Shown here: one piece after another, positions 1 to 64,000 of the stretch | How the letters are laid out: every line of letters starts with the position of its first letter | Numbering within the stretch: position 1 is the stretch's first letter | From: an uncultured Synergistales bacterium | GTDB lineage: Bacteria > Synergistota > Synergistia > Synergistales > Aminobacteriaceae | Length of the DNA: 64,000 nucleotides | NCBI GenBank assembly: GCA_905233725.1 | Contig: CAJOEM010000001.1 | Span: 2,772 to 66,771 of the forward strand | Direction of reading: 5' to 3' | Translations under genes and position numbers: made by a program | The notes under the pieces: model-generated | Told to the model about the DNA's origin: nothing | Database searches by the model: none | Seen by the model: the letters and a program-made list of their open reading frames with translations, nothing else

Positions 1-675
1 TTCTGCGACTTCTGATGGCGTGCCGGACAAGAATATTCCGCCATCGTGAATCAGGTACGTTCGGTCTGTTATCGATAGAGTTTCGCGTACGTTATGATCC
101 GTGATTAAGACGCCGTAATCCTGAGCTTTCAAATCGTGAATCATAGACTGAATATCTGCGACTGCGATTGGGTCAATGCCGCTGAATGGTTCGTCGAGTA
201 ATATAAACTTTGGCTTCATGGTCAGTGCTCTGGCAATTTCCACGCGACGACGTTCACCGCCCGAGAGTGAATAACCCTTTGTGTCGGCGATATGCGTTAT
301 CTTGAACTGTTCGAGCAAATTGTCAGTCAGGGCTTTAATCTCGGATTTCTTGCGCTTATTCTCCTGCCAGACGAGATCGATATTTTCGCGAACCGTCAAA
401 TTCCTGAATACCGAGGCTTCTTGCGGCAAATATCCAATCCCGGCACGCGCACGAGCATACACAGGAAGTTGCGTTATAACTGCGCTATCGATTCGAACTT
501 CACCCGAGTCAGGCTTAATTAATCCGACAATCATGTAAAACGACGTAGTTTTCCCGGCACCGTTTGGACCGAGTAATCCGACGACTTCACCGGTATTAAC
601 CTGAATGCTCACATTTGAGACGACCAGCCTCTTGTTATAACTTTTCCTGAGGTCATTTGCATAGAGCGAACTCAT
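1..675 (-). CDS. lptB: LPS export ABC transporter ATP-binding protein LptB. The C-terminal end runs off the left edge of the window, and the gene is absent from the supplied ORF track.
   Basis: My own reverse-strand translation from the ATG at 675 gives [58 protein letters not shown]... It has Walker [10 protein letters not shown], signature [15 protein letters not shown], Walker B FILLDEPF and H-loop ITDHN. Its start overlaps the stop of the upstream OstA-like gene (ATGA). Confidence 0.85.
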
Positions 676-1547
676 TTGGATTTTTTGCCGCCTTTTTCGC
701 GAGATAAATCGATCGTAATTTCTGCGCGTTCAGTAGTTGTCGAGCCGTCTTTTTTCTTGGAAACACCGCCCAGAGCCTCGACACGATTTTGTGCGGGGAA
801 ATACACGATAGAACTTGATCTCAAAGTACGTCCGCCTTGAACAGCTGTTACGTGACCGTTCACGACGACGCTGCCACGTTCGAGAGAATACACAGCACTA
901 TCGCCACGCAGAGTTACGGCTTGATCTTTAGCTTTGGGTTTGCCTTTGAGTAAAACGCGATTTTTCGCCGTCAAGTCATGAACGTTTCCCTGACGCATAA
1001 CTCCTTCGACTGAGTCCGCACTGAACGAAACGCCCTGTGATCTGTCCTCGAGATTTCGAACTTTCACGAGCCAGAATTTTGTCTGACGGTCTTGAGGTGT
1101 TGGTGAAGCAAATCCGCCCGTGCCTATCAAAGTCAATCTGTCAGCATCAAGGAGCATTGTTCCGATTGTGCCTTTGACGCCGTTCTGAAATTTGCATGTC
1201 GGGACATCGTTAAATGTTAGAGCTAATTTGCCAGCTGTGAAATTGATTTTTTCGCCCTGCCATTTGCCCGAAGCAGAGATTCCCTGGTCAAAATTTACTT
1301 CTCTGCGTTCGACGTTTCCCGAGCCTCTTGGAGCTGAGACTTTCAATTCGCCGGCAGTAATCGTGACGTTGCCATCCGCCAGAAAATCGCCGGTTTTGGA
1401 ATCAAATCGCATTCGATTCGCTGAGAGAGTTGCCTTGTCGGGTAAATCTTCGTTCGCATTCACTGCCGCAAAAATTTCGGGTTTACTTGCGAGTGATAAT
1501 ATTAATATCAACACTGCGAGAAATATTTTTTTCAAGTTACGCCACAC
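672..1547 (-). CDS. OstA/LptA-family periplasmic LPS-transport protein (291 aa, longer than classical LptA)
   Basis: Signal peptide ([27 protein letters not shown]). Repetitive beta-strand-rich sequence of OstA-like type ([29 protein letters not shown]...). Sits immediately upstream of lptB and is translationally coupled to it. Confidence 0.55.
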
Positions 1548-1713
1548 TCCTTCTCATGTAAATTAAATATTTAAGTAATCATAACATAAGTTTTTTTCGC
1601 GTGAAATGCAAATAATTCCAGAATCAAAAACAGCCCCCCAATTTTTTAAAATCAGAGAGCTGTTCTTGTGATTTATAATTATGATTTGTGTTTCGTGATT
1701 TGCGATTTATGAT

Positions 1714-3018
1714 TTACAGGTAAAGTCCTCTCATATCGACGACATCGGCAACGCGCTTGATTGCGTTCACGTAGGCTGAGCGTCTCATTGTGACTTTGTT
1801 TTCCTCGGCGTAATTCCAAACTTTGCAGAAATTGTTCTTGATTAAGTCAACGAGTCTTGTGTTGTACTCTTCCTCGGTCCAGGACCAACCCTGCAAGTTC
1901 TGCGCCCACTCGAAATATGATCCGATAACACCGCCGGAGTTCGCCAAAAAGTCCGGTACTAAAATCACGCCGTTGTCCGTCAAATATTCTTCTGCTTCAG
2001 GAGTTGTGGGACTGTTCGCGCCTTCAACAACGTATTTCGCTTTTAATTTCGGAGCTGAGTCCTTGTTGAGAACGCCCTGTAACGCACATGGGAAGAAGAA
2101 ATCTGCGTCTAATCCGATAATTTCATCACCAGGAATTTTCTCGCAATTCTCTTTCTCGAAGCCGCGCAATTTTCCGCCACGCTGAGCCGGGTTTGTGTTC
2201 ATGTACTCGAATGCTTTGTCGATGTTAATGCCGTTCGGGTTGTAGTAAGTTCCGGTTGTGTCACTGATTGCGACGATCTTCACGCCAGCCTGCTGCAAAA
2301 TCTGAGCCGTGTAACTTCCGACGTTTCCGAAGCCCTGAACTGTTGCCGTAATTTTCGATGGATCAAGTCCGCGAGCCTTCATGAGTTCGAGACCGCAAGT
2401 TGCTGCTCCACGGCCGGTTGCTTCAGTACGACCAATCGCTCCCCAGTAGCCGATCGGCTTACCTGTTAAGATTGCCGGTTCGAAATGTCCGAGCATTTTG
2501 CAAATCGTGTCCATAATCCAGACCATTTCCTGACCGCCCGTGTACATATCCGGTGCTGGAACGTCGCTCCATCTGCCAACGATCGGTGCGATTCTTGCGC
2601 CATAAGTTCTGGTCATGCGTTCGCGTTCTTTTTTTGAGAGTTTTGTTGAATCGCATTTGATTCCGCCTTTGCCGCCGCCGTAAGGAATGCCGCCGAGTGA
2701 ACATTTCCATGTCATCAACATTGCAAGACCTTCACACTCTGCGCCAGTAACGTCCATTGCGTAACGAATACCGCCCTTTGACGGTCCGAGAGCTGTGGAG
2801 TGTTGGACTCTGTAGCCTTTGAAAACCTGAACTGAGCCGTCGTCCATCTCAACTGGAACAGAAACGTCAATTCTGCGTTCAGCAAAACTGAGAATCGAGA
2901 CCAATTTCTCGTCAAGATGCATGTAATCCGCCGCGCTGTAAAAATCGCGCAATGCTGTGTCGAGCAACTCGTTATCTGACCTGCGTCTGCCGGTTCCTTC
3001 TTCGATTAAATCTGCCAT
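1714..3018 (-). CDS. gdhA: Glutamate dehydrogenase (Glu/Leu/Phe/Val dehydrogenase family)
   Basis: 434 aa. Catalytic Lys-region motif GGGKGG(IKCD), plus PSKGGIRY and a Rossmann motif VQGFGNVG. Confidence 0.9.
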   Translation of the reverse strand: MADLIEEGTGRRRSDNELLDTALRDFYSAADYMHLDEKLVSILSFAERRIDVSVPVEMDDGSVQVFKGYRVQHSTALGPSKGGIRYAMDVTGAECEGLAMLMTWKCSLGGIPYGGGKGGIKCDSTKLSKKERERMTRTYGARIAPIVGRWSDVPAPDMYTGGQEMVWIMDTICKMLGHFEPAILTGKPIGYWGAIGRTEATGRGAATCGLELMKARGLDPSKITATVQGFGNVGSYTAQILQQAGVKIVAISDTTGTYYNPNGINIDKAFEYMNTNPAQRGGKLRGFEKENCEKIPGDEIIGLDADFFFPCALQGVLNKDSAPKLKAKYVVEGANSPTTPEAEEYLTDNGVILVPDFLANSGGVIGSYFEWAQNLQGWSWTEEEYNTRLVDLIKNNFCKVWNYAEENKVTMRRSAYVNAIKRVADVVDMRGLYL

Positions 3019-3171
3019 AAAAAAACACCTACGATTATTTATTTGAATGTAAAATTTTCACACACTCGAATAATAGATTCTTGTGAATTGTCTAAATATT
3101 CGAATATGTTTTGCAATTTCGCGGGGAATTATATACGGGAAAATTCGTTTTGTCAAATCCTGTTTTGAAAT

Positions 3172-4179
3172 TTACGCATGAGTTTTCAGAGTTTTGAGTT
3201 CGTTCATGAGATTTTCGAGAATCGTTAGTGTGTCTGAATTTCCGGATTCGTTTTTCGAGAACATGTTATATAGCTTGTCTTTCTGTGAGCGCGTGAGAAT
3301 TTCTTCGAGGCTGATCAGGTCGTGGCGCAGATTTCGGACGCGTTGGCTTGTGTTTGAATCTGGATTCGGATTCGGGCTTGAGTTCGTGAATAATTCCGGG
3401 ATTTTCAAGGCAGCGGATTTTGCTGCGAGATTGTCGTGAAATTCTGGAGTTTGCGTGAGAATTTGTTTTGCCGATTCGAGAATTACTGGCAATTTGCACG
3501 AACTTCCGGTGAAGAATATTTTCTCGGGTGAATATTCGCTTTCCAAACGTCTGAGTGTGTGAAGGATTTTTCGAATCTGGAAGCGTATCAGGCGTTCAAA
3601 ATCATAGCGTGAGATTTTAGCGTGGCGGTAAATTACGTGTTCTGATTCTGAGAGAGCAATCTTGAGATTCTCGGCATCGTGTAAAACTGAGCTGTCAATC
3701 GAACTCAACAAGAATCTCTCACGCAGCCATTCAGCAAAAATTCTGTCGAACGAATCGCCGCTTAAATCCGGGAATAATATTTTCTCGTGAACATGATTAT
3801 CTTTCGCAACGATTGCCCGGGAATTTGCTTTGCCGATGTCGAATACTAACGCCGTTTTACACGCAATACTGGAAATTATCGCGTCGTCGGGGTCAATAAC
3901 TTTCACGCTGTCAAAACCCGAAGTCTTCGCACTGAGCAGAAATTTGTCACGTTCGAGTTTGTGTAGATTTTCTGAGAGAGACAGCACGCAAGAATCCACG
4001 AAATCGTTGAAGAATATCTCGCAGTTTTCGCGCAATTCGAGAAAGTTTTCGCACGCGCAAATAACTTCCGCACGAGAATTTTTCGGGTTCACGTACGCAG
4101 CTCTTAGCCTGAAATTCCCGGCATCAATTCCGATTGTCAGGTGTGTTAGGTGTGATAAATTCTGCTTCAAGTCTTGCAT
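3172..4179 (-). CDS. Degenerate Hsp70/actin-fold (ASKHA) ATPase-domain protein with no substrate-binding domain and a coiled-coil tail
   Basis: Remnants of Hsp70 nucleotide-binding-domain motifs occur in the correct order: IGIDAGN (phosphate-1), VFDIGKANSRAIV (phosphate-2, Gly loop lost), LSGDSFDRIFAEWL, ENLKIALSES, ISRYDFERLI, IFFTGSSCKLPVI. Last gene of the prmA-mtaB operon. Confidence 0.4.
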   Translation of the reverse strand: MQDLKQNLSHLTHLTIGIDAGNFRLRAAYVNPKNSRAEVICACENFLELRENCEIFFNDFVDSCVLSLSENLHKLERDKFLLSAKTSGFDSVKVIDPDDAIISSIACKTALVFDIGKANSRAIVAKDNHVHEKILFPDLSGDSFDRIFAEWLRERFLLSSIDSSVLHDAENLKIALSESEHVIYRHAKISRYDFERLIRFQIRKILHTLRRLESEYSPEKIFFTGSSCKLPVILESAKQILTQTPEFHDNLAAKSAALKIPELFTNSSPNPNPDSNTSQRVRNLRHDLISLEEILTRSQKDKLYNMFSKNESGNSDTLTILENLMNELKTLKTHA

Positions 4180-4486
4180 CTGAGAAAGTTTTCGTACTCA
4201 CAAATAATTTCCGCTTCACGACGAGAATTTTTCGGGTTCACGTGCGCAGCTCTTAGCCTGAAATTCCCGGCGTAAATTCCGATTGTCAGGTGTGTTAGGT
4301 GTGATAAATTCTGCTTCAAGTCTTGCATCTGAGAAAGTTTTCGTACTCACAAATAATTTCCGCACGAGAATTTTTCGTGTTCACGTGCGCAGCTCTTAAC
4401 CTGAAATTCCCGGCGTAAATTCCGATTGTCAGGTGTGTTAGGTGTGATAAATTCTGCTTCAAGTCTTGCATCTGAGAAAGTTTTCG
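4039..4486. repeat. Tandem triplication with units 4039-4181, 4182-4330 and 4331-4473 (143/149/143 bp). The unit is the 5' UTR plus the first ~45 codons of the Hsp70-like gene.
   Basis: The 13-mer gagaaagttttcg recurs at 4039, 4182, 4331 and 4474 and delimits near-identical units. The ATGCAAGACTTGAAGCAG start region (minus strand) recurs at 4179, 4328 and 4471. Confidence 0.92.
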
Positions 4487-5756
4487 CTCTGAGAGTGATT
4501 AGCTGATTACGTTCGAGATTTTGCGGGATACTGACTTCGATGTAATGCCGCGAGTGACCGATTGCGTAATTTGCCCCGGATTTCTCGACTAAAACTTCGA
4601 TTTCGCTGCCAAGAAAATTTCGCGCGTAATCCGTGAATAAATTTTTGCCAAGTTCGATTGCCTGATTTGTGCGGGAATTTTTTGTCTCGGGAGCGATTTG
4701 TCCGGGAAATTTTGCAGCGAGAGTTCCGTTTCTTGGCGAGTATGGGAACACGTGAACACGACCGAATTTTGCGGATTTCATGATTTGCAGCGTGTTCTGG
4801 AATGCGCGATCGTCTTCACCAGGGAATCCCACGAGAATGTCGCTTGATATGTGCAGATTTTCCCCGAGAAATTTCCGTGCGTTTTCGCATATTCTGAGAA
4901 ATTCGCCGGAATTATAGCCGCGCCGCATTGCTTCGAGAATTTTATCGTCGCCGCTCTGTAACGGCAGGTGAAGGTGTGGGCAGAAGATTTCGCACTCGGA
5001 TAATTTTCGCAGCAAGTTTTCGTCGAGTGAGAACGGTTCGAGAGACCCAAGTCTCAAACGCGCAAGATTTTTCACACGTGAGATTTTCGCGATTAGATTT
5101 GCAAGTGACGAGTTAATATCGCGCCCGTATAAACCCAAGTGTATTCCCGTCAGGATAATTTCACGGCAACCGTTGCTGATTAGGCGTTCGATTTCACGCA
5201 AAATATTTTCCTCGGGGCGGCTGATTGGCTTGCCTCTCAAGAACGGAATGATACAGTACGTGCAGAAATGATCGCAACCGTCCTGAATTTTCACAAACGC
5301 TCTCGAATGCAAAACCGGATAATTAATCGCGAGTTCTTCCCAGGAATTTTCCCGAGAGACTTTGCGCAAGTCACGAAATTCACGTTTCCCTGTCGAGAGC
5401 ATTCCAGCAATTTCGTTCGGAATGAAAATTTTCCCACGTGAGCCTGCGATAATATCAATCCCGAAATCCCCGAAATCCCCGAAATTTTCACGCTCAGCCC
5501 AACAGCCACACACAGCCAACACGCCGTCATCGCCCAAAATTCTGCGCGCACGTCGGATAATTTGCCGGCATTTCTTGTCAGCCTCGGACGTAACTGAGCA
5601 TGTAACGATTACTGCTGCCGATAAATTTTCAGCGTTGAAATCGTCCGTGATATTCGCGCCCATCAACGCAAGTTTGCCAGCGATAAATTCCCCTTCACAC
5701 AAACTCGAACGACAGCCAAGAACTTTCACGAGAATATTGCGATTTTCAAGAATCAT
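4347..5756 (-). CDS. mtaB: Radical-SAM methylthiotransferase, MtaB-like (tRNA t6A37 methylthiotransferase). Its C-terminal ~40 aa are encoded by repeat copy 3.
   Basis: UPF0004 N-domain (VLGCRSSLCEGE), radical-SAM motif CDHFCTYCIIP and a TRAM-like C-terminus. The prmA-mtaB synteny is as in Firmicutes dnaK operons. The tail ...KTFSDARLEAEFITPNTPDNRNLRREFQVKSCAREHEKFSCGNYL is read from the repeat in an alternative frame. Confidence 0.72.
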   Translation of the reverse strand: MILENRNILVKVLGCRSSLCEGEFIAGKLALMGANITDDFNAENLSAAVIVTCSVTSEADKKCRQIIRRARRILGDDGVLAVCGCWAERENFGDFGDFGIDIIAGSRGKIFIPNEIAGMLSTGKREFRDLRKVSRENSWEELAINYPVLHSRAFVKIQDGCDHFCTYCIIPFLRGKPISRPEENILREIERLISNGCREIILTGIHLGLYGRDINSSLANLIAKISRVKNLARLRLGSLEPFSLDENLLRKLSECEIFCPHLHLPLQSGDDKILEAMRRGYNSGEFLRICENARKFLGENLHISSDILVGFPGEDDRAFQNTLQIMKSAKFGRVHVFPYSPRNGTLAAKFPGQIAPETKNSRTNQAIELGKNLFTDYARNFLGSEIEVLVEKSGANYAIGHSRHYIEVSIPQNLERNQLITLRAKTFSDARLEAEFITPNTPDNRNLRREFQVKSCAREHEKFSCGNYL

Positions 5757-5757
5757 T

Positions 5758-6714
5758 CTAGCCCCAAGATCTAACAGCTCTGCAGCCCCACCAATCGCCG
5801 GATTTTAACTCGCGCTCGATTTCCAGACCGGACGAATTTAGCACCGAGACAAACGTAGCTTTTTCTACGACCGTCATTCCCGAGAATATTGCGTAACCTT
5901 TGGGTTTGAGAACTCCTGCAACATCTGGCAGCATTGCGATATTCGGCATTAATAATATATTCGCCGTGAGAATATTCGTTTTTTCTTTAACGCCTTTGAG
6001 CAAATCTCCCTCGGATAGATCACAGACGTTCGGACTGATGCCGTTCAGAGCCATATTGCGCCGTGCTTCGTCGAGTGTTGACGGGTCAATGTCGCGTGCG
6101 ATTGCGTGACCTGCTCCGAGTTTCAGAGCCGTGATGAATAATATTCCTGTTCCAGTTCCAACGTCGATGATAACGTCACCGAATTTTACGACGGGTTCGA
6201 GCAATTCCAGAGCGATTCGCGTGCTTTCATGATAGCCTGTGCCGAATGCGCTCGCCGGGAAAATATAAATCGGCATTCTGTCGCCCTGAATTTCTTTTGT
6301 TTCATGCCACGGTGCCATAACGACCAGAGACTTGCCAATATTCAACGGTGGAAATGCTTCGATATGCTGAGTGTCCCACGCGCGATTGTAAGTTTTGTAG
6401 CAGCGTGCGAGCTGGATTTTGCTGAAATCTGGTTCGTGCAGAATTTCGTCGAGCATGTAAGCTAACTCGTCAATTTCGACTGAGCTGTTGTACTCGGCTT
6501 TGAGAAATAATTTGCCTTTTGTTCCGGGTATTTCCTCGAAAAATATTTCTGAACCACGTGCGCCGGAAATTGCTGCAACGGTTGATAATCTTTCTTCGTC
6601 TTCAGAGCCGTTAATTCCTGGTACGATGCTAAATTCGACAGTCCACCAGTAATCGCGTTTTTCTTCTTTGGGTTTTGCGGCGTTTTTGTCATATTCAGTC
6701 AAGTAATCGCTCAT
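5758..6714 (-). CDS. prmA: Ribosomal protein L11 methyltransferase PrmA
   Basis: SAM motif VIDVGTGTGIL, plus GTGYHESTR, of the PrmA family. The ORF is open to 6786, but the internal ATG at 6714 (MSDYLTEYDK...) gives the usual length. Confidence 0.8.
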   Translation of the reverse strand: MSDYLTEYDKNAAKPKEEKRDYWWTVEFSIVPGINGSEDEERLSTVAAISGARGSEIFFEEIPGTKGKLFLKAEYNSSVEIDELAYMLDEILHEPDFSKIQLARCYKTYNRAWDTQHIEAFPPLNIGKSLVVMAPWHETKEIQGDRMPIYIFPASAFGTGYHESTRIALELLEPVVKFGDVIIDVGTGTGILFITALKLGAGHAIARDIDPSTLDEARRNMALNGISPNVCDLSEGDLLKGVKEKTNILTANILLMPNIAMLPDVAGVLKPKGYAIFSGMTVVEKATFVSVLNSSGLEIERELKSGDWWGCRAVRSWG

Positions 6715-6840
6715 TTGCGTAAACCAATCCTTTAAAAAAATATTTCGTTCTTGTTTGCTTAGAATTATACGCGAGAATTTCTGCACGTGTTATCATAAAC
6801 GTAATTTATCCAGATTTATTCAGGGAAGGAACTTGTAATT

Positions 6841-7647
6841 TTGCAGCATTATTTTGACGAGATAGTGAATATTATGGCGAGATTGCGCGCACCGGACGGT
6901 TGCCCTTGGGACAGGAAACAGACGTTCGAAACTTTGCGCACGCCGATTACAGAAGAAGCATACGAACTTGCGGACGCGATTACTGACGCAGTTGCGACGA
7001 AAAATTTCCAGCACGTTCAGGAAGAAGCTGGCGATTTGTTATTGCAGGTTGTATTCATTGCACAGCTTGCGAGTGAACAGGGATTGTTCGACATGAAAGA
7101 CATAGTCCGGGGAATTTGCGACAAATTAATTCGCCGTCACCCACACGTTTTCGGAGATGCCAGTGCGAATGACAGCGATGAAGTCCTGCGTAACTGGGAG
7201 AAAATCAAGACTCAGGAGCGAATCGCAAAACACGAGAACACTTCGATTTTATCCGGAATTCCAAACGGATTGCCGCCGCTGCTCAAAGCAAATCGCATTC
7301 AGGGAAAAGTTGCACACGTTGGCTTCGATTGGGAAGGTGAAGATTCTGCGCCATTGTTCGCGAAACTTGACGAGGAAATTTCTGAGTTGAAAGCTGCCGT
7401 TGCGGAAAATATTCCCGAACACATGTCCGATGAATTGGGCGATGTTTTGTTCATGACGGTGAATTTAGCGCGACGCTTGAAAATTGATCCGGACGCGGCG
7501 TTGTCGAGCGTGTGCGAAAAATTCAAGGCGAGATTCGCTCTGATGGAAAAATTCGCAGCTGAAGAGGGCAAGTCTATCTCGGATTATTCGCTCGCTGAAC
7601 TTGATGAATTCTGGGATCGTGCGAAGGAGATTTTGCGTAAGAATTAG
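6841..7647 (+). CDS. mazG: Nucleoside triphosphate pyrophosphohydrolase MazG
   Basis: 268 aa. Has the tandem MazG domains and the hallmark RLRAPDGCPWDRKQT, EEAYEL and ELGDVLF motifs. Confidence 0.85.
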   Translation: MQHYFDEIVNIMARLRAPDGCPWDRKQTFETLRTPITEEAYELADAITDAVATKNFQHVQEEAGDLLLQVVFIAQLASEQGLFDMKDIVRGICDKLIRRHPHVFGDASANDSDEVLRNWEKIKTQERIAKHENTSILSGIPNGLPPLLKANRIQGKVAHVGFDWEGEDSAPLFAKLDEEISELKAAVAENIPEHMSDELGDVLFMTVNLARRLKIDPDAALSSVCEKFKARFALMEKFAAEEGKSISDYSLAELDEFWDRAKEILRKN

Positions 7648-8270
7648 ATTCGCGATTCAAGATTAAAGCCAGAGATTTTGCCGTTGCGAATGGTAAAACT
7701 CAAGCTCGTGTTGTCGTCTGCGCGGTAAATATATTTCTCGTTATTGCGCCTGTCAGGTTTGCCGAGAAAATTCGTGAGTGTTGTTATCGAGTCGCCAATT
7801 CTCAGAGCTTTCGCCATGATGTCGCCTTTCGAGATTCTGAGACTCGTCAGCCAGCCGGATTTGAATTTCGCGTTCGGATTGTTTGCGTGATTCTGGTTCA
7901 GGTGCAGCAATAATTTCATGATATTTTCCTGCAATCGTTCGTCGTCGTAAAGCGGCGTGATGAAATTCCCGAATACCCAGGCAGTTTCGACTTTCTCGGA
8001 ATCATCTACGCTATCGTTCGTGAAATTTTTCAGTGACATGTCGATTTCGTACCAGGATTCGCCGTCGATTGAAGTTTGGCTGAGAATTATCACACGTTCT
8101 GAGCCGTCCAATCGCCCGACTACACGTGTTGAATTTGAAGTGTCCGGGTCTTCGCGTATTCTGACGTTTGTAGCCGTGCAGATGCCGAATGCCGGGAAAT
8201 TTGTGAAGCTGGCGAATGCGCTGTTGCTCGTGAGAAATATTCCTGCGAGAATTAATGCGAGTTTTTTCAT
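7644..8270 (-). CDS. Secreted protein with an N-terminal bacterial SH3-like domain
   Basis: Signal peptide MKKLALILAGIFLTSNSAFA. SH3b-like stretch ATNVRIREDPDTSNSTRVVGRLDGSERVIILSQTSIDGESWYEI. Confidence 0.4.
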   Translation of the reverse strand: MKKLALILAGIFLTSNSAFASFTNFPAFGICTATNVRIREDPDTSNSTRVVGRLDGSERVIILSQTSIDGESWYEIDMSLKNFTNDSVDDSEKVETAWVFGNFITPLYDDERLQENIMKLLLHLNQNHANNPNAKFKSGWLTSLRISKGDIMAKALRIGDSITTLTNFLGKPDRRNNEKYIYRADDNTSLSFTIRNGKISGFNLESRI

Positions 8271-8272
8271 GG

Positions 8273-9865
8273 CTAGTCCACCTCTGCAAGTCTGAAATAA
8301 ATATTTCCTGTTACATTTCGGATTATGTTTTTGACGCGAGGATTTTTCATGACGGCTGAATTGTAGAAATATATCGGCAGAACGGGCAAATCGTTCATCA
8401 GGATTTTCTCAGCTTCGATTAGATACTGAGTGCGTAATTCGTGGCTCATTTCGGACGATGCTGCTGTTATGAGCGAATCGAAATCTGGGTTTGAATAGCC
8501 TGTGTTATTTTGCGGACTGTTGCTTGTGAAGCATTCGAGTAAACTTGCTGCGTCAACGAAATCCAAAATCCAAGCGTCACGTGCGATCTGGTAATCCTTG
8601 CGATTGCGTGTCTCGATGAAAACTTTCCATTCTTCGTTGTGTAATTCGACTTCGATGCCGAGATTGCGCTTCCACATTGCCTGCAAAACTTCCGCGAGCA
8701 TTTTGTTGCCGGTGTTTGAATTGTACTTGTACGTGACTTTCGGGAAATTTTTGCCATCCGGGTAGCCAGCATCAGCCAATAATTTTCGAGCAGCGTTTAC
8801 GTCAGCAGTTTCCGGCAGAAATTCTCCAGCCTCACCTCTGAAATCGTTTTCGAAATCTGAGCCTGGTACGTTATACGGCACGAATCCTACAGCTGGTTTC
8901 TGACCGCCGAGCAAAATTCTCTCGACGATGGCTTTGCGGTCGATTGCGAGTGTGAAAGCTTTTCGAACGTTTATATTATCAAATGGAGCTTGTGTAATAT
9001 TAAAATCGCAGAAAGCAGTCCCGAGTGATGGCAGCGAAATTGCCTCTCCGGATTTCAGCAGCATAGGCAGCATTTGTGACGGAATGCTTGACATGTAATC
9101 AATTTTGCCAGCTTTGAATGCAGCAAGAGCGGTGTTCTCGTCGTTTATAAAAACCATGCGCACACGATCGAGTTTTACTTTCGGAGCTTCCCAGTAGAAA
9201 TCGTTTTTCGCGAGCGTAATTTCTCCACCGTCGCCGTGTTTCCAGTTTTCGAGTTTGAACGCGCCATTCGAGAGCAGAGTTTCTGGACGAGCAGCCCAGG
9301 CTCTGGAATTTTCCTGAATAATATCCTGACGTGCCGGCATGAAAATCGGGAAAGCTAAGTATTCGAGCATTAACGGGTTCTTGAATTCAAGTTCGATCAC
9401 GAGTGTGCGATCGTCGATTGCTTTTAGACCGAGAGAATCTGCGTCAACTTTGCCGTTATAGAAAGCCTCGCCGTTGCGTATGAAATATGCGTAGTAAGCG
9501 TAAGGTGAAGCGACGTTTGGATCGAGTATGCGTGTGAAGCCGTATTTGAAATCCTGAGCCGTTAAATCTTTGCCGTCCGACCACTTGAGATTTTCGCGTA
9601 ATTTGAACGTCCAAGTCATGCCGTCGTCGGAGAAATTCCAGCTCTCAGCGCAGGCAGGTTCCGGAACATTATCGACACCAAGCCTGACAAGTCCCTCGAA
9701 AATATTTGCGATAACGTGGCTGCCATCGATGGCGTTATTCAGAACTGGATCGATAGTTCGCGGATCAGCTCCGAGATTGAAAACGAGTTCGCGATTTGAT
9801 GCTGCAAAACTTGCATTTGCGATTAATATTGCGAATATTAGCGCGTAAAAAATTTTTCTGGTCAT
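8273..9865 (-). CDS. Peptide/nickel ABC transporter substrate-binding protein (family 5, OppA/DppA-like)
   Basis: 530 aa with a signal peptide. The length and sequence pattern are typical of SBP_bac_5 (GADPRTIDP..., KWSDG, FKLENW). Confidence 0.8.
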   Translation of the reverse strand: MTRKIFYALIFAILIANASFAASNRELVFNLGADPRTIDPVLNNAIDGSHVIANIFEGLVRLGVDNVPEPACAESWNFSDDGMTWTFKLRENLKWSDGKDLTAQDFKYGFTRILDPNVASPYAYYAYFIRNGEAFYNGKVDADSLGLKAIDDRTLVIELEFKNPLMLEYLAFPIFMPARQDIIQENSRAWAARPETLLSNGAFKLENWKHGDGGEITLAKNDFYWEAPKVKLDRVRMVFINDENTALAAFKAGKIDYMSSIPSQMLPMLLKSGEAISLPSLGTAFCDFNITQAPFDNINVRKAFTLAIDRKAIVERILLGGQKPAVGFVPYNVPGSDFENDFRGEAGEFLPETADVNAARKLLADAGYPDGKNFPKVTYKYNSNTGNKMLAEVLQAMWKRNLGIEVELHNEEWKVFIETRNRKDYQIARDAWILDFVDAASLLECFTSNSPQNNTGYSNPDFDSLITAASSEMSHELRTQYLIEAEKILMNDLPVLPIYFYNSAVMKNPRVKNIIRNVTGNIYFRLAEVD

Positions 9866-9904
9866 AGATTTTCCTCCGTTTTTTGTGAATTGTGTTGTGT
9901 ATAT

Positions 9905-10843
9905 TTATAGCACGAAATGACACGCACAGAAATGATTTTGCGAGATTTGCCTGAGAAGCGGCTCTGAGTTTTTGCAATCTGGCTTAGCGTTCGGGCAGCG
10001 GGTGTGGAATTTGCAACCTGACGGCGGATTAATCGGACTTGGGATTTCACCCTGAAGAATTATTCGTGATTTTTTGTCGGACTTATCCGGATCAGGGATC
10101 GGCACGGCTGAGAGCAGGGATTTTGTGTAGGGATGTTTTGGCTGTGAGTATAATTCCTGACTTGTTGCGAGTTCGATAATTTTCCCGAGATACATAACTG
10201 CAACGCGATCGCTTATGTGTTTCACGACGGATAAATCATGCGCGATGAATAAATATGTCAAGCCGAGTTTTTTCTGCAAATCTTCGAGCATGTTCACGAT
10301 TTGAGCCTGAATTGACACATCCAGAGCTGATACAGGTTCGTCGCAAATTATGAATTCCGGTTCGACAGCCAGTGCCCGGGCAATTCCGATTCGTTGACGC
10401 TGACCACCTGAAAATTCGTGCGGATAATGTGACGCGTGTTCAAGATTTAAGCCTACGAGCTGCAGCAAATTTTCCAGCCGGGATTTGTGTTGTGACTTTG
10501 GGATTTTGTGAATTTTCATCGGTTCGCAGATTATTTCGCCAGCGGTCATTCGTGGATTCAGTGAAGCGTAAGGGTCTTGGAATATCATCTGGATTTTTTT
10601 TCTGAACGGCAGCATTTCGCTCTGAGATAATTTCGCTATGTCGTGTCCCTGAAAAATTATTTTGCCTGAATCGGGTTCGTATAACTTTATGATTGTTCGC
10701 CCTGTTGTAGTTTTTCCGCAGCCAGATTCGCCGACTAATCCGAGAGTTTCGCCGCGTTTAATCGAGAAGCTAATATCATCGACGGATTTCACAAGCCCGG
10801 ATTGAGTGTGAAAATACTTCCTGAGATTTGTTACTTGCAGCAT
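9905..10843 (-). CDS. Oligopeptide/dipeptide ABC transporter ATP-binding protein (OppF/DppF type)
   Basis: Walker A GESGCGKTT, signature FSGGQRQRIGIARAL, Walker B FIICDEPVSALD, and the C-terminal oligopeptide-type extension (CKFHTRCP). Confidence 0.85.
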   Translation of the reverse strand: MLQVTNLRKYFHTQSGLVKSVDDISFSIKRGETLGLVGESGCGKTTTGRTIIKLYEPDSGKIIFQGHDIAKLSQSEMLPFRKKIQMIFQDPYASLNPRMTAGEIICEPMKIHKIPKSQHKSRLENLLQLVGLNLEHASHYPHEFSGGQRQRIGIARALAVEPEFIICDEPVSALDVSIQAQIVNMLEDLQKKLGLTYLFIAHDLSVVKHISDRVAVMYLGKIIELATSQELYSQPKHPYTKSLLSAVPIPDPDKSDKKSRIILQGEIPSPINPPSGCKFHTRCPNAKPDCKNSEPLLRQISQNHFCACHFVL

Positions 10844-10845
10844 AA

Positions 10846-11535
10846 TTATTTCGCGTAATTTCTCGCGCCGAAAAGCAATGTGCCAATTCTGACCATCGTG
10901 CTGCCTTCGAGTATTGCCAGTTCAAAGTCATCGCTCATTCCCATTGATAGTACCGGAAGTTCCAGCCCCGTAGAAATTTTTGCGCGTTCGGAAAGTTCGC
11001 GTAAATTTGCAAACGCAGTCCGGATTTTTGCCTCGTCATTTGTCAACGGAGCTATTGTCATTAAGCCCTCGAGTTGTAAATTTTCCAGCGTGAGAATATT
11101 TTGTGCGAGTGAGTCGAAGTTCTCGAATGATACGCCGGATTTGCTGGCTTCGAGTGAAGTGTTGACTTCGATTAAGATTCGCGTTTTTTTCCCGAGCTCG
11201 CCGGAGATTCGATTTATGCGCTGAGCAAGTTCGGCTGAATCAACTGAGTCAATCGTGTCGAAAAGTTCGATTGCTTTACGAGCTTTGTTAGCTTGCAGAT
11301 GCCCGATTAATCGCCACGGAATTTTTGATGCGCCGTAGATTTCGCGTTTAGATTCGGCTTCCTGGACTTTGTTCTCACCGAATGCATCGATGAAATTTTC
11401 GGCTTCGTGCATTTCCTGAGGCGTGTGAGTTTTGCTGACCCCAACGAATGCAATATTATCTTTGCGATTTGCGCGTGATTTTGCAAGAGCGATTCTCTCG
11501 CGGATTTTTTCTGCGTTATCCTGAATAGTAATCAT
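10846..11535 (-). CDS. yggS: YggS-family pyridoxal-phosphate homeostasis protein
   Basis: 229 aa. Alanine-racemase-N fold with the PLP lysine context VGVSKTH, plus HLIGHLQ-like RLIGHLQANK and the MGMSDDFELAI motif. Confidence 0.8.
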   Translation of the reverse strand: MITIQDNAEKIRERIALAKSRANRKDNIAFVGVSKTHTPQEMHEAENFIDAFGENKVQEAESKREIYGASKIPWRLIGHLQANKARKAIELFDTIDSVDSAELAQRINRISGELGKKTRILIEVNTSLEASKSGVSFENFDSLAQNILTLENLQLEGLMTIAPLTNDEAKIRTAFANLRELSERAKISTGLELPVLSMGMSDDFELAILEGSTMVRIGTLLFGARNYAK

Positions 11536-11664
11536 GACAGATTTCTCCCTGAATAATTTTTTGCAGCTATTATACTCGAATTGTTGCGATAAAAATTCAA
11601 GAGTACGTAATTTTGACTATTGCGTTTTTCGGGAAGTGGGTTTAATATCTCTCGCGTTGATTGA

Positions 11665-11691
11665 TTAGCACTCGCTAAATTTGAGTGCCAG
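11665..11691 (+). promoter_or_regulatory. CIRCE (HrcA operator) inverted repeat upstream of groES
   Basis: TTAGCACTC-N9-GAGTGCCAG compared with the consensus TTAGCACTC-N9-GAGTGCTAA. The left arm is perfect and the right arm matches 7/9. It lies 38 nt upstream of the groES ATG. Confidence 0.75.
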
Positions 11692-11728
11692 TGAAGAGAA
11701 AATATTTTTGAAAGGGTGTATATCAGTT

Positions 11729-12019
11729 ATGAAACTTAAACCACTTGGCGACAGAATCGTCGTGAAAGTAATCACTCGTGAAGAGAAAACCAGAGGCGGA
11801 ATCGTTTTACCGGACACAGCGAAAGAGAAACCAACTGAGGGCGAAGTTATTGCAGTCGGCTCAGGAAAAGTTCTTGATAACGGACAGAAATTGCCCGTTG
11901 AAGTCAAAGTCGGAAACAAGATCATATTCAGCAAGTACGCGGGCACAGAAGTAAAAATCGATGATGAAGATCTCGTGATTTTCAGCGAGCGTGACGTTCT
12001 TGCGATAATCGAAGGCTAA
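11729..12019 (+). CDS. groES: Co-chaperonin GroES
   Basis: [14 protein letters not shown]... 96 aa. The ORF-track start at 11681 lies inside the CIRCE element, so the ATG at 11729 is preferred. Confidence 0.95.
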
Positions 12020-12070
12020 TCGGCTAAGCAAATTTTGGAAAAATATCTGGAAAATATCTAAGGAGAGTAA

Positions 12071-13711
<1,641 letters not shown>

Positions 13712-13757
13712 AGCCAGAATTTCGGCTATAGATCATGTATTAGAAAACGAATTTCGA

Positions 13758-13791
13758 GAATCCCGGATTAACCGTTCGGGGTTCTTTTTTT
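13758..13791 (+). terminator. Rho-independent terminator after groEL
   Basis: Stem GAATCCCG / CGGGGTTC (7/8 paired), followed by a T7 run. Confidence 0.6.
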
Positions 13792-13864
13792 ATTTTAACG
13801 CGAGACGAAAATCACGAGAAATGAGGTTGACTTTTGAGATATGAGCAACATAATTCATAATATT

Positions 13865-13929
13865 ACCAGAGACCAGAGACCAGAGACCAGAGACCAGAGA
13901 CCAGAGACCAGAGACCAGAGACCAGAGAC
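13865..13929. repeat. Perfect heptanucleotide microsatellite (CCAGAGA) x 9
   Basis: Counted directly: nine uninterrupted CCAGAGA units at 13866-13928, plus flanking partial units. Confidence 0.97.
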
Positions 13930-13955
13930 GCTTAATTTGGCTTCTTACGTGCTTT

Positions 13956-14717
13956 GTGTTTATGCTGGGCGTGTTCATAAGTTACAGGTTCGTTCGACAT
14001 GAACTCAATCAGAATGCTAATATCCGAGACTTACAAGCTTCTGTTGCCAAACTCAGTGCAAAGTTGAGGCACATATCTACTGGAAATGTTCAGTGGCTCG
14101 AAAGTGGCTATAATTACTTGGCTATCGGGAACAGCATTACGCTGCATGGCAAGAGCAGTTTTTGGTGGAATGAAATCGGCATGGCTGCGTCAGACGCAAA
14201 ACACGATTACTTTCACTTAGTTGTCTCTCACTTGAAGATTAGTAATGCCGAAGTTATGGCGAAAGCGTTCAATTTTAGCGTGTGGGAAGTTCAGGGACAT
14301 GATCGTGACGAAACTCTGGATTTCTTGGATCCATACCTGAGTCAACGTTTGAATCTGGTAACGATACAGCTCGCGGAAAACGCGTCAGACTTAGCGACCT
14401 ACGAGGAAGATTACGTGTCTTTAATCGAATACGTGAAAACGAAAGCTCCGAATGCCAGAATATTGGTAGTTGGTGATTTCTGGAGCAGGGGAAATCGCAA
14501 TGAGCTGAAAATCAATGCTGTGAACAAGACAAAAGCTGAATATGTTTCGCTCAATGGCATAATTGACAACAAGCGTTACTACTGCGGATTAAACATGATA
14601 GTTTACGATGACGACGGTAATGAACACATTGTTGAACATAACGGTGTCGCAAAGCATCCGGGCGATATAGGGATGAGAGCAATCGCAGACAGGATAATTG
14701 AGGTGCTAGATAAATGA
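13956..14717 (+). CDS. SGNH/GDSL-family hydrolase. The listed start is the first in-frame GTG, and the N-terminus is probably incomplete (see findings).
   Basis: Block I LAIGNSIT (Ser nucleophile), block III-like QLAENASD, VVGDFW, and block V AKHPGDIGM (His). The frame stays open upstream through the repeat and encodes RRLIWLLTCFVFMLGVFISY (TM anchor), but has no in-frame start codon there. Confidence 0.6.
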   Translation: MFMLGVFISYRFVRHELNQNANIRDLQASVAKLSAKLRHISTGNVQWLESGYNYLAIGNSITLHGKSSFWWNEIGMAASDAKHDYFHLVVSHLKISNAEVMAKAFNFSVWEVQGHDRDETLDFLDPYLSQRLNLVTIQLAENASDLATYEEDYVSLIEYVKTKAPNARILVVGDFWSRGNRNELKINAVNKTKAEYVSLNGIIDNKRYYCGLNMIVYDDDGNEHIVEHNGVAKHPGDIGMRAIADRIIEVLDK

Positions 14718-14738
14718 TTTTTGCATTATAATTGCAGC

Positions 14739-15461
14739 ATGAATACGAAACATGAACACATAAATCGCTCGCTGCGGAAAAAAATCGGTCACGCAATTTC
14801 GCAATGGAATATGATTTCGGAGAATGATCGGGTTTTAGTTGGGCTGTCTGGTGGCAAAGACAGCTTCTTGCTATTGCACGCGCTGCATGAGTTGACAAAA
14901 CGTTCGCCGGTGAAATTTGAAGTTGCTGCCGTAACGGTTGGATTAACAGGAATGAATCTTGAGCCGCTGCGTGAATATTGCGCCTCGAAAAATATTGCTC
15001 TGGAAATTATTTCTCAGCCCATAATCGAGATAATCAAGCTGCGTGATGAACGTTCGCCGTGTTCGTTCTGTGCGAATATGCGCCGCGGAATTATTAGCTC
15101 TTTCGCAAGTGAGCATAATTTTAATAAACTCGCACTCGGCCACACGATTGATGACGCGATTGAGACGTTCGTCATGAATATTTTATATACTGGTCGAGCA
15201 AAAAGTTTCAAGCCGCTTGCTCTGATGTCACGAACAAATGTTACGGTGATTCGTCCGCTGGTTCTTGCGAGTGAGAACGCAATTATCGACGAGGTGAAAA
15301 GATTGGAGCTGCCGATTATTTCGAGCCCGTGTCCTTTCGCAGGTCACACGCAACGTCAGAAAGTTCGCGAATTAATCGCAAGCCTGAGAAATTATATTCC
15401 GGATATTGACGGCAAAATTCTTCACGCATTGATGAGTATCTCGCAAGATGATTGCTGGTGA
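14739..15461 (+). CDS. ttcA: tRNA 2-thiocytidine biosynthesis protein TtcA-like PP-loop ATPase
   Basis: LRKKIGHAISQWNMISENDRVLVGLSGGKDSFLLLHAL (PP-loop SGGKDS) and CSFCANMRRG (CxxC). The ORF is open from TTG at 14721. Confidence 0.7.
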   Translation: MNTKHEHINRSLRKKIGHAISQWNMISENDRVLVGLSGGKDSFLLLHALHELTKRSPVKFEVAAVTVGLTGMNLEPLREYCASKNIALEIISQPIIEIIKLRDERSPCSFCANMRRGIISSFASEHNFNKLALGHTIDDAIETFVMNILYTGRAKSFKPLALMSRTNVTVIRPLVLASENAIIDEVKRLELPIISSPCPFAGHTQRQKVRELIASLRNYIPDIDGKILHALMSISQDDCW

Positions 15462-15465
15462 GAAA

Positions 15466-18054
15466 ATGATTATTCCAGATGACGTGAAAATAACTCCGTG
15501 GCTCGAACAATATCGCAAATTCAAAGCCGAGTATCCCGACGCGATTTTGTTTTTCAGAATGGGCGATTTCTACGAGATGTTTTTCGAGGACGCACGAATT
15601 GCAGCTTCGGTTTTGGAAATTGCTTTGACCGCACGAGATTCTGAGAAAAAAATCCCGATGGCAGGCATTCCGCATCATGCGCTGAATCAATATTTGGGAC
15701 GATTGCTCAAAGCCGGCTACAGAGTCGCAATTTGTGAGCAGTTGGAGCAAACTGGAGATTCTAAAATCGTTAAGCGCAAAATTGTTCGAATAGTTACCCC
15801 CGGAACTTACGTACCCGAAGAGAATGACGATAATTCCGGACACCTGGCTGCGATATTGCCGCTGAAAAATCATGTTGCTGTAGCATTATTATCTGTTGAT
15901 ACGGGCAGACTTGAAGCCGGGACTGTTTCTGAACGTGAAGCTGCTGCGTTGATTGCTGCGTTTTCACCCGGGGAAATTCTTGTGCCTGCGAGTGTGCGAA
16001 AATTTCCGGAGTTCCTGAGCGAGAATAATTACGCGTTACGTGAAGTCAGCTCAGAAAATTTTAAGATCCAGAATGCTGCGTCAAAACTCAAGAGAGCGCT
16101 TAATGCCAGGAATCTTGAATCGTTCGGGATTAGCGAGAATGACGCGTGTGTAGGCTGTGCGTGGGCTGTGCTGGAATATCTTTCGGCAACACAGTTCAGT
16201 TCGCTGAATAACGTGCTGAAGATTGCGCCGCTAAAATCGACTGAATGCATGATTCTTGACACGTCCGCGCAGAAAAATCTCGAGATAATTCCTGAAGCGA
16301 AAATTTCCAGTGATAGCATTTCGCTTTTTGAATCGCTTGATAAGTGCAGAACTCCGATGGGGCGACGAACTCTCAGAAATTGGCTTCTGCGACCGCTGAT
16401 TGATGTGAAGGCGATTAAACGCAGGCAAGATTCGATTAAGATATTATTCGACGAACGTGAGAAATGTTCAGAACTTGCGGATTTGTTGGCTGGAACTCGT
16501 GACGTTGAACGCGCGTTATCAAGATTGGCTCTGGGAACTGGCAACCCGTCGGATTTGGGAGTGATTCGTGACACTCTGAGAATAATTCCGGATTTGAAAT
16601 CGCTGGCGTTTCATGATTCGCGTGATTCGATTTCTGAGATTTTGCGAACGTTGCCGGACTTGAGTGATTTGAGCGAATATCTTGGGAGAGCGCTGCGTGA
16701 TAATTTGCCAAAAATTCTGGGAACTGGCGAGCTGATTCGTGAGGGATTTAACTCGGAGCTGGATAACTGGCGGAATTTTGCGCTTAAAGGCTCGGCTTGG
16801 CTGGAAAATTATCTCGAGAAAATGCGCGCCTCTTCCGAAACACCGAAATTGAAAGTTGGCTATAATCGTGCGTTTGGCTATTATCTTGAAATCGGCAAGA
16901 CCGGCCTCGTGAAAACTCCGCAGAATTTTCAGCAGCGTCAGACACTCGTGAATGCGAAACGCTACGTAACGCCTGAATTGCAGAATTTTCAGCTCAAAAT
17001 GGAAAACAGCGAATCGGAAATTTCACGGATTGAGAAAGATTTATACCAGGAAATTTTGTCGCGAGTGATTCAGGACAGCACGAATTTGCAGCTGACTGGG
17101 AAATTGCTTGGGATTCTTGATTGCGCTTGTTCTGCAGCAATAATAGCGCGTGAGAGAAATTATGTCTGTCCGGAAATCGACAACTCCGAAGTAATCGCGA
17201 TAAAATCCGCAAGACATCCAGTAATCGAAGCCGAAATGCGAGACTCAGTATTTGTTCCGAATGATGCGAAACTCGATGAAAAATCCCGTGTGATAATTCT
17301 GACTGGACCGAACATGGCTGGGAAATCGACTTGGCTGCGAATGACTGCGTTAATTGCGATAATGTCTCAGGCTGGCTTGTGGGTTCCTGCTGAGAGTGCG
17401 AGGATCGGAATTATAGACAGGATTTTCACACGCATCGGCGCACGTGACGATCTTGTTCACGGCAACAGCACGTTCATGATCGAAATGCTCGAGACCGCGA
17501 ATATCTTGAATAATGCAACAGATCGCAGCTTGATAATTCTTGACGAAGTTGGGCGAGGTACGGCGACTTGGGACGGCATGAGCATAGCCTGGGCAGTTCT
17601 GGAATATTTGCAGGCGAACTCGAAAGCGCGAGTATTATTTGCGACGCATTATCATGAACTCACGAGGCTTGAGAAAAATCTCGATGGTGTGAAAAATTTC
17701 AGCATGGCAGTTTCTGAGGCCAAAGATGGGATATTATTCCTGCATCAGGTCGTAGCCGGCGCAGCAGATAGATCTTACGGGATCGAAGTTGCAAGATTAG
17801 CAGGTTTGCCAAATCCGGTCTTGAAACGCGCGTTTGAATTGCTGGAAATTTTCGAGCGTGACGGTTTGCAAAAAATTCCCTTGTCTGAGCCGTTGCCACA
17901 GAATGCTCTCAGGCGGCAAATCTCGTTATTCTCACCTGAAGCTGACGGCATAATCGAGGAAATTTCGAATCTTGATCTTGATAACACGACACCCATGCAG
18001 GCTCTGAAAATTCTCGGAAAATTCAAGAGCAAATCTCAGGAAATCCTACACTAA
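15466..18054 (+). CDS. mutS: DNA mismatch repair protein MutS
   Basis: TPWLEQYRKFKAEYPDAILFFRMGDFYEMFFEDA (mismatch-binding domain), Walker A GPNMAGKST, and DEVGRGT. The ATG at 15466 follows the ttcA stop and is preceded by GGTGAG. Confidence 0.95.
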   Translation: MIIPDDVKITPWLEQYRKFKAEYPDAILFFRMGDFYEMFFEDARIAASVLEIALTARDSEKKIPMAGIPHHALNQYLGRLLKAGYRVAICEQLEQTGDSKIVKRKIVRIVTPGTYVPEENDDNSGHLAAILPLKNHVAVALLSVDTGRLEAGTVSEREAAALIAAFSPGEILVPASVRKFPEFLSENNYALREVSSENFKIQNAASKLKRALNARNLESFGISENDACVGCAWAVLEYLSATQFSSLNNVLKIAPLKSTECMILDTSAQKNLEIIPEAKISSDSISLFESLDKCRTPMGRRTLRNWLLRPLIDVKAIKRRQDSIKILFDEREKCSELADLLAGTRDVERALSRLALGTGNPSDLGVIRDTLRIIPDLKSLAFHDSRDSISEILRTLPDLSDLSEYLGRALRDNLPKILGTGELIREGFNSELDNWRNFALKGSAWLENYLEKMRASSETPKLKVGYNRAFGYYLEIGKTGLVKTPQNFQQRQTLVNAKRYVTPELQNFQLKMENSESEISRIEKDLYQEILSRVIQDSTNLQLTGKLLGILDCACSAAIIARERNYVCPEIDNSEVIAIKSARHPVIEAEMRDSVFVPNDAKLDEKSRVIILTGPNMAGKSTWLRMTALIAIMSQAGLWVPAESARIGIIDRIFTRIGARDDLVHGNSTFMIEMLETANILNNATDRSLIILDEVGRGTATWDGMSIAWAVLEYLQANSKARVLFATHYHELTRLEKNLDGVKNFSMAVSEAKDGILFLHQVVAGAADRSYGIEVARLAGLPNPVLKRAFELLEIFERDGLQKIPLSEPLPQNALRRQISLFSPEADGIIEEISNLDLDNTTPMQALKILGKFKSKSQEILH

Positions 18055-18222
18055 TATGCATACTCTATAGCGATTAAAGCGATTAAAGCGATTAAATAGT
18101 ATATAATATCTTCGTAGTATAATACTTTTGGTTCTCACTGGAGTTTGTCGCATAAGTGGAGAGTCCGTTTACCGCTTTGTGTGGATTTAAAGAATAAAAA
18201 ATTATTTCAGGAGGTTTTTGTT

Positions 18223-19512
18223 GTGGGAATTTCTAACAAGATTAAGAATATCGGAATCATAACTTCGGGCGGAGATTGCGGCGGATTGAATGCTGTTGTG
18301 CGTGGTGCTGCGAAAACTGCTCTCATGCGCGGAATGAAAACGTATATTATTCCGAACGGCTATGCTGGACTTTATAATCTCGTCGAGTTCAAAGAGCTTG
18401 TCGGACTTGATGAGGAACGCACGGATCATGTCAACTCGTCATTTGCAGGCAGCGATGCAGGTCACAGCCGCGTGAAAATCTCGAAAATTTCTGACCCGGA
18501 CAAATATGATCGTATCATGATGGGTTTGCGAAAATTCAATCTTGACGGCTTGTTAATTTCCGGCGGTGATGATACAGGCAGCGTCGTTGTAGACTTGGCC
18601 GAACACGGGATCCCTTGCGTACACGCTCCCAAAACTATGGACATTGATCTTCAGACTTATTCAGTCGGTGGAGATTCTGCGATTAACAAGATTGCTACGA
18701 TTGTTGACGATTTGAAGACTACAGGAACTACGCATAATCGAATCATGATAATCGAAGTTTTCGGAAGATACGCTGGACACACGGCATTCAGAGGCGGAAT
18801 TGCTGCGGACGCGGATTGCATTTTGATCCCGGAAGTTCCTGTTGATTTCGATGCAGTTTACGCTCACTTGAAGCATTATTATATTCGCAGGATTTTGAAT
18901 TCTGACGTTCATTCAGGCACGTATACAATCGTTGTAGCTGAAGGTGTCAGAGGTGCGGACGGTGAATTATTCTCTAGCTCGAACAAGAAAGACGCGTTTG
19001 GCCACGTGAGACTTGGCGGAGCTGGTGCGTATGTTCGCGACAAAATCGAGTCAATGATGAGGGACGATCCGGAGATTAAGCAGTTCATGAAGACTTCAGG
19101 AATGTACGTTCCGGGCGTTTTCGAAATTCCTGAGATTCGCGAAATAGTCCCGAGCCATATCGTTCGCAGCGGCTCAACTTCAGCATATGACGTCAGCTTT
19201 GGAAAAGAAATCGGTTCTGCAGCGGTGCTTTTGCTTGAAGCCGGTATCAGTGGCGTTACGGTCATGAATGCTTACGGCGGGACAATACGTTATATGCCAA
19301 CGTCTGAAGCAATCGAACAGAGACTCGTAAGTCTTGAGAACGTTGCGTTCTATGAGCAGATGGACATTTGTTTCGGTCGCAAGCGCCAGGATTTTGTGCC
19401 GAAGTTCAAAGAGCATCACAGCGCGAGTTCTATGGGGCGTTGGACGTACTCAACAGAGGTCGAGGCAGAAGCCAAAGCCGACGCTAGAGAAGCACAGGAA
19501 CACAAGCAATAG
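18223..19512 (+). CDS. pfp: 6-phosphofructokinase, probably pyrophosphate-dependent
   Basis: IGIITSGGDCGGLNAVVRG, ISGGDDTGS and PKTMDIDL. The Asp and Lys at the positions equivalent to E. coli PfkA G104/G124 are the PPi-type signature. GTG start at 18223, 8 nt after AGGAGG (18209-18214). Confidence 0.8.
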   Translation: MGISNKIKNIGIITSGGDCGGLNAVVRGAAKTALMRGMKTYIIPNGYAGLYNLVEFKELVGLDEERTDHVNSSFAGSDAGHSRVKISKISDPDKYDRIMMGLRKFNLDGLLISGGDDTGSVVVDLAEHGIPCVHAPKTMDIDLQTYSVGGDSAINKIATIVDDLKTTGTTHNRIMIIEVFGRYAGHTAFRGGIAADADCILIPEVPVDFDAVYAHLKHYYIRRILNSDVHSGTYTIVVAEGVRGADGELFSSSNKKDAFGHVRLGGAGAYVRDKIESMMRDDPEIKQFMKTSGMYVPGVFEIPEIREIVPSHIVRSGSTSAYDVSFGKEIGSAAVLLLEAGISGVTVMNAYGGTIRYMPTSEAIEQRLVSLENVAFYEQMDICFGRKRQDFVPKFKEHHSASSMGRWTYSTEVEAEAKADAREAQEHKQ

Positions 19513-19527
19513 TTTTTACATGTGAGA

Positions 19528-19553
19528 GACTCGGAGCGTATCCGGGTCTTTTT
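19528..19553 (+). terminator. Rho-independent terminator after pfp
   Basis: Stem GACTCGG / CCGGGTC (7 bp with one G-U pair), 7-nt loop, then TTTTT. Confidence 0.55.
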
Positions 19554-19568
19554 GATTCATGATTCGTG

Positions 19569-20900
19569 TCACAGGATTTCGCCGAATAAATCGCCAGCTT
19601 CACAGTCAAGAATTTTCACGTTCACGAAATCGCCAGGCTTGAGTTTAGAAATATTACCCGAAGCACTCGAAGCACACGTCATGCCGTCAATCTCCGGAGC
19701 ATCTCGGAAAGTCCTGCCCCAAACTTCGCCGGACTCGCGATCAATATCTTCAACCAGAACTCGCAATTCGTGATTCAAGAATAATTCGCTGCGTTCGTGA
19801 GAAATTCGTGATTGCAATTCGGATAGCTTATTCGCACGGAAATTCGCAACTTTTTTCCCAACACGCGCAGGTTTGCGGAGTTTTGCTGCAAGAGTGCCTT
19901 CTTCAGGTGAATACGCAAATGTCCCGGCAAAATCAAAGCGTATTTCCTCCAGAAAATCCAGAAGCCGATCAAATTTCTCGTCCGTTTCACCATTGAAGCC
20001 TGTCATAATCGTAGTTCTCAGCGCAAATTTTTCGTCGCATTCACGAATATACCTGAAGATTCTCTCGATGTGTCCGGGTTCGCACGGGCGATTCATGAGT
20101 GACAAAATTTCCGGATCGATATGCTGAATCGGCACGTCTAGATAATGCAGAACTTTCTCGCAACTCATAACGAAATCTACAAATCTCTCGTCAACGCGCT
20201 TCGGGTGCAGGTAAAACAATCGCAGCCAAGTATCATCCGGAATCTCTCGCTGCAATTCGCGGATTAATCCCTGCAAGTTCGTCCCGTCCGAAAAATCCTG
20301 CCCGTAAACCGTCAAATCCTGCCCAACCAGACACAACTCACGCGCACCAGCTGCACAGAGAATCTTCGCCTCGGAAATTATTTTCTCAATCGGCACACTT
20401 CGCAATCTTCCACGAATCAACGGTATCGCACAGTAAGAGCATAACGTGTTGCAACCCTCGCTGATTTTCAAGTAACGCGTCCAGAAATTTTTGTTGAGAG
20501 CTATAACCGAACGTTCGCAGTTTTGCATATTATGATTATGCGTCCCGTTCAGGAAATTTATTACACGCTCCCATTCTTCGGAACGCACGAATAAATCAAC
20601 GCTGGGCAATTCTTTTCGCAATTCTGATTCGTAGCGGTTAACCAGACAGCCAGCAACGATTAATTTTTTCACAAGCCCGTGATTCTTGAGTTCTTCAAGA
20701 TCGAGTATTGCGTCGATATTCTCTTTCACAGCGTCCTGTATAAAACCGCAAGTGTTGATTATCGCAACGTCTGCGTGTTCAGATGCTTCGGAGTCAAGTT
20801 CTGCGACAACTTCGTGACCGTGAGCGATGAGTGTGCCGCTTAAGTACTCGCTGTCAACGGAATTTTTCGCACAACCCATGCTCACAAGAAATATTTTCAT
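19569..20900 (-). CDS. rimO: Ribosomal protein S12 methylthiotransferase RimO
   Basis: MKIFLVSMGCAKNSVDSE (UPF0004 domain), radical-SAM motif CNTLCSYCAIP, and a C-terminal TRAM domain. 443 aa. Confidence 0.8.
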   Translation of the reverse strand: MKIFLVSMGCAKNSVDSEYLSGTLIAHGHEVVAELDSEASEHADVAIINTCGFIQDAVKENIDAILDLEELKNHGLVKKLIVAGCLVNRYESELRKELPSVDLFVRSEEWERVINFLNGTHNHNMQNCERSVIALNKNFWTRYLKISEGCNTLCSYCAIPLIRGRLRSVPIEKIISEAKILCAAGARELCLVGQDLTVYGQDFSDGTNLQGLIRELQREIPDDTWLRLFYLHPKRVDERFVDFVMSCEKVLHYLDVPIQHIDPEILSLMNRPCEPGHIERIFRYIRECDEKFALRTTIMTGFNGETDEKFDRLLDFLEEIRFDFAGTFAYSPEEGTLAAKLRKPARVGKKVANFRANKLSELQSRISHERSELFLNHELRVLVEDIDRESGEVWGRTFRDAPEIDGMTCASSASGNISKLKPGDFVNVKILDCEAGDLFGEIL

Positions 20901-20903
20901 GAA

Positions 20904-21965
20904 TTACACGTACTCGTTAAAGCTTTCTTTGTCGATGGATTTTATCTGAACGACTTTCTCGACACTGACGCAGAAATCTTTTGCAATCATTAGCTGCGAT
21001 AATTTCGAGCCGTCAATTAGCATCAAGTGTTCATCTTCGGCGTAATCTTCGGCTTCTTCGGAAAATTCTGCTGTAGTTGCGAACAGACCTTTGCCGCCAC
21101 GATTTGAAAGCACACGCGAGAATTTCTGAAGTTCAGCTCTGCCGACTGTAGCATCTGGTGAATGCTTCCGAGCCTGAATGTAAATCGGAGTTAAACCGGC
21201 GCGGTCCTCGAGAATTACGCCGTGAATCAGATTATCTCCGGAGATTTCGTTTGTGTAGCGCGCATTTCTGAACGCACGATAGCCCATTTTCGAGAGCAAG
21301 TCTATGACCAAACGTTCGAATGATTCTTGATCGAGATTTGCGAGTGTACTCAGAATTTTCTCGGCTAAATCGTTGTTCATGCGTTCGATTGCTGCGTCGA
21401 GATTTTCAAATGAGACTTTCGGCAGAGTGTTTTCGACCGGGACAAGTGTGCTGTCGGATTCAGATTTTGCTCCAGGTTTAGCTTCGGATTCTTGCGTGGA
21501 ATTTTCGTTCACGAGTTCGTCGTTTTCAATCGGCACATCAACGCTTTCTGTATCGACAAATTCTGGGTCATCAATTACGATCCCGTCGTCAGATTCTTCA
21601 GCTTCTTCTGAGATACCGTCAAGAATTTCCGAAACATCATCGCCAGATTCATCAATCGCTTCGAAATAATCCTCGTCGAAAACTTCCACATTTTCGAGAG
21701 CGTTTTTGCCGTCGTCGTTCAGTGCGTATTCTGGGAATTTTGGGCTGTAGAGTAATCCGCGTTTTTTCAGGAGTGTTCGTGCGGTCTTGATGTTTTGCTT
21801 GAAATAGTTCTTGTCAGTTGTCGTCAATTCCGAGAGAGCGATACCCAATTTTTCCGCGACATTTTCCTCGAGATATTTTGCGCTGAAATCGTGAGGCTCA
21901 CCGTCAGCGTAAAGTTCGAGGAACGGCCTGCAAATTTCATAAGCGTCTGGAACTGAGATTGGCAT
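20904..21965 (-). CDS. mrr: Mrr-family restriction endonuclease-like protein (Mrr_N winged helix + ~100-aa acidic linker + Mrr_cat PD-(D/E)xK domain)
   Basis: The N-terminus resembles Mrr_N (AYEICRPFLELYADGEPH...TARTLLKKRGLL). The C-terminus LVIDLLSKMGYRAF...GVILEDRAGLTPIYIQARK...VGRAELQKF fits the D...(Q/E)xK nuclease core. Confidence 0.65.
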   Translation of the reverse strand: MPISVPDAYEICRPFLELYADGEPHDFSAKYLEENVAEKLGIALSELTTTDKNYFKQNIKTARTLLKKRGLLYSPKFPEYALNDDGKNALENVEVFDEDYFEAIDESGDDVSEILDGISEEAEESDDGIVIDDPEFVDTESVDVPIENDELVNENSTQESEAKPGAKSESDSTLVPVENTLPKVSFENLDAAIERMNNDLAEKILSTLANLDQESFERLVIDLLSKMGYRAFRNARYTNEISGDNLIHGVILEDRAGLTPIYIQARKHSPDATVGRAELQKFSRVLSNRGGKGLFATTAEFSEEAEDYAEDEHLMLIDGSKLSQLMIAKDFCVSVEKVVQIKSIDKESFNEYV

Positions 21966-22097
21966 TTTCTAATAATTCACCTCGTGTAAAAAATTATTCT
22001 TTTCGCAAAATTATACCCCAAAACTAAGTTGCAGCAAATTTTTCAACACGGACAACTTGACGAAAATATTCTGTTCGAGTAAAATTCCAACTTGTGC

Positions 22098-22174
22098 GGG
22101 CTTGTAGCTCAAGTGGTCAGAGCCACCGGCTCATAACCGGAAGGTTCCTGGTTCGAGTCCAGGCAGGCCCACCA
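22098..22174 (+). tRNA. tRNA with anticodon CAT (elongator Met or lysidine-modified Ile2), with encoded CCA end
   Basis: Hand-folded cloverleaf. Acceptor GGGCTTG/CAGGCCC, D-arm GCTC..GAGC, anticodon loop CT-CAT-AA, T-arm CCTGG-TTCGAGT-CCAGG, then ACCA. The 1:72 pair is G:C and there is no GGG/CCC anticodon stem, so it is not an initiator. Confidence 0.85.
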
Positions 22175-22331
22175 AATCATAATCGCGCACATAATTTACA
22201 CTTAATAAATCAGACAACAATGAACTCGTCATTACGGCGGGTTCTTTTGATTCTGCAGAAATTCCTGTTTACATGTTGTGGCAAGTGAATGAAAAAATTG
22301 TAGGAATTGCGTTTTGTGCTAGTATTAAATA

Positions 22332-24245
22332 ATGATTGACGTTAAAAATTTGAAGTTGCATTTTAATAACAAAATTATTTTCAACGACGCAAGTTTGCAG
22401 ATTCAAGATAACGCACGAATCGGCATTGTTGGAGCAAACGGTTCCGGGAAGACAACGTTATTGCGCGTACTCGTCGGGAAAATTGATTTCGATGACGGGA
22501 CAATCGAACGCTCGAAGAATCTATCAATCGGCTATTTGCCACAGGACCTGATCGAGCTCGAAGCGATACCGTTAATGTCGCTGCTTAAAAATCGTGCCGG
22601 GATCGACTCAGTTGAGAAAAAATTACGCGAACTCGAAGCCAGACTTGAAACACAATCTCCAGAATCAGTCTCGGAATTATTATCTGAACATTCCAGATTA
22701 GAGCGACGTTTCGAGAATCTCGGAGGATTTGCTTTCGAGGCAATGGCAATGAAAATTCTGCACGGTTTGGGATTTGCTAAGGGAGACGAACTCAAGAATT
22801 GCGCGGAATTTTCCGGTGGCTGGAAGATGCGAATCGCGATTGCTGCGCTGTTGATTGCTTCACACGATGTGTTATTGCTCGACGAACCCACGAATCATCT
22901 CGACACAGAAAGCATGGAATGGCTCGAAGGCTGGCTCAGAACTCACAAAGGCGCGGTTGTTGCAGTTTCACACGACCAGAGATTCCTCGAGAACATAGCT
23001 TCAAATATCGCCGAAATCGAGAATGGCAAGATAATTTTCTATCCGTACGAATACGATCAATATCTGGAAATCCGCCAGCAAAGACGCGAACAACTTGAGA
23101 AATTATTCACTCAGCAACAGAGCAAAATCCAGAAAATCGAGTCATTCGTGAATCGCTTCAGATATAAAGCTACGAAAGCTGCACAAGTCCAGAGCCGAAT
23201 CAAACAGCTTGAAAAAATCGAACGCCTCGAGAAAATCGAACTCTCACAAAATCCCAAGTCCGTGAAAATCGCAATTCCAGAATCAGAGCCAAGCGGCTGG
23301 GAAGTTTTGAAAGTCACGGATATGTCTAAAAATTACGGAGCGTTGCAAGTCTTTCATGATATAAGCTTCACACTCAATCGTGGCGAACGTGTCGCTTTAG
23401 TCGGCGTAAACGGTGCCGGGAAATCTACGCTGCTGCGGATTATCAGCTCAAACGAATCTGCAACATCTGGAAATCTGAAACTCGGACATAACGTGAACTT
23501 CGCGTATTTTTCACAAGAAAGCGCGAATAATATTACATACACTCGCACAATCTGGGAAGAAGCCAGAGCCGTATCTTCAAAGCTCAATGACATCGAACGC
23601 AGGAATTTACTCGGAGCTTTTTTATTCTCAGGTGAGGATATTCACAAACAGGTTTCTGTTCTATCCGGCGGTGAAAAAGCCAGGCTCGCACTATACAAGT
23701 TAATGCTGACCGAGACGAACTTTCTGATTTTGGACGAACCTACGAATCATCTTGACCAGAATACGCGCGAAATTGTTGAACGGGCGTTGCTGAAATATCA
23801 GGGAACGCTGCTAATCGTGTCGCATGACCGGCATTTCTTGGATACGCTGGCTGAACGTGTGCTGGAAATTCGTGACGGAAACTTGTACGATTACCCGGGG
23901 AATTACTCGTATTTTCTGGAGAAACGTGAGGAAACTCTGGCTGCAAAATTGCAAATTCAAAACCCAAAGCAAAAGCCCCAACTCGACAAACAACAACGTG
24001 ATGAACAGCTCAAACTCAAGCGAGAACTCAGGAAAAAAATCTCCCAAACCGAGCAGCTAATCTCAGAACTTGAAGCCCGAAAGCAAGCTATAGATTCAGA
24101 CTTGTGCAATCCGGAAATTCTTGCAAATTCTGAGCGTATTAAAAACTTGATGATCGAACGTAACAAGCTGGAATCTCAACTCGAAGCGCAATACTCAATC
24201 TGGGAAAATTTGTCTCAAGAGCTCGAAAGCGTCTCCCCAAAATAA
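22332..24245 (+). CDS. ABC-F family ATPase (two ABC domains, no TM domain, C-terminal coiled coil)
   Basis: Walker A GANGSGKTT and GVNGAGKST, signatures FSGGWKMR and LSGGEKARLAL, and a Lys/Glu/Gln-rich C-terminal helix. Confidence 0.85.
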   Translation: MIDVKNLKLHFNNKIIFNDASLQIQDNARIGIVGANGSGKTTLLRVLVGKIDFDDGTIERSKNLSIGYLPQDLIELEAIPLMSLLKNRAGIDSVEKKLRELEARLETQSPESVSELLSEHSRLERRFENLGGFAFEAMAMKILHGLGFAKGDELKNCAEFSGGWKMRIAIAALLIASHDVLLLDEPTNHLDTESMEWLEGWLRTHKGAVVAVSHDQRFLENIASNIAEIENGKIIFYPYEYDQYLEIRQQRREQLEKLFTQQQSKIQKIESFVNRFRYKATKAAQVQSRIKQLEKIERLEKIELSQNPKSVKIAIPESEPSGWEVLKVTDMSKNYGALQVFHDISFTLNRGERVALVGVNGAGKSTLLRIISSNESATSGNLKLGHNVNFAYFSQESANNITYTRTIWEEARAVSSKLNDIERRNLLGAFLFSGEDIHKQVSVLSGGEKARLALYKLMLTETNFLILDEPTNHLDQNTREIVERALLKYQGTLLIVSHDRHFLDTLAERVLEIRDGNLYDYPGNYSYFLEKREETLAAKLQIQNPKQKPQLDKQQRDEQLKLKRELRKKISQTEQLISELEARKQAIDSDLCNPEILANSERIKNLMIERNKLESQLEAQYSIWENLSQELESVSPK

Positions 24246-24246
24246 T

Positions 24247-24585
24247 CTAGTATCCACGAATTATCAGCCTGTTAGATGAGCCTTTTTCCTGATAGATTTT
24301 GCTGGGTGTATTTATCTCCGGTTTTTTGTGAGTATCTTGTGTATCTTGCAGTGGTTTTTGCGTGCGGGAATTTTCTGTCTCAGTTTTTTCGCGAACGTCT
24401 TCAGATTCAAGTTCAAGAGATTCAAGAATTGCCTTTTTCTTCCTGGCTCTTAACCGTTGCTTGCGAGTTGATACATATTCTCTCACACTTTCGGAGCTTG
24501 CTGCATGAGCGTCCCCCACGACCGAATAGCTACAAGCCGTCAGCACGAACACTACCATAATTACAGCCAGAACTCTCTTTCTCAC
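24247..24585 (-). CDS. Small lipoprotein, function unknown
   Basis: The GTG at 24585 is preceded by AGGGGAG and gives MRKRVLAVIMVVFVLTAC (lipobox LTAC). The longer ORF (to 24648) would start directly after a terminator hairpin and would contain a TGTGATATAAT extended -10 element. Confidence 0.45.
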   Translation of the reverse strand: MRKRVLAVIMVVFVLTACSYSVVGDAHAASSESVREYVSTRKQRLRARKKKAILESLELESEDVREKTETENSRTQKPLQDTQDTHKKPEINTPSKIYQEKGSSNRLIIRGY

Positions 24586-24664
24586 GATTAAACACTCTCC
24601 CCTGTTGCGAATATTTTCGCGCATTATATCACAGGAGCTCGCAGACATGAAAAAAGGGGCGTGA

Positions 24665-24949
24665 TTACCCCTTGACTATTTCCGTGAAATCCGACCAATC
24701 TTCAAGCTTGAACGCTCGAATATCACAAACGCTTTTCTTGAACCAGTTTATATTAGATAACTTGTTGATCGCCCTGTAAACTGTCGCTAAGTTATTTTCC
24801 TGTCCCTGGCAGATTTAAACGCTGCCCTGAGTCCATTCAAAGCCAACGTTCTGCAATTCTTTCTTGATTTCGTCATAAGCTTGATCGTACAGATCGCCGT
24901 ATTCCCGCTTCAAAACGTCAATCTTTAGATCAAAAGCTATAGCACACAA
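24665..24949 (-). pseudogene. vapD: vapD-like (Cas2-superfamily endoribonuclease) gene interrupted by one in-frame TAA (codon 45, at 24815-24817)
   Basis: My own translation: (M)[92 protein letters not shown]. It is collinear with VapD as I remember it (MYAIAFDL...FGF..TQGSLY...VRDIRAFRIEQWSDFT). RBS GAGGTG lies upstream of the TTG start. Confidence 0.75.
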
Positions 24950-24979
24950 CGTAACACCTCAAGTTATATTTCTAACACA

Positions 24980-26260
24980 TTACGCAACTTTCTTGAAGCG
25001 TGCTCTGTGAACGTGTTCGGGTAATGCTGGTTCGATTTCTCCGGCTTTGGTCAGCGAAATTCTCGTCAACATTGGTCCGACTAACTCGTAGATCAACACG
25101 CTGAACAGGATTATGTTGCGAATCAATCCAGCCATCTCAGAACCCAAAACTTGCGAATTAACAACCATTCCTAACGCAACGCCTGCTTGGGGAAATAACG
25201 TTATGCCCAAATATTTCTTCACGTTCGAGCTGCAATTCATGATGCTGCTGCTCCATAACGCTCCGATATATTTGCCCAGACATCGCGTGATAATATAAAC
25301 TGCTCCAATTATCACAATCGGCACATACTGGAACACGCTCAGCTCCAAGCGCGCTCCGGATAACACGAAAAATACTGCATACAACGGCGCGGACCATTTC
25401 TCAGAACGTTTCATAATATCATGTGAGTATTCGCTCAAATTGCAGAACGTCGTTCCAAGCATCATGCACACAAGTAATGCTGAGAATCCGATTTTTACGC
25501 TGCCAAGCTCGAATTTCTGACTTGATAACGCGATCGTCATCAGGATAAACGCGATCGTCATTGAGAGTCTGTTCGTGTTCGAAAAGAATAATTTCTCAAT
25601 CTCAGTTAATACGAATCCCATGAAAGCTCCCAGTGCGAGTGAGCAAATTATTTCCAGCAACGGGTTAATTATAATCGAGATAACATTCACGCTGCCGCCG
25701 ATTAAAGCCTGAGCCAATCCAATCGACACCGCAAATATCACAAGTCCGGCAGCATCGTCCAACGCAACTATCGGCAATAACAGATCCGTAACAGGTCCTT
25801 TCGCCTTGAACTGTCGAACAACCATCAAAGTCGCAGCAGGTGCGGTCGCAGCAGCAATCGCTCCCAAAGTTATCGCAACTGGCAACGGCAAAATATCCGA
25901 ACCCAAATACAGGCTCAAACTCACAAGTACTAAATCTACAAGCAGCGTCGTTATCACAGCCTGAAAAATTCCGATGAATGTAGCAGCTTTTCCCATAGTT
26001 TTCAATCTGCCAATGCTGAACTCGTTGCCAATGTCAAACGCAATGAAGCCCAACGCAATATTCGACAAAATACCAACGTTCGCTAAATCCTCAGGCGTAG
26101 AAAATCCCAGATTATATTTTCCCAACACATACGGTCCAACACACACACCTGCTATCAAAAACGCCGTAACGTCCGGGAATTTGAAGCCCAGAATCTTGAA
26201 CACTCGCGTCATAATCAATCCGGCAAATAACGCAAACGCTGTCTCCAATAAACTTGTCAT
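24980..26260 (-). CDS. Cation:proton antiporter (CPA2/Kef-type Na+/H+ exchanger family)
   Basis: 426 aa with about 12 predicted TM helices. The N-terminal pattern is typical of the Na_H_Exchanger family (LFAGLIMTRVFKILGFKFPDVTAFLIAGVCVGP). Confidence 0.7.
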   Translation of the reverse strand: MTSLLETAFALFAGLIMTRVFKILGFKFPDVTAFLIAGVCVGPYVLGKYNLGFSTPEDLANVGILSNIALGFIAFDIGNEFSIGRLKTMGKAATFIGIFQAVITTLLVDLVLVSLSLYLGSDILPLPVAITLGAIAAATAPAATLMVVRQFKAKGPVTDLLLPIVALDDAAGLVIFAVSIGLAQALIGGSVNVISIIINPLLEIICSLALGAFMGFVLTEIEKLFFSNTNRLSMTIAFILMTIALSSQKFELGSVKIGFSALLVCMMLGTTFCNLSEYSHDIMKRSEKWSAPLYAVFFVLSGARLELSVFQYVPIVIIGAVYIITRCLGKYIGALWSSSIMNCSSNVKKYLGITLFPQAGVALGMVVNSQVLGSEMAGLIRNIILFSVLIYELVGPMLTRISLTKAGEIEPALPEHVHRARFKKVA

Positions 26261-26323
26261 GTAAAAAAAACATGTCCTTCTTTCGCAAAATATTTTTCAA
26301 ACGCGGAATTATAGCACAAATTT

Positions 26324-27214
26324 TCACAAGAGCAAGAATAATCCCGAAATTATTACGCTGCAAATTATGAATGGCAAAATCGTCAAGAGATTCATGATTA
26401 GCATTTTCGCAGCAAGTTTTCGTTCGAACATTCCAAAGTAATAGCCGGCATTCTGTCGCAAAATTCTCGTCACAGTTCCCAACGCACTGCCCAATATCAA
26501 CATGAATACGGCCTGACTGACGCTCAAATCTCCGCGCTCAAGACTTCCTCCAGCCAATGCCAACGCCGTCGTCACGTGAGCAATCGACCCAGCAGCAATC
26601 GCCCAAGCCGAAATCGGAATCATGCTTCCTGAAAATCCCCCGACAAATTCTTCGAGCCAATCATTCATGAACGGGATTAATGCGTAAGTCAGAGCGAAGA
26701 ATATCCAGCAGAAAACAAGATTCTTGAACACGTACTTGCAAAATCTCGCGAAATTCCTGTTTTGTGATCCTGGCAGATTCGCAAAATCTCCGGAACTCGA
26801 AAAATCCCCGCTTCTCAAAAATATAAATGCAACGAAAAATCTCGCAGCACTCCGCAATAACAAGAACACCGCGAAAATTCCACCGGCTAATCCAGCAATG
26901 CTGACAGACAGCGCAAATGTCGAGAACCATCGCTTCAGATATGACGGGAACGGCAGCATTAACACCGACCAAATCGCATCACGTTCGGAAATAATATTTT
27001 TCTCAAGAGCAGACGCAATTATTCCGGCACCGGTCCTGGATGAGCCAGCACTAAGCGAAATCGCGAGAGCTGCAACCGGATTCACGCGCAGAAATCTTGA
27101 CATGAATCGCAAAATTCTCTCGGAAATCCCTGAACGCATGATTAACTCACCGGCAATACTCCCGAATATTACGTCAAGAGTCAATCGCAACTCACCAGAT
27201 ATTAATCCAGACAT
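26324..27214 (-). CDS. Polytopic membrane protein, possibly with a nucleoside-recognition (Gate) domain
   Basis: Hydrophobic throughout. The start is taken at ATG 27214 (MSGLISGELRL...), because the longer ORF overlaps the cbiL-like gene by >200 nt. Confidence 0.35.
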   Translation of the reverse strand: MSGLISGELRLTLDVIFGSIAGELIMRSGISERILRFMSRFLRVNPVAALAISLSAGSSRTGAGIIASALEKNIISERDAIWSVLMLPFPSYLKRWFSTFALSVSIAGLAGGIFAVFLLLRSAARFFVAFIFLRSGDFSSSGDFANLPGSQNRNFARFCKYVFKNLVFCWIFFALTYALIPFMNDWLEEFVGGFSGSMIPISAWAIAAGSIAHVTTALALAGGSLERGDLSVSQAVFMLILGSALGTVTRILRQNAGYYFGMFERKLAAKMLIMNLLTILPFIICSVIISGLFLLL

Positions 27215-27924
27215 TTTACAAATTTTTTCGACATTTTTGACAATAGCAAGATCGACAAGTATGCGTGAATATTTTCCAGAGCAGCTTCCCCGTGAAAAAT
27301 TTTCTCGTTCGGCAATCCAGCGTAATCTACTCGCGAAATTTCCCAGAGTTCCGGATTGATTATCTCGCGAATGTTTCCCAGAGCCGTCGGTTTGTAAATC
27401 GCAACACAATCCGAATTTTCCAGAACACGCGCAATTTTTGAAACTTCAGCAGTCCCCGGAATAATTGCCAAGATCTCGTCACCAGCAGCCAAGAATTTTC
27501 TCGCACACGCAGCCGCAACTGAATGAGCCGAAATCCCAGGAATTAATCTTAATTCGAAATCCAGATTCAAATCCCGCAAACTTTCGCACAAATATTTTCC
27601 GGTCGAGTACAGACTTGAATCGCCAATCACAGCAAAGAAAATTTCACTCGCAACTTGCAATTCATGGCGCAAATTCTCGAGTTGAGACTTGATCAGCGAG
27701 TTTCGTTCGGAAATGTCCAGAATCATCGGGAACGTTAGCGTGTGATATTTCAGCTCCGGAACATGCGCAAGAATTATTTTCTCAGCAACGCCGCTTTTCT
27801 CAGGATTAGCTCTCGGCAGCAAGACCAAATCCGATCTTTTCGCCGAATTCACAGCTGCAAAACTCACGAGTTCAGGATTGCCAGTTCCAAGTCCAGCGAT
27901 TGTTAATATTTTTGCTTTTCCCAT
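27202..27924 (-). CDS. cbiL: Precorrin-2 / cobalt-factor II C20-methyltransferase (tetrapyrrole methylase family, CbiL/CobI-like)
   Basis: ILTIAGLGTGNPELVSFAAV, VIGDSSLYST, IPGISAHSVAAA and LAIIPGT, in the order expected for CbiL. Confidence 0.7.
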   Translation of the reverse strand: MGKAKILTIAGLGTGNPELVSFAAVNSAKRSDLVLLPRANPEKSGVAEKIILAHVPELKYHTLTFPMILDISERNSLIKSQLENLRHELQVASEIFFAVIGDSSLYSTGKYLCESLRDLNLDFELRLIPGISAHSVAAACARKFLAAGDEILAIIPGTAEVSKIARVLENSDCVAIYKPTALGNIREIINPELWEISRVDYAGLPNEKIFHGEAALENIHAYLSILLLSKMSKKFVKCLD

Positions 27925-28008
27925 AATCTACACCACCTGCAATTTTTCCCGTATAATATCAGATATTGTTTTATTATTTTGAATCACGAATTTTAATCAT
28001 AAAGGAGT

Positions 28009-28416
28009 GTGTTTGATTTGATAACGATATTCGTATTCATTGCGTTGACGATATTCCTGTTCGGCTTGTATCAGTGGGCACGAGGCGGTGCGACGCTGTG
28101 GCAGATTTTCCAGCTCAAACGCTCTGAGAAAGGCTTGTCACGTGATGAGCGTAAAAAACTTGAGAACCAGGTTCAGCAACTCGAACGTGCGACAGATTCG
28201 ATTTTGCGAACGAGTTTCAGGTTGGTAGCATTTTTGGCGGTGTTTCTGTGGGCGGTTTTGGGAGTTACGATTGTGCTTGACATGATGGGCATTGATTGGG
28301 TTGGCAGATTGACGACGAAGGCTCAGCAATACTGGTCGCAGAATCAGGAAAATACAAGTCTGACTCAGAATCGCTCGAATATGTTGCGCAACATGGGCAA
28401 TAATTTGCGGAAATAA
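28009..28416 (+). CDS. Small two-TM membrane protein with a charged coiled-coil loop, function unknown
   Basis: The ORF has two hydrophobic helices flanking KRSEKGLSRDERKKLENQVQQLER. It is first in a same-strand gene string. Confidence 0.35.
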   Translation: MFDLITIFVFIALTIFLFGLYQWARGGATLWQIFQLKRSEKGLSRDERKKLENQVQQLERATDSILRTSFRLVAFLAVFLWAVLGVTIVLDMMGIDWVGRLTTKAQQYWSQNQENTSLTQNRSNMLRNMGNNLRK

Positions 28417-28496
28417 TATCTTGCAAAACGTTGTAACGAGTGCAAAAATATATTATTCGAGTATTATTCGAAACAGAATAGAGGGGATTTGTAGAT

Positions 28497-29144
28497 TTGA
28501 TTAAGATAATGATTTTCGACCACGACATGACAATCGTAGACTCGAGTTACGCAATCATGGAAGGCTTCAATTCCGTTGCGCGCCACGAAGGATTGCCCGA
28601 AGTCGATCACGATAAAGTCATGGAATATATCGCGACACCGATTCCGGTTTTTTGCGAGGGTTTGCTCGGTGAATATCGTCCGGAATGGGTCAGGCTTTAC
28701 AGGGAAAACAGCGTTGAAATTGAGAAAAAGCTGATTCGCCCGTTTTACGACACAGTCCCGACAATGAAGAAATTGCACGAAATGGGAATCATTCGCGCGG
28801 TTGCATCAAATCGAGAATTTCCGAGCCGTGCCATGGTTCACAGTGGGATTGCGAAATATTTTGACGTTATCGTCGGAGCTGAAGAACCGTGGGGACATTT
28901 GCCGTACAAGCCTAATCCGGCTATGATTAACGAGATTCTCGAACATTTCAGCATAAATCCTGATGAGGCGGTTTACATCGGAGATTCTGACGTTGATATT
29001 CTCACTGCGACTGCTGCAGACGTTCGCGGCATTGGGATCACGCTGGGGAATTTTGACGCGCAGGATTTCAAGAAGCTCGGAGCCTGGAAATGTGTGAATA
29101 ATCTGAGTGAACTCGTGAAAATTGCTCAGGACGAGAACGCATAA
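28497..29144 (+). CDS. HAD-superfamily hydrolase (phosphoglycolate-phosphatase-like)
   Basis: Motif I FDHDMT (DxDxT), motif II ASNR (S/T), and motif IV GDSDVD. Confidence 0.75.
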   Translation: MIKIMIFDHDMTIVDSSYAIMEGFNSVARHEGLPEVDHDKVMEYIATPIPVFCEGLLGEYRPEWVRLYRENSVEIEKKLIRPFYDTVPTMKKLHEMGIIRAVASNREFPSRAMVHSGIAKYFDVIVGAEEPWGHLPYKPNPAMINEILEHFSINPDEAVYIGDSDVDILTATAADVRGIGITLGNFDAQDFKKLGAWKCVNNLSELVKIAQDENA

Positions 29145-29146
29145 AC

Positions 29147-31426
29147 ATGCCTGTAAATAATTTCGCCAGCAATCTAATAAGCGAAACCAGCCCGCTCGCA
29201 GCATACGGAGAATATTCGGAAGAAAACAGTGTAGCAAAATCTCGTCAGGTTATCGTGCCTGTAAATCATTTAGCAGGTTCGATCAGCCCGCATTTGTTGC
29301 AGCACGTGAATAATCCTGTCGGCTGGTATCCGTGGTGTCAGGAAGCTTTCGAAGTCGCAAAACGTGAGGATAAGCCGGTGTTCCTGTCGATTGGCTATTC
29401 GTCGTCGCATTGGTGTCACGTCATGGAGCGAGACTGCTTTCGTGATCAGGAAGTTGCGCAATTAATGAACGACGCGTGTGTTCCGGTGAAAATTGACGCT
29501 TCAGAACGCCCGGATTTAGACGCGCTATTCATGGAAGTTTGCAAATTACAGAATGGAAGCGCAGGTCACCCGTTGAGCATATTCTTGACACCTGAGGGAT
29601 TGCCGTTTTTCTCGACTACTTGGCTGCCGAAACGAACCGCTGGACAGATGCCCGGCATAACGGATATTATTCCAAGAGTGAAATGGCTCTGGTTAATGCA
29701 ACACGATGATATTGACCGAGCTGCGAAAGAATTATCGACAATGATTTCCGAGCGTGTGAAAAATATCTCGGGTTCAAAAGTCGGCACGAAGATCAAGAGA
29801 TTTTCTGCTCGTGAAGCGTTCGAGAATTTGCGCAAGAATTTCGATGTTCGATGGGGCGGTTTTGGGATTGCGCCGAAATTTCCGGATTATGTGAAATTGC
29901 TTTTTCTGCTGAAATATGCTGACGAGAATAAAGACTCGTGGTTTCATTCGACGGGTCAGGAGCGTTACGATGCTTTCACGATGATTGACATAACGCTGCG
30001 TAGAATGTGGCGCGGTGGCATTCATGATCATTTGGGCGGAGGTTTTTCGAGATACTCGACTGATGAACGATGGCTTGTGCCGCATTTCGAGAAATTTCTG
30101 AGTGATCAGGCTATGATGTTATTTACGGCTGCGTTGGCTCAGGAGTTAAAGCAAAATGCCTTTTACAAGTTATTGGCGGAAGACATAGTTTTTGCAGTTA
30201 CGCGGGATTTTTGTGATTCGGATTCGCATTCACAGGGCTTCAGGAGCGCGATTGATGCTGACACGATTGAAGGCGAGGGGCGCTATTATCTTTGGACAGA
30301 GGACGAGATCAAAGCTGTTTTGCCTGAAGGTGACGTTGGATTATTCTGCGCGGCGTATGCAGTCTTACCCAGCGGAAATTTTGGCAATGAAGTTGCTGGC
30401 TCTCAGTTAAGTTATAATATTTTATACGAGGCTTCAACTGTGACGGAACTTGCACGGCGGCATAATATCAAAGGTGCGGAAGTCGGCGTGAGATTGTCAG
30501 CTTGCCGGAAATTATTGCTTGATGCGCGTGACAGGCGACCAGCTCCGATGTATGACGATCAAGTTCTGATGGATTGGAACGGCTTAATGATCGGCGCGTT
30601 GGCGAGAGCTTCAGTTGCGTTTGAGAATCCGGATTGGCGAGCGATGGCTGAACGAACGGCGCTGTTTTTGCAGAAGGTATTATATGACTCGAAGGCGAAT
30701 ATCTGGCACAGGCGCTGGCGTTTGGGAAAATCTGGCGTAGATGCGCTCGCTCAGGATCATGCGGCGTTGCTCTGGGGCGTTATGGAACTGTACAAAGCCT
30801 CGAACTCAGCTGGAGCAGGTGAGAAGCAGTTGAACGACTGGCTCAAGTACGCGCAGAATTTGGCGGATAATTTGCTCGAAAAATTCTGGGACGAGAAATC
30901 CGGCGGGCTTTTCGCGACGTATGCGAATGAACAGAACGTTTTCCTGAGATACAAGTCTGCGATTGATGTCGCGATTCCCTCGGCAAATTCTCTGGCAGTG
31001 ATTGCTCTGAACGAACTTGCGCAAGTTCTGAACCAGAAGCTCGAAACGTCCGAGAATGCGAAGAAATACGCCGATTACGCGAAGAAAATTCTGGATTGTT
31101 TCTCTCGGGAATTGACGGAAAATCCTGGTGAATATTTGTCGCTGATAGTTGCAAATTCGCTATGGAAACCGTTCAAGCAAAAACAAGAGCCGAAACCCGC
31201 AAAGATTCTCACGGACGAGGAATTGAATCGTGAGGAAGAATTTGAAATTACGAATCCGGAATCTCAAGCCCAAGTTCAGCCGGAACGCGAATCACGACGC
31301 GCAAGGTCTTCACGACGAGCAAATTCTGAGAGCAGATCGCCTTCGGATAGATCAGAAAGATCAGATAGACCGGAGAGACCGGAACGCAGAACGAGATCAC
31401 CGCGCAGAAGTTCACGTGCGAGATAA
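29147..31426 (+). CDS. YyaL/DUF255 thioredoxin-domain protein with an (alpha/alpha)6 epimerase-like domain and an Arg/Ser/Glu-rich C-terminal tail
   Basis: NPVGWYPWCQEAFEVAKREDKPVFLSIGYSSSHWCHVMERDCF is the DUF255 signature, with SHWC where I recall CHWC. The tail is ...ESRRARSSRRANSESRSPSDRSERSDRPERPERRTRSPRRSSRAR. Confidence 0.72.
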   Translation: MPVNNFASNLISETSPLAAYGEYSEENSVAKSRQVIVPVNHLAGSISPHLLQHVNNPVGWYPWCQEAFEVAKREDKPVFLSIGYSSSHWCHVMERDCFRDQEVAQLMNDACVPVKIDASERPDLDALFMEVCKLQNGSAGHPLSIFLTPEGLPFFSTTWLPKRTAGQMPGITDIIPRVKWLWLMQHDDIDRAAKELSTMISERVKNISGSKVGTKIKRFSAREAFENLRKNFDVRWGGFGIAPKFPDYVKLLFLLKYADENKDSWFHSTGQERYDAFTMIDITLRRMWRGGIHDHLGGGFSRYSTDERWLVPHFEKFLSDQAMMLFTAALAQELKQNAFYKLLAEDIVFAVTRDFCDSDSHSQGFRSAIDADTIEGEGRYYLWTEDEIKAVLPEGDVGLFCAAYAVLPSGNFGNEVAGSQLSYNILYEASTVTELARRHNIKGAEVGVRLSACRKLLLDARDRRPAPMYDDQVLMDWNGLMIGALARASVAFENPDWRAMAERTALFLQKVLYDSKANIWHRRWRLGKSGVDALAQDHAALLWGVMELYKASNSAGAGEKQLNDWLKYAQNLADNLLEKFWDEKSGGLFATYANEQNVFLRYKSAIDVAIPSANSLAVIALNELAQVLNQKLETSENAKKYADYAKKILDCFSRELTENPGEYLSLIVANSLWKPFKQKQEPKPAKILTDEELNREEEFEITNPESQAQVQPERESRRARSSRRANSESRSPSDRSERSDRPERPERRTRSPRRSSRAR

Positions 31427-31459
31427 TATAGATCATGCGAAAAAAATTTTTAGGAGGTA

Positions 31460-33601
31460 TTGAAGTTGAAGTTTTTTAACAGGGCTGCAAGTGTAATGAT
31501 TATGCTTGCAATTTTTGTGGCGTTGAGTTTTGGCACAGCTGAGGCTCTATACGAGTTTCAGAACGTATACAAGACTGGCGGCCTAAACACTCAATGGATG
31601 GTAACGCGAGGTTCAAGAACAGCCGGAGATAACGTTTTCGAAGATAGCGGCGGCTCATCGACTTTCAACCCGATGGTGATTTCCGGAGATTTGATAAATC
31701 GCGCTAACGTCCGCAGATTGTACGTTTCAGGCGGCAAGGGCGAGAATTCGGATTTGCAGGTCGAGAAAATTTTCCTGGCAATCTCGAAAAACGAACGCAC
31801 TAAAGAAGAACAGAACAAGTTAGCAATAACTTTCTACGCACCACCGACTGATGCCGGAGAACCAGTTACACCCGAAGTGAATGTGGAATGGCGGGATAAT
31901 CGTGATTTCGCGATAATCAAAAATGATATTTCCACTGAAACACCCGTTTTGAACGGCATGACCGGCAGAACGTTCGAGTTCACGTTTAATGGCTACACAG
32001 CTTGGAATTACGGCAGCTACATAGGCAATATAAAGTTCCAGCAATCACCCAGTGAAGAAGGCAACCCGTTGAGAGATTCGCAGACTCAGGAGATCCCGTT
32101 AATCCTGGCATATGTCTACGGACACGAAGCAGATACTCTTGAGCCATTAAGATTCCGGACAATTTTGCGCGATAACGTAACTCAGGAAATCGTCGGCACA
32201 AATAAATTCACGTGGGCAGTTCGTAACGTTGAGAGTGGCGGTGAGGCTGAGAAAATCGTCGGCAAGTTTGATCAGGCTACTAAAGGCAGCGATACTCAGT
32301 GGGTGTTTACGCCCCTGAGAACGATTGACGGTTCAGAAAGTGCGAATCAGTACACGCTCACGACGCGAATTATAAACAGAACTGGTGCGAGATATGACAC
32401 GTACAACAGCTCTGGGAAAAAATCGTATTTAGCGGCCTCGAAATGGTATTTTGACATTACGCCTACAACTGAGTCAACATACAAAGAATTAACGCAGCCG
32501 TTTATACTGGATCAGCGAAGTCATATTGCTCCGGGACTTGCGACGGTTTACGAGACAGCGTTTGATTTATCTCCCGAGCGTATTAACACGGTTATGTGGC
32601 TTGATTGCGTCGATCCGAAAGGCAACGGCGGATTGGGCTTGACGGTGAATTATCGCAACGTTAGCGGCGTGATCATGAATACAGTCGATGGCGATTTGTA
32701 CAACGATGAGTCTGGTCCAGTTCCGTTTAACAGGCTTACGGCATTCATTCACAGACCGATTGACACGAATTTTTTGACTAAAGTAGCTGATGCTGTAAGA
32801 AATGATAACGCTGGTGTACTCAAGACAATCAGAACTCAAACGACACCGGGGAATTTTATAGCTCAGGGCGATATTTCCGGCAACGAGCTGAACTACGACG
32901 AGATAATCCGAGCATTCACGCTCAAGAAAGCTATTCCGTCGAATTTGCGCGGCGATGATTATGAAGCTATGGTTCCGCTGCTTGTTACGTTTAACATTCC
33001 GTTTGGCTACAGGAATACGGGAACATGGGTCAATGACATGCTCTGGTCATGGTACAAGAACGGCGAAGGTGACGATGATCTTGTGAGCTTGTTCCTGCAG
33101 AATTTCAGCGTCGGATTGCTCAGCACGGTCAATGTTGATAATACGCGAAGATACTGCAATTTGCGCGAGGAACTTTCACTTGATGATTACAAAGACCAGA
33201 TTAAAATATTCATGGACGAAGACAGGCACGTAATCACAATCAGCTTTATCATAATGTTAATGGACGGCACGGCAACTCAGGGAAAACCTACGATCAGACT
33301 TGTTGAAGATTCCGGAACTAATCGCAGCAACAAGTTCATGATCGTTCGTGATGGCAAAGCTGACGACGAATGGAACTTGACATTCTACGTAGCACCGGCG
33401 AATTTCCAGCCCGTCGATGAGAATCTTGCTCCTGAAGATAATAACAATCGCGGTTCATGGAGAGACGACGATTACGAGGACGAAGTTGTTTACACAGGCG
33501 GCGGCAATGGCGGCAGCAGTGGTTGTGTCGCAAATTCCGGCTTGAGCTACGTGTTGGTTTTGGGTCTTGCGTTGTATGTCTTGCGCAGAAAAGGAGCATA
33601 A
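31460..33601 (+). CDS. Secreted/surface protein of unknown family with a Synergist-CTERM-like sorting tail
   Basis: Signal peptide (...IMLAIFVALSFGTAEA). No domain I can recognise. C-terminus GGGNGGSSGCVANSGLSYVLVLGLALYVLRRKGA. The likely start is the second TTG at 31466 (8 nt after GGAGG). Confidence 0.6.
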   Translation: MKLKFFNRAASVMIMLAIFVALSFGTAEALYEFQNVYKTGGLNTQWMVTRGSRTAGDNVFEDSGGSSTFNPMVISGDLINRANVRRLYVSGGKGENSDLQVEKIFLAISKNERTKEEQNKLAITFYAPPTDAGEPVTPEVNVEWRDNRDFAIIKNDISTETPVLNGMTGRTFEFTFNGYTAWNYGSYIGNIKFQQSPSEEGNPLRDSQTQEIPLILAYVYGHEADTLEPLRFRTILRDNVTQEIVGTNKFTWAVRNVESGGEAEKIVGKFDQATKGSDTQWVFTPLRTIDGSESANQYTLTTRIINRTGARYDTYNSSGKKSYLAASKWYFDITPTTESTYKELTQPFILDQRSHIAPGLATVYETAFDLSPERINTVMWLDCVDPKGNGGLGLTVNYRNVSGVIMNTVDGDLYNDESGPVPFNRLTAFIHRPIDTNFLTKVADAVRNDNAGVLKTIRTQTTPGNFIAQGDISGNELNYDEIIRAFTLKKAIPSNLRGDDYEAMVPLLVTFNIPFGYRNTGTWVNDMLWSWYKNGEGDDDLVSLFLQNFSVGLLSTVNVDNTRRYCNLREELSLDDYKDQIKIFMDEDRHVITISFIIMLMDGTATQGKPTIRLVEDSGTNRSNKFMIVRDGKADDEWNLTFYVAPANFQPVDENLAPEDNNNRGSWRDDDYEDEVVYTGGGNGGSSGCVANSGLSYVLVLGLALYVLRRKGA

Positions 33602-33602
33602 C

Positions 33603-36600
33603 ATGAGAAAAATATTATTTCTCGCACTGGCTTTTGTTTTGCTGATTGTTTCGAGTGCAAGTGCGTTGGAATTGCCATCGTATTCTGGAACGAGATTGAC
33701 AAGTTCGGATATTAAAGCATACGTTGAGGATTTCTACAACGGAATATCTTTTGACGAAGAGCCTGAGATTGACAGCGAATTTTCTCTGACGGTTGCAGGT
33801 GCAAATATCAATGTTCCAAGTGCGTTGAACATTCCCTGCGATCTCGGAGCGTTCACGATTCATTACAAGATTTTGTCAGAGGACGTTTCAGGCGATGAGA
33901 CAGTTAATACTTACGTCGACACCAGCAAAGAAGTAAACATGATCATGATGCAGCTCGCGCTCGATTCGGGAACTTTCACTAAGGCTAACGGCTCAGATCG
34001 GCATTTTGTCGTGAATAATTCCGGAACACTCACTGTCAACAGCGGCGTTACTTTGGACGGAGGCGGCACTGGCGGAGGGATTAGATATAACGGCGGAAAT
34101 CTGGCTATCGAAGGCGTGACTTTCAACAACAATCACGCAGATAACGGCGGTGCGCTTTATCTTGGTTCCGGGACATCACTCATGCTCAACGGCAGCAACA
34201 CGTTCACGAATAACTCGGCTTCTGAATCAGGTGGAGCAATTTACAACGCTGGGACTCTGACATTCTCTGAGGCGATAACTTTTTCGAAAAACGAGGCTTC
34301 TGGCAATGACGGCGGCGCGATTTACAGTTCTGGAAATTTGACGTTTTCCGGGACAGCAAACTTCGACACGAACAAAGCTAACGGTTCAGGCGGAGGGATT
34401 TATAACGCGAGTACACTTACATTTGCAGATTCAGTTACGTTTAGCATAAACACAGCTTCAGGCGATGGAGGCGCGATTTACAGTTCAGGGATTGTCAGGC
34501 TCGTCGGGACTGATAACAAATTCACGACGAATACTGCGACAAATGGCAGCGGTGGTGCGATATATTACTCGGCAACGGGGTCTCTGGAATTTGGCAGCAA
34601 TTACACGTTCAATGGCAATAATGCGAGTGCCGATGGTGGCGCGGTGTATTCTCAGGTCAATGTGACGGTTAGTGGCGCGAATTTCACCGGAACTGGCAGT
34701 AATGCTCGCGGAGGAGCTGTATATTCAACCAAGACTGTGAACGTATCAAGCGGAAATTTCGTGAGTTTCAACACGTCTGAATCAGGCGGCGCAATTTACG
34801 CGGACGGAGCAGTTAATATCGAAGGCGGAAGTTTTTCGGAATGCACATCGGGGTCAGGTGGCGCTATTTACTCGAACGGACTTGTGACGATTTCGAGCGG
34901 AGATTTTTCTCAGTGTGGAGCGACGAATTTCGGCGGAGTGATTTACGCGAACAGTTCAGCGAAACCAAATCTGAAAATCACGGGCGGAACTTTCACAAAG
35001 GAGACTGCGAATTATGGCGGAGTTGCGTTCTCAGCTAGCGGCGTTGATATAGAGGGCGGAACTTTCGGAGGCTCGAATACTGACAAGAACTCAGCATTGA
35101 ACGGCGCAGTAATTTACGCGTCTGGTGACGTTGATGTTTCGGGCGGAACTTTCGACAGCAATGAGAGCACGGGCAATAATGATTCTGGTTCCGGCGGCGG
35201 AGTTATTTTTGCTGCGGGAGAAATTGGCGTTTCGGGCGGAACTTTCACGAGGAATACAGCTGATTCAGCAAAAGGCGGTGTATTTTACGGATTGTCGAAC
35301 ATAGATATTTCGGGCGGAACTTTCGGCGGCTCAAAAGCTGACAAGAATTCAGCTTCATCAGGCGGCGTAGTTTACTCGGATTCTGATGTTAATATCAGTG
35401 GCGGAGAATTTGTCTCGAACGATGCGACAGGAACTGCAACTCGAAGCGGTGGTGGAGCAATTTACGCTTCTGGCGATGTTTCAATCACAGGTACTCCGAA
35501 TTTTGCGGGAAACTCGTCTTCAAGATACGGCGGTGCAATTTACACGAACGGAGACCTCACGTTGAACGGCAATATAATTTTCGAGGGCAACAAATCCGAG
35601 TCGTACGGTGGAGCGATTTACGCGCTTGGAACTATCAGCGGCAACACGTCGAGTTACTTGCCAATTTTCACTGGTAACGTAGCAGAATCTCGCGGTGGAG
35701 CAATCTACACGGATGCAAATATCACGCTTGAAAACGTATCGTTTGACAATAACAGTTCAAATGAAGGCGGCGGTGGTGCAGTTTACACGTCTAAGAAAGC
35801 TACATTCACAAATTCTACTTTCACGAACAATATTGCAGCAGGTGATGACGCGCGTGGAGGAGCAATTTTCGCAGACGGCAGCGTTTCTATAACAAGTTCT
35901 ACACTTACGAACAATTCAGCAATCAGTGACGGTGGCGCTATTCACACTGGCCTTGATGGTACAAGTTCAATCACGAAATCAGTTTTCAAGAATAATATCG
36001 CAAGTGAGACAGGCATCGGCAGCGGTGGAGCAATTTATCTTGACAACTCGAATCCTCAGCATAATTTCACGATCACAGACAGCATTTTCCTGAATAATCG
36101 CGCTCAAGCTCAGGGTGGTGCGTTACGAATCGACGGAAATTCTGTCACGATTACACGCTGCTATTTCTACGAGAACCAGAGTGATTCGGCTATGAATGGC
36201 GGTGCTGCGTACTTGGCTGCTGCAAAAATCGTTGTCGTAAATTCCACGTTCTACAAGAATACTACGCTTGGCGGTGATGGTGGAGCATTGTATCTTGATG
36301 ACCTGTCGGACCCGGGTGACGCTACGACTTCAGCGGCACTCCTGGTGAACACGTTCGTTGGGAATAATTGCGGAGCTGGCAGAGGCGGTGCGCTTTATGT
36401 TACACGAGAGAACGAGACTGAGATGTTCGGAAATTTGCTTGTTGGCAACGAAGCCCCTGAACGTTCAGGCAAAGACGTTTTTGTCGAACAGGGCAAACGC
36501 ATCAGAAGCCGCGGCTATAATATTTTGACTAACATCGGAGTTTTGACGAGTGGCTCAGCAAGTACGGTCAACTGGAAAAATACATCGTTCGTAATCGGAA

Positions 36601-38129
36601 ATTATGCGAAAGACGAAATTACAGGATATGACGTTACGTATTTCTTCGAGTACAGTGGCGAGGAAATCGTGCGTGACACAAGCCCTACGATCAAAATCGG
36701 AGCAAATGATACAGAGACACTTTACGCGCTGCACTTGAATTACGGTGACGGAGTTTCGAACGTTGCTCTGGGATTCGTTCAGAATGACGCAGCAAAAGAA
36801 CAATTCAGGGCGAAAAATATCACGCAATACACGGACGCTCTCGGAAATTCCCGCCCGGCAAGCTACAACTGGGACGCAGGTTCACGCCAGTTATCGAACG
36901 GCATCAGTTCCCCGGAAGAAGAAGAGGTGAAGAACACAAATCTCATCACGGCGATAAAGATCAGCGGACTTCCTGTAACTTTGCGGCGCGTTGGTCAGAC
37001 TGCGAGTTTGGTTGTGTATGGACTTGACGCTGGCGGAAATGTAATCTCGCGAGACATGAACGTGACTTGGACTTATGATGATTACTTCGTGAGAATTTAT
37101 GACGATAACACGATTGTTGCTATGAACTTGACAACACAGGAACCCGGCGGTTACACGGAAATTACAGCTACGGCGGCAACTCCGGCTGGCGATCGTGTTG
37201 ACACACGGCGAATCAAAATCACAGAGGCAGCATCTCAGGGACGTTACTCGAATATTAGCAGCAAGTATCTCGAAGAAATCGGCGATTTTAACGCATCAAG
37301 CACGTATTCAAGTGTAGCGATTGGAAATTCTGCGGCAAAATCTTCAACGCTTGATCTGGTTCAGGCTGCGAGTTTCCAAACGGCGTTTCAGGAGACGTAC
37401 CCTGGTGCAGCAACACTCGTAACTCAGGTCGAGAATATCGGCGACGATGTAGATTTCGCGGTCGAAGCAAATTCTGACGTTGTAGATTACTCGGATTCTG
37501 AAAAATTCGTTGCGGCAAAAGACGGCATTGATATTATGATCAACGGACGCAGCAAAGGTGATGTGTTGCCGGTCGAATATTCCTGGATTTACACGCGCGA
37601 AGAATTGCAGAACTTGTTGGGCACGAAATACTCGCCTGAAAATCTCAACGCTGAAAATCTTCAGGACGTTCTGAGAGTCGCATTCAAAACGGATAATTCT
37701 GTTTATGTTCCTGTGATTGGCTCGAACGCTGTTTCACTTCAGGACGCTTTCGCAGCAAACTCACTCTCGATTGACACTGATAACGAAGATAACCCGGGTG
37801 GAGCTGTAATTCGATTCACGGCTTATCTCGCAAATATCGCGTCAAACAAAACTCAACTCGTAAATTCCACGGCGAATAACAAGCTGCTGATTGTCCCTGA
37901 CGGAATTGATTCAGATACAAGAATCGCTGGCACAATGTTCATGCTTCAGAAAAAACTCGATGTTGCAAATTCTGGCGGCGGCAGTCATGACGGTTCTGGA
38001 GACAGAACTAATGACGGAAGCAGCGGCGGAAATTCCATGAGCAAATCCGGCGGTGGCGGTGGCTGCAATAATTTCGCGATGAGTGGATTACTGGCACTGT
38101 TGTTCTTACTCAGGAAATCTAGACGGTAA
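33603..38129 (+). CDS. Giant (1508 aa) Pmp-repeat parallel beta-helix surface protein with a Big_2-like domain and a Synergist-CTERM-like tail
   Basis: Signal peptide MRKILFLALAFVLLIVSSASA. There are dozens of FxxN...GGA(I/V/L)Y repeats (e.g. FTNNSASESGGAIY). An Ig-like segment is present (ITAIKISGLPVTLRRVGQTASLVVYGLD...). C-terminus SGGGGGCNNFAMSGLLALLFLLRKSRR. RBS AAGGAG at 33591, and the ATG is 1 nt after the upstream stop. Confidence 0.7.
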   Translation: MRKILFLALAFVLLIVSSASALELPSYSGTRLTSSDIKAYVEDFYNGISFDEEPEIDSEFSLTVAGANINVPSALNIPCDLGAFTIHYKILSEDVSGDETVNTYVDTSKEVNMIMMQLALDSGTFTKANGSDRHFVVNNSGTLTVNSGVTLDGGGTGGGIRYNGGNLAIEGVTFNNNHADNGGALYLGSGTSLMLNGSNTFTNNSASESGGAIYNAGTLTFSEAITFSKNEASGNDGGAIYSSGNLTFSGTANFDTNKANGSGGGIYNASTLTFADSVTFSINTASGDGGAIYSSGIVRLVGTDNKFTTNTATNGSGGAIYYSATGSLEFGSNYTFNGNNASADGGAVYSQVNVTVSGANFTGTGSNARGGAVYSTKTVNVSSGNFVSFNTSESGGAIYADGAVNIEGGSFSECTSGSGGAIYSNGLVTISSGDFSQCGATNFGGVIYANSSAKPNLKITGGTFTKETANYGGVAFSASGVDIEGGTFGGSNTDKNSALNGAVIYASGDVDVSGGTFDSNESTGNNDSGSGGGVIFAAGEIGVSGGTFTRNTADSAKGGVFYGLSNIDISGGTFGGSKADKNSASSGGVVYSDSDVNISGGEFVSNDATGTATRSGGGAIYASGDVSITGTPNFAGNSSSRYGGAIYTNGDLTLNGNIIFEGNKSESYGGAIYALGTISGNTSSYLPIFTGNVAESRGGAIYTDANITLENVSFDNNSSNEGGGGAVYTSKKATFTNSTFTNNIAAGDDARGGAIFADGSVSITSSTLTNNSAISDGGAIHTGLDGTSSITKSVFKNNIASETGIGSGGAIYLDNSNPQHNFTITDSIFLNNRAQAQGGALRIDGNSVTITRCYFYENQSDSAMNGGAAYLAAAKIVVVNSTFYKNTTLGGDGGALYLDDLSDPGDATTSAALLVNTFVGNNCGAGRGGALYVTRENETEMFGNLLVGNEAPERSGKDVFVEQGKRIRSRGYNILTNIGVLTSGSASTVNWKNTSFVIGNYAKDEITGYDVTYFFEYSGEEIVRDTSPTIKIGANDTETLYALHLNYGDGVSNVALGFVQNDAAKEQFRAKNITQYTDALGNSRPASYNWDAGSRQLSNGISSPEEEEVKNTNLITAIKISGLPVTLRRVGQTASLVVYGLDAGGNVISRDMNVTWTYDDYFVRIYDDNTIVAMNLTTQEPGGYTEITATAATPAGDRVDTRRIKITEAASQGRYSNISSKYLEEIGDFNASSTYSSVAIGNSAAKSSTLDLVQAASFQTAFQETYPGAATLVTQVENIGDDVDFAVEANSDVVDYSDSEKFVAAKDGIDIMINGRSKGDVLPVEYSWIYTREELQNLLGTKYSPENLNAENLQDVLRVAFKTDNSVYVPVIGSNAVSLQDAFAANSLSIDTDNEDNPGGAVIRFTAYLANIASNKTQLVNSTANNKLLIVPDGIDSDTRIAGTMFMLQKKLDVANSGGGSHDGSGDRTNDGSSGGNSMSKSGGGGGCNNFAMSGLLALLFLLRKSRR

Positions 38130-38155
38130 ATTATAATTCGTGATAGCAATCTTGT

Positions 38156-38183
38156 GGCGGGTGTAACAGCCCGTCATTTTTTT
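38156..38183 (+). terminator. Rho-independent terminator after the surface-protein operon
   Basis: Stem GGCGGG / CCCGTC (one G-U pair), followed by A and a T7 run. Confidence 0.6.
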
Positions 38184-38271
38184 GTTGACGATGTGCGCGT
38201 GTGGTGATAAACTTGCGACGAAAATTGATTGGTTAAATATAATCAGATATAATTCAGAAAGAGATGATAAC

Positions 38272-39189
38272 ATGTCAGTGCAATATAAAGATTATTATAA
38301 AATTCTTGGAGTGTCGCGAGATGCAAAACCAGACGAAATTCGCAAAGCTTACAGGAAATTAGCGAAACAATTTCACCCGGATGTCTCGAAAGAAGCCAAC
38401 GCCGAAGAAAAATACAAAGAGATTAACGAAGCCTATGAAGTCCTGAAAGATCCGGATAAAAAACAGAAATACGATACACTCGGAATGAATTGGCAATCAG
38501 GTCAGGATTTCACACCGCCGCCGGGTTGGGGAAATATGAACGGTCAAAGCTTCACATTCGAAGGAGATGTCGGAGGCTTCAGCGATTTCTTCAGAACGAT
38601 TTTCGGCGGAATGTCTGGTGCGAGAAGTTCGGGCTTCGGAAATCTGAATGACCTGTTCAATCAGACTGGCTATTACGATTCTCACAGACCAATGCGCCAA
38701 GACTCAGAAGTAAATCTCACGCTCACACTCGAGGACGTTTTCAAAGGCGGCTCTCGTAACTTGCGCTTGAGATCAAAAACCGGTGAACGCGAAATTAACG
38801 TGCGACTTCCCAAGGGCATAACAGACGGCTCGCAGATAAAATTACCCGGCAAATCCGAAAATGGCGGCGATATTTACGTGAACATTCACATTGCGAAACA
38901 TAATATATTCACGATTACGAACAAATTTGATTTAACGCGCGAATTGAAAGTTGCTCCGTGGGACGCGGTTTTGGGCAAAGATATTCAGACGGATACGCTC
39001 GACGGAAATGTAACGGTGAAAATGCCGCCAGGTTTTCAAGACGGTCAGAAATTGCGCCTTCGTGGGAAAGGTCTGCCGAATCGTGACGGAGGTTTCGGCG
39101 ATATGTATATCCAGATTAGAATCGAAATCCCCCGTCATATTAACTCGCAGCAAAAATCTTTGTGGCAGGAACTCGCAAAATTAGGCTAA
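38272..39189 (+). CDS. cbpA: J-domain co-chaperone of CbpA type (J domain + G/F region + C-terminal domains, no zinc finger)
   Basis: KDYYKILGVSRDAKPDEIRKAYRKLAKQFHPD (HPD motif), a G/F-rich linker, and no CxxCxGxG repeats. The ATG at 38272 is preferred over the ORF-track start. Confidence 0.8.
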   Translation: MSVQYKDYYKILGVSRDAKPDEIRKAYRKLAKQFHPDVSKEANAEEKYKEINEAYEVLKDPDKKQKYDTLGMNWQSGQDFTPPPGWGNMNGQSFTFEGDVGGFSDFFRTIFGGMSGARSSGFGNLNDLFNQTGYYDSHRPMRQDSEVNLTLTLEDVFKGGSRNLRLRSKTGEREINVRLPKGITDGSQIKLPGKSENGGDIYVNIHIAKHNIFTITNKFDLTRELKVAPWDAVLGKDIQTDTLDGNVTVKMPPGFQDGQKLRLRGKGLPNRDGGFGDMYIQIRIEIPRHINSQQKSLWQELAKLG

Positions 39190-41082
39190 ATTCTTCAAAT
39201 TCTTCCGTGAGTCACGCGCAATTATAACGGAAATTAACTGAACATCAGTCGGCGTAACTCCGGAAATTCTCAATGCGTGTCCGAGTGAATCAGGTCTGAA
39301 AAACTTCAGCTTCTCCCTACACTCCGCACGCATGCCTTTTACTGAATCATAATCGAAATTATCCGGAATTTTCGCGCCGTCAAGATTCTGCATTCGTTCA
39401 GCAATTTTCGATTCACGCTCAAGATAACCCGAGTATCGCAGCTCAGTCTCAACGTGAAATCTCTCGTCAGGTTCCAGTTCTGAATCATGATCCAGATTCA
39501 AATTCAATATCGCACGGATCAATTCATACGTAACGCCTCTGTGTCGCAAAAATTCCGCACAAGTCATGGACTCACTCAGAATTTCAGAGCCGAATTTCTC
39601 ACACAAAGCTTTGTTCTCGTCACTTGGGATTATTCGCGTGTTGTGCAATCTCGCAATCTCAGAATTTTCACGCTCAAATTTTCGTTCAAGAATCGCAAAT
39701 TTCTCGTCATCAATCAAACCAACTTTTCGCCCGTAATTACTCAATCTGTGAGCAGGATTATCCCAACGCATTAACAATCTGTGTTCGCAGCGGCTTGTCA
39801 GCATTCTGTACGGTTCATCTGTGCTTTTCGTCGTCAAATCGTCAACCAACACGCCCAAATACGCTTCGGATCTTCCCAAAATCAGCGGCTCTTTCTCCTG
39901 CACGAATAATGCAGCGTTAATTCCTGCGAGCAATCCTTGAGCAGCAGCTTCTTCATAGCCAGAAGTCCCGTTGACCTGACCGGCGCAGAAAAATCCTGAA
40001 ATATTCTTGTTTTCGAGATTGTGCTTGAGTTGATTCGGGATCAAATACGCGTACTCAATCCCGTAACCCGGCTTGATAATTTTCGCGTTCTCACAACCGG
40101 GCAGCGATTTCACCATTTCAACCTGAACGTCATAAGGCAGGCTCGTCGAGAAATTCTGAACGTAAACTTCATTTGTGTTATTCGACACCGGCTCAAAGAC
40201 AATCGGGTGCGTTATGTGATCCGGAAATCTCAGAAATTTATCCTCAATCGAAGGGCAATATCGGGGTCCATGCGAAATTACGTCTCCGGTAACGAGCGGC
40301 GATCGCTTGATATTTTGCGCTAGAATCTCGTAAGTTTTCTCAGTCGTCCGTGAAAACCAGCACGCGTAATCCGACCTGTAAACTTTCCCCTCACCGAATA
40401 TGTCAAAGCATAACGGCTCATTCTCTGAACGTTGAGCTTCTGCGAGCGAAAAATCTATCGTGTTAATATTTAGTCTCGGTGTAGTATCCGTTCTCATTCT
40501 GCCGGTCTGAATGCCAAGATTAGTTATAGAGTTCAGGAGTTTCTCGGAATTATTCTGACCCATCGGTCCCGATTTGAACGAAACGTCCCCGACAAAAACT
40601 CTGCCTGAAATATACACACCTCCGCACAAGACAACAGCTTTGCAATTATATTTCGATCCGTGACGAGTGATTATTCCTGTTACGTGATTATCCTGAGTTA
40701 AAATTTCGATTGCCTCGTCCTGATGTATATCCAGATTTTTCAAGCTGGTCAAAATTTTCCGGTAATATGTGCTGTACTGAATCGGATCACACTGCGCTCG
40801 CAACGCACGAACTGCCGCACCTTTGGAAGTGTTCAGCCAGCGAATCATCAGTGTAGAATTATCCGCAGCATTCGCCTGTTCACCGCCCAACGCGCTGACT
40901 TCCCGTACTAAATGACCTTTTGCTGGACCGCCGATTGATGGATTGCATGGCATCAGAGCTGTGTTATCAACGTTCAGATTCAGCATCAATACCCGACAGC
41001 CAATTCTCGACGCGGAAATTGCAGCCTCACAGCCGGCATGACCTCCACCGATTACAATTATGTCGTAAAAATCCTGATACAA
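39181..41082 (-). CDS. mnmG: tRNA uridine-5-carboxymethylaminomethyl synthesis enzyme MnmG (GidA)
   Basis: YDIIVIGGGHAGCEAA (FAD site). Full-length collinearity with the GidA family. The TTG at 41082 lies 6 nt after GGGAGG and gives MYQDFYDIIV..., which is the usual N-terminus. Confidence 0.9.
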   Translation of the reverse strand: MYQDFYDIIVIGGGHAGCEAAISASRIGCRVLMLNLNVDNTALMPCNPSIGGPAKGHLVREVSALGGEQANAADNSTLMIRWLNTSKGAAVRALRAQCDPIQYSTYYRKILTSLKNLDIHQDEAIEILTQDNHVTGIITRHGSKYNCKAVVLCGGVYISGRVFVGDVSFKSGPMGQNNSEKLLNSITNLGIQTGRMRTDTTPRLNINTIDFSLAEAQRSENEPLCFDIFGEGKVYRSDYACWFSRTTEKTYEILAQNIKRSPLVTGDVISHGPRYCPSIEDKFLRFPDHITHPIVFEPVSNNTNEVYVQNFSTSLPYDVQVEMVKSLPGCENAKIIKPGYGIEYAYLIPNQLKHNLENKNISGFFCAGQVNGTSGYEEAAAQGLLAGINAALFVQEKEPLILGRSEAYLGVLVDDLTTKSTDEPYRMLTSRCEHRLLMRWDNPAHRLSNYGRKVGLIDDEKFAILERKFERENSEIARLHNTRIIPSDENKALCEKFGSEILSESMTCAEFLRHRGVTYELIRAILNLNLDHDSELEPDERFHVETELRYSGYLERESKIAERMQNLDGAKIPDNFDYDSVKGMRAECREKLKFFRPDSLGHALRISGVTPTDVQLISVIIARDSRKNLKNLA

Positions 41083-41116
41083 AAACTTTCCTCCCAAATA
41101 GCTAAATAGCAAAATA

Positions 41117-41947
41117 TTATTTCACAAACTGCGCGAGAAATTCTACATCAAGATTCTCACGCAGCAAATTCGCGATTGAATTATAAACGCTTTCACGATC
41201 ATTTTCGCAATCACAATCACCAGGCAAGTCACTTAGCGAATCTTCGGACTCAAGATTTATGTTCATGTCATACGGGATCACGCCGAGAACTTTCACGCCC
41301 GTATAATTCTCCGTCCAATCTACAGCCGATCTGAATAAGTCGATTTCACCGCGAAACTTGTTGAAAATAATCCCCTTCACACGCTCGCGATCTTTTCCCA
41401 GCAATTCCAGCGTGCCAATGACCGAAGCTAACGATCCGCCCCTGTCAACGTCAGCGATTAATAATACAGGAACATCAGCTTCACGCGCAATTCTCATGTT
41501 CACGATCTCGAACGCGTTGAGATTTACTTCCGCCGGACTTCCTGCGCCCTCGATTATGATTGCGTCAAAATTACTCGCGATAATATTCAGAGCTGAACGA
41601 ATCGCATTTATTCCCAAATTCTGCGTAAAGTCGCGAAAATAATTTCTGCCGGATTCGATTGCGAATTTCCTGCCGTTCAAAAATATCTCGGACGTTGAAT
41701 TATTCCTGGGTTTCAGCAAAATCGGGTTCATGTAAACTTCGGGCGTTAATCTCGCAGCCAAAGCTTGTTCATATTGAGCCGTGCTGATCTCCAGACCTGA
41801 ATCTATCATAACTGAATTATTCGACATGTTCTGAGACTTGAACGGGCAAATTCTCACGCCTAAATCCGAGAATATCCTGCACAATCCCGTCACAAGAAAA
41901 CTTTTCCCGGAATTTGAGCATGTACCCTGAATCATTACACCTTTCAT
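41117..41947 (-). CDS. Cobyric acid synthase CobQ/CbiP, N-terminal ATP-binding (CbiA-type) domain only. The glutamine amidotransferase domain is absent.
   Basis: VMIQGTCSNSGKSFLVTGLCRIF...PFKSQNMSNNS...MNPILLKP...IIEGAGSPAEVNL...VNM...LIADVDRGG...IFNKFRG are collinear with CbiP residues ~1-250. The ORF stops just after the domain boundary (LESEDSL...). Confidence 0.65.
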   Translation of the reverse strand: MKGVMIQGTCSNSGKSFLVTGLCRIFSDLGVRICPFKSQNMSNNSVMIDSGLEISTAQYEQALAARLTPEVYMNPILLKPRNNSTSEIFLNGRKFAIESGRNYFRDFTQNLGINAIRSALNIIASNFDAIIIEGAGSPAEVNLNAFEIVNMRIAREADVPVLLIADVDRGGSLASVIGTLELLGKDRERVKGIIFNKFRGEIDLFRSAVDWTENYTGVKVLGVIPYDMNINLESEDSLSDLPGDCDCENDRESVYNSIANLLRENLDVEFLAQFVK

Positions 41948-42032
41948 GAAAACTCTCCTGCAAAAAATTCTAATACTCAGCTAAAATTATATTTGGATAT
42001 TATATTGTATATATTGGAAAGGAGCGATTAAT

Positions 42033-44678
42033 ATGTATTTGATAACCAGTCACTTGAACACGGATTTCGATTCACTCGCAAGCATGGTCGCAATCAGCAA
42101 ATTATATCCCGATGCTGTGATTTGTCCGCCGGGCTCAATGGATAGAAAAGTCAAAGATTACATGACGCGAAACGGTCATCTTTGGAACATCACGAAGCCA
42201 AAGAAAGTCAAACTCGATGATGTAGACTTGATGGTCGTAGTTGACGCACGCTCACGACAACGAATCGGAATTTTCTCAGCACTCGCAGACCGCCCGGATA
42301 AAGTCGCGATTCACGTTTACGATCACCATCCGCCAACACTCGACGATTTGCCAGCCGAAGAAATTGTTTGCGAACCAGTTGGAGCAGCAGTCACGATGAT
42401 TTTCGAGCATTTATTACAGGAAAAGAAAGCGATTACTCCCGAAGAAGCTACGTTATTTGCTCTGGGAATTTACGATGACACCGGAGCTTTGACTTATGAC
42501 AGCACGACTGAACGAGACATTGCAGCACTGGAATATCTCAAGCAGCTCGGCGCGGATTTATCGCAGGTATTATTACGGGTTGAGAGCGCGATTTCGTCCG
42601 AAGACCGCCATATTTTGGACGCTTTGGCAGAAAATGCTCGTGAAAGTTATATCAACGGCGCAAAAGTCTTTCTGAGCTTCATGGAAACCGAAGAATATGT
42701 TCAGGGCTTGTCACTGTTCGTGCAGAAATTAAAAGATTACTGTGCAGCACACGTTACGATTATTGTCGTAAATAACGGCGGCAAAAAAATAAATATAATT
42801 GCTCGAAGTGCTCCGGACGTTCTGAACGTGAAGAAATTTCTCGAACCATACGGCGGCAGCGGACATTTACAGGCAGGCAGTGCGACAGTGACTGAGCGTG
42901 ATCCGGTTGAATTACTCGACGAAATCGAAGCGCGTCTGTATCAGGAAATACCGCCTATGTTAAAAGTCTCGGATATTATGGACTCGCCGGTTATTGCCGT
43001 AGATCCGGATTCAAAAGTCGACGAAGCTTACAGAACTATGCTGCGTTTCAGGCTGAAATCTCTGCCGGTTGCAAATTCTGACGGTGAAGTTCTTGGAATG
43101 ATGACTCGAACGGATTTAGACAGAGCACACTTACACGGACTTGATAAAGCCAGGATTAGCGATTTCATGACGCGCGGAGTTATCACGCTTGACTCAGACG
43201 CATCTATTGACGAGGCTCACAGGATCGTCGCAATGTACGGATTTGAGAAAATGCCTGTGCTTGAGAACGGGAAACTCGCTGGAACTTTGACGCGTGCAGA
43301 TTTGCTTCGGGCGTTGTACAGGTCGGGACAATTTGCGCGGAAAAATTCTCAGGATAAAAAATCGGATTTCATGTGGCGTGAGAATATTGCGCACTTAATG
43401 CAGGATTCTTTCCCGGACAAAACACTCGCACTCTTAAAACGCCTGGGAGCAAAAGCCGAATCAATGGGAATGCGCGCGTATTTAGTCGGCGGAACTGTTC
43501 GAGATATTCTGATGGGAGTTGAGAACACTGACATAGATATTTCGGTCGAGGGCGATGCTGAGAAATTAGTCCGAGCTTGGGACGAACCTGGCTGCAAAAG
43601 CACAGTTCACGGGCATTATAATACCGGCACGATTACGTTTCCTGACGGTGAAAAAGTTGACGTAGCTACAGCACGACGCGAATTTTACGAACATGCAGGA
43701 GCTACACCGATTGTACGCAGCGATTCGCTAAAGCAGGATTTAGGACGGCGGGATTTCACGGTGAACGCTATGTCGATCTCACTCAGCGAAAATGATTGGG
43801 GAACTTTGACTGACAGCTTCGGAGGCAGAACGGATTTGCGCGATGGATTGCTGAGAATTTTGCATAATCTGAGCTTCGTTGAAGACCCATCGAGAATTTT
43901 GCGCGGAATCAGGCTTGAACAGAGACTCAAAATGACGTTCGAAGACAACACGCTGAGATTCTTGAAAAGCGCCGTCAAAGGTGGCTTACTCGAATGCTTA
44001 TCAACGCCGCGAATCAGAGCCGAACTCGAATTAAACGCGAAAGAGAAATGTTTCAACGAGATTGCGCTACGAATGCAGGAGCTGAATATCTGGCAATCGT
44101 TATTCCCTGGGATTTACATATCCGAACGCTTCGAGAAAAGATTAAACGTCATGAAAAGTTTCCTGCAGTATTTCAGGAAAAATAACGCGCTTGACCTGAA
44201 AAATCTGGAATGGATTCTTAAAATGGCGATTGTTTTGCATGACTCAGAACCCGAGATCAAATTTGCAACGATGGATCGCTTGAGCTTGCACCCGGCTGAG
44301 CGTGAAGAGCTGACAAAGTGTTTCTCAAAATGGGACGTTATAAAAAATCTTTGTGAACGTTGCGAACGTAAAGACCTGAAAAATTCTGAGGCGTATTCAG
44401 TCCTGAAAGATTATAATTCCGTGCCGCTGATTTACTGGCTGATATGTCTTGACACGCAGGAATCTCGCTCAGTAATTTTCAAGCACATCGAGAAATGGCA
44501 GAATCTCAAAGGCGAATTAAACGGCGGGGACTTGCAGAAAATGGGCTTGAAGGGCAAGACAATCGGCGAAGTTCTGAACGAGATCAAGCTCGAAAAAATC
44601 GATGGCAAATTAACAACTCGCGATTCTGAGATCGAATACGTGAAAGAATTTATCGAGCAGTATTTCATCGAACGCTGA
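42033..44678 (+). CDS. Multidomain DHH/DHHA1 phosphoesterase - CBS pair - class II nucleotidyltransferase (poly(A) polymerase/CCA-adding family) fusion protein
   Basis: N-terminal HLNTDFDSLASM...DHH (YDHHPP)...GGSGH (DHHA1). Two CBS modules follow. Then YLVGGTVRDILMG..TDIDISV (GG..RD, DxD) and RRDFTVNAM, plus EDPSRILRGIRL. Confidence 0.7.
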   Translation: MYLITSHLNTDFDSLASMVAISKLYPDAVICPPGSMDRKVKDYMTRNGHLWNITKPKKVKLDDVDLMVVVDARSRQRIGIFSALADRPDKVAIHVYDHHPPTLDDLPAEEIVCEPVGAAVTMIFEHLLQEKKAITPEEATLFALGIYDDTGALTYDSTTERDIAALEYLKQLGADLSQVLLRVESAISSEDRHILDALAENARESYINGAKVFLSFMETEEYVQGLSLFVQKLKDYCAAHVTIIVVNNGGKKINIIARSAPDVLNVKKFLEPYGGSGHLQAGSATVTERDPVELLDEIEARLYQEIPPMLKVSDIMDSPVIAVDPDSKVDEAYRTMLRFRLKSLPVANSDGEVLGMMTRTDLDRAHLHGLDKARISDFMTRGVITLDSDASIDEAHRIVAMYGFEKMPVLENGKLAGTLTRADLLRALYRSGQFARKNSQDKKSDFMWRENIAHLMQDSFPDKTLALLKRLGAKAESMGMRAYLVGGTVRDILMGVENTDIDISVEGDAEKLVRAWDEPGCKSTVHGHYNTGTITFPDGEKVDVATARREFYEHAGATPIVRSDSLKQDLGRRDFTVNAMSISLSENDWGTLTDSFGGRTDLRDGLLRILHNLSFVEDPSRILRGIRLEQRLKMTFEDNTLRFLKSAVKGGLLECLSTPRIRAELELNAKEKCFNEIALRMQELNIWQSLFPGIYISERFEKRLNVMKSFLQYFRKNNALDLKNLEWILKMAIVLHDSEPEIKFATMDRLSLHPAEREELTKCFSKWDVIKNLCERCERKDLKNSEAYSVLKDYNSVPLIYWLICLDTQESRSVIFKHIEKWQNLKGELNGGDLQKMGLKGKTIGEVLNEIKLEKIDGKLTTRDSEIEYVKEFIEQYFIER

Positions 44679-44691
44679 TTACGCAGCAAAA

Positions 44692-44732
44692 AAGCCACCG
44701 GTTATGATCAAGCATCAAGCATCCAGTGGCTT
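44692..44732. terminator. Hairpin between convergent genes (possible bidirectional terminator)
   Basis: AAGCCACCGG ... CCAGTGGCTT (9/10 complementary), flanked by an A-run and TTAT. The 21-nt loop is long. Confidence 0.4.
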
Positions 44733-44768
44733 TATGTTTCTATAATTGCAAATTACGTTAGCTTTCTC

Positions 44769-46211
44769 TTAAATTCCTCGTGGTTTTACGTCAATTCCGC
44801 GTTCTTCAGGAGTTCCAGGAATTAACGAGTCGCAAATCGCCGCACAAACTCCAGCTACAGCCATCGGAGTCTTCAGAATTGCCCAGACCATTCCGCCGAT
44901 CGTGTGCAAAACCTGATTATAACTCTCGCTCATGAACAATTCCTGATTCTGCTCAACCCAGCCAGGAAGTCCTAACGCCATCAAGAAAGCAAATCCTACG
45001 ATTAAAATATTTCTCTGGCTGCCCATGTCCGCGCGCATCAAAACCTGAATACCCATTGCGCCAATCGTGCCGAATAACGCAATATACGCACCGCCGATTA
45101 TCGGTGAAGGCATCGTCGCAATCAACGCGCTCAATTTCCCGACGAAGCTCATCAGGATTAAAATCACTGCTCCGGTTCTGACGACAACTCTCGAAGCAAC
45201 TCCAGTCAAGCCGATTAAGCCGATATTCTCAGTATACGAAGTCGTGCCAACTGAGCCAAAAACACCTGACAGCGCACAGCACAGACCTTCCGCACCAATT
45301 CCGCGGCTGATAGTTTCTGAATCCGGATCATCAACGCCTGAAGCATACGAAACTGAATGATAATCGCCAATACTCTCAATCATGCAAGCGAAAAATCCTG
45401 CGAGTAATGCAGCAAAAGCAGTAAGCCCGAATTTCGGCATTCCCCAAGGCATGATAATATTTTTCAAATCCTCAACGCTCGAAAATCTCAGCCAGGACGC
45501 AGCCTTCACAGTTTCAAGACTGATATACGCAGGGTGTTCCGGTGTAAAAACTCCGTTCAACGAAAGTCCAAGGCAAGCGCAATACGTGATTATTATCGCC
45601 AATAATATCGCAAAAATATTAATATACTTGTTCTTGATTACAAGGCTAAACAAGAATATCAGGATTACAACTGCGAGTGATGCCGGCCAGAATTTTGCTG
45701 CGTTGCCCTGAACTGCTGTGCCTGCGAGTGAGAAGCCGATTGCCATGATTACCGGACCGATTACGACAGGTGTGATTACTTTGCGAATGATCCCGACCAG
45801 GCGACTGTAGCCAACTATTGCGAGAATTACGCCGCCCGCAATTAATCCGCCGCCCAGATATTGCATGACGACATCTGCACCGGCAGCTTTATATAGCGCG
45901 ATAACCGTCATGACCGACGGGATAAACGAAAAGCTCGATCCCTGAACTATTGGAAGTCCTGAACCGAGCTTTTTGCTTGTCTGAATCAACGTTGCAACAC
46001 CCATTCCGAAATATACACATGAAATTAACGAAGCAATTTGTAACGCGTCCATTCCCATCGCTGGACCAAATATCAACGGAACGAGAGTCGTAGAGCCGAA
46101 TAGCGTCAACACGTGCTGAGCTCCCGACAGAATCGTTATCAAAAACGGCGGTTTGTCATTAATTCCGTATACCATGTTTCTTGCCATATTACTAAAATTC
46201 CTCCTGAGCAA
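44769..46211 (-). CDS. NCS2-family nucleobase (xanthine/uracil) permease
   Basis: 480 aa, polytopic, with NCS2-type motifs (LSGAQHVLTLFGSTTLVPL, TTSYTENIGLIGLTGVASR). Confidence 0.8.
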   Translation of the reverse strand: MLRRNFSNMARNMVYGINDKPPFLITILSGAQHVLTLFGSTTLVPLIFGPAMGMDALQIASLISCVYFGMGVATLIQTSKKLGSGLPIVQGSSFSFIPSVMTVIALYKAAGADVVMQYLGGGLIAGGVILAIVGYSRLVGIIRKVITPVVIGPVIMAIGFSLAGTAVQGNAAKFWPASLAVVILIFLFSLVIKNKYINIFAILLAIIITYCACLGLSLNGVFTPEHPAYISLETVKAASWLRFSSVEDLKNIIMPWGMPKFGLTAFAALLAGFFACMIESIGDYHSVSYASGVDDPDSETISRGIGAEGLCCALSGVFGSVGTTSYTENIGLIGLTGVASRVVVRTGAVILILMSFVGKLSALIATMPSPIIGGAYIALFGTIGAMGIQVLMRADMGSQRNILIVGFAFLMALGLPGWVEQNQELFMSESYNQVLHTIGGMVWAILKTPMAVAGVCAAICDSLIPGTPEERGIDVKPRGI

Positions 46212-46318
46212 AAAAAAATTTTTCCGAGCAAGAGACTTTACAGCTAAAATTCGTTTTTGTCAAGTGCTATAATGCTTGCGAATAAATTATTAACTCGAAA
46301 GGTTGTGTAAAAACTATC

Positions 46319-47953
46319 ATGAAAAAAAATCTCGCTTCAAAATTACTTCTCACGCTATTGGCATTACTCGCAGCATCGACGGCTTTTGCTGGAATAACCG
46401 TGAAAAATTACGTCGACGGTGATGTGATAATCGTACTCAAAAATCCAGATTCAAATCCAGATTCAAATTCAACGCTGACACTTGCATCTGCAGGCGAAAT
46501 TTCTGGAGCGAAAATCAGGCGCACTTTCGCAAATTTATCGCGCGCAAAAAATCAGACGTTCGCACTAATTCACTCCGATAATCTCTCGACTCAGGAATTA
46601 ATCAGCGAGTTGCAAAATAATCCCGACGTGATCGCTGCAAGTCCGAATTACAAAGTCCGCGCTGCAAAATTGCCAAACGATCCTGTAATTCCATCGGATT
46701 CAGACGACAGACTCTGGTCTCTCAAGAATATTAACGCTCCGGAAGCCTGGGAAATTTCAACAGGTTCAGATGACATTTACGTCGCAGTAATCGATACAGG
46801 AATCGATCACACACATCCGGATTTGAGCGGCGTAATTGCGACTGAATACGCTTACAACACAGTCGATAATAATTACGATGCTGCTGATATTCAGGGACAC
46901 GGAACTCACGTTGCAGGCACAATCGGAGCAAGAGGCAATAATAATCTCGGGCTTGTTGGCGTGAACTGGAACGTGAAAATAATTCCTGTGCGCGTTATGG
47001 ACAGCGATGGTTATGGCACTCTCGAGGACGTAATCGAAGGCGTAGATCACGTTATAGATCTCTTGCAAAAGAATCCAAACATGAAGCTCGTAGCTATGAA
47101 CATGTCGCTTGAATATTACGCTTACACTGTGCCGTCCGAACGTCAATTAAAAAGCGATGCTCTTTGGCTGTCATTCAAAACTCTCGATGACATGAACAGA
47201 ACTGTAATGGTCGTTGCGGCGGGAAATATCAGCGTTGAAGTTGGGAAACCTGTTCCGAGAACGATTAACGACAGCGGCTATATTATCCCGAAGAACTCGT
47301 ACGTTTACCCGGCATCATTCACTGGTCTGAAAAATCTTATCTCAGTTTCGGCGACGAATCAATCCGGGGAACTCACGAGCTACACGAACACGAACGCGAC
47401 AATCTCAGCACCGGGCGGCGATTATTACGGCGACGGCAGTTTAATCTTGAGCACGTGGCCAGCTAACATGTACGATTCTGGAAGATACACTCTCGATGAC
47501 GGAACGACAGTCTGCGAAATGCAGGGAACTTCTATGGCGACACCGCACATCGCTGGAGCAATCGCTCTATTACAATCAGCAGCGGGAATTTCCGGCAAAA
47601 CACGCTCAGCATATCAGCTCAAGATGGCGTTACTAGGCGGCTGTGACCCGAATTATTCTGCAAGCTCAAATTCATACGCGAAAATTTCTCAGGGCGGCGA
47701 CAATTTCAAGTTGAATTTACAGGACGCGATCGAATATCAAGAACAACGCATGAGTGATCCGTCGAACGACATAAGCGACACGGACGCAGTTTCAACGGAA
47801 TTTGCTGAGGATTTCGACAATACGCAATACGATTATGATTACGATTACAATATTCCACGTGCCAGACATTCCAGCAGCGGTGGCGGTTGTAATTCAGGTT
47901 TCGGGATAATACTCGCAGGGATTTGCCTTCTCGCGAGAAAAATACGCAAATAA
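46319..47953 (+). CDS. Subtilisin-like S8 serine peptidase with a Synergist-CTERM-like sorting tail
   Basis: Signal peptide. Catalytic triad contexts VAVIDTGIDHTHPD, HGTHVAGTIG and GTSMATPHIAG. C-terminus HSSSGGGCNSGFGIILAGICLLARKIRK. Confidence 0.85.
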   Translation: MKKNLASKLLLTLLALLAASTAFAGITVKNYVDGDVIIVLKNPDSNPDSNSTLTLASAGEISGAKIRRTFANLSRAKNQTFALIHSDNLSTQELISELQNNPDVIAASPNYKVRAAKLPNDPVIPSDSDDRLWSLKNINAPEAWEISTGSDDIYVAVIDTGIDHTHPDLSGVIATEYAYNTVDNNYDAADIQGHGTHVAGTIGARGNNNLGLVGVNWNVKIIPVRVMDSDGYGTLEDVIEGVDHVIDLLQKNPNMKLVAMNMSLEYYAYTVPSERQLKSDALWLSFKTLDDMNRTVMVVAAGNISVEVGKPVPRTINDSGYIIPKNSYVYPASFTGLKNLISVSATNQSGELTSYTNTNATISAPGGDYYGDGSLILSTWPANMYDSGRYTLDDGTTVCEMQGTSMATPHIAGAIALLQSAAGISGKTRSAYQLKMALLGGCDPNYSASSNSYAKISQGGDNFKLNLQDAIEYQEQRMSDPSNDISDTDAVSTEFAEDFDNTQYDYDYDYNIPRARHSSSGGGCNSGFGIILAGICLLARKIRK

Positions 47954-47957
47954 TAAA

Positions 47958-47986
47958 ATACCCGGGGGATTTGCTCTCTCGGGTAT
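47958..47986. terminator. Hairpin between convergent genes (S8 peptidase / iscU)
   Basis: ATACCCG ... CGGGTAT perfect 7-bp stem, with A/T-rich flanks on both sides. Confidence 0.5.
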
Positions 47987-48018
47987 TTCGCTAATTATTC
48001 CAGATTATTCCAGATTAA

Positions 48019-48435
48019 TTAATCCTCGTGATGTTCAATCGGGATAACGTCCATTCCGTGTTTCGCGCGATAATCATTCAGTGCTGTGTGAATCGCTTCC
48101 TCAGCCAAGACCGAACAGTGCATCTTAATCGGCGGCAATCCGTCCAAAGCTTCAGCAACCGCGCTATTCGTCAAGTCCCAAGCTTCCTGAACAGTCTTGC
48201 CCTTGATCATTTCCGTAGCCATGCTTGACGACGCAATCGCCGATGCACAGCCGAACGTCTTGAACTTCACGTCCTCGATAATTTTCGTTTCGTCATTGAC
48301 TTTGAGATATATTTTCATAATATCGCCGCACTTTGGATTTCCAGCTTCACCAACACCGTCTGCGTTCGAAATTTCCCCGACGTTTCTAGGATTCATGAAA
48401 TGATCCATAACTTTTTGACTGTAATCTAATGCCAT
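48019..48435 (-). CDS. iscU: Fe-S cluster scaffold protein IscU/NifU (N-terminal-domain type)
   Basis: NPRNVG, GNPKCGD, FGCASAIASSS and the HCS motif (three conserved Cys). Confidence 0.85.
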   Translation of the reverse strand: MALDYSQKVMDHFMNPRNVGEISNADGVGEAGNPKCGDIMKIYLKVNDETKIIEDVKFKTFGCASAIASSSMATEMIKGKTVQEAWDLTNSAVAEALDGLPPIKMHCSVLAEEAIHTALNDYRAKHGMDVIPIEHHED

Positions 48436-48466
48436 GATAATTTTTCCCCCTGTGATATATATAAAT

Positions 48467-49660
48467 TTACGCGTTACTCTTCAAAAAATCTTCCCATAAT
48501 GGCGACATTTCCCTGCGTCGTGCTACGATTTCCGGCAGAACTTCCAGCAAATATTTCACGTGATCATGTGTCGTCAATCTCCCGAGAGTGAATCTCAGCG
48601 AGCCGTGAGCCATCTCGTGTTTCAAACCCAACGCCAGCAGAACATGTGACGGATCCAAACTAGCCGATGAACACGCGCTTCCAGTTGAAGCAGAAATTCC
48701 GCGATAATCCAGATCGAGCAAGAGCGTTTCGCCTTCAACACCGATAAAGCTGCAGTTAATATTATTCGGCAAACGTTCAGAACCTGTCGCACCGTTTAAT
48801 TTCGCGTAAGGAATTTTCGCAAGTATGCCGGAAATTATTTCATCGCGCCAACTCGAGATTCTGCGCATGTCATCATCAAGTCTCGTCTTCAAGATTTCCA
48901 TTGCTTCACCGAGTCCGACGATCCCCGCTAAATTTTCCGTGCTTGCCCTTCGAGCGGATTCTTGACCGCCGCCGTGCATGAAATTTTCGAGCCTGATGCC
49001 CTTTCGAATATACAATGCGCCGATGCCTTTTGGAGCGTACATTTTGTGACCGGAGATTGACATCATATCAATATTCAGGTCTTTCACGTCGATATTCAAC
49101 TGCGCTGCTGCCTGAACTGCGTCCGTATGAAACAAGACTTTTTTCTCGCGACAGATTTCGCCGATTTTCTTGATTGGCTGTATTGTGCCGACTTCGTTAT
49201 TCGCGAACATAATCGAAACCAGAGCAGTCTTGTCATTAATTGCGTTTCGCACATCTTCGGGATTAACTCTGCCTTCAGAATCTACTGGCAAATACGTTAC
49301 GTCGAATCCGTGAATCTTGTGCAAATATTCCGCCGTGTGTAAAATCGCGTGATGTTCGATTTTGCTCGTGATTAAATGCGTCTTGCCCTTGGATTTCAAA
49401 TTTTCCAGCGTGCCTTTCAATGCCCAGTTATCAGATTCAGTGCCGGAACTTGTGAAAAATATTTCGGCTGGAGCTGCGTTGAAAGCGTTTGCGACTTGCA
49501 TTCTTGCCTTCTCGATAGCTGCGCGGCTTTTCTTCGAGTACGAGTACACCGATGACGGATTGCCGAAAACTTCCGAGAAATATGGCATCATAGCTTTCAT
49601 GACTTCGGGACTGACCGGTGTTGTCGCGGTATGATCCATGTACACAAATTTTTCCTGCAT
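48467..49660 (-). CDS. nifS: Cysteine desulfurase (NifS/IscS, class V aminotransferase)
   Basis: YMDHTATTP, SGHKMYAPKG (PLP lysine) and SSGSACSS (active-site Cys loop). Confidence 0.9.
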   Translation of the reverse strand: MQEKFVYMDHTATTPVSPEVMKAMMPYFSEVFGNPSSVYSYSKKSRAAIEKARMQVANAFNAAPAEIFFTSSGTESDNWALKGTLENLKSKGKTHLITSKIEHHAILHTAEYLHKIHGFDVTYLPVDSEGRVNPEDVRNAINDKTALVSIMFANNEVGTIQPIKKIGEICREKKVLFHTDAVQAAAQLNIDVKDLNIDMMSISGHKMYAPKGIGALYIRKGIRLENFMHGGGQESARRASTENLAGIVGLGEAMEILKTRLDDDMRRISSWRDEIISGILAKIPYAKLNGATGSERLPNNINCSFIGVEGETLLLDLDYRGISASTGSACSSASLDPSHVLLALGLKHEMAHGSLRFTLGRLTTHDHVKYLLEVLPEIVARRREMSPLWEDFLKSNA

Positions 49661-49681
49661 AAAAATCCTGCCTCCGTAAAA

Positions 49682-50176
49682 TTATTCTTTGCTTTCCTGT
49701 TCGCGTTTGACTGCACGATTCCTGACTTCTTCTCTGACTGGATCGACCTGAGTTTGATTCAACAACGCAACTTTCTCGTTCAACAAATCTTCAAGCGACG
49801 TTTCATCAAGAATTTCATCAACAGAATCTTTCACCCGCTGCCACAGAAAAAACGTTGGACATAGCGGGGCGTTCTTGCAGCCAACTTCAGTCTGACAATC
49901 TCCGAATATCAGCGACTCGTCAAGCGCGTTCAGAATATCCGAAATGCAAATCCCGCTCGCGTCACGTGACAAAACATAGCCGCCCTGAGCACCTCGAACA
50001 CTCGTCAACAAACCTTTCTTTCTGAGTTTCGCGAATAATTGCTCAAGATAATTCACCGGTATATTCTGACGTTTCGAAATATCACTCACACTCACGGGTT
50101 TGCGATTCGAGTCCGAATGCGAGTACAAATCCGATAGCGCATTAATCGCATAACGTGCCGTAACTGATAATCTCAA
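49682..50176 (-). CDS. iscR: Rrf2-family transcriptional regulator (IscR-like, three-Cys cluster site)
   Basis: MRLSVTARYAINAL N-terminal wHTH, and C..6..C..5..C (CQTEVGCKNAPLC). Sits upstream of nifS-iscU. Confidence 0.75.
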   Translation of the reverse strand: MRLSVTARYAINALSDLYSHSDSNRKPVSVSDISKRQNIPVNYLEQLFAKLRKKGLLTSVRGAQGGYVLSRDASGICISDILNALDESLIFGDCQTEVGCKNAPLCPTFFLWQRVKDSVDEILDETSLEDLLNEKVALLNQTQVDPVREEVRNRAVKREQESKE

Positions 50177-50270
50177 GATCTCACACTCTCATTCAATAGC
50201 AAAAATTTTTCACGCGAAATAATATTATATGCAACCTGCAAAGTCAAGATTAATTTCTCGCGCAAAATTT

Positions 50271-51398
50271 TCAGATTTTCGCATTGACACATTCCGCCCA
50301 AAATTTCGCAGCATTCTCGCTACCCATGAGATTTTTCACACGCATCAAGATCCTGTCCGTTTTTAATTTCACGTCTGGATTATTCAAGTACGCGCACAAT
50401 TCATGAATAATATTCTCAGGCGTGACAGAATCGCAAATTAATTCCGGATAGACTGCTTCTCCCGCCAGAAAATTCGGGATCGAAATATTCTTCACGTGAA
50501 CGAGGCTTCTCAGGAGCAAATACGTCAGCTTCTTCATGTTATAAATCACGACCATGAACTTGTTCAGCAACATCGCTTCGACCGCAACAGTCCCGGAAAC
50601 TCCGACTACAGCACACGAACCGGACATCAAATCGCGTCCCTCACCCTGCCAAATCTCGAAACCAGAACTTGCGACACGTTCACGAATATCACGCGCCAAA
50701 TTCTCGGATAAGCCACTCGAAACCGAAAATACCGGAACATAATTTCTCTCGCGCAAAATCTCAGCCGTACGCAGCAAAATCTCCAGATGAAACTTTATCT
50801 CATTCTTGCGGCTGCCGGGCATTAACGCTATAACTCTCGCATTGGCGAATCTTTCGCGAAATGTGCCGGGTATATCAAAATTGCGAAAATCATTCACCAA
50901 CGGGTGCGCTTTCCAGTACGAATCAATCCCGTGACGCTTCAAAAACTCATGCTCAAACGAGAACAACGGCAGGCAAAAATCAAAATCACGCTTCAAATTC
51001 TTCATTCGGCCAGCACGCCATGCCCAAACCGTCGGGGGAATTAACGAAACAATCTTGCCATGATAACCAGACTTGCGCAAATGTTTCGCCAGCAGCAGGT
51101 GAAAATCCGGACTATCGATCAATATTACAGCTTCAGGTTCTCGGCGCAAAATTTCTCGCGTAATATCATCTCGTAATCGCAAAATCCTCGGTAACGCCGG
51201 AATCACCGCAAAAATTCCCATTAATTTCAAGTTCTCGTAACTCCAGAGCAAGTCACAACCAGCTGCAACGCTTTTGGGACCGCACATGCCGAAAACATGA
51301 CCGGCAAATTCCGGACGCAATCTCAAAAATTCACTCACAAATGCGCTCGCGTACAAATCACCGCTGACTTCACCGCACGACACGAAAATTCCTCGCAT
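50271..51398 (-). CDS. lpxB: Lipid-A-disaccharide synthase LpxB
   Basis: CGEVSGDLYAS, LMGIFAVIP, IDSPDFHL and PTVWAWRAGR are collinear with E. coli LpxB motifs (GETSGD, VMGIVEVL, IDAPDFN, PSVWAWR). Confidence 0.8.
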   Translation of the reverse strand: MRGIFVSCGEVSGDLYASAFVSEFLRLRPEFAGHVFGMCGPKSVAAGCDLLWSYENLKLMGIFAVIPALPRILRLRDDITREILRREPEAVILIDSPDFHLLLAKHLRKSGYHGKIVSLIPPTVWAWRAGRMKNLKRDFDFCLPLFSFEHEFLKRHGIDSYWKAHPLVNDFRNFDIPGTFRERFANARVIALMPGSRKNEIKFHLEILLRTAEILRERNYVPVFSVSSGLSENLARDIRERVASSGFEIWQGEGRDLMSGSCAVVGVSGTVAVEAMLLNKFMVVIYNMKKLTYLLLRSLVHVKNISIPNFLAGEAVYPELICDSVTPENIIHELCAYLNNPDVKLKTDRILMRVKNLMGSENAAKFWAECVNAKI

Positions 51399-51410
51399 TA
51401 TAAAATTCCC

Positions 51411-52214
51411 CTAAATACCAAAAACAGCAATATTATATTTCTCAGCAAGCGCAAAAAATTTCTCGGGTTCAAGTATAATCGTACGTCCAGCTTCCACAGC
51501 CAGGCACGTCAAACCAGATTTCCGCATGTTCTCAAGAGTGCGCGTTCCTGTCGTAGGCAAATCGTAGCGCAAATCCTGAGTCTTCTTCATCATCTTGATT
51601 AATACGCCATGTTTCACAAGATTTCCGGCTCTTTGAATCATTGCGTCTGTGCCTTCCATTGCTTCAACTGCGACAACTGCTCCGTCAGCTACAACTATTG
51701 CTTGCCCAAACGAACACGGCAGCGTCACTTGCAAAATCTCACAGCCATATCTCACGTCATACATTTCGCGCTCACTTGGAACTCGTTGCGTCAAATTTCC
51801 TTTAGGGGCGAGAAATTCCGGGATTATTTGCCAGTACGGAATCACTTTCACACCGTTAGATTCAAATTCACTAACAATCGCTCCCAACAGTGAGTGATCA
51901 TCGTGCAAGCTTTTTCGCAAAACTTTCCGCGTAACTGAGTCAAACAGCATCGACGAGAGAAAATATATCGTCTTTTTGTGAATGCCGCCTGCCATAATTA
52001 ATGCGTCTGCACCCCAAGCTTTCACTTCACGAATCGCTCGACCCAACGCAGGTGTCCTGAACGACATGAACTTCTCAGAGTACAAACGCAAATCTTCAGA
52101 ATTATTGCAATTCGACATATTCATCGTAAAAATATTCTTGCCCTGCTCAGATAATTTTCTTGCAATCTCAACAGGCAAAACTCCATCGCCGGCAATCAAA
52201 ACTATCTTGTTCAT
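51411..52214 (-). CDS. lpxI: UDP-2,3-diacylglucosamine pyrophosphatase LpxI (DUF1009)
   Basis: IVLIAGDGVLPVEIA N-terminus and GQAIVVADGAVVAVEAMEGTDAMIQRAG...KKTQDLRYDLPTTG core. Located adjacent to lpxB. Confidence 0.72.
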   Translation of the reverse strand: MNKIVLIAGDGVLPVEIARKLSEQGKNIFTMNMSNCNNSEDLRLYSEKFMSFRTPALGRAIREVKAWGADALIMAGGIHKKTIYFLSSMLFDSVTRKVLRKSLHDDHSLLGAIVSEFESNGVKVIPYWQIIPEFLAPKGNLTQRVPSEREMYDVRYGCEILQVTLPCSFGQAIVVADGAVVAVEAMEGTDAMIQRAGNLVKHGVLIKMMKKTQDLRYDLPTTGTRTLENMRKSGLTCLAVEAGRTIILEPEKFFALAEKYNIAVFGI

Positions 52215-53317
52215 ATTCTGTCAACTCGCCACGAGAAATATAACGCTACGATTAAAAACAATACATTCGGTCCCCAACCTGCAACCACAGCCGGCAAATT
52301 TCCAGCTTCACCCAACGCCCTACACAGCGACATCACAACGTAATACGCGAACACGATTAAGACGCTAATTCCGAAACCAACGCCGCTGCCACCGGAACGA
52401 CTTTTTCTCGACGCACCCAGACCAGTTCCCAAAACCGCCATGATTACGCACGCCCAGGGAACAGCCAATTTCAAATGAAACATCACCCATAATCGCGACA
52501 AATCCGTTCCCGTTGTCAAAGCCTGATTAATATAATCCCATAATTCATGCGCACTCATATCCGATGGCTTTCGAGTTGAACGCTGTAATTGTTCCGGAGA
52601 TAATTTCAGAGCGAGTCTTTGCCTCTCAAATCTCAAAAGCAAATTCACGTCTCCCTGAGAATTTACGTCATACATTCTGCCGTCTTCTATCCACCATTGA
52701 GAATTTCGCCATATGCCGCGCTGAGCTGTGAGTGTGTTCGATAACGCGCCAGTGTCATTAAATTCGTGCATCATGATCCCGTTCATGATACCTTTTTTCG
52801 TGTCGAGTTGATCAATATATAGCACGCGCTTTAATTTCTTGTTCTCCTCTTCGCGCAAGAAAACTTTTTCCTGAACGGCTACGGCTTGATTCTTGAGAAT
52901 CTCGTAACGCATTAATTTATCCGCAGCAACTGACGCAAACGGCACTATAGTCTCGTTAAACGCGAGCGCACCGATTGAGATCAATATCGAACTCAGCAAA
53001 ACTGGACGCAAAATTCTCGTGAACGGAATGCCAAGTGACTTCAGCGCGATCAGCTCACTTGACGAATTCAGGCCGGACATTCCCAACAACGTCGCCAAAA
53101 GTGAGGACATCGGTATCGTCATCACGACGACTTCCGGCAACCTGTAGAAAAACAATCGCACGACAACTCCCAAAGCAATCCCGCGCTCAATAATCAATCT
53201 CGCAGCCTGAAACAGCAAATCTCCGGCGACAAATATCAGCACGAATATCAACACTCCGAAGACAAACGGACCTGCTGTTGCTCCCAGAATCAATCTATCT
53301 AGTAATTTTGGCTTCAT
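52211..53317 (-). CDS. LptF/LptG-family (YjgP/YjgQ) LPS export permease
   Basis: 368 aa. The N-terminal helix pattern LLDRLILGATAGPFVFGVLIFVLIF, a periplasmic beta-jellyroll insert, and C-terminal TM helices are present. There is a 4-nt overlap with lpxI. Confidence 0.75.
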   Translation of the reverse strand: MKPKLLDRLILGATAGPFVFGVLIFVLIFVAGDLLFQAARLIIERGIALGVVVRLFFYRLPEVVVMTIPMSSLLATLLGMSGLNSSSELIALKSLGIPFTRILRPVLLSSILISIGALAFNETIVPFASVAADKLMRYEILKNQAVAVQEKVFLREEENKKLKRVLYIDQLDTKKGIMNGIMMHEFNDTGALSNTLTAQRGIWRNSQWWIEDGRMYDVNSQGDVNLLLRFERQRLALKLSPEQLQRSTRKPSDMSAHELWDYINQALTTGTDLSRLWVMFHLKLAVPWACVIMAVLGTGLGASRKSRSGGSGVGFGISVLIVFAYYVVMSLCRALGEAGNLPAVVAGWGPNVLFLIVALYFSWRVDRI

Positions 53318-53323
53318 AATTCG

Positions 53324-54496
53324 CTAAAACTCCGACAGAGCTGTAGCCGAATATTTGTGCGTCATGTCATTCTTGAGCCTGTCAAGCAGGGATTTCGCCG
53401 TTGGAACATCTGACGTTCCCGAGGGATAATACACCGACACACTCAGCATCGTCACGTTGTAATACACGTTGTAAGTCTCACAAAGCGTATTCACCAGAGA
53501 CATCAATCTTTCAGCTACGTTCTCTTCCATGGGCTTGTCACATTCCGGCAAAATTACCGCGACTTGCGTGTCATCGAGTTGAACAGCCGTGTCCGACGCA
53601 CGAATATCTTTCTTGATCAGCGCACAATACGCATTAAACGGCTCTGTATATTTGCTCATGTCCTCATCAGGCAGCAGCTTCGGGAAAACTACGCGAATCA
53701 GAATCGCACAGACAGATCTTCCGTAGCGCTCCAACCTGTACAAATCATCGCTGATTCTCGCCATCGCATATTGATACGTGTGAAGCTTCGTCTCAGGATC
53801 AAAGAACGTAACAGCATTTTGCGACACACTTTCACCGTTCTCAGTTTGCGTAGATTCGTCACCAGTCGGCAAGCCCTTCTGATGAAGCTCGAAATAATAT
53901 CTGTGTCCACCATCGGTCATTTTGCGCGTAATATCCCAGAATTTGTCTTTTATCTGCGCGGTTTTGCTAACCGGACTGAAGAACTCCGAGATATTTTTCC
54001 CGACAACATCATCGCGTAACTCGTCAATCGCGTCTAACATTTCATTCGTAACGTTCAAGATTACGCCGGTTTCATCAGTTATCGCAAATTTCGCAGGGAT
54101 TCGCTTCACGTCATTCTCAACGCCCTTGGGGATTCTCGCCTGAGCGTTCTCGATTTGTTCCTGATTATACGCCACGACAAGCGCAACAGCTCCACACACA
54201 GCAATCACAACTCCGAGCCACTGTACCATTCGCGCGCCGTAAACTATCGCCAGCGGACACAGCAATATTCCCTGAGTAACAGCCTGCAACGAGATTAAGC
54301 CCACATTGAATCCGTGAGTTATGAACATTCCGTACAAGAAGCTCAGTACGATGAATAATAGCCAGATTAACGCCCAAATCGCAAGATCAACTTCACCGAT
54401 AACGCTGCCACCGCCCATAACCTGCGCAAAAAACACAGTTCCAATCGCTACGACCGGCGGCACAGTTATCCATTTGAAAAAATTATTCTGCCCCAT
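53324..54496 (-). CDS. Membrane protein with a PAS-like segment and a degenerate (probably inactive) GGDEF-like domain
   Basis: Four N-terminal TM helices. ITDETGVILNVTNEMLDAIDELRDDVVGKNISEFF is PAS-like. The C-terminal fold resembles GGDEF, but the signature reads LDDTQ (..SDTAVQLDDTQVAVILPECD..). Confidence 0.4.
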   Translation of the reverse strand: MGQNNFFKWITVPPVVAIGTVFFAQVMGGGSVIGEVDLAIWALIWLLFIVLSFLYGMFITHGFNVGLISLQAVTQGILLCPLAIVYGARMVQWLGVVIAVCGAVALVVAYNQEQIENAQARIPKGVENDVKRIPAKFAITDETGVILNVTNEMLDAIDELRDDVVGKNISEFFSPVSKTAQIKDKFWDITRKMTDGGHRYYFELHQKGLPTGDESTQTENGESVSQNAVTFFDPETKLHTYQYAMARISDDLYRLERYGRSVCAILIRVVFPKLLPDEDMSKYTEPFNAYCALIKKDIRASDTAVQLDDTQVAVILPECDKPMEENVAERLMSLVNTLCETYNVYYNVTMLSVSVYYPSGTSDVPTAKSLLDRLKNDMTHKYSATALSEF

Positions 54497-54514
54497 AATT
54501 CCTATAATTAGCTA

Positions 54515-56158
54515 TTAACGCCCGTTGAATTGCAACGTTTCGTTCGACGGATATTTCAGCGAGTAATCAACAGAAATTTCTACACTTTCGCCAGCTTTGA
54601 CATCGAGTTGCCAAGTCAGAATATTATCTTTGTCGCGAGATTTTTCGGCGGGATTAATTGACTTTACTTCGAGCGTAATTTTGTCATTCGTAGGGATTGG
54701 CAGGCGGTCTTTCACTGTGATTTTGCGATCCTGATTCGAGCCATTCGTAATTTTTATCACGTAGCCGCTTGTGCGTCCCTCGTTATTGCTGAAAAACGTA
54801 CTCGAACTGACTGTCTCCGTCATCAAGTTGCGTTCACACGTGATTTGCTCGATATATCCGAACGGCATTTCACGCTTGCTCAAGCTGTTCTCGCTCAGAA
54901 CGATTTTCCCAGACGGATTGCCATCGACGCGCAACTCAGCCTGTCCCGGAATCAATCGCGTATTATTCATAACGTCCATGTTCGCAATTATCCAGGCGTA
55001 ACGTCTTTGCTCCGGGATTAATAATATCTCAGGCTCGGACTTGAGATTAATTTCATTCGCGTGAATTTCGAAATTTGCTTCTCTGCCGTCACCAGTTAAT
55101 TTCGCGAACAACTCGATCGCACGATCCGATAGACTTTCCGTCATTCTGTGTTCTGGAGTCCCTTCAAGACTTCCGAGTACGCGCATCATATCTTCAACGT
55201 CGTAATCCTCTTCAGCCTCTTCAGCCTCTTCAGGTGCAGCAAAATAATCCGCGGCCGCATTCGTTTTCATTTTCAGCATTCTTCTTCTCTCAACCATCGG
55301 AGCAGATGCAGCACCATACGTTCTCTCGACTTTGGGTTGGAACGACGCTTTCAACGGTAAGATTTTCGGCTCGACGATTCTTTCATCAGGAGTTTTCGTG
55401 TGCAGGATTATTTTCCCATCGTAATCAAGACCCGTGCACTGTGAAATTTGCGCAAACATTTGAGCTTTAATATCGCCGCTCTTTGAATCAAGATCGAGTG
55501 TGTATTTTGCGTCCCAATCTGCGTTTGACGTGAACGCCTCGAACAGAAATTCAGCTTTAGCCTGACCCGTTATCAAAACGAATTTGTCATTACGTGCCGG
55601 AAGCCTTGAATTACGCTCAGATTCCAGAACTTTGAGAATTTTGCGCTCCGAGTTCAGCTCGTTATTAACCGCAAGCAATCTGTTATTCGTTTCCTGACGC
55701 AAAACCTGAGATTCTTTTATAAAATTCAGCAAGCCGCCAGCATCAGAATCTTTTGGCTTAGTATCTTCCAAGAACGAGATCGTCTGATCCAGAGCTTCTT
55801 TCTCGTAATTAAGCTCCTGAACTTTCTTGCTATGTGCCTCAACCTGTGAATTTAACTCGCGAAGATAATCCGGAATCCACGAATCACGTGTTACGCTTCT
55901 CGCCTGAATATTCGCATTGGAATTTTTCGCGTCAACAAGTCTGACTGAATCTGCGTCAAAAGCTCCTGGGATTGCGAACTCAAAATCATTTTCACGTGGC
56001 TTATACTTGAACGTGAATTTTGCTCCGGACGGATAAAAATCTACGGCTACAATCTCTGACACGTAGTCATACTTGAATACAGGCTCATCTGCAAACGCGA
56101 CATCAATTTCAAAAAACGACAGCACCAACATCAGCGCTACGATGCAAAAAAAACTCAT
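54515..56158 (-). CDS. DUF4139-family (MuiA-like, TIGR02231-type) secreted protein with a central coiled coil
   Basis: Signal peptide and a coiled-coil middle region. The C-terminal pattern ...NNTRLIPGQAELRVDGNPSGKIVL... matches the LLPG.A.VF.DG motif of DUF4139 as I recall it. Confidence 0.45.
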   Translation of the reverse strand: MSFFCIVALMLVLSFFEIDVAFADEPVFKYDYVSEIVAVDFYPSGAKFTFKYKPRENDFEFAIPGAFDADSVRLVDAKNSNANIQARSVTRDSWIPDYLRELNSQVEAHSKKVQELNYEKEALDQTISFLEDTKPKDSDAGGLLNFIKESQVLRQETNNRLLAVNNELNSERKILKVLESERNSRLPARNDKFVLITGQAKAEFLFEAFTSNADWDAKYTLDLDSKSGDIKAQMFAQISQCTGLDYDGKIILHTKTPDERIVEPKILPLKASFQPKVERTYGAASAPMVERRRMLKMKTNAAADYFAAPEEAEEAEEDYDVEDMMRVLGSLEGTPEHRMTESLSDRAIELFAKLTGDGREANFEIHANEINLKSEPEILLIPEQRRYAWIIANMDVMNNTRLIPGQAELRVDGNPSGKIVLSENSLSKREMPFGYIEQITCERNLMTETVSSSTFFSNNEGRTSGYVIKITNGSNQDRKITVKDRLPIPTNDKITLEVKSINPAEKSRDKDNILTWQLDVKAGESVEISVDYSLKYPSNETLQFNGR

Positions 56159-56208
56159 GAATAAAACCTCCCGTTAAAAAATCAGCTATTTTCGCAAATT
56201 ATACCATA

Positions 56209-56233
56209 ATAAAAAACGGGGAACGCGCCCCGT
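56209..56233 (-). terminator. Rho-independent terminator directly after pepP
   Basis: The minus strand reads ACGGGG-cgcgtt-CCCCGT followed by TTTTTT. Confidence 0.6.
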
Positions 56234-56234
56234 C

Positions 56235-57353
56235 TCAAACAATCTCAATACTCTGGTTATCATTCAGCGTCAGACATTCGCAAGAGTCCTCAACTATCAA
56301 ATAATCGTCCTCGATTCGCAAGCCGCCCCAGCCTTCGATATAAATTCCAGGCTCAATCGTTACGACATCGCCGATTTGCAGAACATCGCTGGAAATTCTC
56401 GACAAGCGCGGTGACTCGTGAACTTCAAGCCCAAGACCGTGTCCCAAGCCGTGAACGAATTTGTCAGCATATCCGTATTTCGAAATAATTTCCCGAGCAC
56501 GTGCGTCAACTTCTCGACAAGAAATTCCCGGGCGCAAAATTTTCGCAGCTTCGTTATGTGCTTCGAGCAGGATATTATTTATCTCAAGAGCTTTCGAACT
56601 CGCATTGCCAATCGCAAAATTCCGTGTAATATCGCTCATGTAGCCCTCGAACATCGCACCGTAATCAACCGTAACAACTTCGCCGGCTTGAATCTTTCGC
56701 AACGTTGCCGGAGCGTGGCACATCGCACCACGTTCGCCCGACGCTACGATAAAATCATCGTGAGCCCAGCCTTTTTCCGCACCGAGTTTTTTTATTTCCT
56801 GATTCAGCAAAATATCAAAGTCAATTTCCGTCATATCAGGCGCAACTTTCCTAAGAACATTTCCGTAAGCCATTCGCCCAATCAACGCAGCTCTCTTGAT
56901 TAAATCGACCTCGTGAGAATCTTTTTTACGGCGCAAAATCTTCATCAAGTCCGACGCATCTTGCCAATTCACGCAAATTTTCGCGAAATATTTCTGGAAC
57001 GTGTAATGCGAAATTTTCTCAGATTCGAAACCAGCAGTCTTATAACTCGCAACTTCACGCGCAACATATTCCGGCAAAGGCAATTCAGCCTGAATCGTAA
57101 TATCAAACGGCGATTGCATAAAAACCTGAGTCTGATAGCGTCCGTCAGTTATTAATCTAGCTCTGTCGCGATCGATTATCAACGCAGCAGAACTGCCGCG
57201 AAAGCCCGAAATATAATGGCAGCTCTCAGAATTTGCACGCTCATCGACAAGCAGCACGAACACATCAAGTCCACGCTCACTCATAAACGCACGCAGCTTT
57301 TCAACACGCGCATTTACGATTTCGAAATTATTACTATTATTACTATTACTCAT
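56235..57353 (-). CDS. pepP: Xaa-Pro aminopeptidase/dipeptidase (M24B family)
   Basis: Creatinase-like N-domain and the metal ligands context VDYGAMFEGYMSDITR, HGLGHGLGLEVHE and IEPGIY..G..GLRIED. Confidence 0.8.
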   Translation of the reverse strand: MSNSNNSNNFEIVNARVEKLRAFMSERGLDVFVLLVDERANSESCHYISGFRGSSAALIIDRDRARLITDGRYQTQVFMQSPFDITIQAELPLPEYVAREVASYKTAGFESEKISHYTFQKYFAKICVNWQDASDLMKILRRKKDSHEVDLIKRAALIGRMAYGNVLRKVAPDMTEIDFDILLNQEIKKLGAEKGWAHDDFIVASGERGAMCHAPATLRKIQAGEVVTVDYGAMFEGYMSDITRNFAIGNASSKALEINNILLEAHNEAAKILRPGISCREVDARAREIISKYGYADKFVHGLGHGLGLEVHESPRLSRISSDVLQIGDVVTIEPGIYIEGWGGLRIEDDYLIVEDSCECLTLNDNQSIEIV

Positions 57354-58050
57354 GATGAATCTTCAAAGCCTGTCCGAACGTTGAAGTCTGATCTATATCC
57401 TGAATTACGCGACCGTGTTCGAGAATGATTTTTCTCTGAGCAACGTCACCAACTTCCGGGTCATGCGTGACGATTATAATCGTAACTCCCTCGTCATGTA
57501 ATCGCCTGAAAATATCAACGACAATTCCCTCATTTTCCTCGTCAAGATTTCCTGTTGGCTCATCACCCAGCAAAATTTCCGGAGAATTTATCAACGCGCG
57601 CGCTATACAAACTCTCTGCTGTTCTCCACCGGATAATTGCGCAGGCAAATGTCTGGCACGATCTTTCAAGCCGACTTTCTCAAGAGCTTCCATTGCTTCA
57701 GCCTCGTCCGGCATACTGTGATAATATTGCGCGACCATTACGTTCTCGACAGCTGTCAGATAACTAATCAGGTGAAACTGCTGGAATATCAGGCCGATTT
57801 TGTCACGTCTGATTCGCGTTAAACTCGAAGCATTTTCGCGGCTAATATCCACTCCGTCAAGAATCACGCTTCCAGTTGACGGCGTATCCATGCAGCCGAT
57901 TATATTTATCATCGTAGTTTTTCCCGAACCCGACGGACCCATAATCGACAGCCAATCTCCAGCGTTCACTTTCAAATTTATATCCGCCAGCGCCTTCAAC
58001 GATCCGTAAATCTTCGAGACGTTCTTCAACTCAAGAATCTGTTTAGACAA
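57346..58050 (-). CDS. ABC transporter ATP-binding protein (MacB/LolD/FtsE type)
   Basis: Walker A GPSGSGKTT, signature LSGGEQQRVCIARAL, and Walker B ILLGDEPTGNLD. Confidence 0.85.
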   Translation of the reverse strand: MSKQILELKNVSKIYGSLKALADINLKVNAGDWLSIMGPSGSGKTTMINIIGCMDTPSTGSVILDGVDISRENASSLTRIRRDKIGLIFQQFHLISYLTAVENVMVAQYYHSMPDEAEAMEALEKVGLKDRARHLPAQLSGGEQQRVCIARALINSPEILLGDEPTGNLDEENEGIVVDIFRRLHDEGVTIIIVTHDPEVGDVAQRKIILEHGRVIQDIDQTSTFGQALKIHHE

Positions 58051-58052
58051 AA

Positions 58053-59261
58053 TTATTCTCCTTTCAAGACTATAGCCGGGTGAATGTCCATAACTTTTCG
58101 TACCGGCAAAATCGACGCAAGCACCGTTATCAAGATAAATACCGCAATCGTTATCGGGATTAGCGCAACCTGAAAATGAATCGCGCGTCCGAAAACGTTC
58201 AAGCTGACACGTTGAGCAAATTCGAAGCCAAGAAATACTCCTGCAGCTCCTCCCAGGAATCCCAGCAAGACACCTTCACCGAGTAATTCACCCATGATCA
58301 AATTATTTTCAGCTCCGAGTGCTTTCTTCAGGGCAATTTCCCGACGGCGTTCAGCGACCATTGCCATCATCGTCGTATAAACCGAAATCATCGTGATTAT
58401 TAACACAATAAGCGTAACTAATAATACTAGTGCTTGCAATTTCCCCAGGACTATATCCTGAGATTGCGTCAATCTGCGAACGGCTCGCGGCAATAAATTA
58501 CTCAGTTTCGCTTCGATTACGCGTGAGAGATTTTCGAGTTCCTGAGCATCTGCTATTACGCTGCATTCGACAACATCAGCGCGGAAAATATCGCCGACAA
58601 GTTCATCAAGCATATTCGAGTCCGCAAAAATGAATCCTTCTTCTGCTCCACCAGTCGTAATAATTCCTTTCACAAATAGCTTCTTGTTGAAATTCTGGCT
58701 GGCTTTGTCACGCTGCAAATTCTCTTTCGCGGAATAATCCTGACGTGAAGCTTCTGCTCTTTCGCCGTATTTAACGCCCTGAACGACGAACGAATCTCCC
58801 AATTTCAGATTCAGCGTCTCTGCTATCTCGTGGCCAATCATTACGTGATCTGGTTCATCGGAATTTGCCCAAGTGCCCTCGATATACCAGAACGGACTGT
58901 TTTTCTCAGCTTCGGGTAAATCTGTTCCTGCGATTATGTACGGCTGCTCGTTAATTTTAACAGTTTGGTAACGATACGGAGCAATCCCGACAATTTTTTC
59001 GCGCCCGATTATATTCTCAAGTTCAGCAAGAATTTCCCGTGTAATTTTCGCGTCCCCTTTCGGCAAAACGATCAAATTCGCCCCGTATGATCTAAATTCT
59101 CGTCCCAACTGCTCTGGAATGTCATAATAAATCGTAACAAGTCCGGATAAAATCGTCGCACCGATCGCAATCGCCAACACTGCAATTATCAATCTCGACG
59201 CGCGCCTGATTAGCGAACTCGTTACCATTCTGAAATACATTTTGCGCCTGCTATTTGCCAT
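58053..59261 (-). CDS. FtsX/MacB-type ABC permease
   Basis: N-terminal TM helix, a large periplasmic domain, and a C-terminal FtsX 3-TM module (KALGAENNLIMGELLGEG). Confidence 0.75.
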   Translation of the reverse strand: MANSRRKMYFRMVTSSLIRRASRLIIAVLAIAIGATILSGLVTIYYDIPEQLGREFRSYGANLIVLPKGDAKITREILAELENIIGREKIVGIAPYRYQTVKINEQPYIIAGTDLPEAEKNSPFWYIEGTWANSDEPDHVMIGHEIAETLNLKLGDSFVVQGVKYGERAEASRQDYSAKENLQRDKASQNFNKKLFVKGIITTGGAEEGFIFADSNMLDELVGDIFRADVVECSVIADAQELENLSRVIEAKLSNLLPRAVRRLTQSQDIVLGKLQALVLLVTLIVLIITMISVYTTMMAMVAERRREIALKKALGAENNLIMGELLGEGVLLGFLGGAAGVFLGFEFAQRVSLNVFGRAIHFQVALIPITIAVFILITVLASILPVRKVMDIHPAIVLKGE

Positions 59262-60537
59262 GTAATACCTCCGTTGGTTTCAAAGCCATCAAGTAACGAA
59301 TCGCCGGAATGCTGCCAGCCAACGTCACGAAAAACAAAATCACGCCGACAATCAAGATTACCATCTGAGCGATCTCGATATACGATCCAAAAACAGTTTG
59401 ACCGATTACCTGAGCAAAGCCTATTCCAAGAAAATATCCGAAAATTCCTCCGAATAATCCCGTAATCATAACTTCAACCAGAACTAAAAGCGCAATCTGC
59501 CAGTTATACGCGCCCAACGCTTTCAAAAGTCCCAATTCCTGACTGCGTTCGATAACACTCGCCGTGATCAAATTCGAAATTGCTAGAGCTGAGCCAATCG
59601 AACTCAAAATCGTAATCAGGATCATCAAGAGCGTAGTTTTGTTCAAAATCGTGCCCTCAGATTCTGCAACTTGCCTGACTGGTTTAGCAACTCCATCGCG
59701 AATGACTTCCTGAATCTGGTGACATATCGCGCTGACATACGCCGTGCAATACCAGGTTTCGTACTCGTCCGGAGAGAGGCTTTTCGGATTCTGAGCAGCT
59801 TTCTTAGCAAGATCATTATCCGGTGTCGTAAGAGCTGAGACTTCTATACTTGAAATTTTCCCGCTAAGTTTCAAAACACTCTGAGCAGCCGCCAACGTCA
59901 TCAAAATTTCCTCGTCAGCATCTCCACCGTCTGTGAATATTCCTTTCACGATAAAATTTCTGCCGTTCAACGCAATTACATCGCCAATTTTCACGCCGGA
60001 TTTTTCAGCGAGCAAATTCCCGAACATAACTTCATCGTCGCGAGATTCGTTCAGCCATTCGCCTTTAACATCCCACCAAGTTCGCAAAGCTTTCAAGCCT
60101 GTGTCGAGTTCCTCACCGGTTGAGAGCGTGTTGTGTTTTGCAATCCAGGTCCCGTTAATTTTCACGTCAACAGCAGGAGAATTTTTCCCTGGAAGATTCA
60201 TCACAGCTTTGCCCTCCAGCATTGGTGCGAAGTCTAATATATTAAATCCCCAGAAAATCGTCTTGAGCTTTAGAACGTCCTCTTCGAACAAGAATTTGTC
60301 ATTAACTCCGACACCTTCATTCAATCCGTATAAATCGTTCATTAACGCAGCGTCTTTGTGCCTGACCGTGATATTTGCTCCGTAGACTTTCAGCTCACGA
60401 TTAACTTTGTCGCCAACTCCCAGCATAACGTTCATCATAGCCGTCGAAAGCGAAACTCCCAAAATTACCGTGAAAGCGATCATAAGCATTTTGCTCTTTT
60501 GGCGGATTACCGTTTTGAAAACCATGTGCCAGAACAT
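59251..60537 (-). CDS. FtsX/MacB-type ABC permease (second paralogue)
   Basis: Same architecture as the first paralogue (LKALGAYNWQIALLVLVEV). There is an 11-nt overlap with the downstream permease. Confidence 0.75.
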   Translation of the reverse strand: MFWHMVFKTVIRQKSKMLMIAFTVILGVSLSTAMMNVMLGVGDKVNRELKVYGANITVRHKDAALMNDLYGLNEGVGVNDKFLFEEDVLKLKTIFWGFNILDFAPMLEGKAVMNLPGKNSPAVDVKINGTWIAKHNTLSTGEELDTGLKALRTWWDVKGEWLNESRDDEVMFGNLLAEKSGVKIGDVIALNGRNFIVKGIFTDGGDADEEILMTLAAAQSVLKLSGKISSIEVSALTTPDNDLAKKAAQNPKSLSPDEYETWYCTAYVSAICHQIQEVIRDGVAKPVRQVAESEGTILNKTTLLMILITILSSIGSALAISNLITASVIERSQELGLLKALGAYNWQIALLVLVEVMITGLFGGIFGYFLGIGFAQVIGQTVFGSYIEIAQMVILIVGVILFFVTLAGSIPAIRYLMALKPTEVLHGK

Positions 60538-61871
60538 TACTTGAATCTCCTTTCATGCTCGATCAAATTCTTCACGTCGATATAAATTTTCGCGTTCCTG
60601 ACTTCGTAATCAAACGGTATTGGATTGCAGCCGCCTTTGAAGCCAATCGTGTTTTTATTCATGACGACATCGCAGCGACGACACACGACTTCTTCATTGC
60701 CGCGCTCGTAATAACCAGCAATGCCGCAAATTTCGCACGCATCAAGCCCAACACCGTAAGCAGTCCCGGTAGGTTTTTTCACGATCAGGAATCGCACGTC
60801 AAAATTATTCGGCGTTACATACGAGAATTTGTGCAAATGTCCGTCAGAAACTTGTGACAACGGGATCGAAATTATATTCTCAGAAATTTCGTAACTTTCG
60901 GGCTGAATTTCCGCTGGGGGCTTTGTGTCGTAATAATGCACAACTACGACTATGAACACGACTATCGCACCGAATACGCACAAACTCCACGACCACCGGC
61001 GACAATCTCTCAATCTGGCTTTCTCTTTTCGCAACAAGGCTTTATTCGCAAAATCTCCCCTTGGTTTCGTATGCGTTATAATCACGAACGCGAACATCAA
61101 AACGCCCAAAGCTAGCTGCAAGTACAAGAACGCATTCGGATTCTCTCCGCGCCAGATCATGATCTTGAAAATATTATCCGTCAACGGTATCAGCTTGAGT
61201 CTTTGTAACGCAGAAATTGACGCTGCCGAAAATTCCAGAGCAAACGCACACGCGCTCAAAAACAAAAACGTAATTTTCTGAATTTCAGTTTCAAGCGAAC
61301 GATGAACTTTATACGAACTCAGCAGCAATAACAGGCAAACGAATATTCCGATTACAAAGCCTAACGCACGCAACATCGCATTAGTACTTATGCCAGCCTC
61401 GCCGAAATACACGAACTCTCGCGTAAACTGAATCACTGGCGGGATCAAATACATAAGCGAACTCGTAACCAGAATCACTGCTACGAATAACTGCGTGTAA
61501 CAAAAAATCTTACTCAGGAAATTATCTTTCTTAAACACAAACGCACGAATCAAATTCAGCAACGCCAACGCGCTCGAAACAATCGCCGCTCCAGCAATGA
61601 AAATTATCAGCTTTCGATTGAACGCCAGTAACGGCAGATTCATTCCTTTGGGATTATGCATTCTGATCCCGAAAATCACGAATCCGGAAATTATTCCCAA
61701 AATCGCCGCTAAATATATTATTCTTGAGAGCAATTTATTCCCGGATTTACGCGCAAAATAACTGAACGCAATTCCCAGGAAAAACATGAACGCTGCTAAA
61801 TGATCCGTCACTGCTACAAGATACTTAAAAATCGCAAATTCCCTCCCAAACATAAAACGGGCTGTTCGCAA
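60537..61871 (-). CDS. Polytopic membrane protein with a C-terminal DUF2318-type Cys-rich domain
   Basis: About 8 TM helices, followed by GLDACEICGIAGYYERGNEEVVCRRCDVVMNKNTIGFKGGCNPIP. The position downstream of P19 matches Campylobacter cj1660. Confidence 0.6.
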   Translation of the reverse strand: MRTARFMFGREFAIFKYLVAVTDHLAAFMFFLGIAFSYFARKSGNKLLSRIIYLAAILGIISGFVIFGIRMHNPKGMNLPLLAFNRKLIIFIAGAAIVSSALALLNLIRAFVFKKDNFLSKIFCYTQLFVAVILVTSSLMYLIPPVIQFTREFVYFGEAGISTNAMLRALGFVIGIFVCLLLLLSSYKVHRSLETEIQKITFLFLSACAFALEFSAASISALQRLKLIPLTDNIFKIMIWRGENPNAFLYLQLALGVLMFAFVIITHTKPRGDFANKALLRKEKARLRDCRRWSWSLCVFGAIVVFIVVVVHYYDTKPPAEIQPESYEISENIISIPLSQVSDGHLHKFSYVTPNNFDVRFLIVKKPTGTAYGVGLDACEICGIAGYYERGNEEVVCRRCDVVMNKNTIGFKGGCNPIPFDYEVRNAKIYIDVKNLIEHERRFK

Positions 61872-61929
61872 AATCGCAAACCTCCCGTAAAAATATTCTT
61901 AGCTTTGAATGTGAATCCTAATCGCGTTA

Positions 61930-62520
61930 CTAGTCCTGAAGCTGTTCCGCCGTGTAATTCCAGTTGAACTCAACAGTGTGAGTCTGGAAGAAATTCTTCG
62001 CATCTTCTTTAGCTGGAACGCCGGTTTCTGGATCAGTGTGAAGCAAGTAATCTGTCGGCGGCTCAATGATGAATCTGAGCTTGTACTGTCCAACTTTCAA
62101 ACCCTTCGCAATATTCGCGCCGTAGTGAGGACCGTCATCTGCGTTCATGGGCATGAAGCTTCCGTCCATAACAACTGTCTTGCCATCCATAGAGAGAATC
62201 TGATACTTAACAGTTAAATATGCCGGCCAAATATTGTCGCCATTACCGAAACCGTAAGCGATTGCGTACATGGGCTGCAAATGAATGTCTGCTTCGAGGT
62301 GCATATCAGAATCTTCTTTTGCGAGACCTTTGCCAACCGGAATCATGTCAACAGCCTGGAAATAAACTGCTGCTACGTTGTACGGTCCAACCTGCGTCTC
62401 ACCAATCGGAATCTCTTCGAAGCCAACTTCGCCGGGACGAACAGAAACTGCCTCAGCTCCAAAAGCCGCGCCTGAAAAAACGAGTGAAAGAATCATTACT
62501 GCGAAAAAGCACTTTTTCAT
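61930..62520 (-). CDS. Periplasmic P19/FetP-family iron-transport protein
   Basis: Signal peptide. AAVYFQAVDM, HLEADIH and MPMNADDGPHYGANI match my recollection of C. jejuni P19 (AAVYLQPIEM, HLEADIH, MPMVADDGPHYGANI). Confidence 0.8.
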   Translation of the reverse strand: MKKCFFAVMILSLVFSGAAFGAEAVSVRPGEVGFEEIPIGETQVGPYNVAAVYFQAVDMIPVGKGLAKEDSDMHLEADIHLQPMYAIAYGFGNGDNIWPAYLTVKYQILSMDGKTVVMDGSFMPMNADDGPHYGANIAKGLKVGQYKLRFIIEPPTDYLLHTDPETGVPAKEDAKNFFQTHTVEFNWNYTAEQLQD

Positions 62521-62613
62521 GAAAATAACCTCCTGAGATTAAGAAAATATTTTTTAAATGCTTTTTATAAATCTCCCCGAAAAATTTCTCTCGGGGCAAT
62601 TTATCCGGTTAAA

Positions 62614-63990
62614 TTATTTTGCTGCCTTGTTCTTGCGCTTGAAGAAATGCGGCAACGTCGTCCAAAGTGCAGCGATTACGAGCATGATTTGCGGAATTAG
62701 CGTCTCGGCTCTGTCATAAATGCTCAGAATCTCAATCGAGAAGCCCTTCATCGCAGGAATAACTGTTCGTCCGGTGATTACGTCTGCTTCGGTGAGTTCC
62801 GTAACGCCCTTGCCCATGAACGAAATGCACATCAAGAAAAGCAAGATACTCGTAAACAGGAAAAACGCTTTCAACGGCAACTTAACGCTGAAATATCTGA
62901 ACGCGATCCAGACTGCGACTAAAACTGCGATTCCTGCCAAAATCCCGTAAGTAATATATTTCGGATCACTCATGCCGCCCGTGAATGCAGCTTCGTAAAA
63001 CAAAATCAATTCCGCTCCCTCACGCATGACCGCTATAAACGCCGCGAAAATTAACGTCCATTGGCTTTTCGAATCGATTGACTGCTGAACTTTGCCGCTA
63101 ATATAATTTTCCCAGGCGATCGTGTCTGCCTTCGATAGCATCCAGTTACTCACGTAGAACAACACAGCTACAGCCAGGAACATCGTCCAGCCTTCGAGCA
63201 ATTCACGCGCAACTCCGCTGGCATCTCCCATCAAGTATTCAAGAATCATCGCCAAGATTACGCTCGCAATTATCGCAGCAAATGATCCCCAGTAAACGCT
63301 TTTGAGCATGTGTTTATTCCCGGTTTTAATCAAATACGCAACGATAGCGGCAATTACCAGTATAGCTTCGAGACCTTCACGCACAAGCAATCCGAACGCC
63401 GTAACAAACGTCAGCCAATCACGGCTAACCGGCGCAGTTTTGGGTTTTGATTCCTGAACTTGCTCTTGAGCCGGTGATTCTTGAACGGGAACTTGTGTCG
63501 GAGTTTGAGCTGCTGCAACTGTAGCGATTGCCGGTCGTGGAATTTGCGTGTCCGTGTAAATTCTCTCGCCGAAATTATCCGGGTCATTCACTTCAGCCAT
63601 TCCATCAAGAACCATCGAGTCCTTGTAAACTTTGATCTTCAAATCTTCAATCTGTCTGATCAAATCGTCCTTTGCTTTCTGAGAATTTCCGAGCAAAACG
63701 TGCTTAATGTCGCTGAATTGTCCCTCGATATGATTCACTCGTGCAGCAGAAATCGCGATCATAACAGTTCGTTCGACACCCTGAACTTCGTAATATCCGA
63801 AATACGCATCGTTCACGTGTTTATAAGCATCCTGATATTTATCGTTCTGAACGTCTTCAATCGCCGCGTTAAATTCCAGTGCCATATCCGCAGCAACTGC
63901 CCGCCAGTCTGCATAACGTTTTTTCTTTTTTGCAGCTTCAGCGTCCTGAGCAATCGCGCATATCAACAACGCAAAAATCATCACACACAC
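62614..63990 (-). CDS. FTR1-family iron permease with an N-terminal periplasmic domain (FetM/cFtr1-like). The 5' end may extend beyond the window.
   Basis: Two REXXE motifs (VREGLEAILV and MREGAELILF) and 7 TM helices. The frame is still open at the window edge. Confidence 0.8.
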   Translation of the reverse strand: MCVMIFALLICAIAQDAEAAKKKKRYADWRAVAADMALEFNAAIEDVQNDKYQDAYKHVNDAYFGYYEVQGVERTVMIAISAARVNHIEGQFSDIKHVLLGNSQKAKDDLIRQIEDLKIKVYKDSMVLDGMAEVNDPDNFGERIYTDTQIPRPAIATVAAAQTPTQVPVQESPAQEQVQESKPKTAPVSRDWLTFVTAFGLLVREGLEAILVIAAIVAYLIKTGNKHMLKSVYWGSFAAIIASVILAMILEYLMGDASGVARELLEGWTMFLAVAVLFYVSNWMLSKADTIAWENYISGKVQQSIDSKSQWTLIFAAFIAVMREGAELILFYEAAFTGGMSDPKYITYGILAGIAVLVAVWIAFRYFSVKLPLKAFFLFTSILLFLMCISFMGKGVTELTEADVITGRTVIPAMKGFSIEILSIYDRAETLIPQIMLVIAALWTTLPHFFKRKNKAAK

Positions 63991-64000
63991 CGAAACTGTT

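What the first reader, a model, noticed from the sequence alone, without database searches (positions are those of the whole stretch)
13841..14000. A 9-copy CCAGAGA heptanucleotide tract separates an upstream ATG from a membrane-anchored SGNH hydrolase ORF and is one unit out of frame: candidate slipped-strand phase-variation switch
Seen in the sequence: nine perfect CCAGAGA units lie at 13866-13928. The hydrolase frame (codon phase of 13956) stays open upstream through the whole repeat, back to a TAA at 13851. It encodes ...PETRDQR(n)...RRLIWLLTCFVFMLGVFISYRF, a basic stretch plus an 18-residue TM anchor. That frame contains no ATG, GTG or TTG before the GTG at 13956, which cuts the hydrophobic helix in half. 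An ATG at 13841 (MSNIIHNITRDQRPETRDQR...) reads into the repeat in a different frame and terminates at TGA 14000-14002 after 53 codons. Seven nt is not a multiple of three. Losing one unit, or gaining two, would therefore fuse ATG 13841 in frame to the anchor and the SGNH domain. With nine units the gene looks OFF or N-terminally crippled. Heptanucleotide and other non-triplet microsatellites are an established contingency-locus mechanism (e.g. 7-bp repeats at Haemophilus hmw loci). I am not aware of it being described for Synergistota-like genomes. SGNH enzymes often (de)acylate surface glycans, so the switch could vary the cell surface.
Basis: partly seen in the sequence, partly recalled or inferred. 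Interest (0 to 1): 0.75.

Follow-up and report, generated by a model that had tools for sequence, protein, structure and literature searches.

The report
Heptamer-repeat on/off switch in surface-enzyme gene
A run of nine 7-base repeats at the start of an optional membrane-anchored enzyme gene in an uncultured Synergistaceae bacterium changes length between otherwise identical strains (4, 8 or 9 copies), putting the gene in or out of frame; this is a classic slipped-strand on/off switch, seen here in a new phylum and enzyme family.

Summary
(CCAGAGA)x9 lies at 13866-13928. ATG 13841 is one unit out of frame with a 0.8-kb ORF whose product needs that start to have a complete membrane anchor.

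Public metagenome assemblies of the same species carry 4, 8 or 9 units on an otherwise identical gene. The 8-unit allele encodes exactly the predicted 289-aa in-frame protein. All 31 aligned homologues start before a full transmembrane helix, and none starts at the GTG 13956 equivalent. A confident AlphaFold model matches only SGNH/GDSL structures. Homologues sit in surface-polysaccharide loci.

Two additions:
- The gene is a 937-nt accessory cassette between groEL and a ttcA-like gene. It is absent from several co-occurring strains.
- Simple repeats at the 5' end recur across the family: (GACA)n, (GAACAACA)n and poly-G, each with variable length and ON or OFF frames.

The closest known analogue is E. 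coli K1 NeuO, which has a heptanucleotide tract in the 5' coding region of a mobile O-acetyltransferase gene. This is a new member of a known kind. Reversible switching within a clone, expression and the substrate remain untested.

The parts
13756..13796 (+). Intrinsic terminator of groEL (13-pair stem plus T-run). The accessory cassette begins inside its T-run.
   Evidence: Terminator scan. The sequence is shared by filled and empty alleles up to 13789.
13790..14726 (+). Single-gene accessory cassette of 937 nt (leader, repeat and hydrolase ORF). In 'empty' strains it is replaced by 14 nt (gttagcgttttttg).
   Evidence: The distance from groEL to the ttcA-like gene is 1020-1027 nt in filled contigs. 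It is 104 nt in L130, L131, L138, L139, L141 and L146. Junctions are mapped.
13810..13828 (+). Leader segment aatcacgagaaatgaggt, containing the only SD-like GAGG (13823-13826, 14 nt before the ATG). It is shared with a possible third arrangement seen in L133 and L003.
13841..13843 (+). ATG start codon of the full-length (ON) protein.
   Evidence: It is the only canonical start that can feed the hydrolase frame. It is used by the 289-aa proteins P0001 and P0122 called in public assemblies.
13866..13928 (+). (CCAGAGA)x9 hypermutable tract. It encodes TRDQRPE repeats and has no stop codon in any forward frame. ON requires n = 2 mod 3.
   Evidence: Alleles of 4, 8 and 9 units are seen.
13841..14002 (+). 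Dead-end 53-codon reading frame produced by the 9-unit (OFF) allele of the window.
13932..13985 (+). Codes the 18-residue TM anchor LIWLLTCFVFMLGVFISY, preceded by RR. GTG 13956 lies in the middle of it.
   Evidence: The best 19-residue Kyte-Doolittle window scores 1.94 for the full-length protein against 0.39 for a GTG 13956 product. The AlphaFold model has a helix at residues 24-78. The anchor is conserved in all 31 homologues.
13956..14717 (+). The ORF as it reads in the window (253 aa from the internal GTG, or 251 aa from ATG 13962 as called in databases). This is the truncated, anchor-less product of OFF alleles, if it is made at all.
   Evidence: P0121 (251 aa) is found on 6 contigs. No SD precedes either internal start.
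14109..14714 (+). SGNH-fold catalytic domain. Block I is G-N-S with Ser at 14133-14135 (S96 of P0001). Asn178 is invariant. The His of HPGD is at 14655-14657 (H270).
   Evidence: Invariant columns in alignment A1. AlphaFold model with pLDDT 89.2 and pTM 0.80. Foldseek hits are BT3161, PatB, OatA, CE2 enzymes and sialate esterases.

Best explanation
The tract is a slipped-strand contingency switch. Replication slippage adds or removes CCAGAGA units in the 5' coding region of an accessory gene.

When the unit number is 2 mod 3 (for example 8), ATG 13841 is in frame. The cell then makes a 289-aa protein with four parts:
- a short disordered cytoplasmic tail of TRDQRPE repeats;
- an Arg-Arg motif followed by one TM helix (N-in orientation);
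- a helical stalk;
- an extracytoplasmic SGNH domain.

With any other number, translation from ATG 13841 ends after 19-53 codons. This is the case for 9 units in the window and for 4 units in other strains. The only in-frame internal starts (GTG 13956, ATG 13962) lack a ribosome-binding site and would yield an enzyme with half an anchor, so the gene is functionally OFF.

Shown here: the tract, the frame logic, natural 4-, 8- and 9-unit alleles on an otherwise identical gene, the need for the upstream start, and the SGNH fold.

Inferred: the change arises by slippage at high, reversible frequency within a lineage. The enzyme adds or removes O-acyl groups on a cell-surface polysaccharide, so switching varies the surface, for example against phages or host factors.
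For: (1) Tract and frame arithmetic are confirmed.
(2) The exact predicted ON protein exists: P0001, 289 aa, 100% identity and coverage.
(3) Unit counts of 4, 8 and 9 occur in 10 contigs with identical 45/40-nt flanks.
(4) The flanks are 99.6-100% identical, and the only indel inside the cassette is the tract. The cassettes of L008 (8 units) and L003 (4 units) have no SNP relative to the window (9 units). The 8-unit allele sits on two SNP haplotypes. The tract therefore mutates much faster than single bases.
(5) The tracts are 28-63 nt, shorter than the k = 141 or 87 used by the MEGAHIT assemblies that show all three alleles.
(6) All 31 homologues start before a complete TM helix. Hydropathy is 1.94 for the full anchor against 0.39 for the truncated one.
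(7) The downstream ORF is intact in all OFF alleles and keeps all family-invariant residues.
(8) The SGNH fold is confirmed.
(9) Homologues lie in surface-glycan loci, next to AT3, MBOAT, Wzy, Wzx, glycosyltransferase and hexapeptide acetyltransferase genes.
(10) Variable 5' simple repeats recur in other lineages of the family. Density is 0.74 per kb against 0.10 per kb elsewhere in the same loci. (GACA)n has 4, 14 or 25 units. Poly-G has 8-12 with ON and OFF states. (GAACAACA)n has at least 6 units.
(11) There is a direct mechanistic precedent in NeuO.
Against: - There are no read-level or single-clone data, so the length differences could be fixed differences between co-occurring strains rather than ongoing switching.
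- Four of 10 contigs are ON, which cannot be distinguished from the 1/3 expected for a neutral tract. Some assemblies may also be re-assemblies of the same samples: L006 and L007 are both 1012 nt.
- Only 4, 8 and 9 units were seen, with no single-step series such as 7, 8, 9, 10.
- The SD-like GAGG is 14 nt from ATG 13841, longer than the 6-11 nt typical in this window.
- No convincing promoter lies upstream of the ATG. The two best -35/-10 matches would start the mRNA downstream of it, although the scan is not above chance.
- The gene is dispensable, being absent in several strains.
- No AT3 or MBOAT partner and no glycan locus lies in the 64-kb window.
Confidence: 0.75

Rival explanations
1. 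The tract is a neutral, drifting microsatellite in a dispensable, recently acquired gene. It varies in length, but this is not an evolved switch, and OFF alleles are simply on the way to gene loss.
For: The gene is absent from several strains in the same samples. The ON fraction of 4/10 is close to the random 1/3. No partner genes are nearby.
Against: - Nine uninterrupted perfect units are retained. All OFF alleles keep an intact downstream ORF with every family-invariant residue.
- Different simple repeats occupy the same N-terminal position in at least five other lineages of the family. That recurrence is hard to explain without selection for mutability.
- For NeuO, an accepted contingency gene, 65.6% of genomes are OFF. 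An ON fraction near one third is therefore not evidence against a switch.
Confidence: 0.13
2. The repeat acts in the promoter or 5' UTR. Transcription starts at about 13861-13868 from TTGACT/TTGAGA-16-CATAAT, the protein starts at GTG 13956 or ATG 13962, and unit number tunes transcription or mRNA stability, as at the H. influenzae hmw loci.
For: Two 10/12 sigma-70-like matches straddle ATG 13841. The SD spacing for ATG 13841 is long. The hmw heptamers work upstream of the gene.
Against: - The promoter matches are not above shuffles (4 found against 2.5 +/- 1.4).
- GTG 13956 and ATG 13962 have no SD and cut the conserved TM helix in half.
- The codons between the tract and the GTG encode the N-terminal half of an anchor that every homologue has.
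- Gene callers find the 289-aa ORF in 8-unit contigs.
Confidence: 0.06
3. The length differences are assembly or sequencing artefacts, with the tandem repeat collapsed or expanded by short-read assemblers.
For: Several contigs break near the locus. The SPAdes-style scaffolds (GLEN20-2 series) may have used k no larger than 55, which is shorter than a 56-63-nt tract.
Against: Three MEGAHIT k141 assemblies from one study give 9, 4 and 8 units, and a k87 assembly gives 9. All tracts are shorter than k. Each allele was recovered at least three times. The contig breaks coincide with the cassette presence/absence junctions.
Confidence: 0.03

Closest known systems
NeuO, the polysialic-acid O-acetyltransferase of E. 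coli K1 (cargo gene of prophage CUS-3)
   Same: NeuO has a heptanucleotide tandem repeat in the 5' coding region. It is translated full-length in only one of three frame classes. It is an accessory, horizontally carried gene present in only part of the population. Its unit number varies widely between genomes (3-53), and about two thirds of genomes are OFF. The enzyme acylates a surface glycan (PMC13001214). In both cases the repeat encodes a heptapeptide N-terminal tail.
   Different: The unit sequence differs (AAGACTC). NeuO is ON when n is divisible by 3, whereas here ON needs n = 2 mod 3. To my knowledge NeuO is a soluble hexapeptide-repeat acyltransferase, whereas this protein is a membrane-anchored SGNH-fold enzyme with no Hexapep match. 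The carrier here is a bare 937-nt cassette between housekeeping genes, not a prophage. The host is Synergistaceae, not Enterobacteriaceae. Function and switching are experimentally shown for NeuO and only inferred here.
Haemophilus influenzae heptanucleotide SSRs: (TGAAAGA)n upstream of hmw1A/hmw2A and (AACAACC)n within the HI1369 homologue
   Same: These are 7-nt units used as contingency repeats. The HI1369 tract lies inside the ORF and causes frameshifts (PMC2651432).
   Different: The gene classes differ (an adhesin and a TonB-dependent receptor).
Phase-variable O-acetylation genes of mucosal pathogens, for example H. influenzae oafA
   Same: A simple repeat controls an enzyme that modifies a surface glycan and uses an extracytoplasmic SGNH domain. 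oafA carries a GCAA tetranucleotide tract. That OafA has an AT3-SGNH architecture rests on my own knowledge. The review read shows the fused architecture for Salmonella OafA/OafB, OatA and PglI.
   Different: In those proteins the SGNH domain is fused to a 10-11-TM AT3 domain. Here it stands alone behind a single TM helix. The oafA tract is mid-gene, not at the 5' end.
Neisseria opa genes (CTCTT pentamer repeats in the signal-peptide coding region)
   Same: A non-triplet repeat lies in the N-terminal targeting region of an envelope protein, and translational frame switching gives ON or OFF. This comparison rests on my own knowledge and was not checked here.
   Different: The unit is 5 nt, the products are outer-membrane adhesins rather than enzymes, and opa is a multi-copy gene family.
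Stand-alone or fused SGNH O-acetyltransferases and esterases of cell-envelope glycans (PatB, OatA C-terminal domain, AlgX, CE2 esterases, sialate O-acetylesterases)
   Same: They share the fold. PatB, OatA, CE2 enzymes and sialate esterases are among the best Foldseek hits. Two of four homologues examined lie directly after an AT3 gene, and one is followed by an MBOAT gene. This resembles MBOAT plus a separate SGNH protein, as in AlgI/AlgX.
   Different: There is no sequence-level match to any PDB chain or NCBIfam model. The Asp of the canonical DxxH block is not conserved. Whether the enzyme is a transferase or an esterase, and its substrate, are unknown.

Membership tests
SSR-mediated translational phase-variable (contingency) gene | A perfect tandem repeat, with a unit length that is not a multiple of 3, inside the 5' coding region | tested here: met
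   (CCAGAGA)x9 lies at 13866-13928, 25 nt after ATG 13841.
SSR-mediated translational phase-variable (contingency) gene | Repeat number differs among otherwise near-identical genomes | tested here: met
   4, 8 and 9 units occur in 10 contigs whose flanks are 99.6-100% identical. Identical cassettes carry all three lengths.
SSR-mediated translational phase-variable (contingency) gene | Both in-frame (ON) and out-of-frame (OFF) alleles occur, and the rest of the ORF is intact | tested here: met
   P0001 and P0122 (289 aa, ON) versus P0121 and the window (OFF). There are no other disabling changes.
SSR-mediated translational phase-variable (contingency) gene | High-frequency, reversible switching within a clonal population | not testable with these tools
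   This needs raw reads or cultures. Only consensus contigs are available.
SSR-mediated translational phase-variable (contingency) gene | Protein or phenotype present in ON cells and absent in OFF cells | not testable with these tools
   This is inferred only from the loss of the start codon and half of the TM helix.
SGNH/GDSL hydrolase superfamily | Three-layer alpha/beta/alpha SGNH fold | tested here: met
   The AlphaFold model has pLDDT 89.2 and pTM 0.80. Forty-two Foldseek PDB hits have E <= 0.001, and all 50 hits listed are SGNH/GDSL proteins. The top hit is 4h08 at E = 2.7e-7, with target-normalised TM-scores up to 0.67.
SGNH/GDSL hydrolase superfamily | Conserved Ser (block I), Gly (II), Asn (III) and His (V) | tested here: met
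   G94-N95-S96, G111, N178 and H270 are invariant in 32 sequences. Assigning them to the canonical blocks is by inspection, not by structural superposition.
SGNH/GDSL hydrolase superfamily | Pfam or NCBIfam model score above the curated threshold | tested here: not met
   PF13472 gives E = 0.018 and 16 bits against a cutoff of 32.9. There is no NCBIfam hit. Many homologues do carry precomputed PF13472 or PF00657 hits and NCBI 'SGNH/GDSL hydrolase family protein' names. This is a divergent subfamily.
SGNH/GDSL hydrolase superfamily | Asp three residues before the catalytic His (DxxH) | tested here: not met
   Block V reads GVAxHPGD, and no acidic residue is conserved at His-3. A Ser-His dyad or another acid residue is possible.
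NeuO-type O-acetyltransferase | Hexapeptide-repeat (left-handed beta-helix) acyltransferase domain | tested here: not met
   There is no Hexapep match and the fold is SGNH. The gene works like neuO but is not a homologue.
NeuO-type O-acetyltransferase | Carried as prophage cargo | tested here: not met
   The cassette lies between groEL and ttcA-mutS with no phage genes adjacent. Viral contigs hold only distant relatives that match the domain alone, at 23-37% identity.
AT3-SGNH (OafA/OatA-type) O-acetyltransferase | N-terminal 10-11-TM AT3 (PF01757) domain fused to the SGNH domain | tested here: not met
   The protein has a single TM helix. There is no AT3 or MBOAT gene in the window by tblastn. 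AT3 is a separate upstream gene in the homologue loci L149 and L153.

The most novel reading that the evidence does not exclude
This locus is one instance of a convergent, cross-phylum pattern. A stand-alone, single-pass membrane-anchored SGNH enzyme family of gut and rumen anaerobes has repeatedly been placed under simple-repeat control at its N-terminal tail. The tracts are a heptamer in Synergistaceae, and (GACA)n, (GAACAACA)n and poly-G in other lineages. The heptamer, tetramer and octamer tracts encode a hydrophilic peptide and have no stop codon in any forward frame.

In Synergistaceae the switch travels with the gene as a 0.94-kb 'mobile contingency cassette' with no phage or transposase. 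I am not aware of any earlier candidate SSR contingency locus in Synergistota. The library search returned no paper describing SSR phase variation in this phylum.

The finding would also point to a family of separate SGNH partners for AT3-only or MBOAT acyltransferases.
Probability: 0.5. Interest if true: 0.7.

Novelty: new member of a known kind. Interest (0 to 1): 0.55.

Why it matters
Slipped-strand contingency loci are documented mainly in a few host-adapted pathogens such as Haemophilus, Neisseria, Campylobacter and Helicobacter, and in E. coli K1 neuO.

Here the same logic appears in an uncultured commensal of a little-studied phylum, with natural ON and OFF alleles visible in public metagenomes. 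The same enzyme family carries other kinds of hypermutable tracts in other gut and rumen bacteria. This suggests that stochastic variation of surface-glycan acylation is a common bet-hedging strategy in anaerobic gut communities, possibly driven by phage or host pressure.

There are two practical consequences:
- Gene callers truncate or split such genes (251 aa against 289 aa), so the family is misannotated whenever the tract is OFF.
- Assemblies break at these tracts.

The frequent placement of homologues beside AT3 or MBOAT genes also bears on an open question raised in the AT3 review: whether AT3-only acyltransferases use a separate SGNH partner.

Tried and rejected
- Exact look-up of the 253-aa GTG-start product found nothing on record, because callers use ATG 13962 (251 aa) or ATG 13841 (289 aa).
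This organism's reference genome was not among the 120 loci stored, so the one scan of that collection was poorly spent.
- The JGI metagenome scan for the downstream flank found 0 hits. The species seems absent from that collection.
- A profile of the family against PDB sequences gave no hit, and NCBIfam gave none. Only the fold comparison identified the domain.
- Rfam gave one sub-threshold hit (rnk_pseudo, 22.5 bits against a gathering score of 55) lying over the groEL terminator. I treat it as chance.
- The promoter scan did not exceed shuffles, so the transcription start is unresolved.
- tblastn with AT3 and MBOAT neighbours of homologues against the window found nothing.
- The automated ON/OFF calling for poly-G homologues picked wrong G-runs or internal starts. 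I discarded it in favour of the frame-by-frame translations. The tetranucleotide results are sound.
- The contexts of (CCAGAGA)n tracts in other phyla showed no consistent position relative to ORFs.
- The third structural arrangement (L133 and L003 tails) could not be resolved.
Full report
**1. The observation**

Nine perfect CCAGAGA units lie at 13866-13928. TRF reports 13865-13929, period 7, 9.3 copies and 100% matches. A two-unit probe with one mismatch allowed matches 8 times, against 0.01 expected in dinucleotide shuffles. No other long non-triplet perfect repeat exists in the 64 kb. The rest are A/T runs of 8-9, one (AC)5 and two 9-nt units at 3 copies.

The hydrolase frame is open from TAA 13851 through the tract and has no ATG, GTG or TTG before GTG 13956. 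ATG 13841 reads the tract in another frame and stops at TGA 14000-14002 after 53 codons.

I rebuilt the locus in silico with 5 to 13 units:
- n = 5, 8 or 11 fuses ATG 13841 to the hydrolase frame (289 aa for n = 8).
- n = 6, 9 or 12 gives the 53-aa class.
- n = 7, 10 or 13 (and 4) stops at TAA 13933-13935.

The unit contains no stop codon in any forward frame. All three frames read cyclic permutations of TRDQRPE.

**2. Natural alleles**

I searched the protein collection with the in-silico 8-unit product. It returned P0001, a 289-aa protein with 100% identity over 100% of the query. Its 90% cluster also holds P0122 (289 aa) and P0121 (251 aa, called from ATG 13962; on 6 contigs, including one NCBI genome).

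I fetched the contigs that carry these proteins and the exact flanking GroEL and PP-loop proteins. Ten contigs, the window included, carry the gene. Their unit counts are:

| Units | Frame state | Contigs |
|---|---|---|
| 8 | ON | ERZ27234820 k141_1844915; SAMEA5961694 scaffold_4051; SAMEA5961695 scaffold_2838; ERZ1667814 scaffold_73 |
| 4 | OFF | SAMEA5961697 scaffold_21599; ERZ1667815 scaffold_332091; ERZ27234819 k141_409362 |
| 9 | OFF | the window; ERZ27234818 k141_1814062; ERZ1667847 k87_17543367 |

The 45 nt before and 40 nt after the tract are identical in all ten. Outside the tract the contigs are 99.6-100% identical to the window. Within the cassette the tract is the only indel. The cassettes of L008 (8 units) and L003 (4 units) have no SNP relative to the window (9 units). 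The 8-unit allele occurs on two different SNP haplotypes. The tract therefore changes much faster than single bases do.

Assembly artefact is unlikely. Three MEGAHIT k = 141 assemblies of one study give 9, 4 and 8 units, and every tract (28-63 nt) is shorter than k.

Two caveats apply. Some ERZ series may be re-assemblies of the same samples, since L006 and L007 are both 1012 nt. No read-level data are available, so switching within a clone is not shown.

**3. Why the upstream start is needed**

There are 722 homologues at E <= 0.001, and the nearest outside this species is 63% identical. In an alignment of 32 sequences, every homologue begins with Met, a few basic residues and a complete TM helix of about 20 residues that ends at the conserved (G)YRF(I)xHE motif. 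None begins at the position of GTG 13956, which falls in the middle of the helix.

The best 19-residue Kyte-Doolittle window is 1.94 for the full-length protein (LIWLLTCFVFMLGVFISYR) and 0.39 for a product starting at GTG 13956. Shine-Dalgarno sequences at 6-11 nt are common in the window. GTG 13956 and ATG 13962 have none. ATG 13841 has GAGG at a rather long 14 nt.

The repeat-encoded tail is an insertion relative to the homologues.

**4. What the protein is**

Pfam gives only a sub-threshold GDSL_2 match (E = 0.018). NCBIfam and a family profile against PDB sequences give nothing. An AlphaFold model built from the 32-sequence alignment is confident (pLDDT 89.2, pTM 0.80). Residues 1-23 are disordered, residues 24-78 form one long helix covering the TM segment and a stalk, and an alpha/beta domain follows.

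The 50 Foldseek PDB hits listed are all SGNH/GDSL proteins. They include BT3161, the PatB and OatA peptidoglycan O-acetyltransferase domains, CE2 and acetyl-mannan esterases, and sialate O-acetylesterases. G-N-S96, N178 and H270 (in HPGD) are invariant. The canonical Asp at His-3 is not conserved.

The Arg-Arg before the helix implies an N-in topology, with the catalytic domain outside the membrane. This is an inference.

**5. Functional context**

In the window the gene is an orphan between groES-groEL and a ttcA-like PP-loop gene, followed by mutS and pfk. There is no AT3 or MBOAT gene in the 64 kb. Homologues, however, sit in surface-polysaccharide loci:
- P0013 lies among Wzy, GT2, a hexapeptide acetyltransferase and Glf.
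- P0016 (Butyrivibrio sp. INlla14) lies directly between an AT3 gene and an MBOAT gene, amid glycosyltransferases.
- P0008 lies among Wzx, DegT, FdtA, GT2 and YfhO.
- P0088 lies directly after an AT3 gene and near GtrA.

Of 33 upstream neighbours in metagenome loci, most are glycosyltransferases, hexapeptide acetyltransferases or sugar-nucleotide enzymes. One is an MBOAT and one an AT3.

In AT3-SGNH enzymes the extracytoplasmic SGNH domain performs the final acyl transfer, and MBOAT systems use a separate SGNH protein (PMC9558356). The most likely role is therefore O-acyl transfer to, or removal from, a cell-surface glycan. This is an inference, at about 0.6 confidence.

**6. The gene is an accessory cassette**

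Six contigs with the same exact GroEL and PP-loop proteins have only 104 nt between the two genes (L130, L131, L138, L139, L141, L146). Window 13790-14726 (937 nt: leader, tract and ORF) replaces 14 nt of the empty allele.

Empty and filled contigs co-occur in the same samples (ERZ27234819, SAMEA5961695, ERZ1667815). The cassette has 43% GC against 45.5% for the window. It has no mobility gene.

L133 and L003 diverge on either side of an 18-nt leader segment, which hints at a third arrangement with an additional gene. This is unresolved.

**7. Recurrence in the family**

P0013's gene has a G10 run 36 nt after its ATG. Other assemblies have G8, with the ORF shifted or re-called from other starts.

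I scanned about 95 homologue loci from metagenome and viral collections. Seventeen have a simple repeat in the roughly 240 nt around the N-terminal anchor, a density of 0.74 per kb against 0.10 per kb elsewhere in the same loci. The Poisson probability is 8e-10 per locus, or 0.011 if only seven lineages are counted. The loci fall into distinct lineages at 90% or more nucleotide identity:
- **(GACA)n** lies directly after the start codon, with n = 4, 14 and 25. All three are OFF, since ON needs n divisible by 3. Two more contigs break inside the tract.
- **Poly-G** lies at the Gly-Gly end of the TM helix in four lineages, with both ON states (L176 G9; L199 and L201 G8) and OFF states (L177-L179 G8, L181 G9, L183 G12, L194 and L198 G8).
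- **(GAACAACA)n**, with at least 6 units, lies before the basic stretch and TM helix (L209).

The encoded peptides (TRDQRPE, TDRQ, TTEQQNNR) are all hydrophilic. This convergence is the strongest argument that the mutability is selected rather than incidental.

**8. Comparison with known systems**

The closest analogue is neuO of E. coli K1. It has a heptanucleotide tract (AAGACTC) in the 5' coding region and is translated full-length only when the number is divisible by 3. It is prophage cargo present in part of the population. Genomes carry 3-53 units, and 65.6% of complete genomes are OFF (PMC13001214).

A coding heptamer, (AACAACC)n, occurs in an HI1369 homologue, and oafA carries a GCAA tract (PMC2651432).

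The present gene works like neuO but is not homologous to it. It has an SGNH fold rather than a hexapeptide-repeat fold, it is not on a prophage, and the viral contigs hold only distant relatives.

The library search for Synergistetes together with phase variation or simple sequence repeats ranked first two papers that mention the phylum only once. The one I read, a frameshift survey, lists it only in a taxonomic table. None of the listed titles concerns phase variation in this phylum.

**9. Verdict**

This is a new member of a known kind: simple-repeat translational phase variation of a surface-modifying enzyme. Two further features go beyond the original finding. The switch rides on a small accessory cassette, and simple-repeat control recurs across the enzyme family.

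Confidence that the tract toggles the gene between ON and OFF in natural populations is about 0.85. Confidence that this is true reversible phase variation is about 0.7. Confidence that the target is a surface glycan is about 0.6.

Noticed in passing
window 13790-14726; L130, L131, L138, L139, L141, L146: The whole hydrolase gene is a presence/absence polymorphism. In six contigs with the identical GroEL and PP-loop proteins it is replaced by 14 nt (gttagcgttttttg). Empty and filled versions co-occur in the same samples.
   Followed up: yes
L133 4169-4214; L003/L142 1-50 (window 13810-13828): A possible third arrangement of the groEL|ttcA site. L133 leaves the window sequence after 'aaatgaggt' (13828). 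L003 joins it at 13810 from unrelated sequence. Both share the 18-nt leader/SD segment, as if another gene using the same leader were inserted.
   Followed up: partly
L147/L148 6037-6046; L154, L155; L164-L170; L176-L183; L194, L198, L199, L201; L209: Homologues of the enzyme in other organisms carry other hypermutable tracts at the same N-terminal position, with length variation and both ON and OFF frames. The tracts are poly-G (8-12), (GACA)4-25 and (GAACAACA) with at least 6 units. Several contigs break inside the tracts.
   Followed up: yes
window 18069-18096: An AGCGATTAA 9-nt tandem repeat (3.1 copies) lies 15 nt after the mutS stop. L001 has one unit fewer. It is the only other indel between the window and L001 across the 8.9 kb they share.
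   Followed up: partly
L143 (ERZ1667816 scaffold_73112), equivalent to window 17405-17426: One strain contig, also present in an NCBI genome and seen in 4 samples, has a 22-nt deletion inside mutS. It splits the gene into 669-aa and 192-aa pieces. This is either a natural mismatch-repair-defective variant or an assembly error. Its repeat count is unknown because the contig starts inside the hydrolase gene.
   Followed up: partly
window 14727-14741: The ttcA-like PP-loop gene (ATG 14739) has a perfect TATAAT 6 nt upstream and no SD, which suggests a leaderless mRNA. The hexamer is retained in both filled and empty alleles (TGTATAAT in the empty allele).
   Followed up: no
L009-L128 (genome-contig scan): The same heptamer, (CCAGAGA)n with 3-20 units, occurs in at least 120 stretches of species-representative genomes from many phyla. 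Some MAGs carry many loci, for example Planctomycetota JBIILZ01 with at least 9 contigs and 'uncultured proteobacterium' CALATR01 with at least 6. There is no consistent position relative to ORFs.
   Followed up: partly
window 4039-4486: A 143-bp tandem repeat has 3.1 copies at 93% identity (TRF score 779). Each copy contains a TGTCAGGTG mini-repeat.
   Followed up: no
L149 4915-8350; L153 4826-6849: In Butyrivibrio sp. INlla14 and one other contig, the stand-alone SGNH gene lies immediately downstream of an AT3-only acyltransferase gene. In Butyrivibrio it also lies upstream of an MBOAT gene. This looks like a split version of AT3-SGNH O-acetyltransferases. It bears on the question raised in PMC9558356 of whether AT3-only proteins use a separate SGNH partner.
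   Followed up: partly

Follow-up and report, generated by a model that had tools for sequence, protein, structure and literature searches.

The window analysed here, a stretch of 64,000 nucleotides from an uncultured Synergistales bacterium, carries a cluster of five genes on the same strand (+, positions 28018-38129) that are separated by 1-80 nt and encode, in this order, a small membrane protein, a HAD phosphatase, a YyaL-like protein, a protein that we call p713 and a PMP-repeat protein. Read from the DNA, the successive intergenic gaps measure 80 nt, 2 nt, 33 or 39 nt and 1 nt, which bears out the single-strand layout with short gaps of 2, 33-39 and 1 nt described in a sequence-only reading of this DNA. 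Upstream of the cluster is a divergent intergenic region (27925..28008, +), a candidate promoter by its sequence, in which a perfect TATAAT at ~27952-27957 is accompanied by an AAAGGAG ribosome-binding site. At the other end, the terminator proposed earlier was confirmed as an intrinsic hairpin with a T-run (38154..38183, +; stem 38154-38177) that folds at -19.2 kcal/mol with z = -3.0, none of 200 shuffled sequences folding as well. The order of the cluster genes is kept, with very tight spacing, in at least eight related genomes or contigs. The closest related genome locus, at 92% identity, is that of the uncultured Fretibacterium sp. bin ERR1278103_bin.14, and all 61 genome loci related to p713 are classified as Fretibacterium, Synergistaceae or Synergistales. 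The host is best explained as a Fretibacterium-like bacterium of the Synergistaceae that is diderm and associated with the gut, the LPS genes Lpt and Lpx in the window being indicative of an outer membrane.

The first three genes of the cluster

The small membrane protein (28018..28416, +) has 132 aa according to the public gene call, or 135 aa if the alternative GTG start at 28009 is used; it contains two hydrophobic segments, is without family assignment, and has orthologues of 43-52% identity at the equivalent position in four related loci (L007, L009, L010 and L012). It is followed by a HAD-IA family phosphatase of 215 aa (28497..29144, +; PF13419, E 1e-29), which gives sub-threshold matches to phosphoglycolate phosphatase and PpaX and whose syntenic orthologues are 47-67% identical. 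The YyaL-like DUF255 thioredoxin-fold protein of 759 aa (29147..31426, +), starting 2 nt past the HAD stop and likewise syntenic in relatives, is a member of the YyaL/DUF255 family (N-terminal PF03190 Thioredox_DsbH domain, E 9.7e-60, 201.7 bits, cutoff 27); its six-hairpin part is only weakly matched (PF07221, GlcNAc 2-epimerase-like, 20.9 versus 23.4), and a C-terminal extension of ~80 aa is abundant in Arg, Ser and Glu. The three genes are conserved and probably co-transcribed, co-transcription of the cluster being judged from the spacing.

It had been suggested that the HAD phosphatase and the YyaL-like protein constitute a maturation pathway for the C-terminal tails of the two large proteins encoded downstream, for example by modifying the tail Cys. 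That the cluster order and tight spacing have been kept in at least eight genomes or contigs, despite a cargo identity of 26-30%, would speak for such a pathway. When read by eye, however, neither protein shows an evident signal peptide or membrane segment, and both appear to be cytoplasmic, whereas the tail Cys would lie on the periplasmic side of the inner membrane. Moreover, the housekeeping genes that flank the cluster (TP_methylase, Na/H exchanger and DnaJ) have kept their places just as well, so that the linkage is accounted for by general synteny, and the tail is found without HAD or YyaL neighbours on an S8 peptidase and at ~50 loci of long-form paralogues. Neither protein was reported by published phylogenetic profiling (Haft 2023, doi 10.1101/2023.06.07.544157). 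A maturation pathway is thus unsupported and seems very improbable, and none of the first three gene products shows a visible link to tail processing.

p713 and the PMP-repeat protein

The fourth gene (31466..33601, +) encodes p713, predicted to be an exported, multi-domain beta-sandwich surface protein of 711 aa. A start at 31460 would yield 713 aa, but the 711-aa start at TTG 31466, which is also used in the public gene calls, is likelier because AGGAGG is found 8 nt upstream. By eye, the N-terminus was read as a Sec signal peptide (MKFFNRAASVMIMLAIFVALSFGTAEA; 31466..31546, +) followed by LYE, and the structure model has an N-terminal helix at residues 2-20. Searches against Pfam, NCBIfam and PDB sequences returned no match for p713, which founds an unannotated family (119 cluster representatives among 1.84 billion proteins) so far seen in Synergistales genomes only. 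The earlier statement that the protein has no recognisable domain therefore stands as far as Pfam and NCBIfam are concerned; a confident all-beta AF2 model nevertheless exists (pLDDT 81.8, pTM 0.81), and the structure check by AF2 and Foldseek that had been proposed returned only generic Ig-like matches for it.

An exported, all-beta, multi-domain and lineage-specific protein whose signal points to anchoring by a membrane helix or a lipid could be an S-layer or major envelope protein, to which the PMP-repeat protein would be accessory. Against this, p713 lacks an SLH or known S-layer domain, its structural matches are the generic ones just mentioned, and each genome carries several members of its family, including long forms that vary, a pattern closer to an adhesin repertoire than to a single lattice protein. 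We consider an S-layer role unlikely.

The last gene (33603..38129, +) begins with an ATG 1 nt past the p713 stop, preceded at 6 nt by AAAGGAG, and encodes a PMP-repeat exported protein of 1508 aa with a predicted beta-helix, an orthologue of which is present in L007. Chlam_PMP/TIGR01376 is matched in 15 stretches (E 1.8e-52) and PF02415 (E 3.9e-32) is the sole Pfam match of the protein, the C-terminal 509 aa having none. Its N-terminus was read by eye as a Sec signal peptide (MRKILFLALAFVLLIVSSASA; 33603..33665, +) followed by LEL, so that the signal peptides proposed for both large proteins hold. The short repeat family is shared with the chlamydial Pmp proteins (PF02415/TIGR01376), in which GGA(I/L/V)- and FxxN-type repeats build a beta-helix adhesin passenger, and the PMP-repeat protein is probably adhesin-like. 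Chlamydial Pmps, however, belong to the type V autotransporters and bear a beta-barrel at the C-terminus, whereas the PMP-repeat protein has no detectable barrel domain and carries at its C-terminus a sorting tail with a single TM segment instead; a Pmp-like type V autotransporter was accordingly rejected.

Several observations tie p713 to the PMP-repeat protein. In six species the spacing between their genes ranges from -4 to +61 nt, and in three lineages the two are fused in frame (P0036, P0039 and P0061); each fusion comes from a single metagenomic contig, and two of the three were confirmed on contigs with matching synteny. The genes are translationally coupled and, in some lineages, fused in frame; their products would be synthesised at a constant ratio and probably function jointly, possibly as a complex. 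In addition, a comparison of the p713 and PMP families by hhalign after removal of the tails identified a homologous module of ~85 aa directly before the tail (probability 93.5%, E 2.4e-7, 83 columns), located at residues ~564-655 of p713 (33155..33430, +) and ~1377-1467 of the PMP-repeat protein (37731..38003, +). In the p713 model this pre-tail beta module has a pLDDT of ~83-97 over most of its length and lower values at its C-terminal end, and the p713 family profile also matches the C-termini of two PMP relatives (P0125 and P0127). The in-frame fusions of cargo genes and the homologous module are new here. A counterpart in concept is the PGF-pre-PGF domain (TIGR04213) that precedes the archaeal PGF-CTERM, a small conserved domain found just upstream of the sorting signal in otherwise unrelated cargo; the likeness is one of concept alone and we claim no sequence relationship. 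The sorting enzyme of PGF-CTERM is of the archaeosortase class, unlike the CPBP-type MrtS discussed below.

Both cargo proteins diverge rapidly. Among relatives they are 26-30% identical as against 43-74% for neighbouring gene products, and at the strain level the PMP gene differs by 21 mismatches and 3 indels whereas neighbouring genes differ by 0-2 mismatches. The best explanation is that p713 and the PMP-repeat protein are a partnered pair of fast-evolving proteins, presumably located at the cell surface.

C-terminal tails

The tails reported earlier for both large proteins are present exactly as quoted: GGSSGC, VANSGLSYVLVLGLALYVL and RRKGA at the end of p713 (33509..33598, +), and GGGGGC, NNFAMSGLLALLFLL and RKSRR at the end of the PMP-repeat protein (38049..38126, +). 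They are not the only carriers in the window, as a pattern search detected a third tail (SSGGGC, NSGFGIILAGICLLA and RKIRK; 47873-47950, +) on an exported S8 subtilase of 544 aa (46319..47953, +; PF00082, E 3.3e-46). In all three a Gly/Ser-rich stretch with a single Cys abuts the TM segment without a spacer (GGSSGC followed by VANSGLSYVLVL, GGGGGC by NNFAMSGLLALL and SSGGGC by NSGFGIILAG), and an Arg/Lys cluster comes after the helix. When the C-terminal ends of the 282 ORFs of the window were all searched with a tail HMM built from relatives, the PMP-repeat protein scored 34.4, the S8 peptidase 33.6 and p713 15.0 bits, with the next ORF at 6.5, when composition correction was off; with the correction on, the p713 tail fell to 3.4 bits, into noise. 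Overall, the S8 tail scored 26.6-33.6 bits with this HMM. Because the uncorrected model separates only these three of the 282 ORFs, the tails are not chance occurrences.

The sequence-only reading had matched the tails to Synerg-CTERM (TIGR04564), and this fared less simply. TIGR04564 is the best-matching sorting-signal model, yet the scores of 10.1-11.3 bits for p713, 11.6-15.3 for the PMP-repeat protein and 9.6 for the S8 peptidase are all below its curated cutoff of 22.5 bits, so that the tails formally failed the scoring that had been set beforehand as a refuting test. An invariant Pro within the Leu-rich TM stretch has been described for Synerg-CTERM (Haft 2023, doi 10.1101/2023.06.07.544157), and Pro is absent from all three tails in the window. 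MYXO-CTERM (TIGR03901) was rejected as an identity, since among the window tails it matches that of p713 alone, at 9.8 bits against a cutoff of 20, and since it belongs to another phylum, Myxococcota. MYXO-CTERM shares with Synerg-CTERM the logic of a three-part, Cys-containing tail and a CPBP-family intramembrane protease, but is longer, often has a second Cys and is defined by another HMM.

The wider p713 family places the window tails in context. Of 128 retrieved family members, 105 carry a tail at the C-terminus, the remainder looking truncated, and the tail Cys is invariant in all 105, as it is in alignments A1, A2 and A3, one of 52 family sequences among them. TIGR04564 matches 54 of the 105 tails at E <= 1 (best E 4.9e-9) and MYXO-CTERM ten; eight tails lie at about the TIGR04564 cutoff, and some are well above it. 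A Pro follows the Cys in 33 tails and is absent from the other 72. One could propose from the few tails reaching the cutoff, from the prevalence of Pro-less ones and from the fact that MrtS, the predicted Synerg-CTERM enzyme, was not found beside the cluster, that Pro-less tails form a separate sorting class using another enzyme or other chemistry. HMM-passing tails with Pro and tails without it are, however, borne by orthologues and paralogues of one family at the same alignment position, which indicates a continuum rather than two classes. Furthermore, in one related contig (L068) a Pro-less cargo gene of the p713 family and a genuine mrtS lie 7 kb apart, and no other enzyme type turned up in ~0.9 Mb of related loci in a scan that covered CPBP motifs only. 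A separate class therefore appears improbable.

We retain a Synerg-CTERM-type assignment on the grounds of family continuity, that is, one p713 family, loci confined to Synergistales and TIGR04564 matches ranging from weak to cutoff level. As in Synerg-CTERM, the tails are located at the extreme C-terminus, are Ser/Gly-rich with one Cys abutting the helix and a basic cluster, and come from Synergistales (Synergistota), to which that signal is restricted; they differ in their lineage consensus, GGGGGC-[N/D]-x-G. The evidence thus partly supports the view that they are a lineage-diverged, mostly Pro-less form of Synerg-CTERM, extending a known system rather than representing a new one.

Sorting enzyme and proposed route to the surface

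The earlier remark that the processing enzyme is uncharacterised is outdated, given that the CPBP protease MrtS (NF040589) has been published as the predicted sorting enzyme of Synerg-CTERM, which is associated with a divergent type II secretion system (T2SS) cassette encoding GspC/L/M/N (NF041616-NF041619; Haft 2023, doi 10.1101/2023.06.07.544157). The homologous myxosortase MrtX of Myxococcus xanthus has been validated experimentally, with Cys-dependent cleavage of MYXO-CTERM proteins and their delivery to the surface via T2SS (Guo, Haft and Wall, mBio 2025, PMC11980579); within this group of systems, experimental proof concerns MYXO-CTERM/MrtX only, MrtS being predicted. The absence of a sorting-enzyme candidate from the window was borne out, in that no CPBP, rhomboid or exosortase gene is found in the 64 kb or in the 8-10 kb beyond each end. 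Neither T2SS nor mrtS genes were detected over the same range, and no T2SS gene was noticed on reading the window ORF translations or in a Pfam scan of 10 unassigned ORFs. MrtS genes do occur in related Fretibacterium contigs, scoring 242-261 bits against the NF040589 cutoff of 130 (L068 253, L071 261, L075 254 and L077 245 bits).

In the best explanation, p713 and the PMP-repeat protein are both exported by Sec and share a cassette in which the ~85-aa beta module and a G/S/N-rich linker precede the invariant Gly-Cys, the helix and the Arg/Lys cluster of the tail. By analogy with MYXO-CTERM/MrtX, we propose that the helix would keep the exported cargo in the inner membrane, where the Cys would probably be lipid-modified, a step that is putative even for MYXO-CTERM. 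MrtS, a CPBP-type glutamic intramembrane protease that would be encoded elsewhere in the genome, may then cut just after the Cys, and a T2SS would carry the protein to the cell surface with the modified Cys as its anchor. We put the probability of this explanation as a whole, an exported surface pair with Synerg-CTERM-type tails, MrtS cleavage, a lipidated Cys and a T2SS route, at roughly 0.7.

The tails could instead be plain, uncleaved membrane anchors, in which case the proteins would stay tethered to the inner membrane, facing the periplasm, and no sorting enzyme would be involved; the sub-cutoff scores of the window tails and the lack of a processing enzyme in the window and its 8-10 kb flanks are what one would expect. 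A simple anchor has no need, however, of a Cys that is invariant in 105 of 105 tails at the helix start after poly-Gly, tails of some relatives exceed the TIGR04564 cutoff clearly, MrtS occurs across the lineage, and large, adhesin-like PMP-repeat proteins and fast divergence fit surface exposure. We therefore hold plain anchoring to be a poor candidate beside MrtS-dependent sorting.

More speculatively, p713 and the PMP-repeat protein might be two halves of one surface machine. If so, they would be made as a single polyprotein in some lineages, in which the internal sorting tail and the signal peptide behind it would form a membrane hairpin, the Arg/Lys cluster of the tail doubling as the n-region of that signal peptide, and MrtS together with signal peptidase would cut the hairpin to give two separately anchored proteins. 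The ~85-aa pre-tail module would then serve as a specific handle by which the Synerg-CTERM/T2SS sorting pathway recognises its cargo, and an uncharacterised secreted protein of 350 aa encoded beside mrtS could be a missing accessory factor of this pathway. Taken jointly, these elements make for a tentative proposal that we regard as rather doubtful. As a minor observation, the MrtS homologues of two of the related contigs (L071 and L075) have a low GC content of 0.44.

The C-terminal tails and the Synerg-CTERM model

The two large proteins of the gene cluster, the predicted surface protein p713 (711 or 713 aa, 31460 or 31466-33601, + strand) and the 1508-aa PMP protein with its Chlamydia-PMP repeats (33603-38129, + strand; TIGR01376, E 1.8e-52, 15 stretches), begin with what reads as a typical Sec signal peptide and end in the Gly-rich/Cys/membrane helix/basic tail quoted for both in the sequence-only reading, where it was matched to the Synerg-CTERM signal. 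Synerg-CTERM was first described in a preprint (Haft 2023, doi 10.1101/2023.06.07.544157) as a signal restricted to Synergistales, in which a short Ser/Gly cluster ends in one invariant Cys without a spacer before the membrane helix, and the Leu-rich stretch of the helix contains an invariant Pro. The window tails show all of these features except the Pro. When every ORF of the window was searched for the tail pattern, a third cargo bearing it turned up within the 64 kb, namely an exported S8 subtilase (46319-47953, + strand; PF00082, E 3.3e-46) with weak similarity to dentilisin PrtP and mycosin, ending in SSGGGC-NSGFGIILAGICLLA-RKIRK. TIGR04564, the Synerg-CTERM model, is the best NCBIfam sorting-signal model for all three tails, yet none reaches its curated 22.5-bit cutoff: the p713 tail scores 10.1-11.3 bits, that of the PMP protein 11.6-15.3 and that of the S8 peptidase 9.6. 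The identity proposed from the sequence was right in kind, and the finding is real, but formal membership did not hold up, on account of both the scores and the missing Pro. Assignment to MYXO-CTERM, whose model gave 9.8 bits on one window tail, was rejected, since only 10 of 105 tails from the p713 family match it at E <= 1, versus 54 of 105 for TIGR04564 (tails scanned singly; best 4.9e-9).

It is the p713 family that clarifies the status of these tails. Its relatives are confined to genomes of Fretibacterium, Synergistaceae and Synergistales (from ruminant guts, other MAG sets and Fretibacterium fastidiosum), and the nearest, 92% identical, belongs to an uncultured Fretibacterium MAG. When 1.84 billion proteins were searched exhaustively with a profile, only 119 family representatives emerged, and a homologue search seeded with the family alignment returned just the three closest proteins; representatives P0004, P0005 and P0007 are annotated as 'hypothetical protein'. 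A terminal poly-Gly/Cys/hydrophobic/basic tail is present in 105 of the 128 sequences retrieved, the remaining ones looking truncated. The lineage consensus is GGGGGC-[N/D]-x-G, a Pro anywhere after the Cys is found in just 33 of the 105 tails, and a TIGR04564 score of about the cutoff in just eight. Because model-passing and Pro-less tails share one position in one protein family, we conclude that the window tails are best regarded as a diverged lineage variant of Synerg-CTERM, though not as a formal member by the curated test. On sequence grounds, the Pro-less tails also show that the 'invariant' Pro is unnecessary for the signal, and they inform substrate recognition by MrtS-type CPBP proteases. 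An HMM trained on the relatives' tails picks out, among 282 ORFs, just the three tail-bearing window proteins, provided that composition correction is off (34.4, 33.6 and 15.0 bits; next-best ORF, 6.5). Once the correction is applied, the p713 tail falls into the noise, so that its status rests on its orthologues and not on its own score.

The system is thus a diverged form of a previously described sorting system, attached to unannotated cargo families, and not an unknown system; cleavage, lipidation, T2SS dependence and the function of the cargo are what we infer for it, and the current mechanistic picture is left unchanged. What is new, besides the dispensable Pro, is that the curated model overlooks most tails of the Fretibacterium and rumen Synergistaceae clade (>90%), which is why the surface proteome of this clade is labelled 'hypothetical protein'. 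A lineage-aware model would expose cargo proteins by the dozen in each genome of this group, to which the periodontitis-associated F. fastidiosum belongs.

As had been noted from the sequence, p713 has no recognisable domain (no Pfam or NCBIfam match). The AlphaFold and Foldseek check proposed for it has been run: a 52-sequence alignment gave a confident model (pLDDT 81.8, pTM 0.81), superseding a poor AF2 model from 10 sequences (pLDDT 54.8), and consisting of a chain of beta-sandwich domains followed by a C-terminal alpha/beta part. Foldseek with the whole model against the PDB returned only generic Ig-like and beta-sandwich matches (query-normalised TM-score <= 0.14), and PDB sequence searches nothing beyond generic Ig-like matches. 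Since these matches are generic, no function can be transferred to p713.

The sorting enzyme and its membrane setting

The view that the processing enzyme is uncharacterised is outdated. For Synerg-CTERM, a CPBP-family glutamic intramembrane protease, MrtS (NF040589), and a divergent T2SS have been predicted (Haft 2023, doi 10.1101/2023.06.07.544157), and the homologous myxosortase MrtX has been shown to carry out Cys-dependent MYXO-CTERM cleavage, surface display in turn requiring MrtX (Guo, Haft and Wall 2025, PMC11980579). That no candidate protease is encoded in the window was borne out: matches to a CPBP motif regex were false positives (e.g. GroEL and a radical-SAM protein), and Pfam scans of the unassigned window membrane proteins yielded no protease. 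Neither MrtS nor T2SS genes were found in the 8-10 kb beyond either window end. Among approximately 0.9 Mb of related loci, a motif scan detected one CPBP gene (contig L068, 9359-9907), with an NF040589 score of 253 bits (cutoff 130); the gene of a p713-family protein with a Pro-less tail is located 7 kb upstream of it. A metagenome scan seeded with this gene gave 104 relatives, including homologues on low-GC contigs (GC 0.44, compared with 0.455 for the window) at 254-261 bits. Since the L068 gene and the low-GC homologues score 253-261 bits, MrtS is, as judged by the model, present across the lineage on related contigs.

On about 18 Fretibacterium-like contigs (GC 0.35-0.67), mrtS is followed by a gene for a secreted protein about 350 aa long and conserved at 41-69% identity, the two genes overlapping or lying within about 100 nt in most contigs (e.g. 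L075 8844-11577 and L068 7957-10994). Where upstream sequence exists, a SurA/PrsA-like PPIase gene precedes mrtS on the opposite strand. The ~350-aa protein has no Pfam match and no sequence relative in the PDB; it is a possible accessory factor in the sorting.

Genes for LptA/LptC-like, LpxB-like, LpxI and LptF/G proteins are located at 672-1547 and 50271-53317, the LpxB-like one being assigned by reading of the translation alone. They indicate an LPS outer membrane, with which T2SS-dependent sorting to the surface would be consistent.

The p713-PMP protein pair and its pre-tail module

Among the family representatives, P0036, P0039 and P0061 (1864-2247 aa) are p713-PMP fusions in frame: the p713 part is complete, including the tail, and leads directly into the hydrophobic core of the PMP signal peptide, whose n-region is replaced by the tail's basic cluster. 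Each fusion is known from one contig, and two of the three were confirmed as single ORFs on contigs with the same synteny (L153 6001-11595 and L154 4591-11334), where the tail helix and RK cluster abut the core of the second half's signal peptide. The L153 tail also contains an in-frame TTG, from which separate translation of the second protein could begin. We infer that the fused junction would form a membrane hairpin resolvable by two proteases.

BLASTP of p713 against the PMP protein gave no match. In a profile-to-profile comparison, which alone revealed the shared module, the last ~85 residues of both families align after removal of the tails (93.5% probability, E 2.4e-7), and hence the shared cassette is larger than the tail. 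Also new is that p713 and the PMP protein form a conserved pair, sometimes fused, with a common pre-tail module; pair, natural fusions and module offer testable handles on Cys-type C-terminal sorting outside Myxococcus. A homologue search with the C-terminal 509 aa of the PMP protein came back empty and missed even the query itself, probably because low-complexity words flooded the candidates. The PMP protein could not be regarded as an autotransporter, as no barrel was found.

The gene cluster and its conservation

The five ORFs were found exactly where the sequence-only reading had placed them, all on the + strand: a small two-segment membrane protein (28009 or 28018-28416; ORF reading), a HAD-IA phosphatase (28497-29144; PF13419, E 1e-29), a 759-aa YyaL-like DUF255 protein (29147-31426; PF03190, E 1e-59), p713 and the PMP protein. 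The gaps between them, read from the DNA, are 80, 2, 33/39 and 1 nt, with Shine-Dalgarno sequences. The terminator that closes the cluster was confirmed as a hairpin (38154-38177, + strand; -19.2 kcal/mol, z = -3.0) with a T-run after it. The 711-aa start of p713, which public gene calls also use, is favoured because AGGAGG lies 8 nt upstream of TTG 31466. A promoter scan was uninformative (28 matches versus 16.5 expected).

Relatives keep the order TP_methylase and 286-aa membrane protein (opposite strand), small membrane protein, HAD, YyaL, p713, PMP protein and DnaJ, completely in L007-L010, L012, L014 and both fused-gene contigs and partially in L011 and L013. The spacing is tight throughout, at -4 to +61 nt between p713 and PMP genes in six species. 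Between genomes, the neighbouring proteins are 43-74% identical, against just 26-30% for p713 and the PMP protein; between near-identical strains (the window and L001-L006), the PMP gene has 21 mismatches and three indels, against 0-2 mismatches in neighbouring genes. Such fast divergence beside conserved neighbours, seen for the PMP gene also at strain level, points to p713 and the PMP protein behaving as exposed surface proteins whose place in the chromosome is fixed. Breaks or N-gaps occur in four independent assemblies at around nt 1431-1530 of the PMP gene, within the repeats, and a fifth contig stops at nt 1816. The split calls in sister assemblies being mostly N-gaps and contig ends, phase variation was not demonstrable.

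The suggestion that the HAD and YyaL-like proteins form a maturation pathway for the tail gained no support. Neither shows a signal peptide on reading, and long-form p713 paralogues (850-950 aa) are found at other loci of these genomes with no HAD, YyaL or PMP partner beside them, so that general synteny or shared transcription is the better explanation of the linkage.

The divergent neighbours in the window (26324-27924, - strand) encode a tetrapyrrole-methylase-family protein (PF00590, per public gene call) and the 286-aa polytopic membrane protein, for which no Pfam or NCBIfam match was obtained; every relative examined has both genes beside the cluster. At 31486-31510 (+ strand), inside the p713 signal-peptide coding region, there is a terminator-like hairpin (11 pairs, then ATTTTTGTGG), probably of chance origin, though placed right where the cargo genes begin. 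Finally, the YyaL-like protein is extended at its C-terminus by an Arg-, Ser- and Glu-rich stretch of about 80 aa (…RESRRARSSRRANSESRSPSDRSERSDRPERPERRTRSPRRSSRAR; 31184-31423, + strand), which is unusual for this family, and its orthologue at the related locus L007 has a similar basic tail.
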